The notes beneath the pieces are model-generated. The model did not search any database. It saw only the letters and a program-made list of their open reading frames with translations, and had not been told where the DNA came from. A program made the position numbers and the translations under genes. From contig OZ249446.1 of NCBI GenBank assembly GCA_965235115.1, positions 6,758,001-6,822,000 of the forward strand: 64,000 nucleotides of DNA, read 5' to 3'. This DNA comes from Laetmonice hystrix (Eukaryota). This document shows, in pieces, positions 1 through 64,000 of the stretch (positions are counted from its first letter, which is position 1; the number at the start of each line of letters is the position of its first letter).

Positions 1-3000
1 TGGATAGTGTAAGGGTGGTTTTCTATGGAGCACGTTCACATAATTCATGTTGGGACAAATATTATAGTCATGGATGTAAAAAAAATTGTTTGCGTTATAA
101 AATTTGTCATGCCATACACACCCAGATTAATACAATTATGGAATTGAGTGAACAAATTCTTTTCAAACACTTGTAGTTGATATAAAGTACGGCTTTAAGC
201 TCAGTAAATCTTTATTCAACCGTGATAGCAATAGAATGCGTCCGCATGTTAGTAATCGCTCATCAGCAGTGATCTCCGTCTGTCCCGCAGTGATAATTCA
301 CTCCGCACACGGATTTTATTTTAAATTTTATATTAAATTTTATTTATTTCGTATATATTTTATAATATTAATGTATTGTGTCGCTTTGATCTCGGATTTA
401 AAAAAAAGTATACTCGTATCAAATATTGCTCAAATGTTTTCTTGTTATTTTATCCTCGTTCGTTTTTTTCTCTCTTAAAATAAAACATTCTTTTAAAATA
501 AAACAGTTCATATACCTCAAAACGAGAACATATCTGTGTGCACTTATTTAAAAGATACGGACCGTCTCCTAGCAAGGCATATTCATGATCTTATAGCACT
601 ATGAATACTATGGCAAGAGAAGGCAATTGGCGCCTGTGACGTAGGGCAGATCTTTCTATAAGCTTAGTCCAATCTTATACGAGTGCTGTCTTGGCTAATG
701 GAACGGTCATCCTCCGTAGATTAGAAGGCGAAAGGAGCTCATATTGAACGAAGCTTGGACTGCCCAGCTCCAAAGGTGACCCGGGGAGATGTGAGCGTGA
801 CATTTTCACCAGTTTCTGTGTAACTGACAAGTCAACGCCATGATCGCGACCCAAAGGATGGAGCTCTTTATGTGCGTGCTATCTACTCGTGTGAGACTGT
901 GAGCTGTAAGCTGTCGAGCCTGAACGCAGGCGTCAGGGTGAATGAACCATTACCTTGGATACAGTGAAGAAACCACTGGGTAATCACCTGCTCAGTACGC
1001 AGGGCACACCAGAGGGAGTCATGTGACCGAGCATTTATGAAGCCAACCAAAGTCCACTTGGTCAGCAGTATTATTTACGTCCGCGTTCGATGAGCCCTCG
1101 TTCGAATATCACAGCAGGAGGGGGGTATGAAATATCGGTAAAGGGGGGGGGGGGGGGTGAGGGGACGGGGGATCGTCTACTTAATGTGTGAAATACTTTG
1201 ATCCTTGCGTTGCAAATATTAACCAGTGTTTATGATCCGCCCTTATCTAGGTCCCCATTGCGTCAAATATCGAAAGTGGTGCAGTGAACAAGGCCTTTCC
1301 AAATTTATTATTCTACTTGCGTTTTGCTAGTGAGAGCAAGAAGAAACTGCACTGAGTGCATACGGTGGGGTTGAATCTTCAATTGCAGAATCAAAGGCAA
1401 ATCACAGTCAGGAGGATCCCCGCACCCTAAACCATGACCTTTATAGGCGTAACCGCGCCAGAGGCATCGCTTCGGCAACACCTGTGATGCACTCAGCTAC
1501 GTTCATAGGTAGGTCCTCCGGATACGAACGCCGGCGTTCCTGAGACACCTTCATATTCTTATATTAGCGACGCCATCCGGTTTCTGATTAACTCGGCCGG
1601 CTAGACTTTTGCAGCGGACGTGAAGGCAAGTCGCCGTTATATCATATACGGCGTGTGCTATAAAAGACAAAAAGTGCAACATTACATCAACTACTGCAGT
1701 GATTTACTGTAAATGACATTTGCGTGACTATGGAAAAACTGCCGGAAGTGCACATCCGGGTCCTGGCATTAATGCGCTTCCTGTTCCGGTTATTGATTCC
1801 CTCGGCTTTTACGGACATCCGGAAACTACAAGATCATTAAGGGTATCAGATGTGACCTCAAATGTCTTCCGTTTTTGTTTTTGTTGTTTCTTTTACTGAC
1901 TGCACGTATTTATAATTGTGTCTTTAGATTTTGTATTTTGTTAATTATGAACACTTACATTCCCAGAAGCAATAATCACTGAACTTATAAACCTTTGCAG
2001 GAAAAGGTTCTTATTGATACAACCACTAAATATATAGGCGCTGTCATTTCAGCGAAAGAATATCTTTTGGATGCAACAGTGAGTAAGAACAAAACGTCCA
2101 CGCTGGAATCGTAAAATTCTTTCTTAATATTTTTTATTATCTATGGGAGAAAATGTTTTCTTTATTAAGCAGCTTTTCCGTCTTGTTAGATTTTATTTTT
2201 ATACCCCTGCATTTTTCTGCGGTCCTGGTATATAATGCTAAATGTAAATCATAATTATATTCGCAGGAAGAGATCCATTTCCGGAAGGGAGCCCGGACAA
2301 ACGGAAATGGACGGATCCTGGACAAGCAATCTACATAAAAGCCTGGTCCGCACCGACCCACCTGGCTACGCGCCAACCTAAGTCTAATAGAAACATCCCG
2401 GGTAAACGTCCGTACCGGAGACTCTCTCCAGTGTAGCCGGGTCCTGAACTCCCCTATGGACGGTAATAACCCTCGCTCAATCGGAAAGACATGTTATTTT
2501 GGCGTCCCACAGACTATTCAAGCTAAAGATTTGCCCGACAGCTATACACCAGTCAGAATGGCTTCGGTCCGTATACATTTACAAGGACTGTGCCTATTTA
2601 CATATAGATTGAGTATTCCCCAATATGACTTCGACAAGGTCGACTACTGAGGCCGTTCCGTGAAGGAGGGCTGAAGCCTTATTACAGAAATTACCTCTTG
2701 GAGAACTCTCCGACACGAGGACGCTGTGCCTGAGGGAGCAGCAACCATCTTTTACGTCTGATATTATTCGATATATCACACAAAGCAGGGTTTGTCCGAC
2801 CACTGTTCTCCGATTGTACCGGAAAAATCGATTGGTTAATTGCCATCATTCTGATCACGTGATCTAGCCGTGATCGATGACGTTGCTTTTGCACGGATAG
2901 CGGCCTACAGTCATGTAGTCGCAAAAAGTCACGTGGCGCCAATTACCTGCTGTCACTGCCGTGTGTCCGTTCCAATCAAGTGAGGAAACCTGGTTTAGAC

Positions 3001-3380
3001 CACGTGAACAAGGTCACCGTTCACGAGGGAAGGAATGACCCCCTGGAGTGATCATGTTAACAACCTTTGTCAAACAAAGCATAAGAAATCCCATCTATTT
3101 GTTAATACAGGCTAATTACATATTGTTGGAGCATATATCACCTAAACGGTGATGTACTTTGCTTGCTCTTATTCCAAGAGTCGTTGCATTTTTTTGCAAT
3201 TATTTAATTAGACGATTATGATAGCAACGAATATCAAATCTAATGTCCAAGATTTGACCGACCAGTTTCAAAATTCTGACGATTGTAAACAAATCCAGAA
3301 TTAGTCTACTCCTTCAACGACCGCGATATTTCCATAGATAAGACTGAATTTATACGGTAAGTCATCTGACAACCAAAGAG

Positions 3381-4628
3381 ATGGGCTGTAGCCACAGTAA
3401 ATTGAAAACAATAGCTAGTGAGACCACGATAGAAGTGGCTCCCTGGAAATTGATTTATACGTCGGTGCTTGAGGCATGGAGCAATGGGGACGCCGCCAGG
3501 TGGCACTTCGATGTATGTGCTGATTTATCAACTCGCAAGTCTCGCCTCCAGCCGTGGTGTACGCTCGGGCGAGATTTCGATGCCCTTCTTCCTGCGCCAC
3601 AAGAATCAGACGACCTGGATGTGAAATATGTGTATAATCAACTTCTTATTCGAGACAGTCATATGTGGAAAAACTACCGGGTGAAATTACCAAGGTCTTT
3701 TAAACACGACGTCAGAAATAAAATGAAGTCGTCACCATTTCTGGAGTCGGCCCAGGTTGTTGGTTATCGCGACCGGTTAGCCGTCGTTCAAGTGCCACGC
3801 ACTGATGGTCTGAACGAGTTTCTGATGGTTGACCTGATCAAAAACACCGTTTCCGGGGCATACAAAGAGGAATATCAAGATCAGCCCTGTTTGTATGAAT
3901 GTTACATAAGCCCTGACCTGAAACGGCTTCTTTTGAAGCCAAACTTGCTTTATGCCCTTAGATTCCGCGTCCAGGGCTTGGATGATTGTGTGAAGGTGTT
4001 GAGACGAGAAGACAACTATAATGACTGTTGTGTCACGTCAGTTCTCTTCAAGGACGCAGGTTTGGATCTAATTATGACGTTCGATCCCAGATACCGACAT
4101 AGCCGCGTTGCTATTGGCAACATGACCAAACGGGGGCAGCATGTATTGTGTTTGTATAATTTGAAAAGTCGAAAAATTGTCCGGAAAACCTACGGTCCAC
4201 AGTACCAAAGAGCTCAGAACCTCGTTTTCAGTCCGGATGGAGAACACCTAGCGGTGCTGATTGTGACGTACGTGGTCGGCCCCAACATGTACCCGCAGAG
4301 GTATAATTTTCTTGGGGTCATGGTCTACAACACCTCCAGTCTTACCATGCTCCATAAGATCCAGTGTTTCGGGACCTCTGCTGTGACCACCTTGACCCCT
4401 GCGGCCGTCTTTCCCCAGTTCTCCCGTCTTGGAGACTACCTGGCCCTGGGAAGCGGTTGTGGTGCCGACATCACACGCGTGGAAGTATATCGAATGCCCC
4501 GGGTCTTAAACCTGCAGAGCATCTGTCGCTACAAGATCAGTCAGTTCCTGTCCCAGGCCGAAGTAGACAACCTTCCTATCGATCCCAAGTTGAAAGATTA
4601 TCTTCTCTTTCGTCCAATCGAAGATTAA
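3381..4628 (+). CDS. Intronless 415-aa SOCS-box protein with divergent beta-propeller (WD40-like) repeats and N-terminal myristoylation/palmitoylation motif; probable Elongin-BC/Cullin-5 E3 ligase substrate adaptor
   Basis: Long clean ORF. N-terminus MGCSHSK fits MGxxxS with Cys3. Blade-like motifs CYISPDLKRLLL, MTFDPRY, LVFSPDGEHLAVL, FPQFSRLGDYLALG. C-terminal LNLQSICRYKI (BC box) and LPIDPKLKDYLLF (Cullin box). Confidence 0.85.
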   Translation: MGCSHSKLKTIASETTIEVAPWKLIYTSVLEAWSNGDAARWHFDVCADLSTRKSRLQPWCTLGRDFDALLPAPQESDDLDVKYVYNQLLIRDSHMWKNYRVKLPRSFKHDVRNKMKSSPFLESAQVVGYRDRLAVVQVPRTDGLNEFLMVDLIKNTVSGAYKEEYQDQPCLYECYISPDLKRLLLKPNLLYALRFRVQGLDDCVKVLRREDNYNDCCVTSVLFKDAGLDLIMTFDPRYRHSRVAIGNMTKRGQHVLCLYNLKSRKIVRKTYGPQYQRAQNLVFSPDGEHLAVLIVTYVVGPNMYPQRYNFLGVMVYNTSSLTMLHKIQCFGTSAVTTLTPAAVFPQFSRLGDYLALGSGCGADITRVEVYRMPRVLNLQSICRYKISQFLSQAEVDNLPIDPKLKDYLLFRPIED

Positions 4629-5549
4629 CGCAAGGAGACTGCAATACAAAAAGGTGACCATCCCGCGTTTACCAGCCAAGGATGGTGTTCCAACGTATTG
4701 GTTTCGGTTCTAATGTGTAAGACTGTAGGACAGCACAAATTTCCTACAATTTATCATTATCCGCCCTATACATTCTATTGGAGATGCCAACTAAAATGAT
4801 AAACTCATCAACGAGGTATGCGTTATGGTTTTTTTTGGTGCTGTGACTGTGGAACAAGATGGATTACTTGAGGATAAAGAAATATATTTGATAAGGCCAA
4901 GAATACAAATTGTCTTGAACAGCATTATCTCGAGTTTGAAAGATCTTTGCCTGAATAGAAAAATGTCTATTAACTAAATTCATCAGATATTATTACACGT
5001 CTACTAAGGCGATGGATAGTTAAAATCGACCTATCGACATTACAAGATAGGCCTTTACACTCAGTCTCTTTTTTTTATTCTATGACGATAAAGCTCCGGT
5101 TATACGTGTACCCACTCCCTAAGTAAGGCTGTCCGCGTTTGATTAAAGCATAAAATAATTTATATTTCAATATGCAAATTCTTGGATTGTAACGCTAACA
5201 AACCGGGAACGTTGCTACAGTGACTGTCTGATGTGGCATTATTCGTCCTGGGCAGTGTAATATGTATACGTACATGCACATATGTATGACTATCCGCCTT
5301 TCCAATATCCCATTTCATAACATAACATTTGCATGGGCGCAACATATACGAATGACAAGCTTTTGCAAGCACAACCAGTTGCCTGAGAATATTGTGATAT
5401 TGTACTGAACATTGAAACTATATGTGTATACCGGTTTTAGGACTAATTTAATTATTTTATTAGGTTGTATGTACAATCTGGAGTTTCACAGATGTGAGGC
5501 GCCTAACGGGGGCTACGTTAACTGTTTCAGCGGAATCCGATGTCATGAT

Positions 5550-6160
5550 AGAATTGGAAATAATAGGATCTGAAATAAAACAACCAGTATATCGACCTCA
5601 AGAGATAATATCTTGACCGTATTATTTAGAGGAAACCTTCGAAACTTCTTACATGGAGATACACGGTGAGAGTTCCCTAAAGAATAAAGTTTCTCATATT
5701 TGTCAGCACAGGAGGATCATTCCTTATACCCACTGACTCGGAATCAAGGTATAAGATGGGTTCATGACTTGAGTAAAGTCCTCTTAACGGTAATTTTCTC
5801 AGCCACTTGACCAAGTTGTTCATTGTAGCACAAGGAACGGATGACAATTTAAATCAATCAATCCCGGGATGTCGTAGATAATGCCTTATGATTCCAACAG
5901 GCTCATCACCGAGTGCTTTCAATTTGTAACCCTGGTGTTGACCGACATTTGGCATGCGCATTAAAAGGTGGTGATCTGCTGCTCTGGTTCAACTCTAGGT
6001 GAGTCATCATCCTTGACAACTCATTAGATTTTCAGGATTGACTGTTATAGTTCTCAGAGATCAATTATCCCGTGCCAATCCTCCATTCAAATGTTTTCCC
6101 GTGTAATACCGGATGTAATTTAAAGGTGGTTGGAATACCTTGGTGTCCTAGAGGACAACC
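5550..6160 (+). mobile_element. Heavily decayed LTR-retrotransposon (Gypsy-like) integrase remnant
   Basis: Broken + strand fragments in integrase order: CHDRIG (Zn-finger-like), PYTH (PYHP-like), TGSSP, KGGDLLL (KVGDLVL-like), FSEINY. Many stops and frameshifts. Confidence 0.3.
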
Positions 6161-6526
6161 ACACACGGTCAAGAATGATGAGTATTACAGAACATCATCA
6201 GGTGCGATTTAGTGCATCCGTAAGGCGTCGGATTTTTGTGTGATAATGATACGATATCCATTAGTATGACAACCGATGTGGCTAATGATCATCATTATAA
6301 TTATACGGTGAATGCGAAATGTCTCCTGGTGAATTACAGTGAGCCATGGCTTACTATAGAAAGAAACAAAAGGCCTTCTCAGTGATTAGCGTCGGACGTG
6401 ATATCCCAGTCTACAGACAGCATTTAATTTAGTGCATTTCATCAGACGTTTGCACGTTGCCTGCAGGAGACAACAATTAGGTGAGCAATGGAATCCAGTA
6501 CACGGGAAAACATCTGAATGGAGGAT

Positions 6527-6575
6527 TGAGTGATGATGTTGGTGTTTAACGCCCAGTCAGCGGTATTTCAGCTAG
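6527..6575 (-). mobile_element. 3' end fragment of the SINE family also seen at 20262-20499
   Basis: Reverse complement reads gctgaaataccgctgactgggcgttaaacaccaac, nearly identical to the tail gctggaatactgctgactgggcgttaaacaccaac at about 20451-20485. Confidence 0.6.
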
Positions 6576-6706
6576 GCCTATATCAGGGCCAGAAGTCTGA
6601 ACCAACTCAGTCCGTGAAATCCATTGGGTGATGACGAGATGATGGGAAGATTGGCCTATGTAAATGACCGAAAGCGACTACACACGTGGGGGCGCCACCC
6701 GCTGTT

Positions 6707-6730
6707 GTCACGTCACGTCACGTCACGTCA
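6707..6730. repeat. (GTCAC)n microsatellite, about 5 units; each unit contains a CRE half-site (CGTCA/TGACG)
   Basis: gtcacgtcacgtcacgtcacgtca seen directly. Confidence 0.8.
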
Positions 6731-7359
6731 TCAAGCATACTCAGAGCTTTTCTTTCACTCATGCCGACAAAACTAACGTCAGATCAAACTGAGTCTCTCA
6801 TAAAGCCCCAGTCACACCGGGCCTGCGACCAGATTACGACCTAGCTGCGACCGAAAAATGTTGGAATCGCAGGCAAATCGCAGAAAGAGCGTGCGATTGG
6901 TCGCAGAGGTCGCGAGTGATCGCCAGAGCAAGAATTGTATAGATATTATGCACAGGTATAGCCTATCCCACAAACACTTTATGCGTGAAAGGTTTGTCAG
7001 ACAGTTGGTCAACCTAACTGTCCCCTTCTGTTACAACTTGGGGCAGTCCACTGACGTTGACACGCGCTGACATTAAAGTGGCACAGGCTGGGCTAGTCGT
7101 CAATATAAGGTCATCAAAAACACTTCGTTGCGGCCAAGGTGTAACCTTAGAAGTTCACAACATACCTTCATCACCATATTCATAATTGTCCAGTCAACGC
7201 CTGGCGTCAATATTCCTGGGTCTACAAATACAATATTCCCCGGCTTTTGTGGTAGACCGTTACCGCCGTCTCAATTCAGCACCTGCCCTAGACAACCACC
7301 ATCATTTCTTATTTTTTGAATTTTTTTTTTTTTTTGGTTTGGCATTTTTATTTTTTCAT

Positions 7360-7525
7360 TTCCGGGAAAAGGTGTAGGCACGTGCCTACAGTGCCTCATG
7401 GAAACTTGTGTGCATGTGAAAGCAGCTTTATGAGGAAGTGCTGGCAGCACGATCCTGACACCCCAGATGTCACGGTTGTTGCCGCGCAGTGACTTCCCTT
7501 TACCACGTAGTTTCAAAATGGCTAT
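7360..7525 (+). promoter_or_regulatory. Candidate promoter of the CARD-PDZ gene with a consensus STAT (GAS) site and a YY1-like motif
   Basis: TTCCGGGAA at 7360-7368 and CAAAATGGC near 7516-7524, about 0.7-0.8 kb upstream of the acceptor-preceded ATG at 8180. Confidence 0.3.
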
Positions 7526-8179
7526 CGGCCACTCTTGTCGTATACAAATGTATGAAGTCGTGACCGAGATTAACTGTGAGCTGAGGAAGAAACCGCCGCT
7601 GCACCGACATCCCGCTTGTTACTGAAGCAGGATTACATATTGAGATGCTTCATCGTCTAAACGGATCCTACGGCAAAGCTAAGTGCAGCCAATTTGGTCA
7701 GTTTGCTCCACATTAGGATCACGGTGTTTAAGAGCAGTCGGCCTTACAACAGGCAGCACCGGACCGTGGAGGGTTCGGTATATAGCGGAAAGAAGGTCAG
7801 TGGACATAATGGTTCATAACGACAGCAACTGCCATAGAAATGATATTCATATGAGCCATGAGCCAGTCTAAAGAAGAAGGTCAAGCCTAAGAGGAATATC
7901 TATAGCAATATTTTGAAACTGAAGTTTCTCTTAGCCGTAATGATACACCTCATTGGCTAGCAGGGGATGGGGTACTTTGATATGTGTTGATCGACCCTGC
8001 TCAGACTGATAAGAAACATGGTTGACATGTGTGGGGCGGCCCCACATTATGAGAGGCAATTTGTTCCTGCGCTTTTAATAACTTCTTAGTAGGGACTCGC
8101 AGATGGTGTATTTAAGCACCGTAAGTTATTGAATGTTACCGACTTATAATGACATTCCTCCGGACTTTTTCTCCTTCAG

Positions 8180-8340
8180 ATGAACTCATCACAATTAGTA
8201 GTTTTAGGAGAGTTTCGCACGCAATTACTGGCTCTCTCCTACCGTGACGTCATAGATTACTTGATCGCCGCCGGCTTGCTCAGTATCAACGAATTTGAAC
8301 GTATCCATGCTACAAATACTCCCCAGGATGCCATGGCAAC
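8180..8340 (+). CDS. CARD-PDZ protein, coding exon 1 (N-terminal part of CARD-like death fold)
   Basis: Acceptor ttctccttcAG directly before ATG 8180; MNSSQLVVLGEFRTQLLALSYRDVIDYLIAAGLLSINEFERIHATNTPQDAMA; donor AC|gtacgg at 8341 (phase 2). Confidence 0.75.
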
Positions 8341-8515
8341 GTACGGAATTAATATTCTCTCAGTTCAGTATAATAGTGCTTGTACGGGTTTAATTACGAG
8401 AGTATATCTATATATTTACAAATTCTCTTAGCATTCCCCAAGATGGGCTGAATGCCCTTGACGTTCTCTTCTCTCGTCTCCTTTTCTCGATAATGGTTGT
8501 TGTGTAAAACCACCT

Positions 8516-8682
8516 TAGTGGCGGATCCGGGGGAGGGTTTGAAGCCCCCCTTGGCAACCGATTTTTCTTTTTCCCCACTTTAATTGTGAATTGACCATGC
8601 TGAACCCCCTAAAGCAAATTCTTCCCCTAACACCCCCCCCCCCCCCCCCCCCCCCGTTACCAAAATACTGGATCCGTCCCTG
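8516..8682. mobile_element. Short poly-G/C MITE-like element (AGTGGCGGATCC...GGATCCGTCCCTG) in intron 1
   Basis: Imperfect terminal inverted repeats around GGATCC; same family as 11031-11318. Confidence 0.5.
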
Positions 8683-8806
8683 ATCTCATATCCTTTTCCC
8701 TGTCGGTTGTGTAAAACTACCTTAGCTAATCTCAGATTTTCTACTGGCTGATTTGTAAAACTATATCTCCTCCCGAGATCTATGCTGTGCATGCTGTGTG
8801 TCTCAG

Positions 8807-8925
8807 GTTGCTCGACCGTGTCTTGGCCAGCCCTGACGGCAGAGCCTTCGACTTATTTCTCAACGCGCTGGGGCAGTGCGAAGTGACTTGTGAGCTTGCC
8901 AATATGATACGCCGCCGATTCTCAG
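8807..8925 (+). CDS. CARD-PDZ protein, coding exon 2 (C-terminal part of CARD-like domain)
   Basis: Acceptor tgtctcAG|G at 8807, phase matches exon 1; LLDRVLASPDGRAFDLFLNALGQCEVTCELANMIRRRFS; donor G|gtgtgt at 8926 (phase 1). Confidence 0.75.
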
Positions 8926-8975
8926 GTGTGTGTATTTATGTTACCTTGACTAACCATGCAGTATGGGCTTTTTAA

Positions 8976-9255
8976 AGGACCAGTGTATTCGTGTCGAATA
9001 GGGTGGCGCCCCTGGATATCCGGCCCAAGTCGGTTTCATAACCTCCTGCACTCACCTTTAATACTCTGTTCATATCACCCTAAAAATATGATTTAGCTGT
9101 TTCAAATAATGCACGTAATATTAATTACTATACGGCCTATAGTTGTAGCTGCGCCTAGAATTCATTTTTCGGGAATTGATGTGGCGAACTATGTTCTGTG
9201 CGGATGTACACAACAACACGGGCCAACACGGCGTTCAAAGGAATACACTGGTCCT
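8976..9255. mobile_element. 280-bp MITE with 15-bp perfect TIR and TTAA target site duplication (Kolobok-like termini)
   Basis: TTAA|AGGACCAGTGTATTC ... GAATACACTGGTCCT|TTAA, in intron 2. Confidence 0.8.
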
Positions 9256-9415
9256 TTAAAATGGGCACTTAATATCGTCTGCTTTTAAAATTGTCAAAAA
9301 CATTCATTCCGCCGGATATAGGCCTACTGCGAAACTACCAGGGTATTATCAAAGGCTCGTCATTCCTTTTTTAATTTTAATTTAATTTAATTTTTAATTT
9401 AATTTTTAATTGCAG

Positions 9416-9738
9416 AGTTCACCGTCTATAAAGAATCTACACAGAGTCCAAAAATAACGGTGAAGTTTCTCGGGAATCCAGGGCCAATGATCGGATTGCG
9501 ACTCGGATGTGATGTCGCAAAGTCGGTTTGGTCCGCCCGAAGCGCCACCTATATCACAGGAATTGTACCAGACTCTCCAGCAGCCAAAGTCAACCGCATA
9601 CAAGTAGGGGATATCCTCGTAAGGATCAATGATAAAGACATAAGAGGTGTCTCGGTGAAGAATATAAAGCAATTACTTTCATCAGTCACAAGCTTGACAA
9701 TACGACGGCCTCAGATATATAGGAAAATGTATCTGTAG
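9416..9738 (+). CDS. CARD-PDZ protein, coding exon 3 (PDZ domain, stop)
   Basis: Polypyrimidine tract and ttgcAG|AG, phase matches exon 2; PMIGLRL (GLGF-loop equivalent), TYITGIVPDSPAAKVNRIQVGDILVRINDKDIRGVSVKNIKQLL. Joined CDS 161+119+323=603 nt, 200 aa. Confidence 0.85.
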
Positions 9739-10936
9739 GTCGTATTATCTACCAACGAAACCTAACGCAACTTTCGTGGCAGCTGATTTTACAGTAGACT
9801 ATTAAGCCATTAATAGTTTTTAATTCGACCGCATCGACAAGACTGAAACCTCTTTTGTATAATATTTCAGAATCCAGATATAAGTCGATAGTTAGTCGAG
9901 CTGCCGTAGGCCCACTCACAGAGGGCATAAACACATTTAGGAGGTCAGCCTACCTTGGGTTATGTCGCCTCCATGCGTGGTCTATACAAGCGTCTTAAAG
10001 GGTAGAGGCCTACAGCGGCAAGAAGGTCGGCCGACAGCTAGTGTACAAACCAAAAAAGAAAGAAACAAAAAAGACTATATTTATTATATAATACTCACAA
10101 CTCGGCATGCACCTTTAACGCTTATATTTTCAGAGGCCACGCAAACTGTGATATAATGTTGGTCTTTAAACAGAATCTTTCTGTGGCTTAGGCATATAGG
10201 TGTCACCATGCAAGAACCACTCTTTAAGATGCTTCGATGTTTTTGGGGGTTGGAATGGGATATCTCGGCAGTTATCCAATGAACAACCAGTGCAGTGTGG
10301 AACTCTATAGCACCTATATATAAGATTACAGATTTTGGTTAATTATATATGCTTCTATGGCCCCATTATTTTAAGTAGGCGTAGAGCAGGATGGTCTAAA
10401 GTATGTCTTCATACTTGATGCACTCCTCGTTCTGCCACGGATATGGAGCAAAACGGGGTAAAGTGACATTTAGGGCCTACGCCTATATTTATTTTATAGA
10501 TCTAGGCATATTAATGTTTTCTGTTTGCCAAAGTTAGATCTCTATGTGTTATTTCGGCCAATTTCCAATAAAGTTTCAATTAGGCCTTAAGGTTGTCAAT
10601 ATATAGGCTACAAAGCGTCTTCATTTGATGGCCAACTGGGTATTAACCATATGGTATTAACTATAGTGGCCTCCCATCCACTTCTATATCCAGGTCGACC
10701 GTAATAAGACCGGCCGGGAAAGTAGGCTTTGCCCCAAGTCCCCGGATGCCCCCCCCCCCCCCCCAATCAACCCGCAAATTGCTGGTGGCCTAAAAAGGTT
10801 CAGTCCTGGAAATTAGGCCTATGTAGGCCTATACCTCAATCTGGGGTCAAACACATCTGCACCCCCCCCCCCTTTGAAATAGACAGCGGCGTCCCTCATT
10901 GCCCTATCTTTGCAGCCTTGAGTTGGTAGGCCTATA

Positions 10937-11447
10937 TCCCCCATGGTAACTTCGAACCCACGAAATTTTGTCGGAAGTAGGCTAGCCCTAGCTTAAAGAT
11001 TCATAGCCCCAAGGGCCTATGATAGATCCCCAGGGCCGGATCCAAGTGGGGGGGGGGGGGCGTACGCCCCCTATTTTTGGCAGTAATGATTTTTTTGAGA
11101 CTGAAATTTTACCAGTAGGCTAGGCTACTTTGCCCCCTGAAAAAAAGGAACAGTTCTTTTCTCAGATGCCGGGAAAATGCATCTGACAAACATGAATTTT
11201 CAAAGTTTTCTGGCGGAGGTCCCCGGCCAGACCCCCCCCTGGGGCTTTGCGCCTTCGCCGCTCGCAATATTCTCCAGGGGCTACGCCCCCCTTTCTAAGA
11301 ATCCTGGATCCGGCCCTGGATCCCTATTAAACTTCTAAGCTCGGTCCATACATCCTAAAGACATAATATCCCTATCCCTGACCTTAACCCGAACCCTTAG
11401 GCCTACCCGAAAATTCTGTTTGGGACTAGAAGTTAGCTACCATGGGG
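10937..11447. mobile_element. MITE-like element (CCCCATGGTAACTTC...GAAGTTAGCTACCATGGGG) hosting a nested MITE
   Basis: Imperfect terminal inverted repeats; interrupted by 11031-11318. Confidence 0.5.
11031..11318. mobile_element. MITE with TIR CAGGGCCGGATCCA...TGGATCCGGCCCTG
   Basis: 14-bp perfect TIR; flanked on both sides by GATCCC (apparent 6-bp TSD). Confidence 0.75.
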
Positions 11448-11537
11448 GAATAACCCTTGAGTTGCACGGTTCATTCCGCCACTGAGGCGGGCTGTGAAAC
11501 AGTCTACCTTTCAAGACTGGCCTTTCAAGCAAAATTG

Positions 11538-11762
11538 GTGCTGCCATCTGGCGTTACATTGCAACATGATTGTAATCATTTGTCCGCTCGATTCGCCCGC
11601 TTAGGCCTAAAATATATTATTTGATTATGTCTCAACCACGTTCGGAAGTGGCCAGAGAAGTGGCCAAAAGCAATGGATTACTCGCGCTCTCCGGGATAAA
11701 TTTCCGTTAGGCTATAATCATAGACGTAGCAGTTTGAGGAAATAACTGGCGCCACCTGGTGA
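11538..11762 (-). promoter_or_regulatory. Two co-oriented CTCF-like motifs upstream of the zinc-finger gene
   Basis: Minus strand CGCCAGATGGCAGCAC (11538-11553) and TCACCAGGTGGCGCCAG (11746-11762); ETS-like CACTTCCG follows near 11795. Confidence 0.4.
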
Positions 11763-12733
11763 GTATGGGCAAAAATATTTCAGAAATGGTGCTCACTTCC
11801 GCTTTAGCAGTGCCCCCTTTCGGCAATCATAAAACTAAACATGGACGTGAGTGATGATGGAATGGTCGGAGTCTGAGACTGATGGTGTGTATGTGTATTA
11901 TACTCTCCCGCACGAAAAGAATCATCTGGCATTGCGCCTACTGTAGTGTAGAGTGAGGTAAGACGGCGGATGATAACCTCATGTCGATCTCAGGTCGAAC
12001 TTATGCCTCAGCTCGACTTCAACGTGTCCGGGTGGGTGTCCGGGGCGGCGGCGGCGGCGGCGACGATGATCGTTATCTCGCAGTCGCCCGACTCTAGATG
12101 CACCATTATTCTATACAGTCTGGTTGCTCCCTTTTCCATTGTCAGATAAACCCAGCTGAAGGCTGGGCCAAACTCGCCGTATTTCTCCATGTTGCTGGCA
12201 AAGAATAATTTTATGATAGTGTCGTCCACTAGTAATGTGATGTGCCGTTATCTGATGGGATCACTGTGTGCATTCAGTGCAGTGGCTGCATGGCCATAGA
12301 TGGATTCAGAATCTTACAAGGCCTGGGGATTATTATTTGAACATATTGCTGTTATTCCAAAGTATTAGTGGCAGTACTGATTGCTTTAATGCATGCATTG
12401 ATTTATTGGGAAAATAAAGTTATTTCCAGAAAAATAATGACCACATCAGCAGGTAAGAGCTAGAGTACTTATTGCAGAATGTTTTAACATTATCATCATT
12501 GATCTAATGAGCTGATCTGATCTTATGGGCCTATTTTTAAAGAATACAAGTTGCATTATTATAATATAAAATAATTATAATTTTTTTTATATATACGGGT
12601 ACCCAGGGTTGCCAACATGTAGGCCTACGGTTTGCCTGTAATTAAGTTGAAAACAAAATTTATATTACTGCTAATCAAATGCACCTGTCTTTTTGACAGA
12701 TTTTTCAGAAGATACCCTGAGAGATTTTACAGC

Positions 12734-15080
12734 ATGGACCAGGCCTGTGGTGGAGCATCATTACTAGTCACTGACAGTGAAATGGCTGTGTCCCATCCTG
12801 TCCATGACACAGATAATGCAGAGACTCCGGCGGAGTCGGAGAATGGTGCCGACAGTGGGGGAGAAACATTGCCTGTCACCCACAGTGAAATGGCTGTGTC
12901 TGATCGAGTCAATGACACAGATACTCTACCAGAGTCCGATAATGTCACCCACAGTGAAATGGCTGTGTCTGATCCCGTCGAGGACACAGATACTCTGCCA
13001 GAGTCAGATAGTGTCACGCACAGTGAAATGGCTGTGTCTGATCCAGTCCAGGACACAGATACTCTGCCAGAGTCAGATAGTGTCACCCACAGTGAAATGG
13101 CTGTGTCTGATTCCGTCAAGGACACAGATACTCTGCCAGAGTCTGATAGTGTCACGCACAGTGAAATGGCTGTGTCTGATTCCATCAAGGACACAGATAC
13201 TCTACCAGAGTCAGATAGTGTCACGCACAGTGAAATGGCTGTGTCTGACCCCGTCAAGGACACAGATACTCTGCCAGAGTCTGATAGTGTCACGCACAGT
13301 GAAATGGCTGTGTCTGACCCCGTCAAGGACACAGATACTCTACCAGAGTCAGATAGTGTCACGCACAGTGAAATGGCTGTGTCTGACCCCATCAAGGACA
13401 CCTATACTCTGCCAGAGTCAGATAGTGTCACCCACAGTGAAATGGCTGTGTCTGACCCCGACAAGGACACAGATACTCTGCCAGAGTCAGATAGTGTCAC
13501 CCACAGTGAAATGGCTGTGTCTGACCCCATCAAAGACACCTATACTCTGCCAGAGTCAGATAGTGTCACGCACAGTGAAATGGCTGTGTCTGATCCCGTC
13601 GAGGACACCTATACTCTGCCAGAGTCAGATAGTGTCACGCACAGTGAAATGGCTGTGTCTGACCCCATCAAGGACACCTATACTCTGCCAGAGTCAGATA
13701 GTGTCACGCACAGTGAAATGGCTGTGTCTGATCCCGTCGAGGACACCTATACTCTGCCAGAGTCAGATAGTGTCACGCACAGTGAAATGGCTGTGTCTGA
13801 TCCCGTCGAGGACACCTATACTCTGCCAGAGTCAGATAGTGTCACGCACAGTGAAATGGCTGTGTCTGACCCCATCAAGGACACCTATACTCTGCCAGAG
13901 TCAGATAGTGTCACGCACAGTGAAATGGCTGTGTCTGACCCCATCAAGGACACCTATACTCTGCCAGAGTCAGATAGTGTCACGCACAGTGAAATGGCTG
14001 CATCTGATCCAGTCATTGACACAAACAGTACAGAGACTTGCCCAGAATCGGAGAGTGTCAGTGTCAGTGAGGGAACATCATTGCTAGTAAACCACAGTGG
14101 AATGCCTGTGTCCGAGGCAGAAGCAGACAGTGACAATGATGGTGAGGTGTGCACCACATGGATTCTTGAAGGAAATGACGACAACATGGTGTTGAAAGCG
14201 GCAAGCTCTCCCAGTATGCCCGAGAGGGCAGATCCATCAGTATTTAGTCAAAGCAACGTCGGCACTGCTTCAAAGGAAACCCCAAAGTGGGTCCCTGAGG
14301 AAGATAATCCGACTACTTTGTGGGTTGTTGAAGTAGCAAAAAGTAGTGGATGTGCAAGTGTGCTGGAAACCAATGAGAAGGTTCCCTGTGCCGGTAAAAT
14401 TGCGACTGACTCAAAGAACTCCACTGAAATGAAGCAAGGGTTCATGGACAGGGGACCAGTTTGTGTGGATTCAGGTGGTGCAATGATGTTGGAACCCGAA
14501 AAATCATCCCTGCTAGAGGCTTCTGAACACACAGACAAGAAAACAGAAAAAAACAATGTGAAAAACATGAACCAGCCAAAAAATATCAATATAGAAGAAG
14601 ATGAACCGCAGGTTATTACTTTAGCTGATGACACAGAGTCCCTAGATGGTTGTAATCTGCCTGTTGATGGAGGGAATATAACCAAACAATCCACTGCTGG
14701 GCAGCAACAGAAAGATGTCGGAGAGGATCTTAATAACAGATTACCTGAACATAGTGCCAGGAAAATCACGGAGGAACGTATGTGTGGGCCGTGGAAGTTT
14801 GTTGTGAGGACAGTGGAACCCACAAATAGAAACCTCAACCGACTCACAGACGAGTGGGCCTCAGCTGCCCAGGAAGTTATTGCTTTGGAATCAATCAATC
14901 AGATCTCTGAAGCTGTTGACTGCGACATTGAGAGTCTCAGCGATGATTTCTTTATGGAACCACATGAGACTATTGCTGTGGAGTTAAACAGCACAGTGCC
15001 AGCTTATCCTGGGGATGCTGCATCAGAATGCAACAGTAATCACTTTACAAAGAGCAAGGGTCCCCAGGATGAAGAGGACG
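12734..15080 (+). CDS. Multi-C2H2 zinc-finger protein, large acidic low-complexity exon containing a 23-aa tandem repeat
   Basis: Part of ORF 12632-15379. Acceptor ttttgacAG near 12700 and Kozak-like AGCATGG at 12734. Phase-1 donor G|gtgata at 15081 matches the next exon. Start and donor are inferred. Confidence 0.65.
12875..14010 (+). repeat. Coding minisatellite, 69-bp unit (VTHSEMAVSDPxxDT[D/Y]TLPESDS) x16 plus a partial 17th copy
   Basis: Units start at 12875 with exact 69-bp spacing (17th starts 13979); frame preserved throughout. Confidence 0.95.
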
Positions 15081-15975
15081 GTGATATCTGTGTGTTGGCC
15101 CAGCCCCCTAAAGTTTTCTACGAGTCTGACAGAGTGAGCATTCAGTCATCTGTTCTTTGTAGCTTATCTTATGGCAATCAAACAGATATTTATAGTACAA
15201 TAAGAGGACAGGGTTCTTTTCAAACCTTATTGGCCAGAATATTATCCAGAGCAGTGGCCCAGCAAAAAAATTTAAAACTTTGGTTTTCTGATTACTACCG
15301 GTACTTACATTTTCTGGAGAAAGGAGAGTTTGCATTTTTTGACTTACCAGATATGCAAAATATAAATGGGGAAAAGTGATACATAGTGTACATATATACC
15401 GTATATCAAACATTGAGGCAAAAGTCTTCCTGTCTTCAGATACTTGGATTACTGATGCCAGGTCAAGATTTCTTGGCTATCAGTAATCCCTAAAAATTTG
15501 AAGTCCAGATTGACAGTAAAACTAATGAGTTAAGCAAGGAAAAAGATAGTAAAAGTCCTTACAAATTTTGAAAATTTTTGACTAAATACTTAATTCCTGC
15601 CTCAAACTAAAGGAGCTTTTAACTTAAGTGAGTGAGTGAATTTATGTTAACCAGAAATACCGTAAGTATCGCTGTGTCTTTTGCAGAAGGCAGTCCCTGG
15701 AGACATCAGATTTATGCAACATGACGTTGAAGGTGGCAACTGCTGTAGCTCGGATGGTATGTTGATTATCATTTCCCATAGTCATCATTGTTGCTAGCAA
15801 TTTCTTGCATCCCCTGAGGGCTGTCAATCATGTCATTTTGAACCATAGATATTATATCCCATGTTCAAATATTTTTGCGTCTCTGTGTTCAAATATTTTT
15901 GCATCTCAACGTCTCTGGCCCTGTGTCATTGTTGATGGAAAAACTAGAAATTCTTGTTTTTACTAATTAATGCAG

Positions 15976-16056
15976 ATGGGGGCCACGAAGAACAACCAGA
16001 GCCTGCTCAGGAACAGATTCCACATAATAAGACACCAGCTAAACCAGCAAGAAAAG
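15976..16056 (+). CDS. Zinc-finger protein, 81-nt internal exon
   Basis: taatgcAG|ATGGGG...AGAAAAG|gtataa; phase 1-1; DGGHEEQPEPAQEQIPHNKTPAKPARK. Confidence 0.7.
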
Positions 16057-16487
16057 GTATAAATTAATTATTATGTATCTTCGGTAATTTGAGAGTAAAC
16101 TTTGAGATATACATGTATGTATATTCAAATTGTACCATGATATGCCATTTTGTTGAAATTCTCACTTAGCTTTACTATGGAAATGAAAACGAACTTTGGC
16201 AGCTGCATCCTTGCAAAGAAAACCTCAAAAGTTGTGTTGCATCAGTCGGGTTACAAGTTTTTTATGGTTGAGGCTAATCAGCATTGACAAATAAGTCATA
16301 CCTTTTCTCACCCAGTAAAATAGTGACTTTTGAGTAGCGATATCAAACATTGTACCGGTACCAGTGATTTTGTATTGTGAATATCATCAGAAATTGTATA
16401 ATGATAACTCTTTGTCTTAAGTTGGTAAGCATGCCACATACATATCCATACACATGGATTTGTATTACATGTATGTGTAAATTACAG

Positions 16488-17845
16488 GGGGACAGAAGCG
16501 AAAGAGAAATAATCGGAGTCGGAAACGGAGGAATAAGAATCAGCAGTGCAAAAAGAGTACAACAGAGAAGCCCTCGAAAAGCAGCACCTGCAATGATAGT
16601 GATAATATGGACACCAATCAAACGGACATTGCATCGCAATCTGAACCCATAATAATGGTGGAGAGGATGAACAGCAGGTACAGCATGAGAATGAGACCGT
16701 CATCGGAAATGAAGTATGCAGAAGTTGGTAGTGATATTGAAAATGAAATAGAAGAGCCTTCGACTTCGAAACGCAAAGAGAGCCCTCAGTATCATATAAG
16801 AACGCAAGACAATGGTAAGAAAGTATTTGTGTGTAAAGTTTGTGGAAAAGGCTTCAGCTGTCTGAGTTTCCTCAAAAGACATAGAGCAATTCACACCGGA
16901 GAAAAGTCTCACACATGTCCCATATGTAATAAGAGTTTCAGTTTACATGGAAATCTGAAAACCCACATGAAAATTCATTTAAATGATAAACCATATGTAT
17001 GTAAGGTGTGCAATAAAGCCTTTAGGTTTCCTGATGCGTTAAAAACCCATGAGAGAGTACACACAGGAGAGAGACCATTTAAATGTAAGATCTGCGGCAA
17101 AGGCTTCACCCAGTGGGGACCACGTAGAAACCACATGATGATTCACACTGGTGAAAAGCCGTTCTCCTGTACTGTCTGTGGTAAGCAGTTCAGAAATGAA
17201 GGTAATCTATACAAACACAGGGTTGTACACACAAAAGAGAGAGCCTATCCATGCACATACTGTGAGAAACGTTTCACAGAAAATGGAGCTTTGAAAAGAC
17301 ATCTTCGAACACATACAGGGGAGAGGCCATTCACGTGCGAGATATGTGGAAAGGGCTTTACAGAGGGTGGCAGTTTAGGTCGTCACGTAATAACACAACA
17401 CACAGACCAGCAGCCATTCACTTGTATAGTCTGTGACAAAAGGTTTGCTCTGCAGGTATATTTAACCAACCACCTCCGAACTCACACAGGTGCCAGACCA
17501 TATAGTTGTGAAATTTGTGGAAAGACGTCATCAACTTTAGCCAATATTCAAACCCACAAATTGATCCATACAAACGAAAAGCCATTTCGTTGTAAAACAT
17601 GCGGCAAGCCTTTTCGTTCAAAAAGTAATATGCAAAAACATGAGAGGATACACACCGGCGAAAGGCCTTTCAAGTGTGACATTTGTCATATGACTTTCAC
17701 TCATTCAGGTAATATGAAGCTTCATGTGAAAAGACACACTAGGGAGAAACCACACGTGTGTAGTGCTTGTGGCAAAGGCTTTATTAAACTAGTATCCCTG
17801 AAAAGCCACATGTTTAAAGCACATAATAAGAAGTTTAAGGCATAA
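16488..17845 (+). CDS. Zinc-finger protein, terminal exon: basic NLS-like stretch plus 12 C2H2 fingers
   Basis: Acceptor aattacAG|GG in phase 1 opens into ORF 16607-17845; QKRKRNNRSRKRR; 12 CxxC...HxxxH fingers with TGEKP/TGERP linkers. Joined CDS 3786 nt (1261 aa). Confidence 0.9.
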
Positions 17846-18614
17846 ATTGCGTTATAACCAGCTGATTATAACCATCATAAACTCCTTACTTAAGTGACGT
17901 AAATGATGGTCGTTATTAGTGTTGATTAGTGTTGATAGTGTTGCAAAAAACAGCTAAGTGTGGCGGTCCATTAAAATCGCAAAATTAAGATTTGTTACAT
18001 TTGGCATAACATTTTGTATTTACATCTAGTCAGATGACATTGATATATCCTTTCTAGTGGGAAATCATTGCCAACATAAGAAACAACATACATGTAATTA
18101 GATAACAATTGTCGCGACCGAAAGATGTTGAAGGGAAACAGAAGTATATCTTACCTATATATCTCATATTTTGTGATGTAAAGTAAAAATAGAAAGTAGG
18201 CAAATGCCATGGCTAAAAGTTTAGTATGCATACAAAGGTATTGTGTATTCATGATTCTTTCATAATGTGTACTTGTATACAAGTTATATGCATGTGGTTA
18301 TTGTTATATTTCTGCTAACGTTATTTAGTGTTAGTATTAGTGTTGAAAGAGAGATACGAAGTATTTTGCACTGTATGTTCAAGGTAGGCCTACCTCTGCT
18401 TTACACCCAAGCCTGTTGCATTGTGCAATTTCTCATCCAACCTCCAGCTGCTGCAACGAATCAATGGTAAAACATGGAAACTAGCATTTAAAATAAGACG
18501 CAGACCCTTTATCTGAGATGTATATTGCTGCTATTTGTATGAATCAATAAATATATCTATATATAAACCAGCCCAGTCTTCAAGGGTTGCTTGGCTCAGG
18601 GAAATAACATATAA

Positions 18615-20099
18615 GGTCGCAAGTCACAAAGTGGTCATAAAATGTGTTACATGGTCAAAAATGGCAATTTTGCTATTTTTGGATATATCAATAAGCCACC
18701 CAAGGCCTATCAGATAATGTACTTGTAATTTATTACTAATCATCCATTAACGAGATAATGCTAATTATGCGTCATGAATTACTAGGAAAATGCATTACAA
18801 TAAACAAACGTTTTCTTTATTTTCTCAAAACGGACATCCATCAGAAAAAATTCTCTAAAATCCTTAATTCTAGTCCGATTTGAATTCTGTTTGCTGCAAA
18901 ATAAAGATGAGACCTTGGGCTATTTGGAGCAATCATTACTTTTCCACTTACTTTGAAGTAAGTGGTTCATGTGGCAGTGGGAACCCGAGTGTGAAAAACG
19001 AAGTCACATTTCTCAAAAATGTCAGAATTCAAGTGAAAGCTATCGAAACTATTAATAGTGTGCACAAATGAGCACTGTGACTTCTATTGCTTCTTTTGAG
19101 AAGTTAATCAACATTATCAGTCAAGATTAGTGAGTGAATATTCCACACATAATGTCCTCATGATCCACATTGTCAAGAATATAATTGCCCGACTTGTCCA
19201 TGGTCATTTCTATGCCGACATATACCACGCAACCTACAGGAATAACAGTAGGGTCTGTACATTTCTTGTAAACAGAACCTTCCCTGGTCTCTTTAATTAG
19301 TTCAAAATAAAACCCCCTCAAAACTTTAGTTCCTGCAGAGTACCTATGTCCACTGTCCACAACATCTTTTAAGTCAAAGTCTGTACTCGATCTGTGGATA
19401 TGAAGAGAAGATAGTCCCTCCGTGACTCAACATTTAGTCTTATTGCAACTATGCTGTCCTGGAAGATAAGTTCATGCATTAGGTTTTCACTTTCAGGAGG
19501 ACGCTCCATTTGATCATCCCCTATGTCCTCTCCTACACTTTCTTCATCTCCTGAAGTATCACTATTGGCAAGAGCACTTTTTAAAAACTTTACAAGTTCG
19601 AAACGATCAACTGTGTGTACATTCTCACACCTTTCAAAATGCAACTCGGACAGTAACAAGAGAGTAGCCTAGTTTTCAGTTTTCCCTCTTCACCAGCTGA
19701 TGCCACACAGTGCAATTTCTCTATTCCCTTGATTGTTGAAAATTGTGTCAAAATAAAACCCCCTCAAAACTGAACTAAGCTGAAATAATGTTGGCAGAAA
19801 CAATGAGAAAGCAAGTGAATTCTACATCAGTATTCCACCGCCACCACCTCCACCGCCACCTCCACCGCCTGATCCACCCCTGACATATGTTGATTTTTTT
19901 CCACCCATGCCTTGCTCCTTTCCCCCTGGTACTTTACAGTTGGTGTCATTTGAAAGCCAAGAAGATAAGCTACAAAATGATACCTAAATTACCAGTACAG
20001 CCTTCCTACTTCTCAAGAAAATCAAAATGAAACGATGAAAAAAAATCTTTAATGTAACAATTCCACCATTTTCAGTAGACCAGTTTGTGACTTGCGACC
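18615..20099 (-). mobile_element. 1485-bp non-autonomous cut-and-paste DNA transposon with 22-bp TIRs and 4-bp TSD, retaining a frameshifted transposase-like C-terminus
   Basis: ATAA|GGTCGCAAGTCACAAAGTGGTC ... GACCAGTTTGTGACTTGCGACC|ATAA. Minus strand about 19770-19127 encodes TIKGIEKLHCV...TRLLSCYCPSC, (frameshift) CENVHTVDRF, then VLRGFYFE...IPVGCVVY. Confidence 0.8.
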
Positions 20100-20261
20100 A
20101 TAAGCACGTTTGTAGAAATGGTTCCCGGCTCATTCGCCAGGTGACCACAGGGCCACCTAGCGAATGAGCCGGGAACCAGACAACGGATTTGCGCATAACA
20201 AGGAAATTTTCTCTCGGTCACCAGTACTTCACTATAACCGGACACCCCTCCAGCAGGGCTT

Positions 20262-20499
20262 GCTGCCGACTGCTTTATCAAAGGCCGGCCGTGTCACGAT
20301 ACGTCTATGTGGAGGGGCACGTTAAAGATCCCTTGGCACCTATCGATAAGAGTAGGGGTTCGCCCCGATGCCAGGTTTCCTCCTATCATCTCATTATCAC
20401 CCAATGGATTTCACCGACTGAGTTAGTTACCTTGTTCTCGCCCTGAAATAGCTGGAATACTGCTGACTGGGCGTTAAACACCAACTACTCACTCACTCA
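20262..20499 (+). mobile_element. 5'-truncated SINE with (ACTC)n tail
   Basis: 14-bp TSD CTCCAGCAGGGCTT at 20248-20261 and 20500-20513; tail ggcgttaaacaccaactactcactcactcac. Confidence 0.8.
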
Positions 20500-22561
20500 C
20501 TCCAGCAGGGCTTAACCGCTTAATTATTAATATAGAAAAAAGGAACGAAATAGCTAAAAAAAAAAAAAAAAAAAGTAGGCCCCTATACGAAGTACGTGTA
20601 AGTTTGAATAAAGATGATTTTATAAGAAAGGGAACAATTTACCCATCAGGTACGCCATCTATTAGTTGATAAACGTTTAGGTAGGGTAAGGTCCCTCTCA
20701 CGCCCATTGGCAGTGGCTTACTACACGTGTAAAAATAATATGAAGTTATCGCGGCTTCCAGTTAAATGCTTGATACAAAGTAGTGCTAAGAGGTTCTGGG
20801 TATGGACCTAATCCATTTATAATGTTTTTTTACATTAAGGACCGAAGCAAGTGTATCCATATTAACAGCGGAAGACTAATTTAAAGCTTGGACCACACTG
20901 ACCCTTAAGTAATACGACCTGCTTCCGTACCATACGTACCATGCAGGAGCTGAAATATGCCTGTTTAACTTTCAGCCCAAGGCTGAAGATAAAGGTAAGA
21001 GAGTCGTAACAACTCCGAGGATTTACAAAGGAAGCTGACGGTAGGTGTAGGTCTTACATAGTGGCTGCTGTTCTTAAATAGTGGCTGCTGTTTCAACATA
21101 CAGAAAAAAAATGAAATATCATAGCACATTTCATTATTATCATAGATCATATCTATGATTATATCAAACAATTATTTCTTTATGTGCACCCATAGATTCT
21201 AGCCGAGAACAACATGTAATCTTAACTGCTTAGTTATTAAACTATACATAGAACTGGAATTACGAGAACTCCGAATTAATAATGTATGTAACTTAAAAAG
21301 GTAAAAAGTTAGAAAAGGTGACAATAGCGTTAGGCGTTTGGTAAGCATACCAAAATAGTTTTGTATAATATTTGAAGGTAAAATTTTATAAATAGATTTC
21401 TGATGAAGAAGGCGGTAGTGAAGAAGCTAAAGCAAATCTGGCAAGACGAACAGTAGAAGGGCTTCAAGAGGTATATTTCAACCGGTCTCTCAATATTTGG
21501 AATAGAAGATGCGAAGTATGGGATGTTTCAGCTTAAGGTTGAGTACCGTGTAGAGTAAGATTTTCTAGGAAAAACAAATGTAAAAGAGCTGGAACAGCTC
21601 CACAAATTTAATCAGGCTGAAATCCTGACGACTACGAATAAGAACGGTGGTCACCCGGTTCACGTCTATCAGAAGATATCTGGAACCGTTTGTTCGTTAT
21701 AGCCTGATGTAAGCAACTGGAAGTACGTATCAATATTCTGACAAGGTAAGAATAGATAAGTCCATATCTAATCAATAACACCATTATAGTTACCTCATTT
21801 TGTTTCGATTTCATACTGAAAACGGCAGACAAAATCACGTCATATTGAAAGACTATAGTCTTTTTTTCCCAAATGTGTAGGCTACAATTTCACGCTGAGA
21901 AGAGTGAGTGAATATATTACGTTTTGCGCTGAGAAGATGATCGGGTGAGAACCAAAACATGGTTAACCTATCGATCTGATTTTCGTGTACATTCGCTAAT
22001 ACTACGAATTCAATCCTATAAACGTAGGATCTTAACTGCAGCGTTTTTGCTAGCAATCAGGGCCCGGTTTTTCGAAAATACTTAAGTCTGAATTTCACTC
22101 AACTCTACTCAACTCAGGAAATGGAGGATTTACAGTGGCTAAAAACGTTCTTTAAGTAGGCAGACTATCTATAGGAAGTATCCCCAATGCTGATGTTATT
22201 TGTAGGCAGCCGGAGATGGTTTGTCTCCGACGGCAGAACGAGGAGATTGAGGATAAGTGTTGAGTGTCTGGCATGCACCTATTGGTTCTAATTAGTGTCC
22301 TGCAGACATTGATATACCTGAACCTCTGAATTCTTACGCTAGAAATAGATGGTCAGTCTGATAGGCAAGGATAAATGTAGTGACTTAATCAATAAGTTGC
22401 CCAAAATAGCCTAAATATCTCAGCATAATGGAGATCACTCCGATGGAGTAAAGAAGATACGACCACTGCTAAGACGAATTAATCCAGGGCTAAATATATT
22501 AACGAGTATTGAGGACGCTCAGGTCTCTCATCTTGCAGCCCAAGGCTCCGGCATTGATATA

Positions 22562-22768
22562 AGGGTCCTTAGCCACTAAGCCGGCCGGTCAGCCGATTCC
22601 GAAAATGCATGGATGTAATTAGGCCCATTATAATGAGTGTAGATAAATAAGGTACCATTATGAGCACATATATATGTTTTCCGATTTTTGTTTACTATGA
22701 CCTATACAAACTCCTACAGAGTATCAAAAATGTGGCGTCGGCCGGTCAGCGGATTAGTGGATAGGGCC
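22562..22768. mobile_element. ~205-bp MITE at the left edge of the array
   Basis: Imperfect TIRs AGGGTCCTTAGCCACTAAGCCG ... CGGATTAGTGGATAGGGCCT. Confidence 0.5.
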
Positions 22769-25179
22769 TTAGATGGCATGCAAAATACATGAAAAGCTAA
22801 CTAGGACAATGAACGCCTATATGGCATCCAGTGGAATGCAGTCCCACAGTTCCACAAAGGTTGAAGGCACCCGTTGAAGGCAAGTATTAATTAAGCAATT
22901 ATTAATTAGGATGGTGTTCAGCCGAATCAAGTCTGTCAGACTTGGCACGGTGAGAAGCAGTCCCAAAGGGCACTGTAGAATAGGAGAAACAATTTAGATA
23001 ACGAGAAGGGTAAACGCCAGAGAAATTAGAACAGTAGAGATAGGAGAGTGCCCAACCATCGCGGGTCTAAAGCATTTCAGTCCCTCAGTTATCAGCCCAA
23101 GGCTGACGACATCAGTGTTGGTGACAGCAGATAGGAATTCTGAGAGTTGTAAAATACATAAAAAGCTAAGCAGAACAGTGAATGCCTATGGCGTTCAGTA
23201 GAAGATAGTGCAACAGTTCGTCAAGGTCAAAGGGTGCAGCAGACGATCATCAAGATAAATTCAGGGGAAGCACACAGTTATTTAGCAAGTCCCGAGGACT
23301 CAAATTTTGTAGTTAGTGTAGTGTTCAGGCAAATTAAGTCTGTAAGAAAAATGACATGGTAAGAAGCAGTCCCAAAGGGCACTGTACAGTAGAAGAAATC
23401 AGTTGGATAAGCAAAATGGTAAACGTCAGAAATATATGAAAATAAGAGATTGGCTCATGCCCAAATATCGCGAGTCTAAATGATTTAGTCCCTGCCGTTA
23501 TCAGCCCAAGGCTGAAGATATCAGTAGGGTTGACAGCATATAGAAATTTGACAACGCCTGAAGACATCCGTACAGGGTACAGCAGACTATCATCAAGATG
23601 AATTCAGGCTAACCAAGCAGTTCTTTGGCAAGTCCTGAGGACTCGCAAAGTATTAATTAAGATGGCATTTAGCCGACTCAAGTTTCTCAGGAAAATGGCA
23701 GGGTGATAAGCAGTCCCAAAGGGCACTGTAGATTAGAAGAAACAATTTTCATAAGGAGAACGCTATACGCCAGATATATTAGAACAGAAGAGATTATATA
23801 GTGCCCAACCATCGCTAGTCTAAAGGATTTAGTCCGTCAGCTATCAGCCCAAGGCTAAAGACATCAGTAGGGTTGACAGCATAGAGACATTCTGAGAAAT
23901 GGCATGTAAAATAGACGAAAAACTAACCAGGACAATGAACGCCTATGGCATCCAGTAGAATGCAGTCCCAACAGTTCCACAAAGGTTGAAGGCACCCGTA
24001 CAGGGTGCAGCAGACTGACATCAATATACTTTAAGGTTTAGTAGAAAATTATTTGGCAAGTCCTGAGGACTCAAAAAGTATTAATAAGAATGGTGTTCTG
24101 CCGAATCAAGTCTGTCAGACTTGGCACGGTGAGAAGCAGTCCCAAAGGGCACTGTAGATTAGAAAAAAACAATTTCGATAACGAGAACGGTAAACGCCAG
24201 ATATATTAGAACAGAAGAGATTGGATAGTACCCAACCATCGCGAGTCTAAAGCATTTTAGTCCTCAGTTATCAGCCCAAGGCTGACGACATCAGTGGTGC
24301 TGACAGCATATAGAATTATTCTAAGAGTTGAGGTGCAACGCCATGAAAAACTAACCAGGACAATGAATGCGTATGGCATCCAGTAGAATGCAGTCCCAGC
24401 AGTTCCACAAAGCCTGAAGACACCCGTACAGGGTGCAGCAGACTATCATCAAGAAAACTCAGGCTAAGCAAGCAGTTCTTTGGCAAGTCCTGGGGACTCG
24501 CAAAGTATTAATTAAGATGGCATTTAGCCGACTCAAGTTTCTCAGGAAAATGGCAGGCTGATATGCAGTCCCAAAGGGCACTGTAGATTAGAGGAAACAA
24601 TTTTGATGAGGAGAACGGTAAACGCCAGATATATTAGAACAGAAGAGATTGGATAGTACCCAACCATCGCGAGTCTAAAGCATTTTAGTCCTCCGTTATC
24701 AGCCAAAGGCTGAAGACATCAGTGGTGGTGACAGCATATAGAAATTCTAAGAGTTGAGGTGCAACGCCATGAAAAACTAACCAGGACAATGAATGCCTAT
24801 GGCATCCAGTAGAATGCAGTCCCAACAGTTCCGCAAAGGTTGAAGGCACCCATACAGGGTGCAGCAGACTAACATCAGTATACTTTAAGGTTTAGCAAAA
24901 AATTATTTGGCAAGTGCTGAAGACTTAAAAGTATTAATTAGGATGGTGTTCTGCCGAATCAAGTCTGTCAGACTAGGCACGGTGAGAAGCAGTCCCAAAG
25001 GGCACTGTAGAATAGAAGAAACAATTTTGATAACGAGAAACGTAAACGCCAGAGATATTAGAACAGTAGAGATAGGAGAGTGCCCAACCATCGCGGGTCT
25101 AAAGCATTTCAGTCCCTCAGTTATCAGCCAAAGGCTGAAGACATCAGTGGTGGTGTGAGCAGATAGGATTTCGGAGAGT

Positions 25180-28100
25180 TGGCATGTAAAAGATATAAAC
25201 AGTGAATGCCTATGGCGTTCAGTAGTCTAAGATGGTGCAACAGTTTGACAAGGTCGAAGGGTGCAGCAGACCATGATCAAGATAATTTCAGGGGAAGCAC
25301 ACAGTTCTTTAGCAAGTCCTGAGGACTCAAATTTCGTAATTAGGATGGTATTCAGCCAATTCACATCTGTAAGAATAATGGCATAGTCAGAAGCAGTCCC
25401 AAAGGGCACTGTAGAGTAAAAGAAATCATTATTTGATAAGGATAACGGTAAACGCCAGAAATATATGAAAAGAAGAGACCGGCTCCTGCCAAACCATCGC
25501 GAGTCTAAATGATTTAGTCCTTCCGTTATCAGCCCAAGGCTGAAGACATCAGTAGGGCTGGCAGCATATAAACATTCTAAGAGTTGAGGTGCAACCCCAT
25601 GAAAAACTAACCAGGACAATGAATGCCTATGGCATCCAGTAGAACGCAGTCCCAGCAGTTGCACAAAGGTTGAAGCCACCCGTACAGGGTGCAGCAGACT
25701 ATCATCAAGATGAATTCAGGCTAGGCAAGCAGTTCTTTGACAAGTCCTCAGGACTCGCAAAGTATTAATTAAGATGGCATTTAGCCGACTCAAGTTTCTC
25801 AGGAAAATGGCAGGCTGATATGCAGTCCCAAAGGGCACTGTAGATTAGAGGAAACAATTTTGATGAGGAGAACGGTAAACGGCAGATATATTAGAACAAA
25901 AGAGATTAGATAGTGCCCAACCATCGCGAGTCTAAAGCATTTTAGTAGTTATCAGCAAGGCTGAAGATATCATTAGTGTTGACAGTAGATAGGAAATCTG
26001 AAATTTAGCATGTAAAATACATAAAAAGCTAACTAGGACAGTGAATGCCTATGGCCTTCAGTAGAAGATAGTGTAACAGTTCGACAAGGTCGAATGGTAC
26101 AGCAGACGACCATCAAGATAAATTCAGGGGAAGCACACAGTTATTTAGCAAGTCCCGAGGACTCAAATTTTGTACTTAGGAGGGTGCTCTGCCAATTGCA
26201 CTCTGTAAGAAAAATGGCACAGCCAGAAGCAGTCCCAAAGGGCACTGTAGAGTAGAGGAAATCATTTGGATAAGGATAACGGTAAACGCCAGAATTATAT
26301 GAACAGAAGAGATTGGCTCATGCCCTACCATAATGGGTCTAAATGATTTAGTCCCTCCATTATCAGCCCAAGGCTGAAGACATCAGTAGGGCTGGCAGCA
26401 TATAGAAATTCTGAGAGTTGGAGTAGAATGCAGTTCCAGCAGTTCTACAAAGGTTGAAGGCACCTGTACAGGGTGCAGAAGACAATCATCAAGATAAATT
26501 GAGGCTAAGCAAGCAGTTCTTAGACAAGTCCTGAGGACTCGCAAAGTATTAATTAAGATGACATTTAGCCGACTCAAGTTTCTCAGGAAAATGGCAGGGT
26601 GATAAGCAGTCCCAAAGGGCACTGTAGATTAGAAGAAAAAATTTTCATAAGGAGAACGCTATACGTCAGATATATTAGAACAGAAGAGATTATATAGTGC
26701 CCAACCATCGCTAGTCTAAAGGATTTAGTCCGTCAGCTATCAGCCCAAGGCTGAAGACATCAGTAGGGTTGACAGCATAGAGACATTCTGAGAAATGGCA
26801 TGTAAAATAGACGAAAAACTAACCAGGACAATGAACGCCTATGGCATCCAGTAGAATGCAGTCCAAACAGTTCCACAAAGGTTGAAGGCACCCATACAGG
26901 GTGCAGCAGACTAACATCAGTATACTTTAAGGTTTAGCAGAAAATTATTTGGCAAGTCCTGAGGACTCAAAAAGTATTAATTAACATGGTGTTCAGCCGA
27001 ATCAAGTCTGACAGACTTGGCATAATGAGAAGCAGTCCCAAAGGGCACTGTAGATTAGAAGAAACAATTTCAATAACGAGAAGGTAAATGCCAGAGATAT
27101 TAAAAGAGAAGAGATTGGATAGTGTCCAACGATCACGGGTCTAAAGCATTTTAGACCCTCAGTTATCAGCCAAAGTCTGAAGACATCAGTGGTGGTGTGA
27201 GCAGATAGGAATTCGGAGAGTTGGCATGTAAAAGACATAAAAAGCTAACCAAAACAGTGGATGCCTATGGCGTTCAGTAGTCTAAGATGGTGCAACAGTT
27301 CGACAAGATCGAAGGGTGCAGCAGACCATGATCAAGATAATTTCAGGGGAAGCACACAGTTCTTTCGCAAGTCCCGAGGACTCAAATTTCGTAATTAGGA
27401 TGGTGTTCAGCCAATTCACATCTGTAAGAATAATGGCATAGTCAGAAGCAGTCCCAAAGGGCACTGTAGAGTAAAAGAAATCATTATTTGATAAGGATAA
27501 CGGTAAACGCCAGAAATATATGAAAAGAAGAGACCGGCTCCTGCCAAACCATCGCGAGTCTAAACGATTTAGTCCCTCCGTTATCAGCCCAAGGCTGAAG
27601 ACATCAGTAGGGCTGGCAGCATATAAACATTCTAAGAGTTGAGGTGCAACCCCATGAAAAACTAACCAGGACAATGAATGCCTATGGCATCCAGTAGAAC
27701 GCAGTCCCAGCAGTTGCACAAAGGTTGAAGCCACCCGTACAGGGTGCAGCAGACTATCATCAAGATGAATTCAGGCTAGGCAAGCAGTTCTTTGACAAGT
27801 CCTCAGGACTCGCAAAGTATTAATTAAGATAGCATTTAGCTGACTCAAGTTTCTCAGGAAAATGGCAGGCTGATATGCAGTCCCAAAGGGCACTGTAGAT
27901 TAGAGGAAACAATTTTGATGAGGAGAATGGTAAACGGCAGATATATTAGAACAAAAGAGATTAGATAGTGCCCAACCATCGCGAGTCTAAAGCATTTTAG
28001 TAGTTATCAGCAAGGCTGAAGATATCATTAGTGTTGACAGCAGATAGGAATTCTGAAATTTGGCATGTAAAATACATAAAAAGCTAACTAGGACAGTGAA

Positions 28101-30700
28101 TGCCTATGGCCTTCAGTAGAATATAGTGTAACAGTTCGACAAGGTCGAAGGGTACAGCAGACGATCATCAAGATAAATTCAGGGGAAGCACACAGTTATT
28201 TAGCAAGTCCCGAGGACTCAAATTTTATACTGAGGATGGTGCTCTGCCAATTGAACTCTGTAAGAAAAATGGCACAGCCAGAAGCAGTCCCAAAGGGCAC
28301 TGTAGAGTAGAGGAAATCATTCGGATAAGGATAACGGTAAACGCCAGAATTATATGAACAGAAGAGATTGCCTCATGCCCTACCATAATTGGTCTAAATG
28401 ATTTAGTCCCTCCATTATCAGCCCAAGGCTGAAGACATCAGTAGGGCTGGCAGCATATAAAAAATTCTGAGAGTTGGAGTAGAATGCAGTCCCAGCAGTT
28501 CTACAAAGGTTGAAGGCACCCGTACAGGGTGCAGAAGACAATCATCAAGATAAATTGAGGCTAAGCAAGCAGTTCTTTGACAAGTCCTGAGGACTCGCAA
28601 AGTATTAATTAAGATGACATTTAGCCGACTCAAGTTTCTCAGGAAAATTGCAGGGTGATAAGCAGTCCCAAAGGGCACTGTAGATTAGAAGAAACAATTT
28701 TCATAAGGAGAACGCTATACGCCAGATATATTAGAACAGAAGAGATTATATAGTGCCCAATCATCGCTAGTCTAAAGGATTTAGTCCGTCAGCTATCAGC
28801 CCAAGGCTGAAGACATCAGTAGGGTTGACAGCATAGAGACATTCTGAGAAATGGCATGTAAAATACACGAAAAACTAACCAGGACAATGAACGCCTATGG
28901 CATCCAGTAGAATGCAGTCCCAACAGTTCCACAAAGGTTTAAGGCACCCATACAGGGTGCAGCAGACTAACATCAGTATACTTTAAGGTTTAGCAGAAAA
29001 TTATTTGGCAAGTCCTGAGGACTCAAAAAGTATCAATTAACATGGTGTTCAGCCGAATCAAGTCTGACAGACTTGGCACAATGAGAAGCAGTCCCAAAGG
29101 GCACTGTAGATTAGAAGAAACAATTTCAGTAACGAGAAAGTAAATGCCAGATATATTAAAAGAGAAGAGATTGGATAGTGTCCAATGATCACGGGTCTAA
29201 AGCATTTTAGACCCTCAGTTATCAGCCAAAGGCTGAAGACATCAGTGGTGGTGTGAGCAGATAGGAATTCGGAGAGTTGGCACGTAAAAGACATAAAAAG
29301 CTAACCAAAACAGTGAATGCCTATGGCGTTCAGTAGTCTAAGATGGTGTTAACAGTTCGACAAGGTCGAAGGGTGCAGCAGACCATGATCAAGATAATTT
29401 CAGGGGAAGCACACGGTTCTTTAGCAAGTCCCGAGGACTCAAATTTCGTAATTAGGATGGTGTTCAGCCAATTCACATCTGTAAGAATAATGGTATAGTC
29501 AGAAGCAGTCCCAAAGGGCACTGTAGAGTAAAATAAATCATTATTTGATAAGGATAACGGTAAACGCCAGAAATATATGAAAAGAAGAGACCGGCTCCTG
29601 CCGAACCATCGCGAGTCTAAATGATTTAGTCCCTCCGTTATCAGCCCAAGGCTGAAGACATCAGTAGGGCTGGCAGCATATAAACATTCTAAGAGTTGAG
29701 GTGCAACGCCATGAAAAACTAACCAGGACAATGAATGCCTATGGCATCCAGTAGAACGCAGTCCCAGCAGTTGCACAAAGCTTGAAGGCACCCGTACAGG
29801 GTGCATGTACGGGTGCAGAAGACAATCATCAAGATGCATGATGAGGAGAACGGTAAACGGCAGATATATTAGAACAAAAGAGATTAGATAGTGCCCAACC
29901 ATCGCGAGTCTAAAGCATTTTAGTAGTTATCAGCAAGGCTGAAGATATCATTAGTGTTGACAGCAGATAGGAATTCTGAAATTTGGCATGTAAAATACAT
30001 AAAAAGGTAACTAGGACAGTGAATGCCTATGGCCTTCAGTAGAAGATAGTGTAACAGTTCGACAAGGTCGAAGGGTACAGCAGACGATCATCAAGATAAA
30101 TTCAGGGGAAGCACACAGTTATTTAGCAAGTCCTGAGGACTCAAATTTTGTACTTAGGATGGTGCTCTGCCAATTGAACTCTGTAAGAAAAATGGCACAG
30201 CCAGAAGCAGTCCCAAAGGGCACTGTAGAGTAGAGGAAATCATTTGGATAAGGATAACGGTAATTATTAGAATTATATGAACAGAAGAGATTGGCTCATG
30301 CCCTACCATAATGGGTCTAAATGATTTAGTCCCTCCATTATCAGCCCAAGGCTGAAGACATCAGTAGGGCTGGCAGCATATAGAAATTCTGAGAGTTGGA
30401 GTAGAATGCAGTTCCAGCAGTTCTACAAAGGTTGAAGGCACCTGTACAGGGTGCAGAAGACAATCATCAAGATAAATTGAGGCTAAGCAAGCAGTTCTTA
30501 GACAAGTCCTGAGGACTCGCAAAGTATTAATTAAGATGACATTTAGCCGACTCAAGTTTCTCAGGAAAATGGCAGGGTGATAAGCAGTCCCAAAGGGCAC
30601 TGTAGATTAGAATAAACAATTTTGATAAGGAGAACGCTATATGCCAAATATATTAGAACAGAAAAGATTAGATAGTGCCCAACCATCGCGAGTCTAAAGG
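25180..30700. repeat. Higher-order repeat domain A: 5-monomer unit, 2055-2056 bp, about 2.7 copies (third copy with an internal deletion near 29.8 kb)
   Basis: Near-identical ORF-track peptides at 25227/27282 and 27002/29058; anchors approx. 25393-27448-29504 and 26606-28661. Confidence 0.9.
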
Positions 30701-33499
30701 ATTTAGTCCCTCAGCTATCAGCCCAAGGCTAAAGACGTCAGCAGGGTTGACAGCATAGAGAAATTCTTAGAAATGGCATGTAAAATACACGAAAAACTAA
30801 CCAGGACAATGAACGCCTATGGCATCCAGAAGAATGCAGTCCCAACAATTCCACACATGTCAAAGGCACCCGTACAGGGTGCAACAGACTAACATCAATA
30901 TACTTTAAGGTTTAGCAGAAATTTTTTTGGCAAGTCCTGAGGACTCGCAAAGTATTAATTAAGATGACATTTAGGCGACTCAAGTTTCACAGGAAAATGG
31001 CAGGGTGATAAGCAGTCCCAAAGGGCACTGTAGATTAGAGGAAACAATTTTGATAGGGAGAACGGTAAATGGTAGATATATTAGAACAGAAGAGATTATA
31101 TAGTGCCCAACCATCGCGAGTCTAAAGGATTTAGTCCCTCAGCTATCAGCCCAAGGCTGAAGACATCTGTAGGGTTGACAGCATAGGAATTCTGGGAAAT
31201 GGCATGTAAAATACACGAAAAACTAACCAGGTCTGAGGACAATGAATGCCTATGGCATCCAGTAGAATGGAGTCCCAACAGTTCCGCAAAGGTTAAAGGC
31301 ACCCATACAGGGTGCAGCAGACTAACATCAATATAGCAGAAAATTATTTGGCAAGTCCTGAGGACTCAAAAAGTATTAATTAGCATGGTGTTCAGCCGAA
31401 TCAAGTCTGACAGACTTGGCACAATGAGAAGCAGTCCCAAAGGGCTCTGTAGAATAGAAGAAACAATTTCAATAACGAGAAGGTAAACGCCAGAGATATT
31501 AAAAGAGAACAGATTGAATAGTGTCCAACGATCATGGGTTTAAAGCATTTTAGTGCCTCAGTTATCAGCCCAAGGCTGACGACATCAGTAGGGTTGATAG
31601 CGTAGCAATTCTGAAAATTGGTGTGTAAAATGCATGAAAAATTAACCAGGACAATGTACGCCTATGGCATCCAGTAGAATGCACTCCCACAGTTCAGCAA
31701 AAGTTGAAGGCACGCGTCCAGAGTGCAGCATACCATCAAGATAAATTCCGGCTGAGCACGCAGTTCTTTGGCAAGTCCTGAGGACTCAAATTTTGTAGTT
31801 TAAATGGTGTTCAGCCAATTTAAATCTGTACGAAAAATGGCATGGTAAAAGGCAGTCCCAAAGAGCACTGTAGAATAGAAAAAACAATTTTGATAGGGGT
31901 AACGATCAATGCCAAAGATAATAGAACAGTTCTGAGAAATTGGCTAGTACTCTTCCTTCGTGAGTCTAAAGGATTTAGTCCCTCCGTTATCAGCCCAAGG
32001 CTGAAGACATCAGTAGGGTTGACAGCATAGGAATTCTGAGAGTTAGCGTGTAAAATACATAAAAAGCCACCCAGGACAGTGAATGCCTATGGCGTTCAGT
32101 AGAATGCAGTCCCACAGTTCCGCAAAGGTTGAAGGCACGCGTACAGAGTGCAGCAGGCCATCATCAAAATAAATTCAGGCAAAGCACGCAGTTCTTTAGC
32201 AAGTCCCAAGGACTCAAATTTTGTACTTAGGATGGTGTTCATCCCATTCAAGTCTGTAAGAAAATAGCGTGGTAAGAAGCAGTCCCAAAGGGCACTATAG
32301 TATAGACGAAAACAGTTTCTGTAATGATAACAGTAAATGCCAGAGATATTAGAACCGTTCTAGGAGATTGGTTAGTAGTGCTCATCCATCGTGAGTCTAA
32401 AGGATTTAGTCCCTCCGTTATCAGCCCGAGGTTGAAAACATCAGTAGGGTTGACAGCATAGCAATCTTGAGAGTTGGTTTGTAAAATACCGGTATATGAA
32501 AACTAACCAGGACAATGAACGCCTATGGCATCCAGTAGAATGCAGTCCCAACAGTTCCGCAAAGGTTGAAGGCACGCGTACAGGGTGCAGCAGACCATCA
32601 TCAAGATAAATTCAGGCTAAGCACAGAGTTCATTGGCAAGTCCCGAGGACAGAAATTGTGTAGGTAGGATGGTGTTCAGCCAATTCACATCTGTAAGAAA
32701 AATGGCACGATAAGAAGCAGTCCCAAAGGGCACTGTAGAATATAAGAAACAATTTTGATAAGCGTACAACGGCAGAAATATTAGAATAGAAGAGATTGGA
32801 TAATGGCCAACCATCGCGGGCCTAAAACATTTTAGTCCCTCAGTTATCAGCCTAAAGCTGAAGATATCAGTAGGGTTGGGAGCAAATAGGAATTCTGAGA
32901 GTTAGCGTGTAAAATACATAAAAAGCTAACCAGGACAGTGAATGCCTATGGCGTTCAGTAGAAGATAGTGCAACAGTTCGACAAGGTGAAAGGGTGCAGC
33001 AGACCATAATCAAGATAAATTCAGGCTAAGCACACAGTTCTTTGAAAAGTCCCAAGGACTCAAATTTTGTAGTTAGGATGGTGTTCGTCCAATTCAAATC
33101 TGTAAGAAAATGGCATGGTAAGAAACAGTCCCAAAGGGCACTGTAGAGTAGAAGAAACAATTTTGATAAGGATAAACGCCAGATATATTAGAACAGTTCT
33201 AAGAGATTGAAGAGTGCCCAACCATCACGAGTCTAAAGCATTAGTCCCTCAGTTATCAGTTCAAGGCTGAAGACATCACTACGGTTGACAGCATAGAGAA
33301 ATTCTGAGAAATGTAAAAATACACGAGAAATGTAAAATACACGAAGAACTGACAAGGACAATGAACGCATATGGCATCCAGTATAATGCAGTCCCAACAG
33401 TTCCACAAAGGTCTCATGCACTCGTCCAGGGCGCAGCAGGCCAATCATGAAGATAAATTCAGGCTGAGCATACAGTTCTTTGGCAAGTCCCGAGGACTC

Positions 33500-36450
33500 A
33501 AATTAGTAGTTAGGATGGTGTTCAGCCGATTCAAGTCTGTAAGAAAAATGGGATGGTAAGAGGCAGTCCCAAAGGGCACTGTAGAATAGAAGAAAGAATT
33601 TTGGTACCCATAACGGTTAACGCCAGAGATATTAGAACAGTTGTAAGAGATTGGCTAGTGCTCATTCATCGTGAGTCTAAAGTATTTAGTCCCTCCGTTA
33701 TCAGCCCAAGTCTGAAGACATCAGTAGGGTTGACAGCATACCAATTCTGCGAGTTGGTGTGTAAAATGCATGCAAAACTAACCAGGAAAATGAACGCCTA
33801 TGGCATCCAGTAGAATGCAGTCCCACAGTTCTGGAAAGGTTGAAGGCACGCATACAGAGTGCAGCAGACCATCATCAAGATAAATTCAGGCTAGGCAGAC
33901 AGTTCTTTGGCAAGTCCTGAGGACTCAAATTTTGTAGTTAAGATGGTGTTCGGCCAATTTAAATCTGTAAGAAAAAGGGCATGGTAAGAAGCAGTCCCAA
34001 AGGGCACTGTAGAATAGAAGAAACACTTTTGATAAGCGTAACGATAAACGCCCGAGATATTAGAATAAAAGAGATTGGATAATGGCCAACCATCGCGGGC
34101 CTAAAACATTTTAGTCCCTCAGTTATCAGCCAAAAGCTGAAGATATTAGTAGGGTTGGCAGCAAATAGGAATTCTGAGAGTTAGCGTGTAAAATACATAA
34201 AAAGCTAACCAGGATACAGTGAATGCCTATGGCGTTCAATAGAAGATAGTGCAACAGTTCCACAAGGTGAAAGGCTACAGCAGGCCGTCATCAAGATAAA
34301 TTTAGGGAAAGCACACAGTTATTTAGCAAGTCCCGAGGGCTCAAATTTTGTAGTTAGGATGGTACTCATCCCATTGAAGTCTGTAAGAAAATGGCATAGA
34401 AAGAAGCAGTCCCAAAGGGCACTGTAGTATAGACGAAAACAGTTTCTGTAAGGATAACAAGAAATGCCAGAGATATTAGAACCGTTCTAAGAGATTGGCT
34501 AGTGCTCATCCATCGTGAGTCTAAAGTATTTAGTCCCTCCGTTATCAGCCCAAGGCTGAAGACATCAGTATGGTTGACAGCATAGAGGAATTCTGAGAAA
34601 TGTAAAAATATACGAGAAATGTAAAATACACGAAGAACTGACAAGGACAATGAACGCCTATGGCATCCAGTATAATGCAGTCCCAACAGTTCCACAAAGG
34701 TCTCATGCACTCGTCCAGGGCGCAGCAGGCCAGTCATCAAGATAAATTCAGGCTGAGCATACAGTTCTGTGGCAAGTCCTGAGGACTCAAATTACCAGTG
34801 GTAGTTAGGATGGTGTTCAGCCGATTCAAGTCTGTAAGAAAAATGGGATGGTAAGAGGCAGTCCCAAAGGGCACTGTAGAATAGAAGAAAGAATTTTGGT
34901 ACCCATAACGGTTAACGCCAGAGATATTAGAACAGTTCTGAGTGATTGGCTAGTGCTCATCCATCGTGAGTCTAAAGTATTTAGTCCCTCTGTTATCAGC
35001 CCAAGGCTGAAGACATCAGTAGGGTTGACAGCATAGCAATTCTAAGAATTGGTGTGTAAAATGCATGAAAAACTAACCAGGAAAATGAACGCCTATGGCA
35101 TCCAGTAGAATGCAGTCCCACAGTTCCGGAAAGGTTGAAGGCACGCATACAGAGTGCAGCAGACCATCATCAAGATAAATTCAGGCTAGGCAGACAGTTC
35201 TTTGGCAAGTCCTGAGGACTCAAATTTTGTAGTTAAGATGGTGTTCGGCCAATTTAAATCTGTAAGAAAAAGGGCATGGTAAGAAGCAGTCCCAAAGGGC
35301 ACTGTAGAATAGAAGAAACACTTTTGATAAGCGTAACGATAAACGCCCGAGATATTAGAATAAAAGAGATTGGATAATGGCCAACCATCGCGGGCCTAAA
35401 ACATTTTAGTCCCTCAGTTATCAGCCAAAAGCTGAAGATATTAGTAGGGTTGGCAGCAAATAGGAATTCTGAGAGTTAGCGTGTAAAATACATAAAAAGC
35501 TAACCAGGATACAGTGAATGCCTATGGCGTTCAATAGAAGATAGTGCAACAGTTCCACAAGGTGAAAGGCTACAGCAGGCCGTCATCAAGATAAATTTAG
35601 GGAAAGCACACAGTTATTTAGCAAGTCCCGAGGGCTCAAATTTTGTAGTTAGGATGGTACTCATCCCATTGAAGTCTGTAAGAAAATGGCATAGAAAGAA
35701 GCAGTCCCAAAGGGCACTGTAGTATAGACGAAAACAGTTTCTGTAAGGATAACAAGAAATGCCAGAGATATTAGAACCGTTCTAAGAGATTGGCTAGTGC
35801 TCATCCATCGTGAGTCTAAAGTATTTAGTCCCTCCGTTATCAGCCCAAGGCTGAAGACATCAGTATGGTTGACAGCATAGAGGAATTCTGAGAAATGTAA
35901 AAATATACGAGAAATGTAAAATACACGAAGAACTGACAAGGACAATGAACGCCTATGGCATCCAGTATAATGCAGTCCCAACAGTTCCACAAAGGTCTCA
36001 TGCACTCGTCCAGGGCGCAGCAGGCCAGTCATCAAGATAAATTCAGGCTGAGCATACAGTTCTGTGGCAAGTCCTGAGGACTCAAATTACCAGTGGTAGT
36101 TAGGATGGTGTTCAGCCGATTCAAGTCTGTAAGAAAAATGGGATGGTAAGAGGCAGTCCCAAAGGGCACTGTAAAATATAAGAAACAATTTTGGTAGCCA
36201 TAACGGTTAACGCCAGAGATATTAGAACAGTTCTGAGTGATTGGCTAGTGCTCATCCATCGTGAGTCTAAAGTATTTAGTCCCTCTGTTATCAGCCCAAG
36301 GCTGAAGACATCAGTAGGGTTGACAGCATAGCAATTCTAAGAATTGGTGTGTAAAATGCATGAAAAACTAACCAGGACAATGAATGCCTATGGCATCCAG
36401 TAGAATGCAGTCCCACAGTTCTGCAAAGGTTGAAGGCACGCGTACAGAGT
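33500..36450. repeat. Higher-order repeat domain B: 3-monomer unit, 1295 bp, just over 2 copies
   Basis: Identical 124-aa ORFs at 34366 and 35661 (offset 1295); anchors approx. 33563-34858-36153. Confidence 0.9.
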
Positions 36451-38443
36451 GCAGCAGACCATCATCAAGATAAATTCAGGCTAGGCACACAGTTCTTTGG
36501 CAAGTCCTGAGGACTCGCATTTTGTAGTTAAGATGGTGTTCGGCCAATTCAAATCTGTAAGAAAACTGGGATGGTAAGTGGCAGTCCCAACGGGCACTGT
36601 AAAATAGAAGAAACAATTTTGATAAGGGTAAAGGTAGACGCCAGAGATATTAGACCAGTTCTAAGAGATTGGATAGTGCCCAACCATCACGAGTCTAAAG
36701 CATTTAGTCCCTCCGTTATGAGCCCAAGGCTGAAGATATCAGTAGGGTTGACAGCATAGAGGAATTCTGAGAAATGTAAAAATAAACGAGAAATGTAAAA
36801 TACACGAAGAACTGACTAAGTCAATGAACGCCTATGGCATCCAGTATAATGCAGTCCCAACAGTTCCATAAAGGTCTCATGCACTCGTCCTGGGCGTAGC
36901 AGGCCATCATCAAGATAAATTCAGCCACAGCACACAGTTCTTTGGCAAGTCCCGAGGACTCAAATTAGTAGTTAGGATGGTGTTCAGCTGATTCAAGTCA
37001 GTAAGAAAAATGGCATGGTAAGAGGCAGTACCAAAGGGCACTGTAGAATATAAGAAACAATTTTGGTACCCATAACGGTTAACGCCAGAGATATTAGAAC
37101 CGTTCTAAGAGATTGGCTAGTGCTCATCCATCGTGAGTCTAAAGTATTTAGTCCCTCCGTTATTAGCCCAAGCCTGAAGACATCAGTAGGGTTGACAGCA
37201 TAGAGGAATTCTGAGAAATGTAAAAATATACGAGAAATGTAAAATACGCAAAGAACTGGCAAGGACAATGAACGCCTATGGCATCCAGTATAATGCAGTC
37301 CCAACAGTTTCACAAAGGTCTCATGCACTCGTCCAGGGTGCAGCAGGCCAATCATCAAGATAAATTCAGGCTGAGCATACAGTTCTGTGGCAAGTCCCAA
37401 GGGCTCAAATTACCAGTGGTAGTTAGGATGGTGTTCAGCCGATTCAAGTCTGTAAGAAAAATGGCATGGTAAGGGCACTGTAGAGTAGAAGAAACAATGT
37501 TGGTACCCACAACGGTTAACGCCAGAGATATTAGAACAGTTGTAAGAGATTGGCTAGTGCTCATCCATCGTGAGTCTAAAGTATTTAGTCCCTCCGTTAT
37601 CAGCCCAAGGCTGAAGACATCAGTAGGGTTGACAGCATAGCAATTCTGAGAGTTGGTGTGTAAAATACACGAAAAACTAACCAGGACAATGAACGCCTAT
37701 GGCATCCAGTAGAATGCAGTCCCACAGTTCCGGAAAGGTTGAAGGCACGCGTACAGAGTGCAGCAGGCCATCATCAAGATAAATTCAGGCTAGGCACACA
37801 GTTCTTTGGCAAGTCCCGAGGACTCAAATTTTGTAGTTATGGTGGTGTTTAGCCAATTCAAATCTGTAAGAAAAAGGGCATGGTTAGAAGCAGTCCCAAA
37901 GGGCACTGTAGAATAGAAGAAACACTTTTGATAAGCGTAACGATAAACGCCCGAGATATTAGAATAAAAGAGATTGGATAATGGCCAACCATCGTGGATC
38001 TAAAGCATTTCGTCCCTCAGTTATCAGGCAAAAGCTGAAGATATCAGTAGGGTTGGCAGCAAATAGGAATTCTGACAGTTAGCGTGTAAAATACATAAAA
38101 AGCTAACCAGGACAGTGAATGCCTATGGCGTTCAGTAGAAGATAGTACAACAGTTCCACAAGGTGAAAGGGTGCAGCAGACCATCATCAAGATAAATTCA
38201 GGCTAAGCACACAGTTCTTTGGCAAGTCCTGAGGACTCGCATTTTGTAGTTAAGATGGTGTTCGGCCAATTTAAATCTGTAAGAAAAAGTGCATGGTAAG
38301 AAGCAGTCCCAAAGGGCACTGTAGAATAGAAGAAACACTTTTGATAAGCGTAACGATAAACGCCCGAGATATTAGAATAAAAGAGATTGGATAATGGCCA
38401 ACCATCGCGGGCCTAAAACATTTTAGGCCCTCAGTTATCAGCC

Positions 38444-39027
38444 CATCCTCCCCCGCTCGGGCTTGAACTGCTGCAGTATAGCAGTTGATTCATCCCCTTC
38501 CCACCTGCCCGTCTATTCTTTGAAACGCGTTCCTCGCAGCTCCACCTGTTCTGCCGTCTGCGGCCGCGCCATGAGATTACACACTGCCTGAGGCCTGATT
38601 CATAAAAATTAGCGTGCATTTCTGGTTAGCCAATGGGAACGTTCCCACGGTAAAGTTGTTGTTGTCGAAGCGAAGCGTTGTCGAAGCGAAGCCAACGATA
38701 GCAGCAACGGGTAGGCATTTAATCCCGACACTATAGTGACAGTGAGAGGAACAACTTTGAGTTGACAGGGCTGCAAGAACACACACTATAACTAACTGTA
38801 TTGTTACGGAGCGACACATTTGTTTATCAGCCACCTGGGCAAGGCTATCAGGCATTTTTGCGAGAAGTAAGCCTTCAGTGTGGACGGCTTGTGCAGGTGG
38901 AGCGCCGATGACAGGTCCTATTGATATTCATAAGGTTGACCTCAGGGTCAACTTCCGCCCGGTTAGCATGGGCTGCGCTCAAGGGGTAGAATGCAGGATG
39001 CGCGATGCCCCTTGACAACTCAAGATA
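38444..39027. mobile_element. 584-bp unclassified insertion inside the array with a 9-bp TSD
   Basis: TTATCAGCC at 38435-38443 and 39028-39036; the monomer resumes in register after the insert; no clear TIR or poly-A. Confidence 0.75.
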
Positions 39028-42000
39028 TTATCAGCCAAAAGCTGAAGATATTAGTAGGGTTGGCAGCAAATAGGAATTCTGAGAGTTAGCGTGTAAAATA
39101 CATAGAAAGCTAACCAGGACAGTGAATGCCTATGGTGTTCAGTAGAAGATAGTGCAACAGTTCCACAAGGTGAAAGGCTACAGCAGGCCATCATCAAGAT
39201 AAATTTAGGGAAAGCACACAGTTATTTAGCAAGTCCCAAGGGCTCAAATTTTGTAGTTAGGATGGTACTTATCCCATTGAAGTCTGTAAGAAAATCGCAT
39301 AGTAAGAAGCAGTCCCAAAGGGCACTGTAGTATAGACGAAAACAGTTTCTGTAAGGATAACAGTAAATGCCAGAGATATTAGAACCGTTCTAAGAGATTG
39401 GCTAGTGCTCATCCATCGTGAGTCTAAAGTATTTAGTCCCTCCGTTATCAGCCCAAGGCTGAAGACATCAGTAGGGTTGACAGCATAGCAATTCTGAGAG
39501 TTGGTGTGTAAAATACACGAAAAACTAACCAGGACAATGAACGCCTATGGCATCCAGTAGAATGCAGTCCCAACAGTTCCGCAAAGGTTGAAGGCACGCA
39601 TACAGAGTGCAGCAGACCATCATCAAGATAAATTCAGGCTAAGCACACAGTTCTTTGGCAAGTCCTGAGGACTCAAATTGTGTAGTTAAGATGGTGTTCG
39701 GCCAATTCAAATCTGTAAGAAAAATGGCATGGTAAGAAACAGTCCCAAAGGGCACTGTAGAATATAAGAAACAATTTTGATAAGGGTAAAGGTAAACGCC
39801 AGAGATATTAGACCAGTTCTAAGAGATTGGATAGTGCCCAACTATCACGAGTCTGAAGCATTTAGTCCCTCAGTTATAAGTCCAAGGCTGAAGACATCAG
39901 TACGGTTGACAGCATAGAGGAATTCTGAGAAATGTAAAAATACACGTGAAATGTAAAATACACGAAGAACTGACAAGGACAATGAACGCCTATGGCATCC
40001 AGTATAATGCAGTCCCAACAGTTCCACAAAGGTCTCATGCACTCGTCCAGGGCGCAGCAGGCCAATCATCAAGATAAATTCAGGCTGAGCATACAGTTCT
40101 TTGGCAAGTCCCGAGGACTCAAATTAGTAGTTAGGATGGTGTTCAGCCGATTTAAGTCTGTAAGAAAAATGGGATGGTAAGAGGCAGTCCCAAAGGGCAC
40201 TGTAAAATATAAGAAACAATTTTGGTAGCCATAACGGTTAACGCCAGAGATATTAGAACAGTTCTGAGAGATTGGCTAGTGCTCATCCATCGTGAGTCTA
40301 AAGTATTTAGTCCCTCCGTTATCAGCCCAAGGCTGAAGACATCAGTAGGGTTGACAGCATAGCAATTCTAAGAATTGGTGTGTAAAATGTATGAAAAACT
40401 AACCAGGACAATGAATGCCTATGGCATCCAGTAGAATGCAGTCCCACAGTTCTGCAAAGGTTGAAGGCACGCGTACAGAGTGCAGCAGACCATCATCAAG
40501 ATAAATTCAGGCTAGGCACACAGTTCTTTGGCAAGTCCTGAGGACTCAAATTGTGTAGTTAAGATGGTGTTCGGCCAATTCAAATCTGGAAGAAAACTGG
40601 GATGGTAAGTGGCAGTCCCAAAGGGCACTGTAAAATAGAAGAAACCATTTTGATAAATTTATGCTGGACACACAGTTATTGAGGAAGTCCTGAAGACTAA
40701 AATTCGTAGTTAGGATGGTGTTCAACCGGTTCAAGTCTGTGTGAAAATGATACTGTAAGAAGCCGTCCCAAAGGGCACTGTGGAATAGAGGAAACAATTT
40801 CGGTACAGGTAACGGTTAACGCCAGAGAAAATAGAACAGTTCTAAGAGATTGGCTAGTCCATCAAGAGCCTAAAGGGGTTAGTCCCTGAATTATCAGCCC
40901 AGGGCTGAAGACATCAGTAGGGTGGCCGCATATGGTAATTCAGAGAGTTCTTCATCCAAATACTAGACTCATTGAGAAGTCCTATTGACTCAGAAATATG
41001 TGACTAAGGGTAAGCACACCAGTCAGGACCAATCCCTAAGGTAACCAGAGAACAGAATATACTATTTCGATAAAGATAACGGATACGATTCAAATATTAG
41101 AAAAGAATGGATTGACACTGATATATTCTCTATGCTTAATCCTTCCAAGTAAATGATGAAATTTGAGTCGAAGGCCGACGCATATGAGAATATGAGAAAT
41201 TGGGCGTAACATATTTAAAGGTGGAGCTGCAGCTCCACGAAAGCCGAAAACACCAGGGCTGCAGTGTCCAGCAGACTATCATTAGGCTGTCGAAAGGTTG
41301 CTGACAGAGTGTTCGGAGAAGTTCTGTTGACTTCGGACGGTCATCAGGGTTGAATACGGGTTGAACTCAGCCATATAGCAAAAAGCATAGCTAGTAGAAA
41401 AAAAGACACAGGAAGATATTTCGATAATAACGTAAGGACAGTGTTATAGCTTTAGTTAGAATTCCTAGAGGATATACATTCTGGACTGTCTGCCTGAGTC
41501 AGATATTAACAAGTCCAAAGGAAATCCTCGAAGTTATCTGGAAGCGCTGGAATAGCTCCAGTTTGGTTGAGGTCACCCCAACGGGATGCTGAAGATATTA
41601 TGATCCTCGCCACGGTCATCTATCTGGAGATATGGATATGACCAAGTCGTAAGGCTGGAAGGACGTTCGCCAGGTAAGACATTAACAATTCCTAAGGACT
41701 CGAGCACACTTCATGTTCAAAAGATTAGTTGGTCAGAACCGGTCATAAAGGACCTTGAGTTTTATAGAGTTTAACAGAAATTGTCTGAAGAGAACTGCAA
41801 TGCTGAGTAAGGATGATGATGAAGTAAGGAAAGTTAAAAATAACAACTGAAATAGCAATCAACGGTGACAGGAACTTCAAAGAGATCTATTACAGTCTAT
41901 CGGATGCTAAAATTATGAAGTCTAACGTCACTGAGACAAAAGGTGTAGAGAATCCGGTCTATTCAGGTCTATTCTAATCATTAAGTGAGCATACAGAGCT

Positions 42001-43882
42001 GAAACCGCTTCGTCAGGTTTAACTATGAAATTACTAGGTTCTAATAACTCAATTTAAGCAATAAGTAGACACAGTAGTCAGAACTGATTTGGCTAAGTAA
42101 TAAGGAGACCAAAAGGGTGTGAGAAATACAATGCAATACAATAAATGGTATACCACTAGAAAACACACGCTATGTCTACCTTACAACAGGTTACATAGAT
42201 AAAATACCAAATGATATCTTATCATTTAATGTTAGGATTAGTGTTAGGATTATGAAGATATACTGATAAAATACAACATCACGGACTTGAAGCCCTAGGA
42301 ATGCAGGTCCGTCGGACCCATATTTCAGGTATTGCAGGTGTATCAGACCTACATTTTAGGGGGACTTGGAAGTCTGTTACATAGCGATGGAGATCATGGA
42401 AAGACATTTACTTCGCTAGGGATGGCATGAAAAACACAAAAACACATTCGAACAGATTGTGAGATAGTGCCTAGCATGCAGGGACTATTGCAGAAATCTA
42501 CCGGTCATTTACTCATTTCAACTCCAGCAGCTGACATATATTTTTGTCTTGTGACCGTCAGCTCAAGGCTGACGATATCGACCTAAGACCTCAACGTTTA
42601 TCCATTACATTGCATGGAAAAGCCGAAACAGAGTTGGCACAGGCTCCCGAAAATGCGACCATCGCGAGTCAGGATCACATGCCATTGTATTTTACAAGTG
42701 CTAGTGACTGAATCTCATATAATATGGAAACATGACAATCAGTGATTTGGCTGGGTAAAGACGGCGTAAAACGAATCACAAAGGTAGGTATCCTGATGTC
42801 CGATTTTCTAGAAATGAAATTTGTTTTAGAATTCTTAAAGACTATAGCCCCCTAGCCAGTGTCTAGGACATGGGCCTGTATCAGCCCGTTTTCAACTGTA
42901 TGTAGTTTGGAACGGGAAACGTTTGCAGATCTTTGACTTTGCACAGATTGCACAGTTCATATTGTCTTAGAATACGGTAACGGTTAATGATATGATTATC
43001 GGCGTCATTCTCAATAGAAAGAAGACCGATTTTACTAATTTTTAGCCCCACACTGCTGGAAACACCACGGTTTCTGTGCGGCTAAAGATGATTTTTTTGT
43101 AAGCCTCAGCAAAACAAACTGTTTACACACGTGAAGTGAAGATGGAATCGTATATCTATATGCCTGCCGCTTCGTTTCTAAGGCACAAAATGACATTATT
43201 AACAAATCTTAAATTTTAACGAGTGCATGCAGCGGACTTTATCACCATTTTGCCACCGTCACCATTTGGCTTAGTGAAACGCTCAGCAGGGTATTAACGA
43301 CCTAAGCCGCAAAGTAAGTTTTCAATACCAAAATAGAATATATTCTCTGAAGATACATTTTAGTCGTCTACTACATGCCTTCAGACTGACGTCAATAGTT
43401 ATTCAACGAATGTACACATGTATGTTTATGAACGAAATCCGATTGAACAATTTGAATCGTCTTAAGAGCTTATCTTTGGAAACAGGATGGCAGTAGGCCT
43501 TTAGATTATATTAGATTTAATCAACACAGTGCATTGAGTGGCAATGACGTGAATTAAACCAAGGCTTATATTATTTTCATTTTCACCATCAAATATATCC
43601 GTACAGCTTTGAAACAAGGCATTTCGTGTTGTTTGGTCTCCCTTGCGAAATGTCAGTTTAATTAAGGCCCTGCCTCTGAATGCATTGACCTGATTTGACG
43701 GCTTAGCTCTAAAAACCAGATCGCGGTACGACTCTGAAGACCAAGAGGGCAGCATGACGTAGGTTGGAATCCTATTATGCTCTACCTTCTCGCCAAATAA
43801 ATGACAGAATAAGCATCTTTTTATCGTCATTATGAGTTTTCATCTCAGAAATACACAAATATCCCCCAAACGGAACACTCCA

Positions 43883-44068
43883 GTGGAGTCTACTGTAGGT
43901 TATGCCTGAAAGCGTGGAGTCTACTGTAGGTTATGCCTGAAAGCGTGGAGTCTACTGTAGGTTATGCCTGAAAGCGTGGAGTCTACTGTAGGTTATGCCT
44001 GAAAGCGTGGAGTCTACTGTAGGTTATTCCTGAAGGCGTGGAGTCTACTGTAGGTTATGCCTGAAAGC
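43883..44068. repeat. 31-bp minisatellite x6 (GTGGAGTCTACTGTAGGTTATGCCTGAAAGC)
   Basis: Six near-perfect copies, 186 bp. Confidence 0.95.
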
Positions 44069-47000
44069 GTCATGCCGTTAATAACGGCTTCTATAACATA
44101 GTGAATTCTAGCAATGTTAATATTTCTAATGATCGAAAAACTCTATTCGTTCGGGCAGGTCAGGGTATAAAATTCCGGTAAGTGACCATGGGCTCTCACG
44201 TCCCGGGGTGTGTTTCGTTTCTTGTTGTCAAGGATGTAAGTCTGTCGGCCAGACCGAGGCTAAGCACGATCAGTATGTTTGGATATCCAGTTCCTGTTTA
44301 TGGAACACTGCACCGCACGTGATGATTCCAGAGTGTGACTATTCTAAATTGAGATACTCATCTATGAGATAATGCATCACAGGATCAATCCATACCGTCA
44401 AGAAAAGCAAGAGGTGGCTTAACATCATATTTTTTTATACCGTAAGAACGATCAAATGAAAAAGATTTTTTATGGATAAAATGAGCCCATCGAAACTCGG
44501 GACAGGGGATATCAGCTTATTTGCGTTCTTATAAGCTATTTCGGAGAAACGGTTTCTTTCTGTAACCTATTTGGCAATTCAACTATCGGGTCTAGTCGGT
44601 GACACTATGCGTGAAGAGCAATGATTGTAAAGAAACGCTGAAGAGGCGCTGCTTGGGTGCAGATTAGTACCATAAGTTCACACCAGGGGCCGCCAGCGTT
44701 TGAGTTGCCGTGCCTTCTGGCAACATTCAGCTCTTTTGCTTCGGCATTGTTCGGGTGTGTTCGTCGGTTCGTGATTCATTTGATCGCCACTTGGTGGCAT
44801 TGCATAGACCGATCATCAGCTGGTGGCGACACCTGGTGTCAAAACATTTCCAGTGCCGCGTCCAGTCGTGTGCCAATAATGTTCTTGACATTCTCTGCCC
44901 CATAAAGATGTGAAGGTCAATTCCATCGGCCCTGGCAGATTCCTGAAGCACGACGGAGACTATTGTAGCCTAAGTCATATATGTTGACCTTCAGGCTAGA
45001 CATTTAACATTACGCCTACTTATAATGGATTTCCTTAGGCGTATGCCCTTACCAAAATGCAGTTCGATACGTATTACGGACATGCTATATGCAAAGGTGA
45101 GACAAATAAACATGCAGCAAAGGATAAAATGGAAGATAAAAGAAATTAGAGGGCATGGATACATAAATAAAGTTGTTGTTGAGTATGGTTCTGTATCTCA
45201 TAAGAGTCTATTTATTTCCTCCTCCATTATGTTGTACAATACCAGAGGTAATACCAACCCTATAATAGATATGTTGACCGTTGAAACAAACACAAGTATT
45301 CCATTGTAGCTATAGGCAATTGGAAATCCGCATCCGCTTTAATACGAGAGAGGAAATTAGCCTCTCATTGTCAGTGTTTGCCAATACATTATCTTCAGTG
45401 AAGCTTTCCACTTCCCAGTCTCAGTATCCGGTCATTGTATATTATGGTAGGCCTGCACCTGCCAAGTTCTTTCACAATACGTCCATACAATATCCTCGTT
45501 CTGTAGTATTTTACAATTAATTAGCGATTTTTCTCCAGGTGGAGGAAGCTGAGCCGAGCTGAGCTACTCTGACATGAGCCGATTTCTCCACGTAGTGCGG
45601 CTGTATATTGCTATAAACAAAGAGGCAGTCAAGGCTGTGTATCTTATGCGGTTTTGATTTTTCTACACCGATTTGTTCTTTCATTATCTACCATAACGGG
45701 CACCAGTCAAACTTTAGTAATTAATCCGATCCGGAGATAAGGCGGCTTGTATCCGTTATGACCTTTCGTTTCCTGCCCTGAGTGGTCACCTCACTGGGCC
45801 TGAGATCCACGCCTTGACACCTCATCGTATCTACATGATCGTATCATATAACCTGACTGCGCTCACCACAACCATACCAAATATGGATACGCCGAGAGCG
45901 CTCACGCCACTCGGTGATTCTGTGGAAAACTTTTCCCCTGTGTCTGAGATACACTTTTTCATTTGTATGTTCAGACCTTATGAGTATATAAAGGAGACAT
46001 TGTGAATCTACACCATAAAAAAACAGAGATGATAAAAGTTTAACAATGAACGAGTCCAAAAATACAGGAAAGCTGTTACATATTATTCCGACCGGCGTTG
46101 GACACTTGAGCAAGACGTGGGCTTATTGAAAAACACCTGCGTTTACTATATTAATTTTGTCCGAAAGAGTTACTGCACCAGTTCGTTCATTTCATGTTTA
46201 TTAGACCAAATATGGTCTCTTAAACACGAATGGAAGGTATTTTTGGACGCGTATAGGCAGATAAACATCCATCCACGTTTATGAAACGCGTCGATAAATT
46301 TAAACAGGAACGACGCTATATCTAGGCCTCCTAATCTGAAATCACGTTTCCATCAGCTTGATGTTGTCATGACAAGATATAATATACCAACGTATTTCTG
46401 TATTGCTGCCTATTAGTTTGGTGCTGAGGTTTCAAAATTAGATCCCAGAGTCACGCAATTCGGACACGTTTTCCTCTGCCTCATTTGATGGACGTGTGAT
46501 GAGTTTTCTGATATAGGAGGCATGTACTTGACCAGCGTGCATACAAAATGTGTCATTTTACGAAAACCGTCTCTGACAGTGAAACACACTATTAACAGTG
46601 TTGGATGTAGGCAAAATGCAAGTGGTAACATGGGTGTTTTGATGAAATTACACCAACACTAACATTTTCGTCCCTCGTGAAAAGGAGAAAAAAAGGCAAA
46701 TACATTCAACCTCATCTCAGAAAAGTGCACTTTCAGATCAGTGGGACGAGATAGAGTAACCCATCACACACAACTGACTCTCGTTTTGCACGAGACGTAC
46801 ATTTTCCATTTGCAGTAAAAACTGAGTGCATTTTCACGATATGTGACTTTGAAATCCCGGTAGACAGATTCGTCACAAGTTAGGTTGACGTCCGCTTTAG
46901 TGCACTCTGAATCGAACCACGTCCACAAATCGTATCCAGTGGTCCAGAATGCCCTACAGACATCGGCTTTACCGGGTAGGACCGGATTACATTAGGAGAT

Positions 47001-47102
47001 GCTGACACACAAGTATAATCCATCACTCGCTTGATGATTATAATCTGGTCCATGTGGTTCAAGTCAGTAGGATAATCTCAAATCACACGTGCGGTGCTCA
47101 AA

Positions 47103-47303
47103 TTCTCCACAGACTAGTCTGTCCTTCTGGCTTGGCTGAATTTTAATTTAAAGTTCCGTTAGCAGTGTTGGATTTTCCACAGACTAGTCTGTCCTTCTGG
47201 CTTGGCTGACTTTTAATTTAAAGTTCCGTTAGCAGTGTTGGATTTCTCCACAGACTAGTCTGTCCTTTTGGCTTGGCTGACTTTTGAATTTAAAGTTCCG
47301 TTA
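47103..47303. repeat. 70-71-bp tandem repeat, about 2.8 copies
   Basis: Unit ccacagactagtctgtccttctggcttggctga...aaagttccgttagcagtgttggat. Confidence 0.9.
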
Positions 47304-48498
47304 CTTCTTGTAAGTCATCAGAGTTAATTAGTGTGTCTCCTCTTTTGACAAGACTCATCACAGTGTTAATAATACTGGCGTACAGAATCTAAACAAAAAT
47401 TTATTTGAAGCATTGCACATCTTGCCTCGGTCGGTGGTCGGTGTATATGGGAGTCCAGAGTAGATCATGCAGTCTAAGCTTTTCGCTGATGGCCAAAGGG
47501 CCTCATACTTGGTTGAAATCCCCGTCATTATGTGGAAATCAACTACTTGCTGCAGGGAAGTGGTTTCGTAGGGTACTCCAGATTCATCCATCAGCCAAAC
47601 CAACTGCCTTTACATAACCTTATTGTGCTGAGGCGGAACGGACCATTACTCACTGGGGCTGAGGCAACTGCATCGACGCGCAGGCACGCACGCACGTCCG
47701 CAGGGCAGGGCAGGGCAAACTGCCCTGCTTTGTTTTGTTTCATGTTGACAGGATGGCGGATGCACCTTTTCATTTCTCCCAAACAGTTCTGAAACGGCAA
47801 TGTCGTTTCTTCTCCGTATTAGACCTACTCCAGCGAAAGGAGTTCACGTATTCCATGAGGTACATTTAAACATCGGGAACGAGGCTTGTATAACAGGATG
47901 TCGGAGACGAACTTGTCCCTGAATTGTGTGGTTCAGTCGTCCACATTGTCTATATTAATTTCCGCACACATCAGAGCCTCCATGCACTCCCGGCACGGCG
48001 GCGGACGAATCGACGTACAGCGACCTCTGGAGGGAACCCCTCACATTACGCACTTCCTCTCTTTAACGCGGCAGGACATGTTTTTCATAATTTTACGATC
48101 GCATTTGAGCGTATTTCCCAGCGTCCATCGCATGCACTGAGACTCGTTCTGACGACCCGGATGTTTGTCAATCGTACGACTCAAGCGGCGTCTTCAACCA
48201 GCCACGCACGACGGTGACGGGACGTCCCACCGGACGTTTGGCGGGCGGACGGCCCCCCGACTGGACACTCGCGCATATCTGAACAGAAACCTTTAAAAAT
48301 CTATAAAAAACGGTGGCTGAATAATCAACTGACTAAATAAACGGTGCTGAAACTAATAATTTGTTCAGAATAAAATATTAATTAGAAATGCAGGAAAATA
48401 ATAAATGATATTGATAATAATAATACAAATAGTTTAAAAAATATATTTGAAAAAGTAGTTAAAAACAAAATTAAGACAAAAAAATAAAATAAATAAAA

Positions 48499-48500
<2 letters not shown>

Positions 48501-48557
<57 letters not shown>
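48501..48557. repeat. (AAT)n microsatellite
   Basis: About 19 units. Confidence 0.95.
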
Positions 48558-48558
<1 letters not shown>

Positions 48559-48854
48559 TCAAAATATTATAAAATAATGCCGACGCGTGATCTCGCGTAC
48601 CGAAGTCGATTGTTGCCACGAATTATATTGATTGATGAATGCATTAAAAGCGAAGTCGCCAGCGGTTGGTAGAATGTCAGAAGAACTATGTTCGATACAA
48701 TGTCGTCCTGTTCTGCACAAACCCCCCACGGTTCCTGGCAGGAAGATTGGCTTGCTTCAAGAGCTTAGCCGTGACGATTCTAGACGCGATACTAGATGGT
48801 ATATGGTCTGCGAGGTCTTCCGTTCCGCCTTGTACTTAATGCCGCTGCCTTAGT

Positions 48855-49255
48855 GAGTGAGGTAATTAGGAAGTCCTACTTAGCGCCTTAGCACGAGGTT
48901 ATATGCTATGGTAAACAGTTGGCCTGATGAAGGAGAACACCGCAAATCACCACAAGAAAACTTCCTATAAAAGAAGGAGTGCTAACTGCTAACCCATGCA
49001 GAGGGAGCCAGTCGTAGGTTCCATGAATGCTTTAATCTTAATCTTGCCATGCAGACAGAGGACTTGATTGACTTTGCTAGTTTTTGTCTTATGAAACGGA
49101 CAAAGATCTCCACTTGGCATTTAACAACCAGCATTAGCCAATCATGGGAACAGTGCCTCGCTGGTTGTTAGACGTTGGCTAGTGGTTTCAGGCGTGAGTT
49201 TGGCATTCACTTGACTTCACATTCCCGGTTAGGTAGATAATGGACCATTCCTTGT
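48855..49255 (-). mobile_element. Possible SINE-like interspersed repeat
   Basis: Begins with a tgagtgag tail-like motif as in the other SINE copies, followed by a moderately GC-rich body; family not identified. Confidence 0.25.
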
Positions 49256-50794
49256 AGTCATAGACTACCGGAAAACCGGTTCTTTGCCTTATGCTTAAGG
49301 CGAGAGATGTTATCAGTAAGGCTAATTACTCTGCATCAGGGGTATAGATATCCTGCGTTTTGAGCAATCGGCAGATGGAAAGATCTTTCGAATCGTTGTA
49401 TGGAATATGTTCTGAAGTTTTCCTCCATAAACAACATGGTTAGAAAAATAACAGCTATACCATACGTCGTCCTCAGTCGGACAATCGAGTAATGAGCAAT
49501 GATGATTTACATTTATGATGATGCGGGGTGACGACAATGATGATGTGGGATCATCATCATCACTATCATCATTACTGACTAACCAAAATACTATGCCCTC
49601 AATTGACGTCACTATACAATAGCTAAAAGGTGACTGCCACAATCTAAAGGTAATCAAGTACGTCATAATCGTTGACGATAACTCGCCATCTACTCCTAAC
49701 CTTTACTTTTTGTAACTTGTAATTAAATGTTGGGTGCTGATTTTCTTTGTTTCAAATCAACGTAATTGCTATTTTTGCCGTCCTCCCGGAAGGAGTGTCC
49801 GCCGACAAACGACCTTTTCATCAAAGCCTCTAATCTCGGGTTTTGGCCATACACAGGTGTTGACGTAAACCTTATTCTAAACCTAATCTAACCCTTTTTT
49901 AGCTCTACAAATGACGTTGGATGACCCACATAGACTGAGCAAACCAGACGTCACCGCATCCAATTAACTTTGGGTGTAATTAACTTGGCCTTTTTCAGAC
50001 CTGTAATTAACCAGATTTTAAAGAAACAAAAGCGTCCACTGCGAGCATAGCGTTGTAATGACAGATCGGAAACGTCTGTCTACGTACGTACTCCTGAGTA
50101 GAGTCACAAAGGACGGAAACATAAAGGTGAAACTAAATTAGAGAACCTCATACAAACAAAACATGTTATTTTTGTCAGCGACCTTAAAGGTTATAAACGA
50201 AAGTTTACAAACTACGTTATATTGGTCGTATGATACAGAGAATGTTTTCACCAGACAAGGCTTTCGTTTGAAATAGCCGGAAATGGATTTAAAATAGTTT
50301 TGGTCATTCGTTAAATACAGTGCTCTATCGTGGTCAAAAGAAACTTTTGTATCTGCAACTTATTATATTAAAATTAACATCAATCAATCTTTGTTTAGAA
50401 TGTGTACCACTGTAAAGGAGGTGAGGCAACATGTCTACCACACCCGTTTCTTTAACAGAGGACCTTATTGTATCAGGAATATAAAAAATGATTATAAATA
50501 CTATGTAGGTCGGCCTATCCCCCCTCCCCATGAAGACATTGAGGAAGATAAAGCATCTTTAACTAGTATCAAAGTAATTATAAAAATACTAAGTGTTTGA
50601 TGGGACAATAATTATGATGCCCCATTTCCAGACTCAGGCCTGTACCTGTGGTCCTGGTCGTTATGTTTCCCTATCAATAGTTTAAAATATGAAGAGCTTG
50701 AGGTGCACTGAACTCGCTACGTGTTAATGCTGTGAATAACATCATGGATGAATATGTTATGCAGGGTGTCCAAAAAAAAAATGGTACAACCATA

Positions 50795-51128
50795 TTGGTA
50801 CACCTTTTGCGAGCTTCGTCATGTAAGTTATGGAGACTCTTTTTTCAAAATTAATGGTCTTTATTTTATCCTGATTGGTCAATGCAATCATGAATTATGT
50901 TACTTTTTATTTATCAAAGTCATGACTTTGAAGGGCACTGTCAGACAGCGTGATGTGTAATCCTCATGGACATCACGCGGCCCCAAAGTAATTCAGAGGC
51001 ATCACTTTGATGACCGAACAGTAACATAATTCATGAATACATTGGCCAATCAAGATGAAATAAAGACCATTATTCTTGAAAAAGATTCCTTCTAACATAT
51101 GTGAATCCCGCAAATGTGATAGGTGTGA
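50795..51128. repeat. ~330-bp imperfect fold-back palindrome (arms about 155 bp, short loop near 50960-50970)
   Basis: Left arm aatggtctttattttatcctgattggtcaatgcaatcatgaattatgttac pairs with right arm gtaacataattcatgaatacattggccaatcaagatgaaataaagaccatt; the ORF track shows mirrored peptides on opposite strands (50748+, 50973-). Confidence 0.85.
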
Positions 51129-51487
51129 AATATGGTTTGGGGGGACACAGCCCCCACCAGTGGCAGCCGATGGTGTACACAAGACGACCCCAGAGAGTCG
51201 AGATTGGTGCTATAACTTGTCGAAATTGGCGCTATACCTTGTTGAACACGTGGACAGCAGTGACAGCTTTGAAAAGCCTTCAATTTGTTGTGACCAAATC
51301 CGTAGAGACCCTGCTGTTATACTTCGTCAGCGACCGGTGGCTAGATATACCAGCAAACGCGTGCCGCCCATAGTATATTCGCTTATTCTATCCCTAGTGT
51401 AATGTGTCAAGAACACAAAATGTATAAATACTATGTGGGTAGGTAAGAGGAACATCTGTAACGGTGGCTTACACACCGAACTTATAA

Positions 51488-51489
<2 letters not shown>

Positions 51490-51558
<69 letters not shown>
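51490..51558. repeat. (AAT)n microsatellite
   Basis: About 23 units. Confidence 0.95.
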
Positions 51559-51559
<1 letters not shown>

Positions 51560-54096
51560 GCATAAGTTGCTGATGGGACAATAGTTATGATGCCACATCG
51601 CCAGACTCAGGCCTAGCTGTGGTCCTGGTCGTTATGTTTCCCTATCAACAGTCATATTGAAACATGAGGAGCTTGAGGTGCTTTGAACCCACTGTGTTGT
51701 CCTCTGAATTACATCTATAATAAGTATAGATCATATTATATATATGTCGTTGATAGGACAATAAATATGGTGCCCCATCAACAGACTCAGGCCAGTTATG
51801 GCCTTAAAGTACATTGAAATCAATATCCAATGAACACGAAGTTGGAGCCCGTGCTGCATTGGTCGAGCAGTGAGCAATTTTACTCACTGAATTACTCTGC
51901 GATTAATGTAGTGTTCATCAATGTGACTATTTATGTAAATATGATTGCCTATCATTAGATTATGATGTTTACTTGTGAACAATAACATTAAAACGATAAG
52001 TGCCAGACACACGGGTTGTCCTTTTGACGGCATTCTAAGTAAAAACCTGTCTTAAGTCTGCCTAGGTCAATGATCACAGTTATTCGTACAGTTTGTCCTA
52101 AACGCCGCTTTCCATTTATAGAAAAAGAATAATGCTAGTTTCAGTACCGCCACCCTGATAGAAGAGAAAGAGATGGGAGACGGACATGAGTCAGTTCAGG
52201 AAATGGTTTGAGGGACACCATGCGACCCAGATCATGCGTGGTCAGAGAATGTTTCCGTAGAGTTCACCTCCATTGTTGAGTAGGCTGATTGAAAGGAAGC
52301 GGATAGACCATGACATCGCTGGCGATCAGGATATGAATTGATCCAGACTATGACAGTAATAGCCAGGTTTCGGAAAAGAAATAAGCGAGGGTAAATAACC
52401 ATAGCATAAATTACTCCATGCACGTGGAAAAGTTTAAGTTGGATAGTGTCTAATTACGAACGCTGGCACCGGAAGTAGAGTTAGAAGAGGGAAGCCGATT
52501 AAGAGATGATATGAAAATGTAAAGACTAACGTGAGGAGGATAGTTAGACAGGAGATTCCTTTCCACAAGGGTGCGTAATACAATAAGTGCTTCATAATGA
52601 CAGTTCTTATAAACAGACGTTGATGAAGTGTTCTATGAGGTCCTTTGAGACCCAAGTGTTTGGGCTGGAGAAGAGCAGCTTTGTTTCCGGGAAAGTGGGA
52701 GGCTGCCTCCAGGGAGACGTGTCTCCCGGCAGATGGGCAAGGCAACTCCTGGATCACAGCGGGGGGATTGGCCATCGGTCAATCAAGACAACCGTGCAGC
52801 CTGAAGGAGGCTTACCCCCAGCGTGTTTACGTTGACCGCAGAGTTTGGTGTCCTCATTCCGTTCCAAGGAATAAATCCGACTTAGTAATTATTAAATGGT
52901 AGATTATATTTTGTAATTGAGAGAACAAAGTAGGATTAATTTTCAAAGAACGTAAACAAAACTAGGGAAGGCGCAGGCACATGCCATACTGCACGATTAT
53001 ACACGTATATTACGCTATCCTTTAACACTGAAGTGTACCAGTGTAGACTACTAGAAAATGGCGCTATGTTCCCCGCTGAACTCTTGCCAACCCGTGGTGA
53101 ACAAAGACTCCGGAAGGTTCGGATTAAGAGTGACCCAATCCCTGCAGGTATACTATGATAGTAATGGACGTGTGGCCTTAAAGCTAGGCTTTGGGTGCCC
53201 CTGCCTGGCAGTGGGAAGCAATGTCCTGGACGGCGGTCCGGCCGGAATTACAGATGTATCCGCTAGGGTCGAGAGTGTCCACCTCAGTCGGATCACATTG
53301 TGGCAGTGTATATCCTGGCTGTCATTAGAGACAGTTCTAATTTTAACTCAGACAAATATAGCTGCGCCATGATGGCGGTAACCTGACGATTCGGTACATT
53401 CAGCAATTAATATATTCAGCACAAGGATTCATCCCTTATAAAGTCATGGAGTTGTATTATGTTAAATTGAGGCGACGTCATCGCAAGGTACGGCGCGCAC
53501 CTGTTGGGGTCCTCGCCCGTCCTTATAAGGCCATCTGTCAGTGTCTACCTGCGCTTCCCTCACTGAGCGTTCCTGGAATGACGTCAGTGATAGAGGAGAA
53601 GGGCACCCCCGATGGGGCGGCAGGCGGCAGGAATTTATCGCACTCGGAAACAGATGGGCTTTTAAGGATGGATTTTACATCCTTTCCCGGCTTATGACGT
53701 CAGAGGAGATTCCCAGTGGTACTCTGTCCAAATTGAAGCACCTGCTGCTAAAAGGGGCACTTTAGTGGGTGTCAAAGACGTGTGTTTTGGCGCGAAATGC
53801 GTCTAAATGACGTCTGAATCACCATGTATACAGACAAAAATATTGACTTTATGTGTTTACTACATTCTGCATACTGCATTCTCCGTATTCGTGTTGCTGC
53901 TTCTATGTATAGCTGAAAGTGGATTACGATCGACTGAAAACCTCTCTATAGTCAAGCAAGTAATCCTCTGCATCAAAGATCTCTGTTGTCCTCCCTATAC
54001 TAAAAGAACATGGGCATCATAATTCAGTGGAACTGGCGCCTGTAATAAAATGAACAAAAATGACTGTCAGTAATATTAAAATGTATTCGTACTCAC

Positions 54097-55000
54097 CTGC
54101 CTCACGTCCTGTAGAGCTGTCCGCTGACCGTTTCTCCTAGCATCCACTGTCTCCGGTTGTATGTAAGCACGACAGGTACCTCGTGCCTTTTAGATACAGC
54201 TGGCCGTAATCAAATACTAATTTCGTTGTTTTTTTCGTTGTTGTTTACAAATGTACATTTCTGTAAATGGTTATGGGTCTCAGTTGAACCTGGCATAAAC
54301 AAGACAATGTCTTGGAATTTTTAAAAGGAAGGGGGTCTGTTAACCCCCTTCCAGGATCGGCATTGACAAGTATCCTAGATCTAATGTATACGTTTTATCA
54401 TGTCCTTTTAACCACTGCACATCCAGCCGTACACTTTGCCAGGTTCAACTGAGTATAACCATTTTATGAGTTAGCGCTACTGCTACAAAGACTTACCTTT
54501 GATGCATCGCTCACCGCCGTCACGAGTTGATACCATTGGAGCTCTTGTAGGGTAATCTTGGGAGTCTCAAAGTCGCCCGGGGCCGCACTCGGGGGATTTG
54601 TAGAAGAAGAGCTGGGTCTGCGTGGCTGGGCTATAAAAAGTCTTCCAACTTCACATACAATATCACAGGCTTCTCTCTATCTTCATTCTTAGTGTCTTCA
54701 TCTATAGAATCATTACCTTTTCTTACTTCAGAACCGCCGTATTGTTACTTGTTCCCAAAACTTCATCTTCATCTTCCTTCGATGTGATTTCACTTTAATC
54801 TTATATTCAAATCTTCATTCCAAATCTTCATTCTTAATCTTCACTACCAAATCTTAAATCTTAATCTTCATTCTAATATCTTCAGTCTTCATAACAGCTT
54901 CTTCGTTGACTTCATCTTCATTCACATTGATCTTCATCTAATCATCTTCAGATATTTTCATTCGAAAAATTTCGCGACCCGCCTCCCACTGGCAGACAGG
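54097..55000 (-). pseudogene. Possible decayed spliced gene for a Glu/Asp-rich protein
   Basis: Minus strand: GAAGAT-rich block (54660-54960), fragments KPVILYVKLEDF and ITLQELQWYQLVTAVSDASK ending at AAG|gtaagt (54497), then a candidate exon 54199-54097 ending CAG|gtgagt that contains stops. Confidence 0.3.
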
Positions 55001-56099
55001 GTCTTGTCTTGATATGTATGAAATCCAAACTAGGCCGAAAAAAGCGACGAATTTGATTTTACTTTTCAGTTACTTTCACAGGTCCCTGTCTACCAGTCTC
55101 GGAGACTGCAGATATAACCGCTCTTCCCGCATCAACATGAAAGCTCGTTCTAAACGTATATAAGGCTCAACTATTGAGGTGTAGGAAACGAGATATTTAT
55201 GATTCATGTCTGTCTGCAAGTGTTACTTGTTGAGTGTTGCAAAGGGAGCGAACCCGAGGTCAGTTCTCTCATTACTTACCGCTTTGCTGTGGGGGGAAAG
55301 GACACACAAAGAACCATGTGCTGAAAGCCGGGTACTTGGCTTCACGCACATTGTAACCAAGGAAAATTGCCGATGGTACAAGAGGATTCGCACTGATTTC
55401 GGACATGCATCACGTATCAAATCAGGATCAAGCTGGGGTATATTGGAAGGCAAATTGCCATTCAGGGCGGCTGATCGGTTTAAGCATGCCCCCTAAGCAG
55501 GACCCGCTTGTTAAATAACCCAGCTCCTCGGGCCTTGATAGGCCTGTGTAAGCAAGGAATGTGAGATAACCCAACTCGAGGCAGGAGTCCCCTGCCTACG
55601 GTCAGATGTTTTTAGGGAGATAATAGAATTTTGTTTGGCAATAATTTTCTTTTCATTTATTATATAAAAGCTTTTCTTCTTTGTCTTCTTTGCATAACTG
55701 TGGACCATTGATCCACGCAATGTCTATATACATGAGGTTATTGCATTCCAAATGAATATCACAAGCCTTCCCGGCAAATCATTTGGTTTCTTCTCTTCTT
55801 GGCAAGTCAACTCAGTGACTGCCCGGCTCCGTCCAGAGCGAGGGTGAATGTCTGATCACGGTGAGCACAGCTCGTTAATATCGTTGGCTAGTAATAACCA
55901 TACGGGCGACAATAGTATGTAATACTATTTCCGTTTGAAGTATGTCTTATACGTACACATAAGACAACCTGTTTTACATTATTACTGTCTTTGCCGTGTG
56001 ATATTATACAGTTATAAATACTTTTAAATGTTAGTAGCATTAATGGTGATTTATGATATGTGATTGCTTAGCGTCTTCTGTACCACAGATAGACATTCA

Positions 56100-57390
56100 G
56101 TCAATCTCAGTAAAGTTCACTTTCAGTGGTATTTAATTAAAATTCTTCTTTTCTTTCTTCAAAGCTTCTCTTCACGTAAGAACAGACTTCGTTATCGCGA
56201 ATCTTCAGTCCACTGCACTAGGAAACCGGAAACCGGAAACCGAGCCAGCGAACGCCTTCTGGTGAACACATCGGACTGTGTCTTCAGGCCGCAAACTGCC
56301 AACCTTAGTACGCGTCTTCTTCACCGGCTTCTGCCAGAGCAATCTTCATTTTAAATAGTAGCCAGACTTGGCTACGAACCTTCGACTTCGTGAGGTCTTC
56401 GTTTTTCAGAAAGACTTAGAAGCGTCAGGGTGTTTTCTTCTAATGGTGATTACGACATATTCATGGGTTATGGCGATGAATCTTCGGTCAGCCAGCTGAC
56501 GACGAAATGCGTGATGTATGCGGTTGATGCGAATAATCAACACTCGTCTTCTATGAAGTATCTTCAAATGATTGTGCAATACGAGCACCGAACTCTCTTC
56601 TACACGATACCGAGGGACAATGTCAACTTATGAGTATACTTCATAATCTTCACATACGACCATTATACATCCGGACAAATCTTCTTCAACTGATAAAAGG
56701 CGACGAACGATCTTCATCTTCGAGCACGATATTGTACGACAAACGATCTTCATCTTCGGGCACGATATTGTACGACAGCTATGGCGACGATATTTATATA
56801 CTTCGCGTGACGACATAAAATACCGAGTCTTCTAGATAGCTAATCTTCTAACGGGAAGTCGAATATATATACGAGACGACATAGTCTTCGAGTCTTCGAA
56901 GCACAATGATGTCAATACGCCACGGATGTGGAGACCGAATTACGCAACGCACGAACAGTTCCATGTGTCCATCCACCAGACAATATCGATATGTCGCGAC
57001 GGTTTGGATCACAAAAGATTTGGCACGTTGTCTTCATCTTCTTTAGGGTATCTTCTAGGACGGGGTACTGATATCATTTATCTACGATAGCGGTATCCGC
57101 CGTCTTCCCTGGTATCTGGCCTTAGTTACGATCACTTCGCCAGTCGCTTACTACGCGCTTCATTGACGTTAAGCGGGTTTCCCCGTGGCTTCTCTTCAAA
57201 GTGATGAGGTTGGGGTTCGGTCTTCATCTTCTACGAAAAAACGCTATTTTGACCTTGGTCTTCGTTGTCCTCTCGGGACATAGTGTTCATGAGTATCTTC
57301 GGGCTATTTTCTTTATCTTCGGCGTCACCGTCGATGATTTAAGAAAAAAATCTCACGCATCGCGAATCTTCTCCATCTTCAACCATTATA
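56100..57390 (-). other. Strand-biased GAAGA(T/C)-rich tract immediately downstream of the receptor stop codon
   Basis: About 35 TCTTC on the + strand by manual count in 1.3 kb, mostly ATCTTC/GTCTTC, embedded in otherwise non-periodic sequence; includes one 36-bp tandem duplication near 56706-56778. Confidence 0.8.
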
Positions 57391-57393
57391 CGG

Positions 57394-57867
57394 TTACCTT
57401 TCATTGTCGCTGCTGAGCGCAAGGGTGCCACCATAGTGCATATGATCTGGGATGGTGACGTCATAATGCACAACGTCGCGAGGATTTCTCATCGTGACGT
57501 TTTTCCGGTTAGCAGCCACCCTGCACTCTCCTAGCGCATCAGGGTCCAGTACGTAGTACTGCCGCGGCGCATGTCCGTTGCAGCGCTGGCCGACACGTGG
57601 GAGGGTACCGCACATGTACTGGCCACTCACTGGCGTACGGTGTCTGCGCATGCTCCTGCCAAGGCTTCCGGTAGCGGTACCGAAGCCATACACCAACTTC
57701 TCGTCCCTGTGCCTAGCTCGCGTCCTGTCCAGACACGCATGTATAGTCGGGAATTGGAATTCCTCGACATATGCGTACTCGTTCTCTTCGATTCGACACG
57801 AATCTTGGTACGACAGCAGTGGCTCTGGATAAGCCTGAGGATTGTGTGGGCATTTACACTTCCTCCC
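57394..57867 (-). CDS. CUB-like/sushi-like single-pass receptor, terminal exon (Tyr-rich cytoplasmic tail)
   Basis: Acceptor ctcagcAG|GGG (phase 0); GRKCKC...NEYAYV...QYMCGTLPR...QYYVLDPD...SSDNER stop. Confidence 0.75.
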   Translation of the reverse strand, partial: GRKCKCPHNPQAYPEPLLSYQDSCRIEENEYAYVEEFQFPTIHACLDRTRARHRDEKLVYGFGTATGSLGRSMRRHRTPVSGQYMCGTLPRVGQRCNGHAPRQYYVLDPDALGECRVAANRKNVTMRNPRDVVHYDVTIPDHMHYGGTLALSSDNER

Positions 57868-59059
57868 CTGCTGAGATTGCGGGGATCGAGTGGATGGCCT
57901 CTTTCTCACTGGTGTTACCGTTCTGCTGTACGACCTTTAAAGACAAAATGATAGAGATGGTTAAAAACAAATGGGAAACATTGCAACAGTACAAGAACAA
58001 CATGTGAGAGAGGTCAAATAGATCGGGGGGCAACATGAAGGTAGTGCCACTTTGCAAACGCTTCTGGCTTTTCCTGCCTGGCAAAAGTGTCAAAATGATT
58101 GAAGTTGTCCAAATCTATTGTGAATGTGATGAGTGCCTGAAAGGTTTCCTCGGGCAGCAATCAAATTATGGAGGCACGGTGGTGTTGATGACGTGTCGCG
58201 TCTAATTTGTATGATTCCGGGTTTTTGTTTTCATTATAACATTACGCCAAGTGACATTATACCTTATGTTGTCATTATAACATTATACCAAATGACATTA
58301 GATAAGGTGGGCCATACGTCAAGCATCATTGGATAAAGTGATCAAATTGATAAATAAAATGATAAACTTTGTCGTTTCTTGGTGCAAATTTCCATGCAGC
58401 TACGTTGCTGATGGCAATTTTGAAAAATAAGTTTTGACTGAGTAACGTATAGAGGATTACTATCATTCCAATGACGCGTGATATATTGATCCAGCCGGTA
58501 CTTCAATAAGTTGCCAAAGTGTTTTATGCTACACGACATTATGCCGGCTACTTTCCGCCTTCTTGCTTTTAACATTACTTGATGGTTCTTCGCTTACTCA
58601 GGTAATGGCCTCTAGATAGAGACAAAAAGTGTAAGAACAATATAAACAGTTTTCACGATGGTAACATGATTGTGGTACCTATATCTACATAACACCCATA
58701 GAGACGCATAGAGTACCTACCATCAGGTTGGGATACAGTCACAAAACAACAGCCAGGAATATCACCGGATTTCACGTGTACAGTTTGTGTGAACGCACAA
58801 AAGTCGACGAAACAGGAATACAGAGTTTAACGGAAAGACTTGGAATGTAGTATACGTCACCACGAAAACGAGGCGAGCGAGAGACGGAGGTTATGACGTG
58901 AAAGGAATGTACGTATACAGAGTAACAGTGGTCAGCGGTCGGAAGGAAGGACGAGTTAGAATGGTAGAGGTTTGGACAAGGAATTTTCTATCGTCACGAT
59001 ACAAGATGATCTCAGGCGAGAATACAACACAACCACCACGATATTTTCCTGACGCTTAC

Positions 59060-59195
59060 CTGGTAGAGAGTGGTAGCTGGTCTTTGTTGTTGGACATTGT
59101 TCTTTCCCCAAACTTGGAATGTGATCACGTATGGTGACTCTACGTTATTTGTTGATGGGTACTGGTTCTTGATCATCTTCATTTTCTTACTGGTT
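59060..59195 (-). CDS. Receptor, juxtamembrane cytoplasmic exon
   Basis: ttttccAG|A ... CAG|gtaagc; phase 2 to 0 links the flanking exons exactly; RTSKKMKMIKNQYPS...TTLYQ. Confidence 0.75.
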
Positions 59196-59617
59196 CTGGA
59201 AAATAGGCCAATCGCAAACATCTAGAATTTTGGCCTTTCGTGGGATATCGAATAAGCGCTGCAAGTGTCGATTTCAGGATCAATACCAATACAATTTCCC
59301 TGCATGGCATCGACGATAACGTTAACTTGGATTATCTAAAATTTTGGGGATAGATTTCATCAAATTTAAATTTACTGTATTTTTAAAACAAAACCGGATA
59401 AATACGGTTCGGATGGCGGCACACGGATCAATAGCATATCAACAAAAATTATTTTTGCGATCATCTCGAATGTAAAGTTCCTTCTCAGGGCGTGGCAAAA
59501 TAACGTTGGACGCGCAACCCGACTTCTGAATCGGGTTAAAATGCGGTTGAAATTTGCATCCCCTGTCCTTGAATCTAACCGCTATTGGTATTAGGAAAGA
59601 ACCCTCAGAAAGCTTAC

Positions 59618-59744
59618 CTCCTCAGGCAGAAGACGCCTCCAATGAGTACAACAACACCGACGACCAGGGCGACACCTACAACGATCAGCACGGAGGAGCC
59701 ATGGGGAAGAGTTCCCAGTCTCAGGAGGCTAGGCTCGTCGTTAT
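59618..59744 (-). CDS. Receptor, transmembrane exon
   Basis: ccgacAG|AT ... AG|gtaagc; phase 1 to 2; VLIVVGVALVVGVVVLIGGVFCL followed by RR. Confidence 0.85.
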
Positions 59745-60666
59745 CTGTCGGAGGCAGAAGGAACATACGATCAGTAAAATTAATGTGAACAGTGAGGACC
59801 TAGCATCTCTATTTTTAAAACAGCGCGTTTATAACGTTAATCCCAGCTGATTTTTAAAATGCTTTGGGGGCAGAGGTTCTATAACGGTCGCTTGGTGGCA
59901 TCAGGTTGCAATGTCAAGGAGCTCCTGAGAGTCGAGCCCGACATATTTCATTAGTACTCCCTTCATCCCCAGCGGATCTGATAACTCCACCTACAACCAT
60001 TAAATCTCTCGATGGCAATCCCAATCTTCATCAATTCCCTACCAATCGGATTATAGACTGGCACCTGAAGGCCTTATTCTCGGCTAAGACAGAGTGGACT
60101 GCAAAGCGGATTGGGTAGGCAAATCTCACGAGAATGCGGACAGTGGCAGGTACGTGCGAGATACTCCCAATGGTTCGCCCCTCACTGTTACATCAAGCCC
60201 CGATAGCCTATGATACTCGAAACGACCTCGAAAAGCTCAAGTGACTCAGCTACCTTTTCTATGAACCCGCAGGACCTTATAGAACACTAGAATAAAAAGG
60301 TGACCCCCCTCTAAATGGCTGACTACATTTATTTACATGAACCACCACCAAGACATGAAGAGAGCGTAACCCCATCCATGTAAAGCCCGAAATTATTGGT
60401 AAGTTTCTCATTTTAGGGTTCCTTTAACAAGGTAAGAATAAGGAGGTTGACCCATCAATACATTTATACACAGGAAGTGATTTTATCTGGATTTCATGAA
60501 TGCAGCAAAATATGCTTCTCGTTATAACAGGCTTTTGGGGGCAGGATTACGCTCAAAAAGGTTAAATTACTCCCATTGGTGTAATTTATTCCTAAGTGGA
60601 AACACATGCCCTTACTAATGCGACATTTTGTGGGTGGGGGAGGGGGTTATTGTGAAGGTAACTTAC

Positions 60667-60822
60667 CGATGCTGCAGTTGCCCTTAGGTCCGACCCATTC
60701 TCCGCCCTGGCAGGTCACTCTCCAGGCACGCTCGGGGTCATCGACACAGCCCAAGGTCATCATGTTACCCTCACGCTCGGCCCAGCCACCCTCGGGGGGA
60801 GTCAGATCGGCACATCCAACGG
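60667..60822 (-). CDS. Receptor, sushi/CCP-like exon
   Basis: gttacAG|CC ... G|gtaagt; phase 1-1; VGCADLTPPEGGWAEREGNMMTLGCVDDPERAWRVTCQGGEWVGPKGNCS (4 Cys, conserved Trp). Confidence 0.85.
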
Positions 60823-63461
60823 CTGTAACGATAAATAGGTAAACCATGCCATGAATATCGCATTGGTGTCCATCAACAACAATGATTTCATCCAACAGAA
60901 GTGATTGCCCTGTGGGACCAATTCAGACTTTTTCACGGTATACTCGTCAAACTGGAGCGCAAACCTTCACTGCTTCCAGACGCTGAGAATCCAGCATTTC
61001 TCTATCCTGAGTAACCTTCTTTTATATCTTCATTGTAAAAGAGATTGTTTTTCTCTTCTTTTTTTGGAGGGGGGCAGGTAAACCATATTATGAGGGGAAT
61101 TAGTGAAGAATGGGATTAGCGTTACCGTGGTAAGATTATGATCAGTAGGACAGTATACCCTTGTGAAAGTTTGCATTAATCCCTAGTTCGGCACGTGCAC
61201 ACCACGTGGTGAAACCAATTCACTGAGAATGACCCAAACGAGACAGTAGGCAAACTGGCAGGCCTGTGGTTCTTTAAACCTGATAAAACACAGCCATCTG
61301 AGTGTTCCTCATATAGAATGGCGTACTGGTACCGTACTTGGACCAGGCAAAGGCCAGTCGGCCAATATTGTACGTGTATAGTGATTGTAGGCGCCATCTC
61401 GATCCGTGGTTCTTGTCCTGACATGTGCCCCAAACACTATCAGGTACACATGGATCGATATATTGAGATTAAAACATGTATGTAAGGTCTACTGACTGTC
61501 AAAATAGACATCATCCAGCGCCACTGTATTAAGAGCAATCTAGATAAAGATGATGGGGGAAACTGGTTACTTTCAATCATGCCACTGAGACAATTTCTCG
61601 ACAAGGGAATGCCTATGTTATATCTCCAACGAGGCCCGATTGATTTTAATTATTCTTAAGATAATCCCTTATAAAGCCACTAAAATAAGATGATTGCTTT
61701 CTGATGGCTGTATCCCACTAATGAAGTCATTTTGATTTTGACCATTTGTAGGGAAATATGATCAACCCTGGTGACCATCCAGTGTTTGATATTTTTTTCA
61801 AATTTGCCCAGCACAATTTTTCCTTAGCAAACTTCGGCCCATCATGGAATTGCTCCCTCAGTCTGACACGTAACACTGACCAAGGCTGGCCAGAGACAAT
61901 GCCAGCAGGATAATCCATTATCAGATTGCATTCAGTTTTGCCGCATGTTAACTTCTGTGTGACCTTGCATTTCCTCTCTCAGTGGTATGTGTACTATTGG
62001 GTGCGCTACCAGTATAAATTGAAAATGAAAATTTAGATTGAATCCGAAACTGAAACACTAGAGTCTTGTCTAGATTTAAGGGCAATTCCACGAACAATAT
62101 CATTGACACCGGAATGAATGTGCCCTGGACAGTTTCTGTGTGCCTTCATCCATATCTATATGTAGGAAACGATTTAGTCGGAGAAAAGGCGATATTCAGG
62201 AGAGTCGAATATTGCTGGAATGGGAATTAAGATAAAAATATTTGCCGAAACATGAGCCAAAATATGTCTCAAATACATTATGTATTTGCCAGGTTGGAAA
62301 TGCTCGTTTCTGATACCCGCAGTGTTTGGTTCCGAAATGCGATCAGTTTCTAGTTGGATTACGTCAATACTACTAATCTAAACAATTAAAAGGATAAACA
62401 CTTGACACCTGTTCTATTTAGATAACTGAAAGTTATGTTTAGACTGTCATCTTTGACATTTCCGAAACCTGCATCGGTGAATTGGTTGTTTCTATCTTAA
62501 GAAAATCCGTCATTAAATTGGTCCATTCGGGCATCACAAACATCGCACAAACAACTCCTACATCGCCTGTGTCAGCTTTATATAACTTAATGTGGATAAA
62601 ATTAAACTCTGTTCAAATGAGTTACAGAGGGGCATTGCCGGGTTTGCGGAAAGATTGTCTCCCCGAACACCTCAAGCTTGCAAGTGCAGCATCCACTTTA
62701 CAATGGCACGCTCTCGGCACTCTGTCTGATTAACATTCGTGCCAGTGGCAGAGGCAGACGTGCACATGTTTGCGACCGCTTCCATAGGAGGACTCGATGA
62801 AATAGTGCACATTGAATATCTTCCAATAGCACAAATGACAAAGAAGCCATGTGCAAACAACTGCTAGTGCCCGCGCTGTGGGTAAATACACAGCTGTCGG
62901 GCTATGCTCTGTTCAGGAGTAAAAGCCTCTGGAACATCTGAATTGTTCCATGAACACACTACGGAGTTTCCTATATTGATTTGTCCCCATGTCCATTTGG
63001 CAATAGAATAATAACAATAACCCTATTGATTCCTTTCTAAACGGAAGAAAATTTCTTTCAGATACTTCAGATATTTCTGTGATATTGATCTAAGATATCA
63101 TGGCAAGACATTTTCCAATCGCTGAATTATATATGTAGCCGGATGGTAAAACCTGATACCACCGGTGATCGTCGCACCTGCCAGCCAAGTCTAGAGACCG
63201 TAATGCGAGACTATGGCTTAGAATAACCAAACACGCAGTCCATCAAGGCCATGATCCATTTGTCTCTTGCAGAAAGTTATTCCTAAATAATGCTCCATTT
63301 TTACTCAAGTCTCATGCTATCAATTTCCTTGCTGCATCATGCGAGATTTCTAACAATATTATCTTTTGATTCATCTTCTTACACAAACAGCAGAAGGATC
63401 GGATAGTGGATCAGGGCCTTCATGGTCTGAGATACTATGATGCGTGATGTTTAACACTTAC

Positions 63462-63636
63462 GTTCGTAGTGCATGAGGTAATGACGCTTGACGCGCTTGG
63501 CGTTGATAAGGCGGACCTCCACGATGTTGGAGGTAGAGAGGTAGACAGGGGATTCTCTGTGCTGTCCGCCGCACACTGTGATGCTACGTGTGGCTTCACG
63601 CTCCTGTAAAACACAAACCGTACCGTCACTAGATGC
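63462..63636 (-). CDS. Receptor, CUB-like domain exon
   Basis: catgcAG|GCA ... C|gtaagt; phase 0 to 1; TVCGGQHRESPVYLSTSNIVEVRL...YLMHYE resembles a CUB C-terminal half. Confidence 0.8.
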
Positions 63637-63954
63637 CTGCATGCTTCTCTCAGTCCCCAGCACTCAACAACTCATGTCACATGTCATTACTTTTTGTTCA
63701 TCCCATTAGAGATAATCATTGTAAAATACTACATGGAATCATGTTACTATGTTGCACCCGGTGGCATTATTTTCATATTATTTAGTCTTTACGATCGGTG
63801 CCCCATTTTCTCCCCACGACTCCCCAGATATAATGATTCCTCCTTAGATAATCCCCCTTCACCAGGATAGCTTACTCTAGCCTTACGCTGCAGTAACCCC
63901 AAGAATATTTAATATATTTCGAACCATCATCATTCCAATGAAATTATATCTTAC

Positions 63955-64000
63955 CTTGATGATGGCATAGACATGGCAGTGCTGTTTGGATGGGAAGTTG
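63955..64000 (-). CDS. Receptor, upstream exon truncated by the window edge
   Basis: NFPSKQHCHVYAIIK|gtaaga, phase 0 matches the next exon. Confidence 0.6.

What the first reader, a model, noticed from the sequence alone, without database searches (positions are those of the whole stretch)
8180..9738. Minimal two-domain CARD-PDZ adaptor hidden across three exons
Seen: three exons with canonical splice sites and matching phases (2, 1) give a 200-aa ORF, with a CARD-like helical N-terminus (RDVIDYLIAAGLLSINEFERI...LLDRV...AFDLFLNAL) joined directly to one PDZ. Established: CARD plus PDZ is known in large MAGUK scaffolds (CARMA/CARD10/11/14, DLG5) that also carry coiled-coil, SH3 and GUK. Inference: a stand-alone CARD-PDZ could bridge receptor C-termini directly to caspase/CARD signalling, or act as a dominant-negative decoy. 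Val replaces the usual His at the start of PDZ helix B, hinting at non-class-I ligands.
Basis: partly seen in the sequence, partly recalled or inferred. Interest (0 to 1): 0.72.

Follow-up and report, generated by a model that had tools for sequence, protein, structure and literature searches.

The report
Small expressed CARD-PDZ adaptor gene
This is a real, transcribed invertebrate gene for a complete 200-residue protein made only of a CARD (cell-death/immune signalling clasp) and one PDZ (tail-binding) domain; it has one sister gene in the same genome, I found no description of this two-domain design, and its function is still inferred.

Summary
Exons 8180-8340, 8807-8925 and 9416-9738 (+) have GT..AG borders and intron phases 2 and 1, and give a 200-aa ORF. 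Pfam finds CARD and PDZ above their curated cut-offs.

**Transcript evidence**
- A spliced contig in one run joins a non-coding 5' exon (7507-7795) to 8180-8340 and then to 8807-8925.
- The contig leaves the genome exactly at 8925. The acceptor at 9416 is inferred, not seen.
- An in-frame TAA in the 5' exon makes M1 the start.
- The stop is followed by contiguous 3' UTR to at least 10488. The protein is therefore not part of a larger MAGUK.

**Domains**
- An AlphaFold model built with a CARD alignment superposes on the Apaf-1 CARD (TM 0.87-0.89).
- The nearest CARD by sequence is the first CARD of Trichoplax CRADD, not a CARMA CARD.
- The PDZ keeps its carboxylate loop (MIGL) and has Val174 where class I PDZs have His.

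**New here**
- A paralogue on contig C18 has the same exon structure and reads CARD, degenerate PDZ, PDZ.
- Both proteins end in a hydrophobic-x-hydrophobic tail.

No orthologue or described CARD-PDZ-only protein was found. The adaptor function is inference. This genome is rich in CARD fusions. I rate it a new variant of a known kind, of moderate interest.

The parts
7507..7795 (+). Non-coding 5' exon (minimum extent). It carries an in-frame TAA at 7658-7660 and three upstream ORFs. Its donor is AAG|GTCAGT.
   Evidence: X4 contig 26 joins it to 8180.
7518..7625 (+). Upstream ORF of 35 codons with a good start context (caaaATGG), wholly inside the leader.
8180..8340 (+). Coding exon 1 (aa 1-53 plus 2 nt). 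The ATG follows the acceptor AG directly. It encodes CARD helices H1a/H1b, H2, H3 and the start of H4.
   Evidence: The piece alone is recognised as CARD by the Atlas.
8807..8925 (+). Coding exon 2 (aa 54-93 plus 1 nt). It encodes CARD helices H4-H6.
   Evidence: (junction 8340/8807 seen; contig leaves the genome at 8925)
9416..9738 (+). Coding exon 3 (aa 94-200 plus TAG): linker, PDZ and C-terminal tail. The acceptor ttgcAG|AG is inferred.
9451..9708 (+). PDZ domain, aa 106-191.
   Evidence: Pfam PDZ and PDZ_6 above cut-off. PDB phmmer gives DLG4 PDZ at E 6.5e-6.
9487..9498 (+). Carboxylate-binding loop M118-I-G-L121, the equivalent of GLGF (x-hydrophobic-G-hydrophobic).
9655..9657 (+). Val174 at the first position of PDZ helix B, where the consensus has His.
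9709..9735 (+). C-terminal tail PQIYRKMYL. It ends in Met-Tyr-Leu, which has the form of a class II PDZ ligand.
   Evidence: The paralogue ends ...ICFCV at the same distance from its PDZ.
9739..10488 (+). 3' UTR (minimum extent). An AATAAA lies at 10567.
   Evidence: X4 contig 30 covers 9602-10488 without a break. Searches give the sequence.

Best explanation
**Shown.** A four-exon, transcribed, single-copy gene encodes a complete 200-aa protein with three parts:
- an acidic N-terminal CARD (aa 1-95, pI 4.75) of the Apaf-1/CRADD/caspase-2/9 type;
- a linker of about 10 residues;
- one basic PDZ (pI 10.3) with an intact carboxylate-binding loop, a hydrophobic residue (Val174) at helix-B position 1, and a 9-residue tail ending Met-Tyr-Leu.

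The gene belongs to a two-member family in its genome. The paralogue on contig C18 has the same exon plan and reads CARD, degenerate PDZ, PDZ.

**Inferred.** The protein works as a bipartite adaptor, in the way CRADD (CARD plus death domain) or ASC (pyrin plus CARD) do. The PDZ would dock on the hydrophobic C-terminal tail (class II type) of a membrane or cortical protein. The CARD would recruit a CARD-bearing partner, most likely a basic caspase-prodomain-type CARD, by homotypic binding. Cell-death or innate-immune signalling would thereby be tied to a particular site in the cell. The adaptor reading alone I put at roughly 0.45. The reality of the gene and its architecture I put at about 0.9.
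For: - **Gene model and frame:**
- **Transcript:** the spliced contig shows the 5' exon and the 8340/8807 junction. It departs from the genome exactly at 8925, and contiguous 3' UTR follows the stop.
- **Start codon:** an in-frame stop lies upstream of M1 with no intervening ATG.
- **Domains:** CARD and PDZ are both above Pfam cut-offs.
- **CARD model:** pLDDT is 92-97 over aa 1-100, with a kinked helix 1 and six helices.
- **CARD fold matches:** Foldseek finds the Apaf-1 CARD at TM 0.87-0.89 and rmsd 1.2-1.4 A over 90 residues, and all top 50 PDB hits are CARDs.
- **Nearest CARD relatives:** AFDB neighbours are Trichoplax death-domain proteins, caspase-9, Apaf-1 and caspase-2. The closest CARD by sequence is Trichoplax CRADD CARD1, at 29.6 bits over aa 7-94.
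- **PDZ:** it is nearest to the InaD, MPDZ, PTPN13 and DLG PDZs. Conserved G120, G158 and D159 are present.
- **Paralogue:** the CARD-coding part is 280 nt in both genes, the intron phases are the same, CARD identity is 43%, and the PDZ exons are reciprocal best matches. This argues that the design is kept by selection.
- **Charge split:** CARD pI 4.75 against PDZ pI 10.3.
Against: - No binding partner, localisation or phenotype is known.
- The acceptor at 9416 and the first 186 nt of the PDZ exon are not covered by any laid RNA contig.
- Transcript evidence is a single low-depth contig from one sample.
- No orthologue was found in 1.84 billion representative proteins, in the word-index searches or in metagenomes. 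Conservation beyond this genome is therefore unshown.
- The PDZ itself was not modelled with confidence, because the alignment used carried no PDZ rows.
- The CARD model was built from an alignment of CARDs, so its fold is partly presupposed.
Confidence: 0.6

Rival explanations
1. **Decoy or inhibitor.** Like the CARD-only proteins (ICEBERG, CARD16-18), the CARD would cap or sequester a partner CARD and block signalling. The PDZ would only place it at a site, or would compete with other PDZ proteins for a tail, as the single-PDZ protein TIP-1 does.
For: The protein is very small and has no effector or oligomerising domain besides the CARD. The long leader with three upstream ORFs suggests tightly limited translation. 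The comparison with CARD-only proteins and TIP-1 comes from my general knowledge.
Against: Nothing distinguishes a decoy from an adaptor at sequence level. Known CARD-only decoys are recent copies of their target's CARD. This CARD has no close relative among the sampled CARDs of its own genome except its paralogue; the best other match is 19.7 bits.
Confidence: 0.2
2. **Self-assembling module.** The class II-type PDZ would bind the protein's own hydrophobic C-terminal tail, or the paralogue's. Binding in trans would give head-to-tail chains or dimers that concentrate CARDs and nucleate CARD filaments. Alternatively the tail would keep the PDZ closed until a better ligand displaces it.
For: Both paralogues end in hydrophobic-x-hydrophobic (MYL and FCV), exactly 11 residues after the last PDZ strand. 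Both have a hydrophobic residue (Val or Trp) at helix-B position 1 instead of His.
Against: A hydrophobic-x-hydrophobic end is common by chance, by my estimate roughly one protein in eight. The two tails share ancestry, so they are not independent. The two-copy complex prediction of PDZ plus tail gave no answer, with a score of 0.00, which counts neither way.
Confidence: 0.12
3. **By-product of domain shuffling.** The gene would be transcribed at a low level but have no selected function, in a genome that shuffles CARDs freely.
For: The genome has at least 55 CARD exons. Earlier notes of this scan report many CARD fusions, unchecked here. No orthologue was found. The transcript contig is of low depth.
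Against: Two paralogues, at only 29-43% identity, both keep intact ORFs, canonical splice sites, the same intron phases, and both domains above Pfam cut-offs. A neutral by-product is not expected to do that.
Confidence: 0.06
4. **Mis-modelled fragment.** The three exons would belong to a longer gene, such as a MAGUK-like scaffold, through isoforms that the available contigs do not show.
For: The ATG sits directly after a splice acceptor, so an upstream exon had to exist, and it does.
Against: That exon has an in-frame stop and no in-frame ATG. The TAG is followed by contiguous transcript. Pfam finds no domain other than CARD and PDZ in the 200-aa protein. The upstream gene is a separate single-exon SOCS-box ORF with its own stop. 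The paralogue has the same compact plan.
Confidence: 0.02

Closest known systems
CRADD/RAIDD (CARD plus death domain adaptor)
   Same: It is a small two-domain adaptor with an N-terminal CARD. The first CARD of Trichoplax 'CRADD' is the closest sequence relative of this CARD and groups with the two CARD-PDZ CARDs in the tree at 86/88 support. The RAIDD CARD is the best CARD hit in the PDB by sequence.
   Different: The second domain here is a PDZ, not a death domain. The upstream input would therefore be a C-terminal peptide rather than a death-domain complex such as the PIDDosome.
Apaf-1 CARD and the caspase-9 / caspase-2 prodomain CARDs
   Same: These give the best structural match: TM 0.87-0.89, rmsd 1.2-1.4 A and 26-27% identity. 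Like Apaf-1's CARD (from my general knowledge), this CARD is acidic, with pI 4.75.
   Different: There is no NB-ARC/WD40 region and no protease domain.
CARMA proteins (CARD10/11/14) and DLG5
   Same: These are the only well-known proteins that hold both a CARD and a PDZ in one chain.
   Different: They are large and also carry coiled coil, SH3 and guanylate-kinase domains, with four PDZs in DLG5. None of these is present here. The CARMA1 CARD is a distant match, at rank 43 and 13% identity. CARMA arose in jawed vertebrates by fusion of a CARD-CC protein with a ZO-1/Dlg5-like MAGUK (PMC5978004), so the fusion here is independent.
Invertebrate Death-like / TRADD-N proteins with variable C-termini that include PDZ (Kaur et al. 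2021, PMC8195603)
   Same: A death-fold domain and a PDZ are joined in lineage-specific invertebrate proteins.
   Different: Those proteins have a TRADD-N domain between the two. Here only about 10 residues separate CARD and PDZ, and Pfam finds nothing else.
CARD-only proteins (ICEBERG, CARD16-18) and single-PDZ proteins (TIP-1/TAX1BP3)
   Same: They are similar in size, and each could serve as a model for a decoy action of one half of this protein (from my general knowledge).
   Different: Each of those proteins has one domain only. This protein joins the two.
Paralogue in the same genome, G000:C18:1022585-1024299 (-), 284 aa
   Same: - The ATG directly follows an acceptor.
- The CARD-coding part is 280 nt.
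- The intron phases are 2 and 1.
- CARD identity is 43%.
- The PDZ exons are reciprocal best matches.
- Helix-B position 1 is hydrophobic.
- The C-terminus is hydrophobic-x-hydrophobic.
   Different: It has an extra, degenerate PDZ-like segment of about 90 aa between the CARD and the PDZ (hhalign probability 93.5). No transcript evidence for it was obtainable.

Membership tests
CARD (Pfam PF00619, death-fold superfamily) | The sequence matches the family profile above the curated cut-off. | tested here: met
   33.4 bits against 23.9, aa 20-77. It aligns over its full length with 25 other CARDs.
CARD (Pfam PF00619, death-fold superfamily) | A six-helix antiparallel bundle with helix 1 broken into H1a and H1b. 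| tested here: met
   The AlphaFold model has pLDDT 92-97, with helices at 3-11/13-17, 21-30, 36-43, 48-61, 67-76 and 82-101. It matches the Apaf-1 CARD at TM 0.87-0.89. This is a prediction, built from an alignment of CARDs.
CARD (Pfam PF00619, death-fold superfamily) | Homotypic CARD-CARD binding. | not testable with these tools
   No partner is known, and no such prediction was run.
PDZ (Pfam PF00595) | The sequence matches the family profile above the curated cut-off. | tested here: met
   PDZ 37.4 bits against 23.2 and PDZ_6 37.6 bits against 27. DLG4 PDZ matches at E 6.5e-6 in the PDB.
PDZ (Pfam PF00595) | A carboxylate-binding loop of the form x-hydrophobic-Gly-hydrophobic, with the conserved Gly and Asp of the core. 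| tested here: met
   M118-I-G-L121 aligns with GLGF. G120 and D159 are nearly invariant columns, and exon-3 G64 and D65 (= G158 and D159) are nearly invariant in A4.
PDZ (Pfam PF00595) | The PDZ fold: six strands and two helices. | tested here: inconclusive
   Both models have low confidence over the PDZ, with pLDDT 32-65, because no PDZ alignment could be combined with the CARD rows.
Class I PDZ | A His at helix-B position 1 that reads Ser/Thr at ligand position -2. | tested here: not met
   Val174 sits at that column, and the paralogue has Trp254. This fits class II-like, hydrophobic -2 ligands. That link between residue and ligand class comes from my general knowledge of PDZ domains.
CARMA / CARD-CC MAGUK (CARD10/11/14) | A coiled coil after the CARD, and an SH3 plus guanylate-kinase module after the PDZ. 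| tested here: not met
   The protein is 200 aa. About 10 residues lie between CARD and PDZ and 9 after the PDZ. Pfam finds no other domain.
CARMA / CARD-CC MAGUK (CARD10/11/14) | A CARD of the CARD9/CARD11 type. | tested here: not met
   The CARMA1 CARD ranks 43rd at 13% identity and the CARD9 CARD ranks 35th. Apaf-1 CARDs fill the top ranks.
DLG5 | CARD, coiled coil, four PDZ domains, SH3 and GUK. | tested here: not met
   There is one PDZ and no SH3 or GUK.
CRADD/RAIDD | A C-terminal death domain. | tested here: not met
   There is no Death-domain hit, and a PDZ occupies that place. Only the CARD resembles CRADD's.
Death-like / TRADD-N / PDZ proteins (PMC8195603) | A TRADD-N domain between the death-fold domain and the variable C-terminus. 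| tested here: not met
   Pfam at E up to 10 gives no such hit, and the space between the domains is only about 10 residues.

The most novel reading that the evidence does not exclude
The two CARD-PDZ proteins would form a self-contained trigger. A class II-type PDZ would bind the hydrophobic C-terminal tail of its own kind or of a membrane receptor. Tail exchange would switch the protein between a closed or chained state and a receptor-bound state that nucleates CARD filaments. This would be a route from a receptor tail straight to caspase recruitment, without an NLR, a death-domain complex or a MAGUK scaffold.
Probability: 0.1. Interest if true: 0.72.

Novelty: new variant of a known kind. 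Interest (0 to 1): 0.46.

Why it matters
CARD signalling is normally fed by large sensors or scaffolds such as NLRs, Apaf-1, PIDD-CRADD and CARMA. A 200-residue protein that couples a CARD directly to a peptide-tail reader would be the shortest conceivable wire from a membrane protein's C-terminus to caspase or CARD signalling. It would also be a second, independent invention of the CARD-plus-PDZ pairing seen in vertebrate CARMA proteins. It adds a concrete, expressed example to the picture of death-fold domain shuffling in lophotrochozoans. Because it is small and has two domains with standard assays, it is easy to test by peptide array, pull-down and filament nucleation. The limits are that function is only inferred, conservation outside this genome is unshown, and the genome appears to carry many other CARD fusions, which lowers the surprise.

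Tried and rejected
- **Word-index protein searches.** The whole protein gave only a bacterial PDZ protein, and the CARD region gave nothing at E up to 10. These searches see only proteins of 110-350 aa.
- **Exhaustive HMMER search of 1.84 billion representatives.** It returned 281 hits. The 150 shown are multi-PDZ proteins plus a few CARD proteins, and none has both domains. Weak orthologues with E between 6e-6 and 1e-3 are not listed, so they cannot be excluded.
- **P0109.** It seemed to span both domains, but it is a three-PDZ protein.
- **ESM Atlas with exon pieces.** The pieces were recognised as PDZ and CARD clusters, and no cluster carried both.
- **Metagenome scan with the CARD-exon alignment.** No relative was found.
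- **Single-sequence AlphaFold model.** Confidence was poor, and Foldseek gave only meaningless hits.
- **Combined CARD plus PDZ alignment (A1).** It misplaced the CARD rows onto the PDZ, so I did not use it for folding.
- **PDB sequence search with exon 1 alone.** No hits.
- **Complex prediction, two copies of PDZ plus tail.** No verdict, with a score of 0.00. This is not evidence either way.
- **Literature searches.** Searches for CARD-PDZ wording found nothing. Mentions of PDZ in a mussel immunome paper and an amphioxus paper were irrelevant.
- **Heterozygous sites.** I considered using the sites from the DNA runs as a sign of constraint. None of the listed variants lies in the CDS. However, 11 variants are not shown, and the whole 9232-10665 stretch is invariant, so I do not count this.
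Full report
**What is in the sequence.** The window is eukaryotic DNA from a 627-Mb assembly of 35 contigs and lies at C12:6758001-6822000. The three stretches 8180-8340, 8807-8925 and 9416-9738 on the + strand are bounded by cag|ATG, AAC|gtacgg, tcag|G, CAG|gtgtgt, gcag|AG and a TAG. Joined, they give 603 nt and a 200-aa ORF.

**Domains.**
- Pfam scores the N-terminus as CARD at 33.4 bits against a cut-off of 23.9.
- Pfam scores the C-terminus as PDZ at 37.4 bits against 23.2, and as PDZ_6 at 37.6 bits against 27.
- PDB sequence search finds DLG4, InaD and PATJ PDZs at E down to 6.5e-6. More weakly, it finds the RAIDD and Apaf-1 CARDs at E 0.015-0.04.

**Is it a real, complete gene?** Four public runs of one sample hold the stretch.
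- Three runs behave as genomic DNA. The fourth, X4, yields spliced contigs.
- X4 contig 26 (576 nt) lies on 7507-7795, 8180-8340 and 8807-8925 with GT..AG skips. It stops matching the genome exactly at 8925, leaving 7 letters unplaced.
- X4 contig 30 runs without a break from 9602 to 10488.
- The assembly holds no intron-less copy of the gene, so these contigs come from RNA.
- The junction 8340/8807 and the use of the donor at 8925 are therefore seen.
- The acceptor at 9416 is inferred. The depth in bin 9431-9627 is fully accounted for by contig 30, so 9416-9601 has no laid RNA contig.
- The inference is strong. The PDZ frame opens only at 9403, and the AG at 9414-9415 is the only phase-compatible acceptor, sitting behind a T-rich tract. 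The paralogue described below has an intron of the same phase at the same point.
- The newly found 5' exon does not extend the protein. In the frame of M1 it carries TAA at 7658-7660, 46 codons upstream, with no ATG after it.
- That exon holds three short upstream ORFs, one of 35 codons in a good start context.
- The upstream neighbour is a separate single-exon SOCS-box gene at 3381-4628.
The protein is complete at 200 aa.

**The CARD.**
- A single-sequence AlphaFold model was too poor to use.
- The genome encodes at least 55 CARD exons. I aligned 19 of them, plus CARDs from the protein search, to the full protein (A3).
- With that alignment the model has pLDDT 92-97 over residues 1-100. It shows a kinked first helix (3-11 and 13-17) and five more helices.
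- Foldseek places it on the Apaf-1 CARD at TM 0.87-0.89 normalised to the target, rmsd 1.2-1.4 A over 90 residues and 26-27% identity. All 50 best PDB matches are CARDs or designs based on one.
- The CARMA1 CARD ranks 43rd at 13% identity.
- AFDB cluster neighbours are Trichoplax death-domain proteins, mussel CARD proteins, caspase-9, Apaf-1 and caspase-2.
- By sequence, the nearest CARD outside the genome is the first CARD of Trichoplax 'CRADD' (CARD-CARD-Death). It scores 29.6 bits over aa 7-94.
- The CARD half is acidic at pI 4.75 and the PDZ half is basic at pI 10.3.
- Caveat: the model was built from a CARD alignment, so the fold result is not independent of the Pfam result.

**The PDZ.**
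- Aligned with 100 PDZ domains from the search hits (A4), it keeps the nearly invariant Gly and Asp positions.
- Its carboxylate-binding loop reads M118-I-G-L121 where the consensus reads GLGF.
- From general knowledge of PDZ classes, a hydrophobic residue there goes with ligands that have a hydrophobic residue at position -2 (class II).
- The nearest PDZs belong to InaD, MPDZ-like and PTPN13-like proteins.
- The PDZ fold itself was not modelled with confidence.

- The only other match to the protein in the genome lies on contig C18.
- Reading that locus (L004) shows the same gene plan on the minus strand. An ATGAAC start directly follows an acceptor. The first intron has a GTACGG donor in phase 2 at the same place in the CARD. 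The second intron is in phase 1.
- The CARD-coding part is exactly 280 nt in both genes: 164+116 against 161+119.
- The spliced ORF is 284 aa.
- Its CARD is 43% identical to ours over aa 23-90, far closer than any other CARD sampled; the next best is 19.7 bits.
- The two PDZ exons are reciprocal best matches in the genome.
- Pfam scores its first exon alone as CARD at 24.7 bits and its last exon as PDZ at 44.3 bits.
- The roughly 90 residues in between are a degenerate PDZ (hhalign probability 93.5 against A4).
- In a tree of 25 CARDs, the two CARD-PDZ CARDs group with Trichoplax CRADD CARD1 at 86/88 support. None of the other own-genome CARDs falls inside that group. The domain is short and branches are long, so this carries moderate weight.
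- Both paralogues have a hydrophobic helix-B position 1 (Val174 and Trp254).
- Both end, 11 residues after the last PDZ strand, in hydrophobic-x-hydrophobic: MYL and FCV.
- Two intact genes at 29-43% identity with the same architecture argue that the design is maintained by selection.

**How it most likely works.**
- Shown: a small protein with one CARD and one peptide-binding PDZ and nothing else.
- Inferred: it acts as a bipartite adaptor on the model of CRADD or ASC. The PDZ would dock on a hydrophobic C-terminal tail. The acidic CARD would recruit a complementary, probably basic, CARD such as a caspase prodomain.
- I give the adaptor reading about 0.45, a decoy or inhibitor role about 0.2, and a self-ligand or self-assembly mechanism through its own tail about 0.1.
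- The one complex prediction, two copies of PDZ plus tail, returned no verdict.

**Comparison with what is known.**
- CARD and PDZ occur together in CARMA proteins and DLG5, but this protein fails their defining features. It has no coiled coil, no SH3 or GUK domain, and its CARD is of another type.
- CARMA is a jawed-vertebrate fusion (PMC5978004), so this gene is an independent fusion.
- Invertebrate proteins that join death-fold domains to variable C-termini including PDZ have been described. Those carry a TRADD-N domain in between (PMC8195603), which is absent here.
- Full-text searches for CARD-PDZ wording found nothing.
- No protein with both domains appeared among the listed database hits. 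The top-150 limit leaves room for distant orthologues.

**Context that tempers the surprise.** Earlier notes of this scan, unchecked by me, report a tandem-CARD BTB-Kelch family of about 25 copies, a CARD-Bcl-2 gene and a CARD-NLR in the same genome. One of them calls the animal a probable annelid. My own look found at least 55 CARD exons, including a dispersed set of near-identical copies. The nearest Atlas cluster to the neighbouring SOCS-box gene is mostly molluscan. I can therefore only say that the animal is probably a lophotrochozoan.

**Verdict.** Function remains inference. It is a new variant of a known kind, a small bipartite CARD adaptor, made more credible by a paralogue and less startling by the CARD-shuffling habit of this genome.

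Noticed in passing
G000:C18:1022585-1024299 (-), in L004 at 3185-3022, 2754-2639 and 2045-1471: A paralogous gene of 284 aa reads CARD, degenerate PDZ, PDZ. It has the same intron phases and the same 280-nt CARD-coding block, and it ends ...ICFCV.
   Followed up: yes
window 7518-7625, 7552-7563, 7645-7716: The 5' leader exon of the CARD-PDZ transcript holds three upstream ORFs of 35, 3 and 23 codons. The first has a good start context. This suggests translational restraint of the main ORF.
   Followed up: partly
window 9412-9417: There is a tandem acceptor, gcAGAG. Use of the second AG would shift the frame, so only the first fits the ORF.
   Followed up: partly
window 3381-4628 (+): A single-exon ORF of 415 aa starts MGCSHS, which looks like a myristoylation signal, and ends in a SOCS box (Pfam 25.7 bits). 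Its nearest Atlas clusters are SOCS-box and WD40-SOCS proteins, mostly molluscan.
   Followed up: partly
window 12632-15379 (+): A long open frame of 915 aa holds about 20 tandem copies of a roughly 23-aa acidic unit (VTHSEMAVSDPVKDTDTLPESDS). It has no Pfam hit, and the opposite strand is also open across the repeats.
   Followed up: no
window 22000-42000: There is a sustained strong GC skew (about +0.11) and AT skew (about +0.2). This coincides with the 18-kb satellite noted by another first-stage finding (s1-311046).
   Followed up: no
window 6476-7263, 8546-8576, 8972-9260: Very high-copy repeats lie upstream of the gene and inside its introns, with summed contig depth of thousands to tens of thousands in the DNA runs. 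A poly-C run of about 28 C sits at about 8635-8662 in intron 2.
   Followed up: no
L019, L020, L022-L025, L027-L030, L033 (contigs C2, C3, C5, C8, C11, C12 of G000): Near-identical CARD exons (starting VNMEAKKFFTSHKTQLLAKL...) are dispersed over many chromosomes. About 20 weaker CARD hits cluster on C19:16.9-22.4 Mb. These may be the tandem-CARD BTB-Kelch family reported in earlier notes of the scan.
   Followed up: no
G000, whole genome: Nearly all other CARDs of this genome are encoded in one open frame. The two CARD-PDZ genes share a phase-2 intron inside helix 4 of the CARD, which is a useful marker for finding orthologues.
   Followed up: partly
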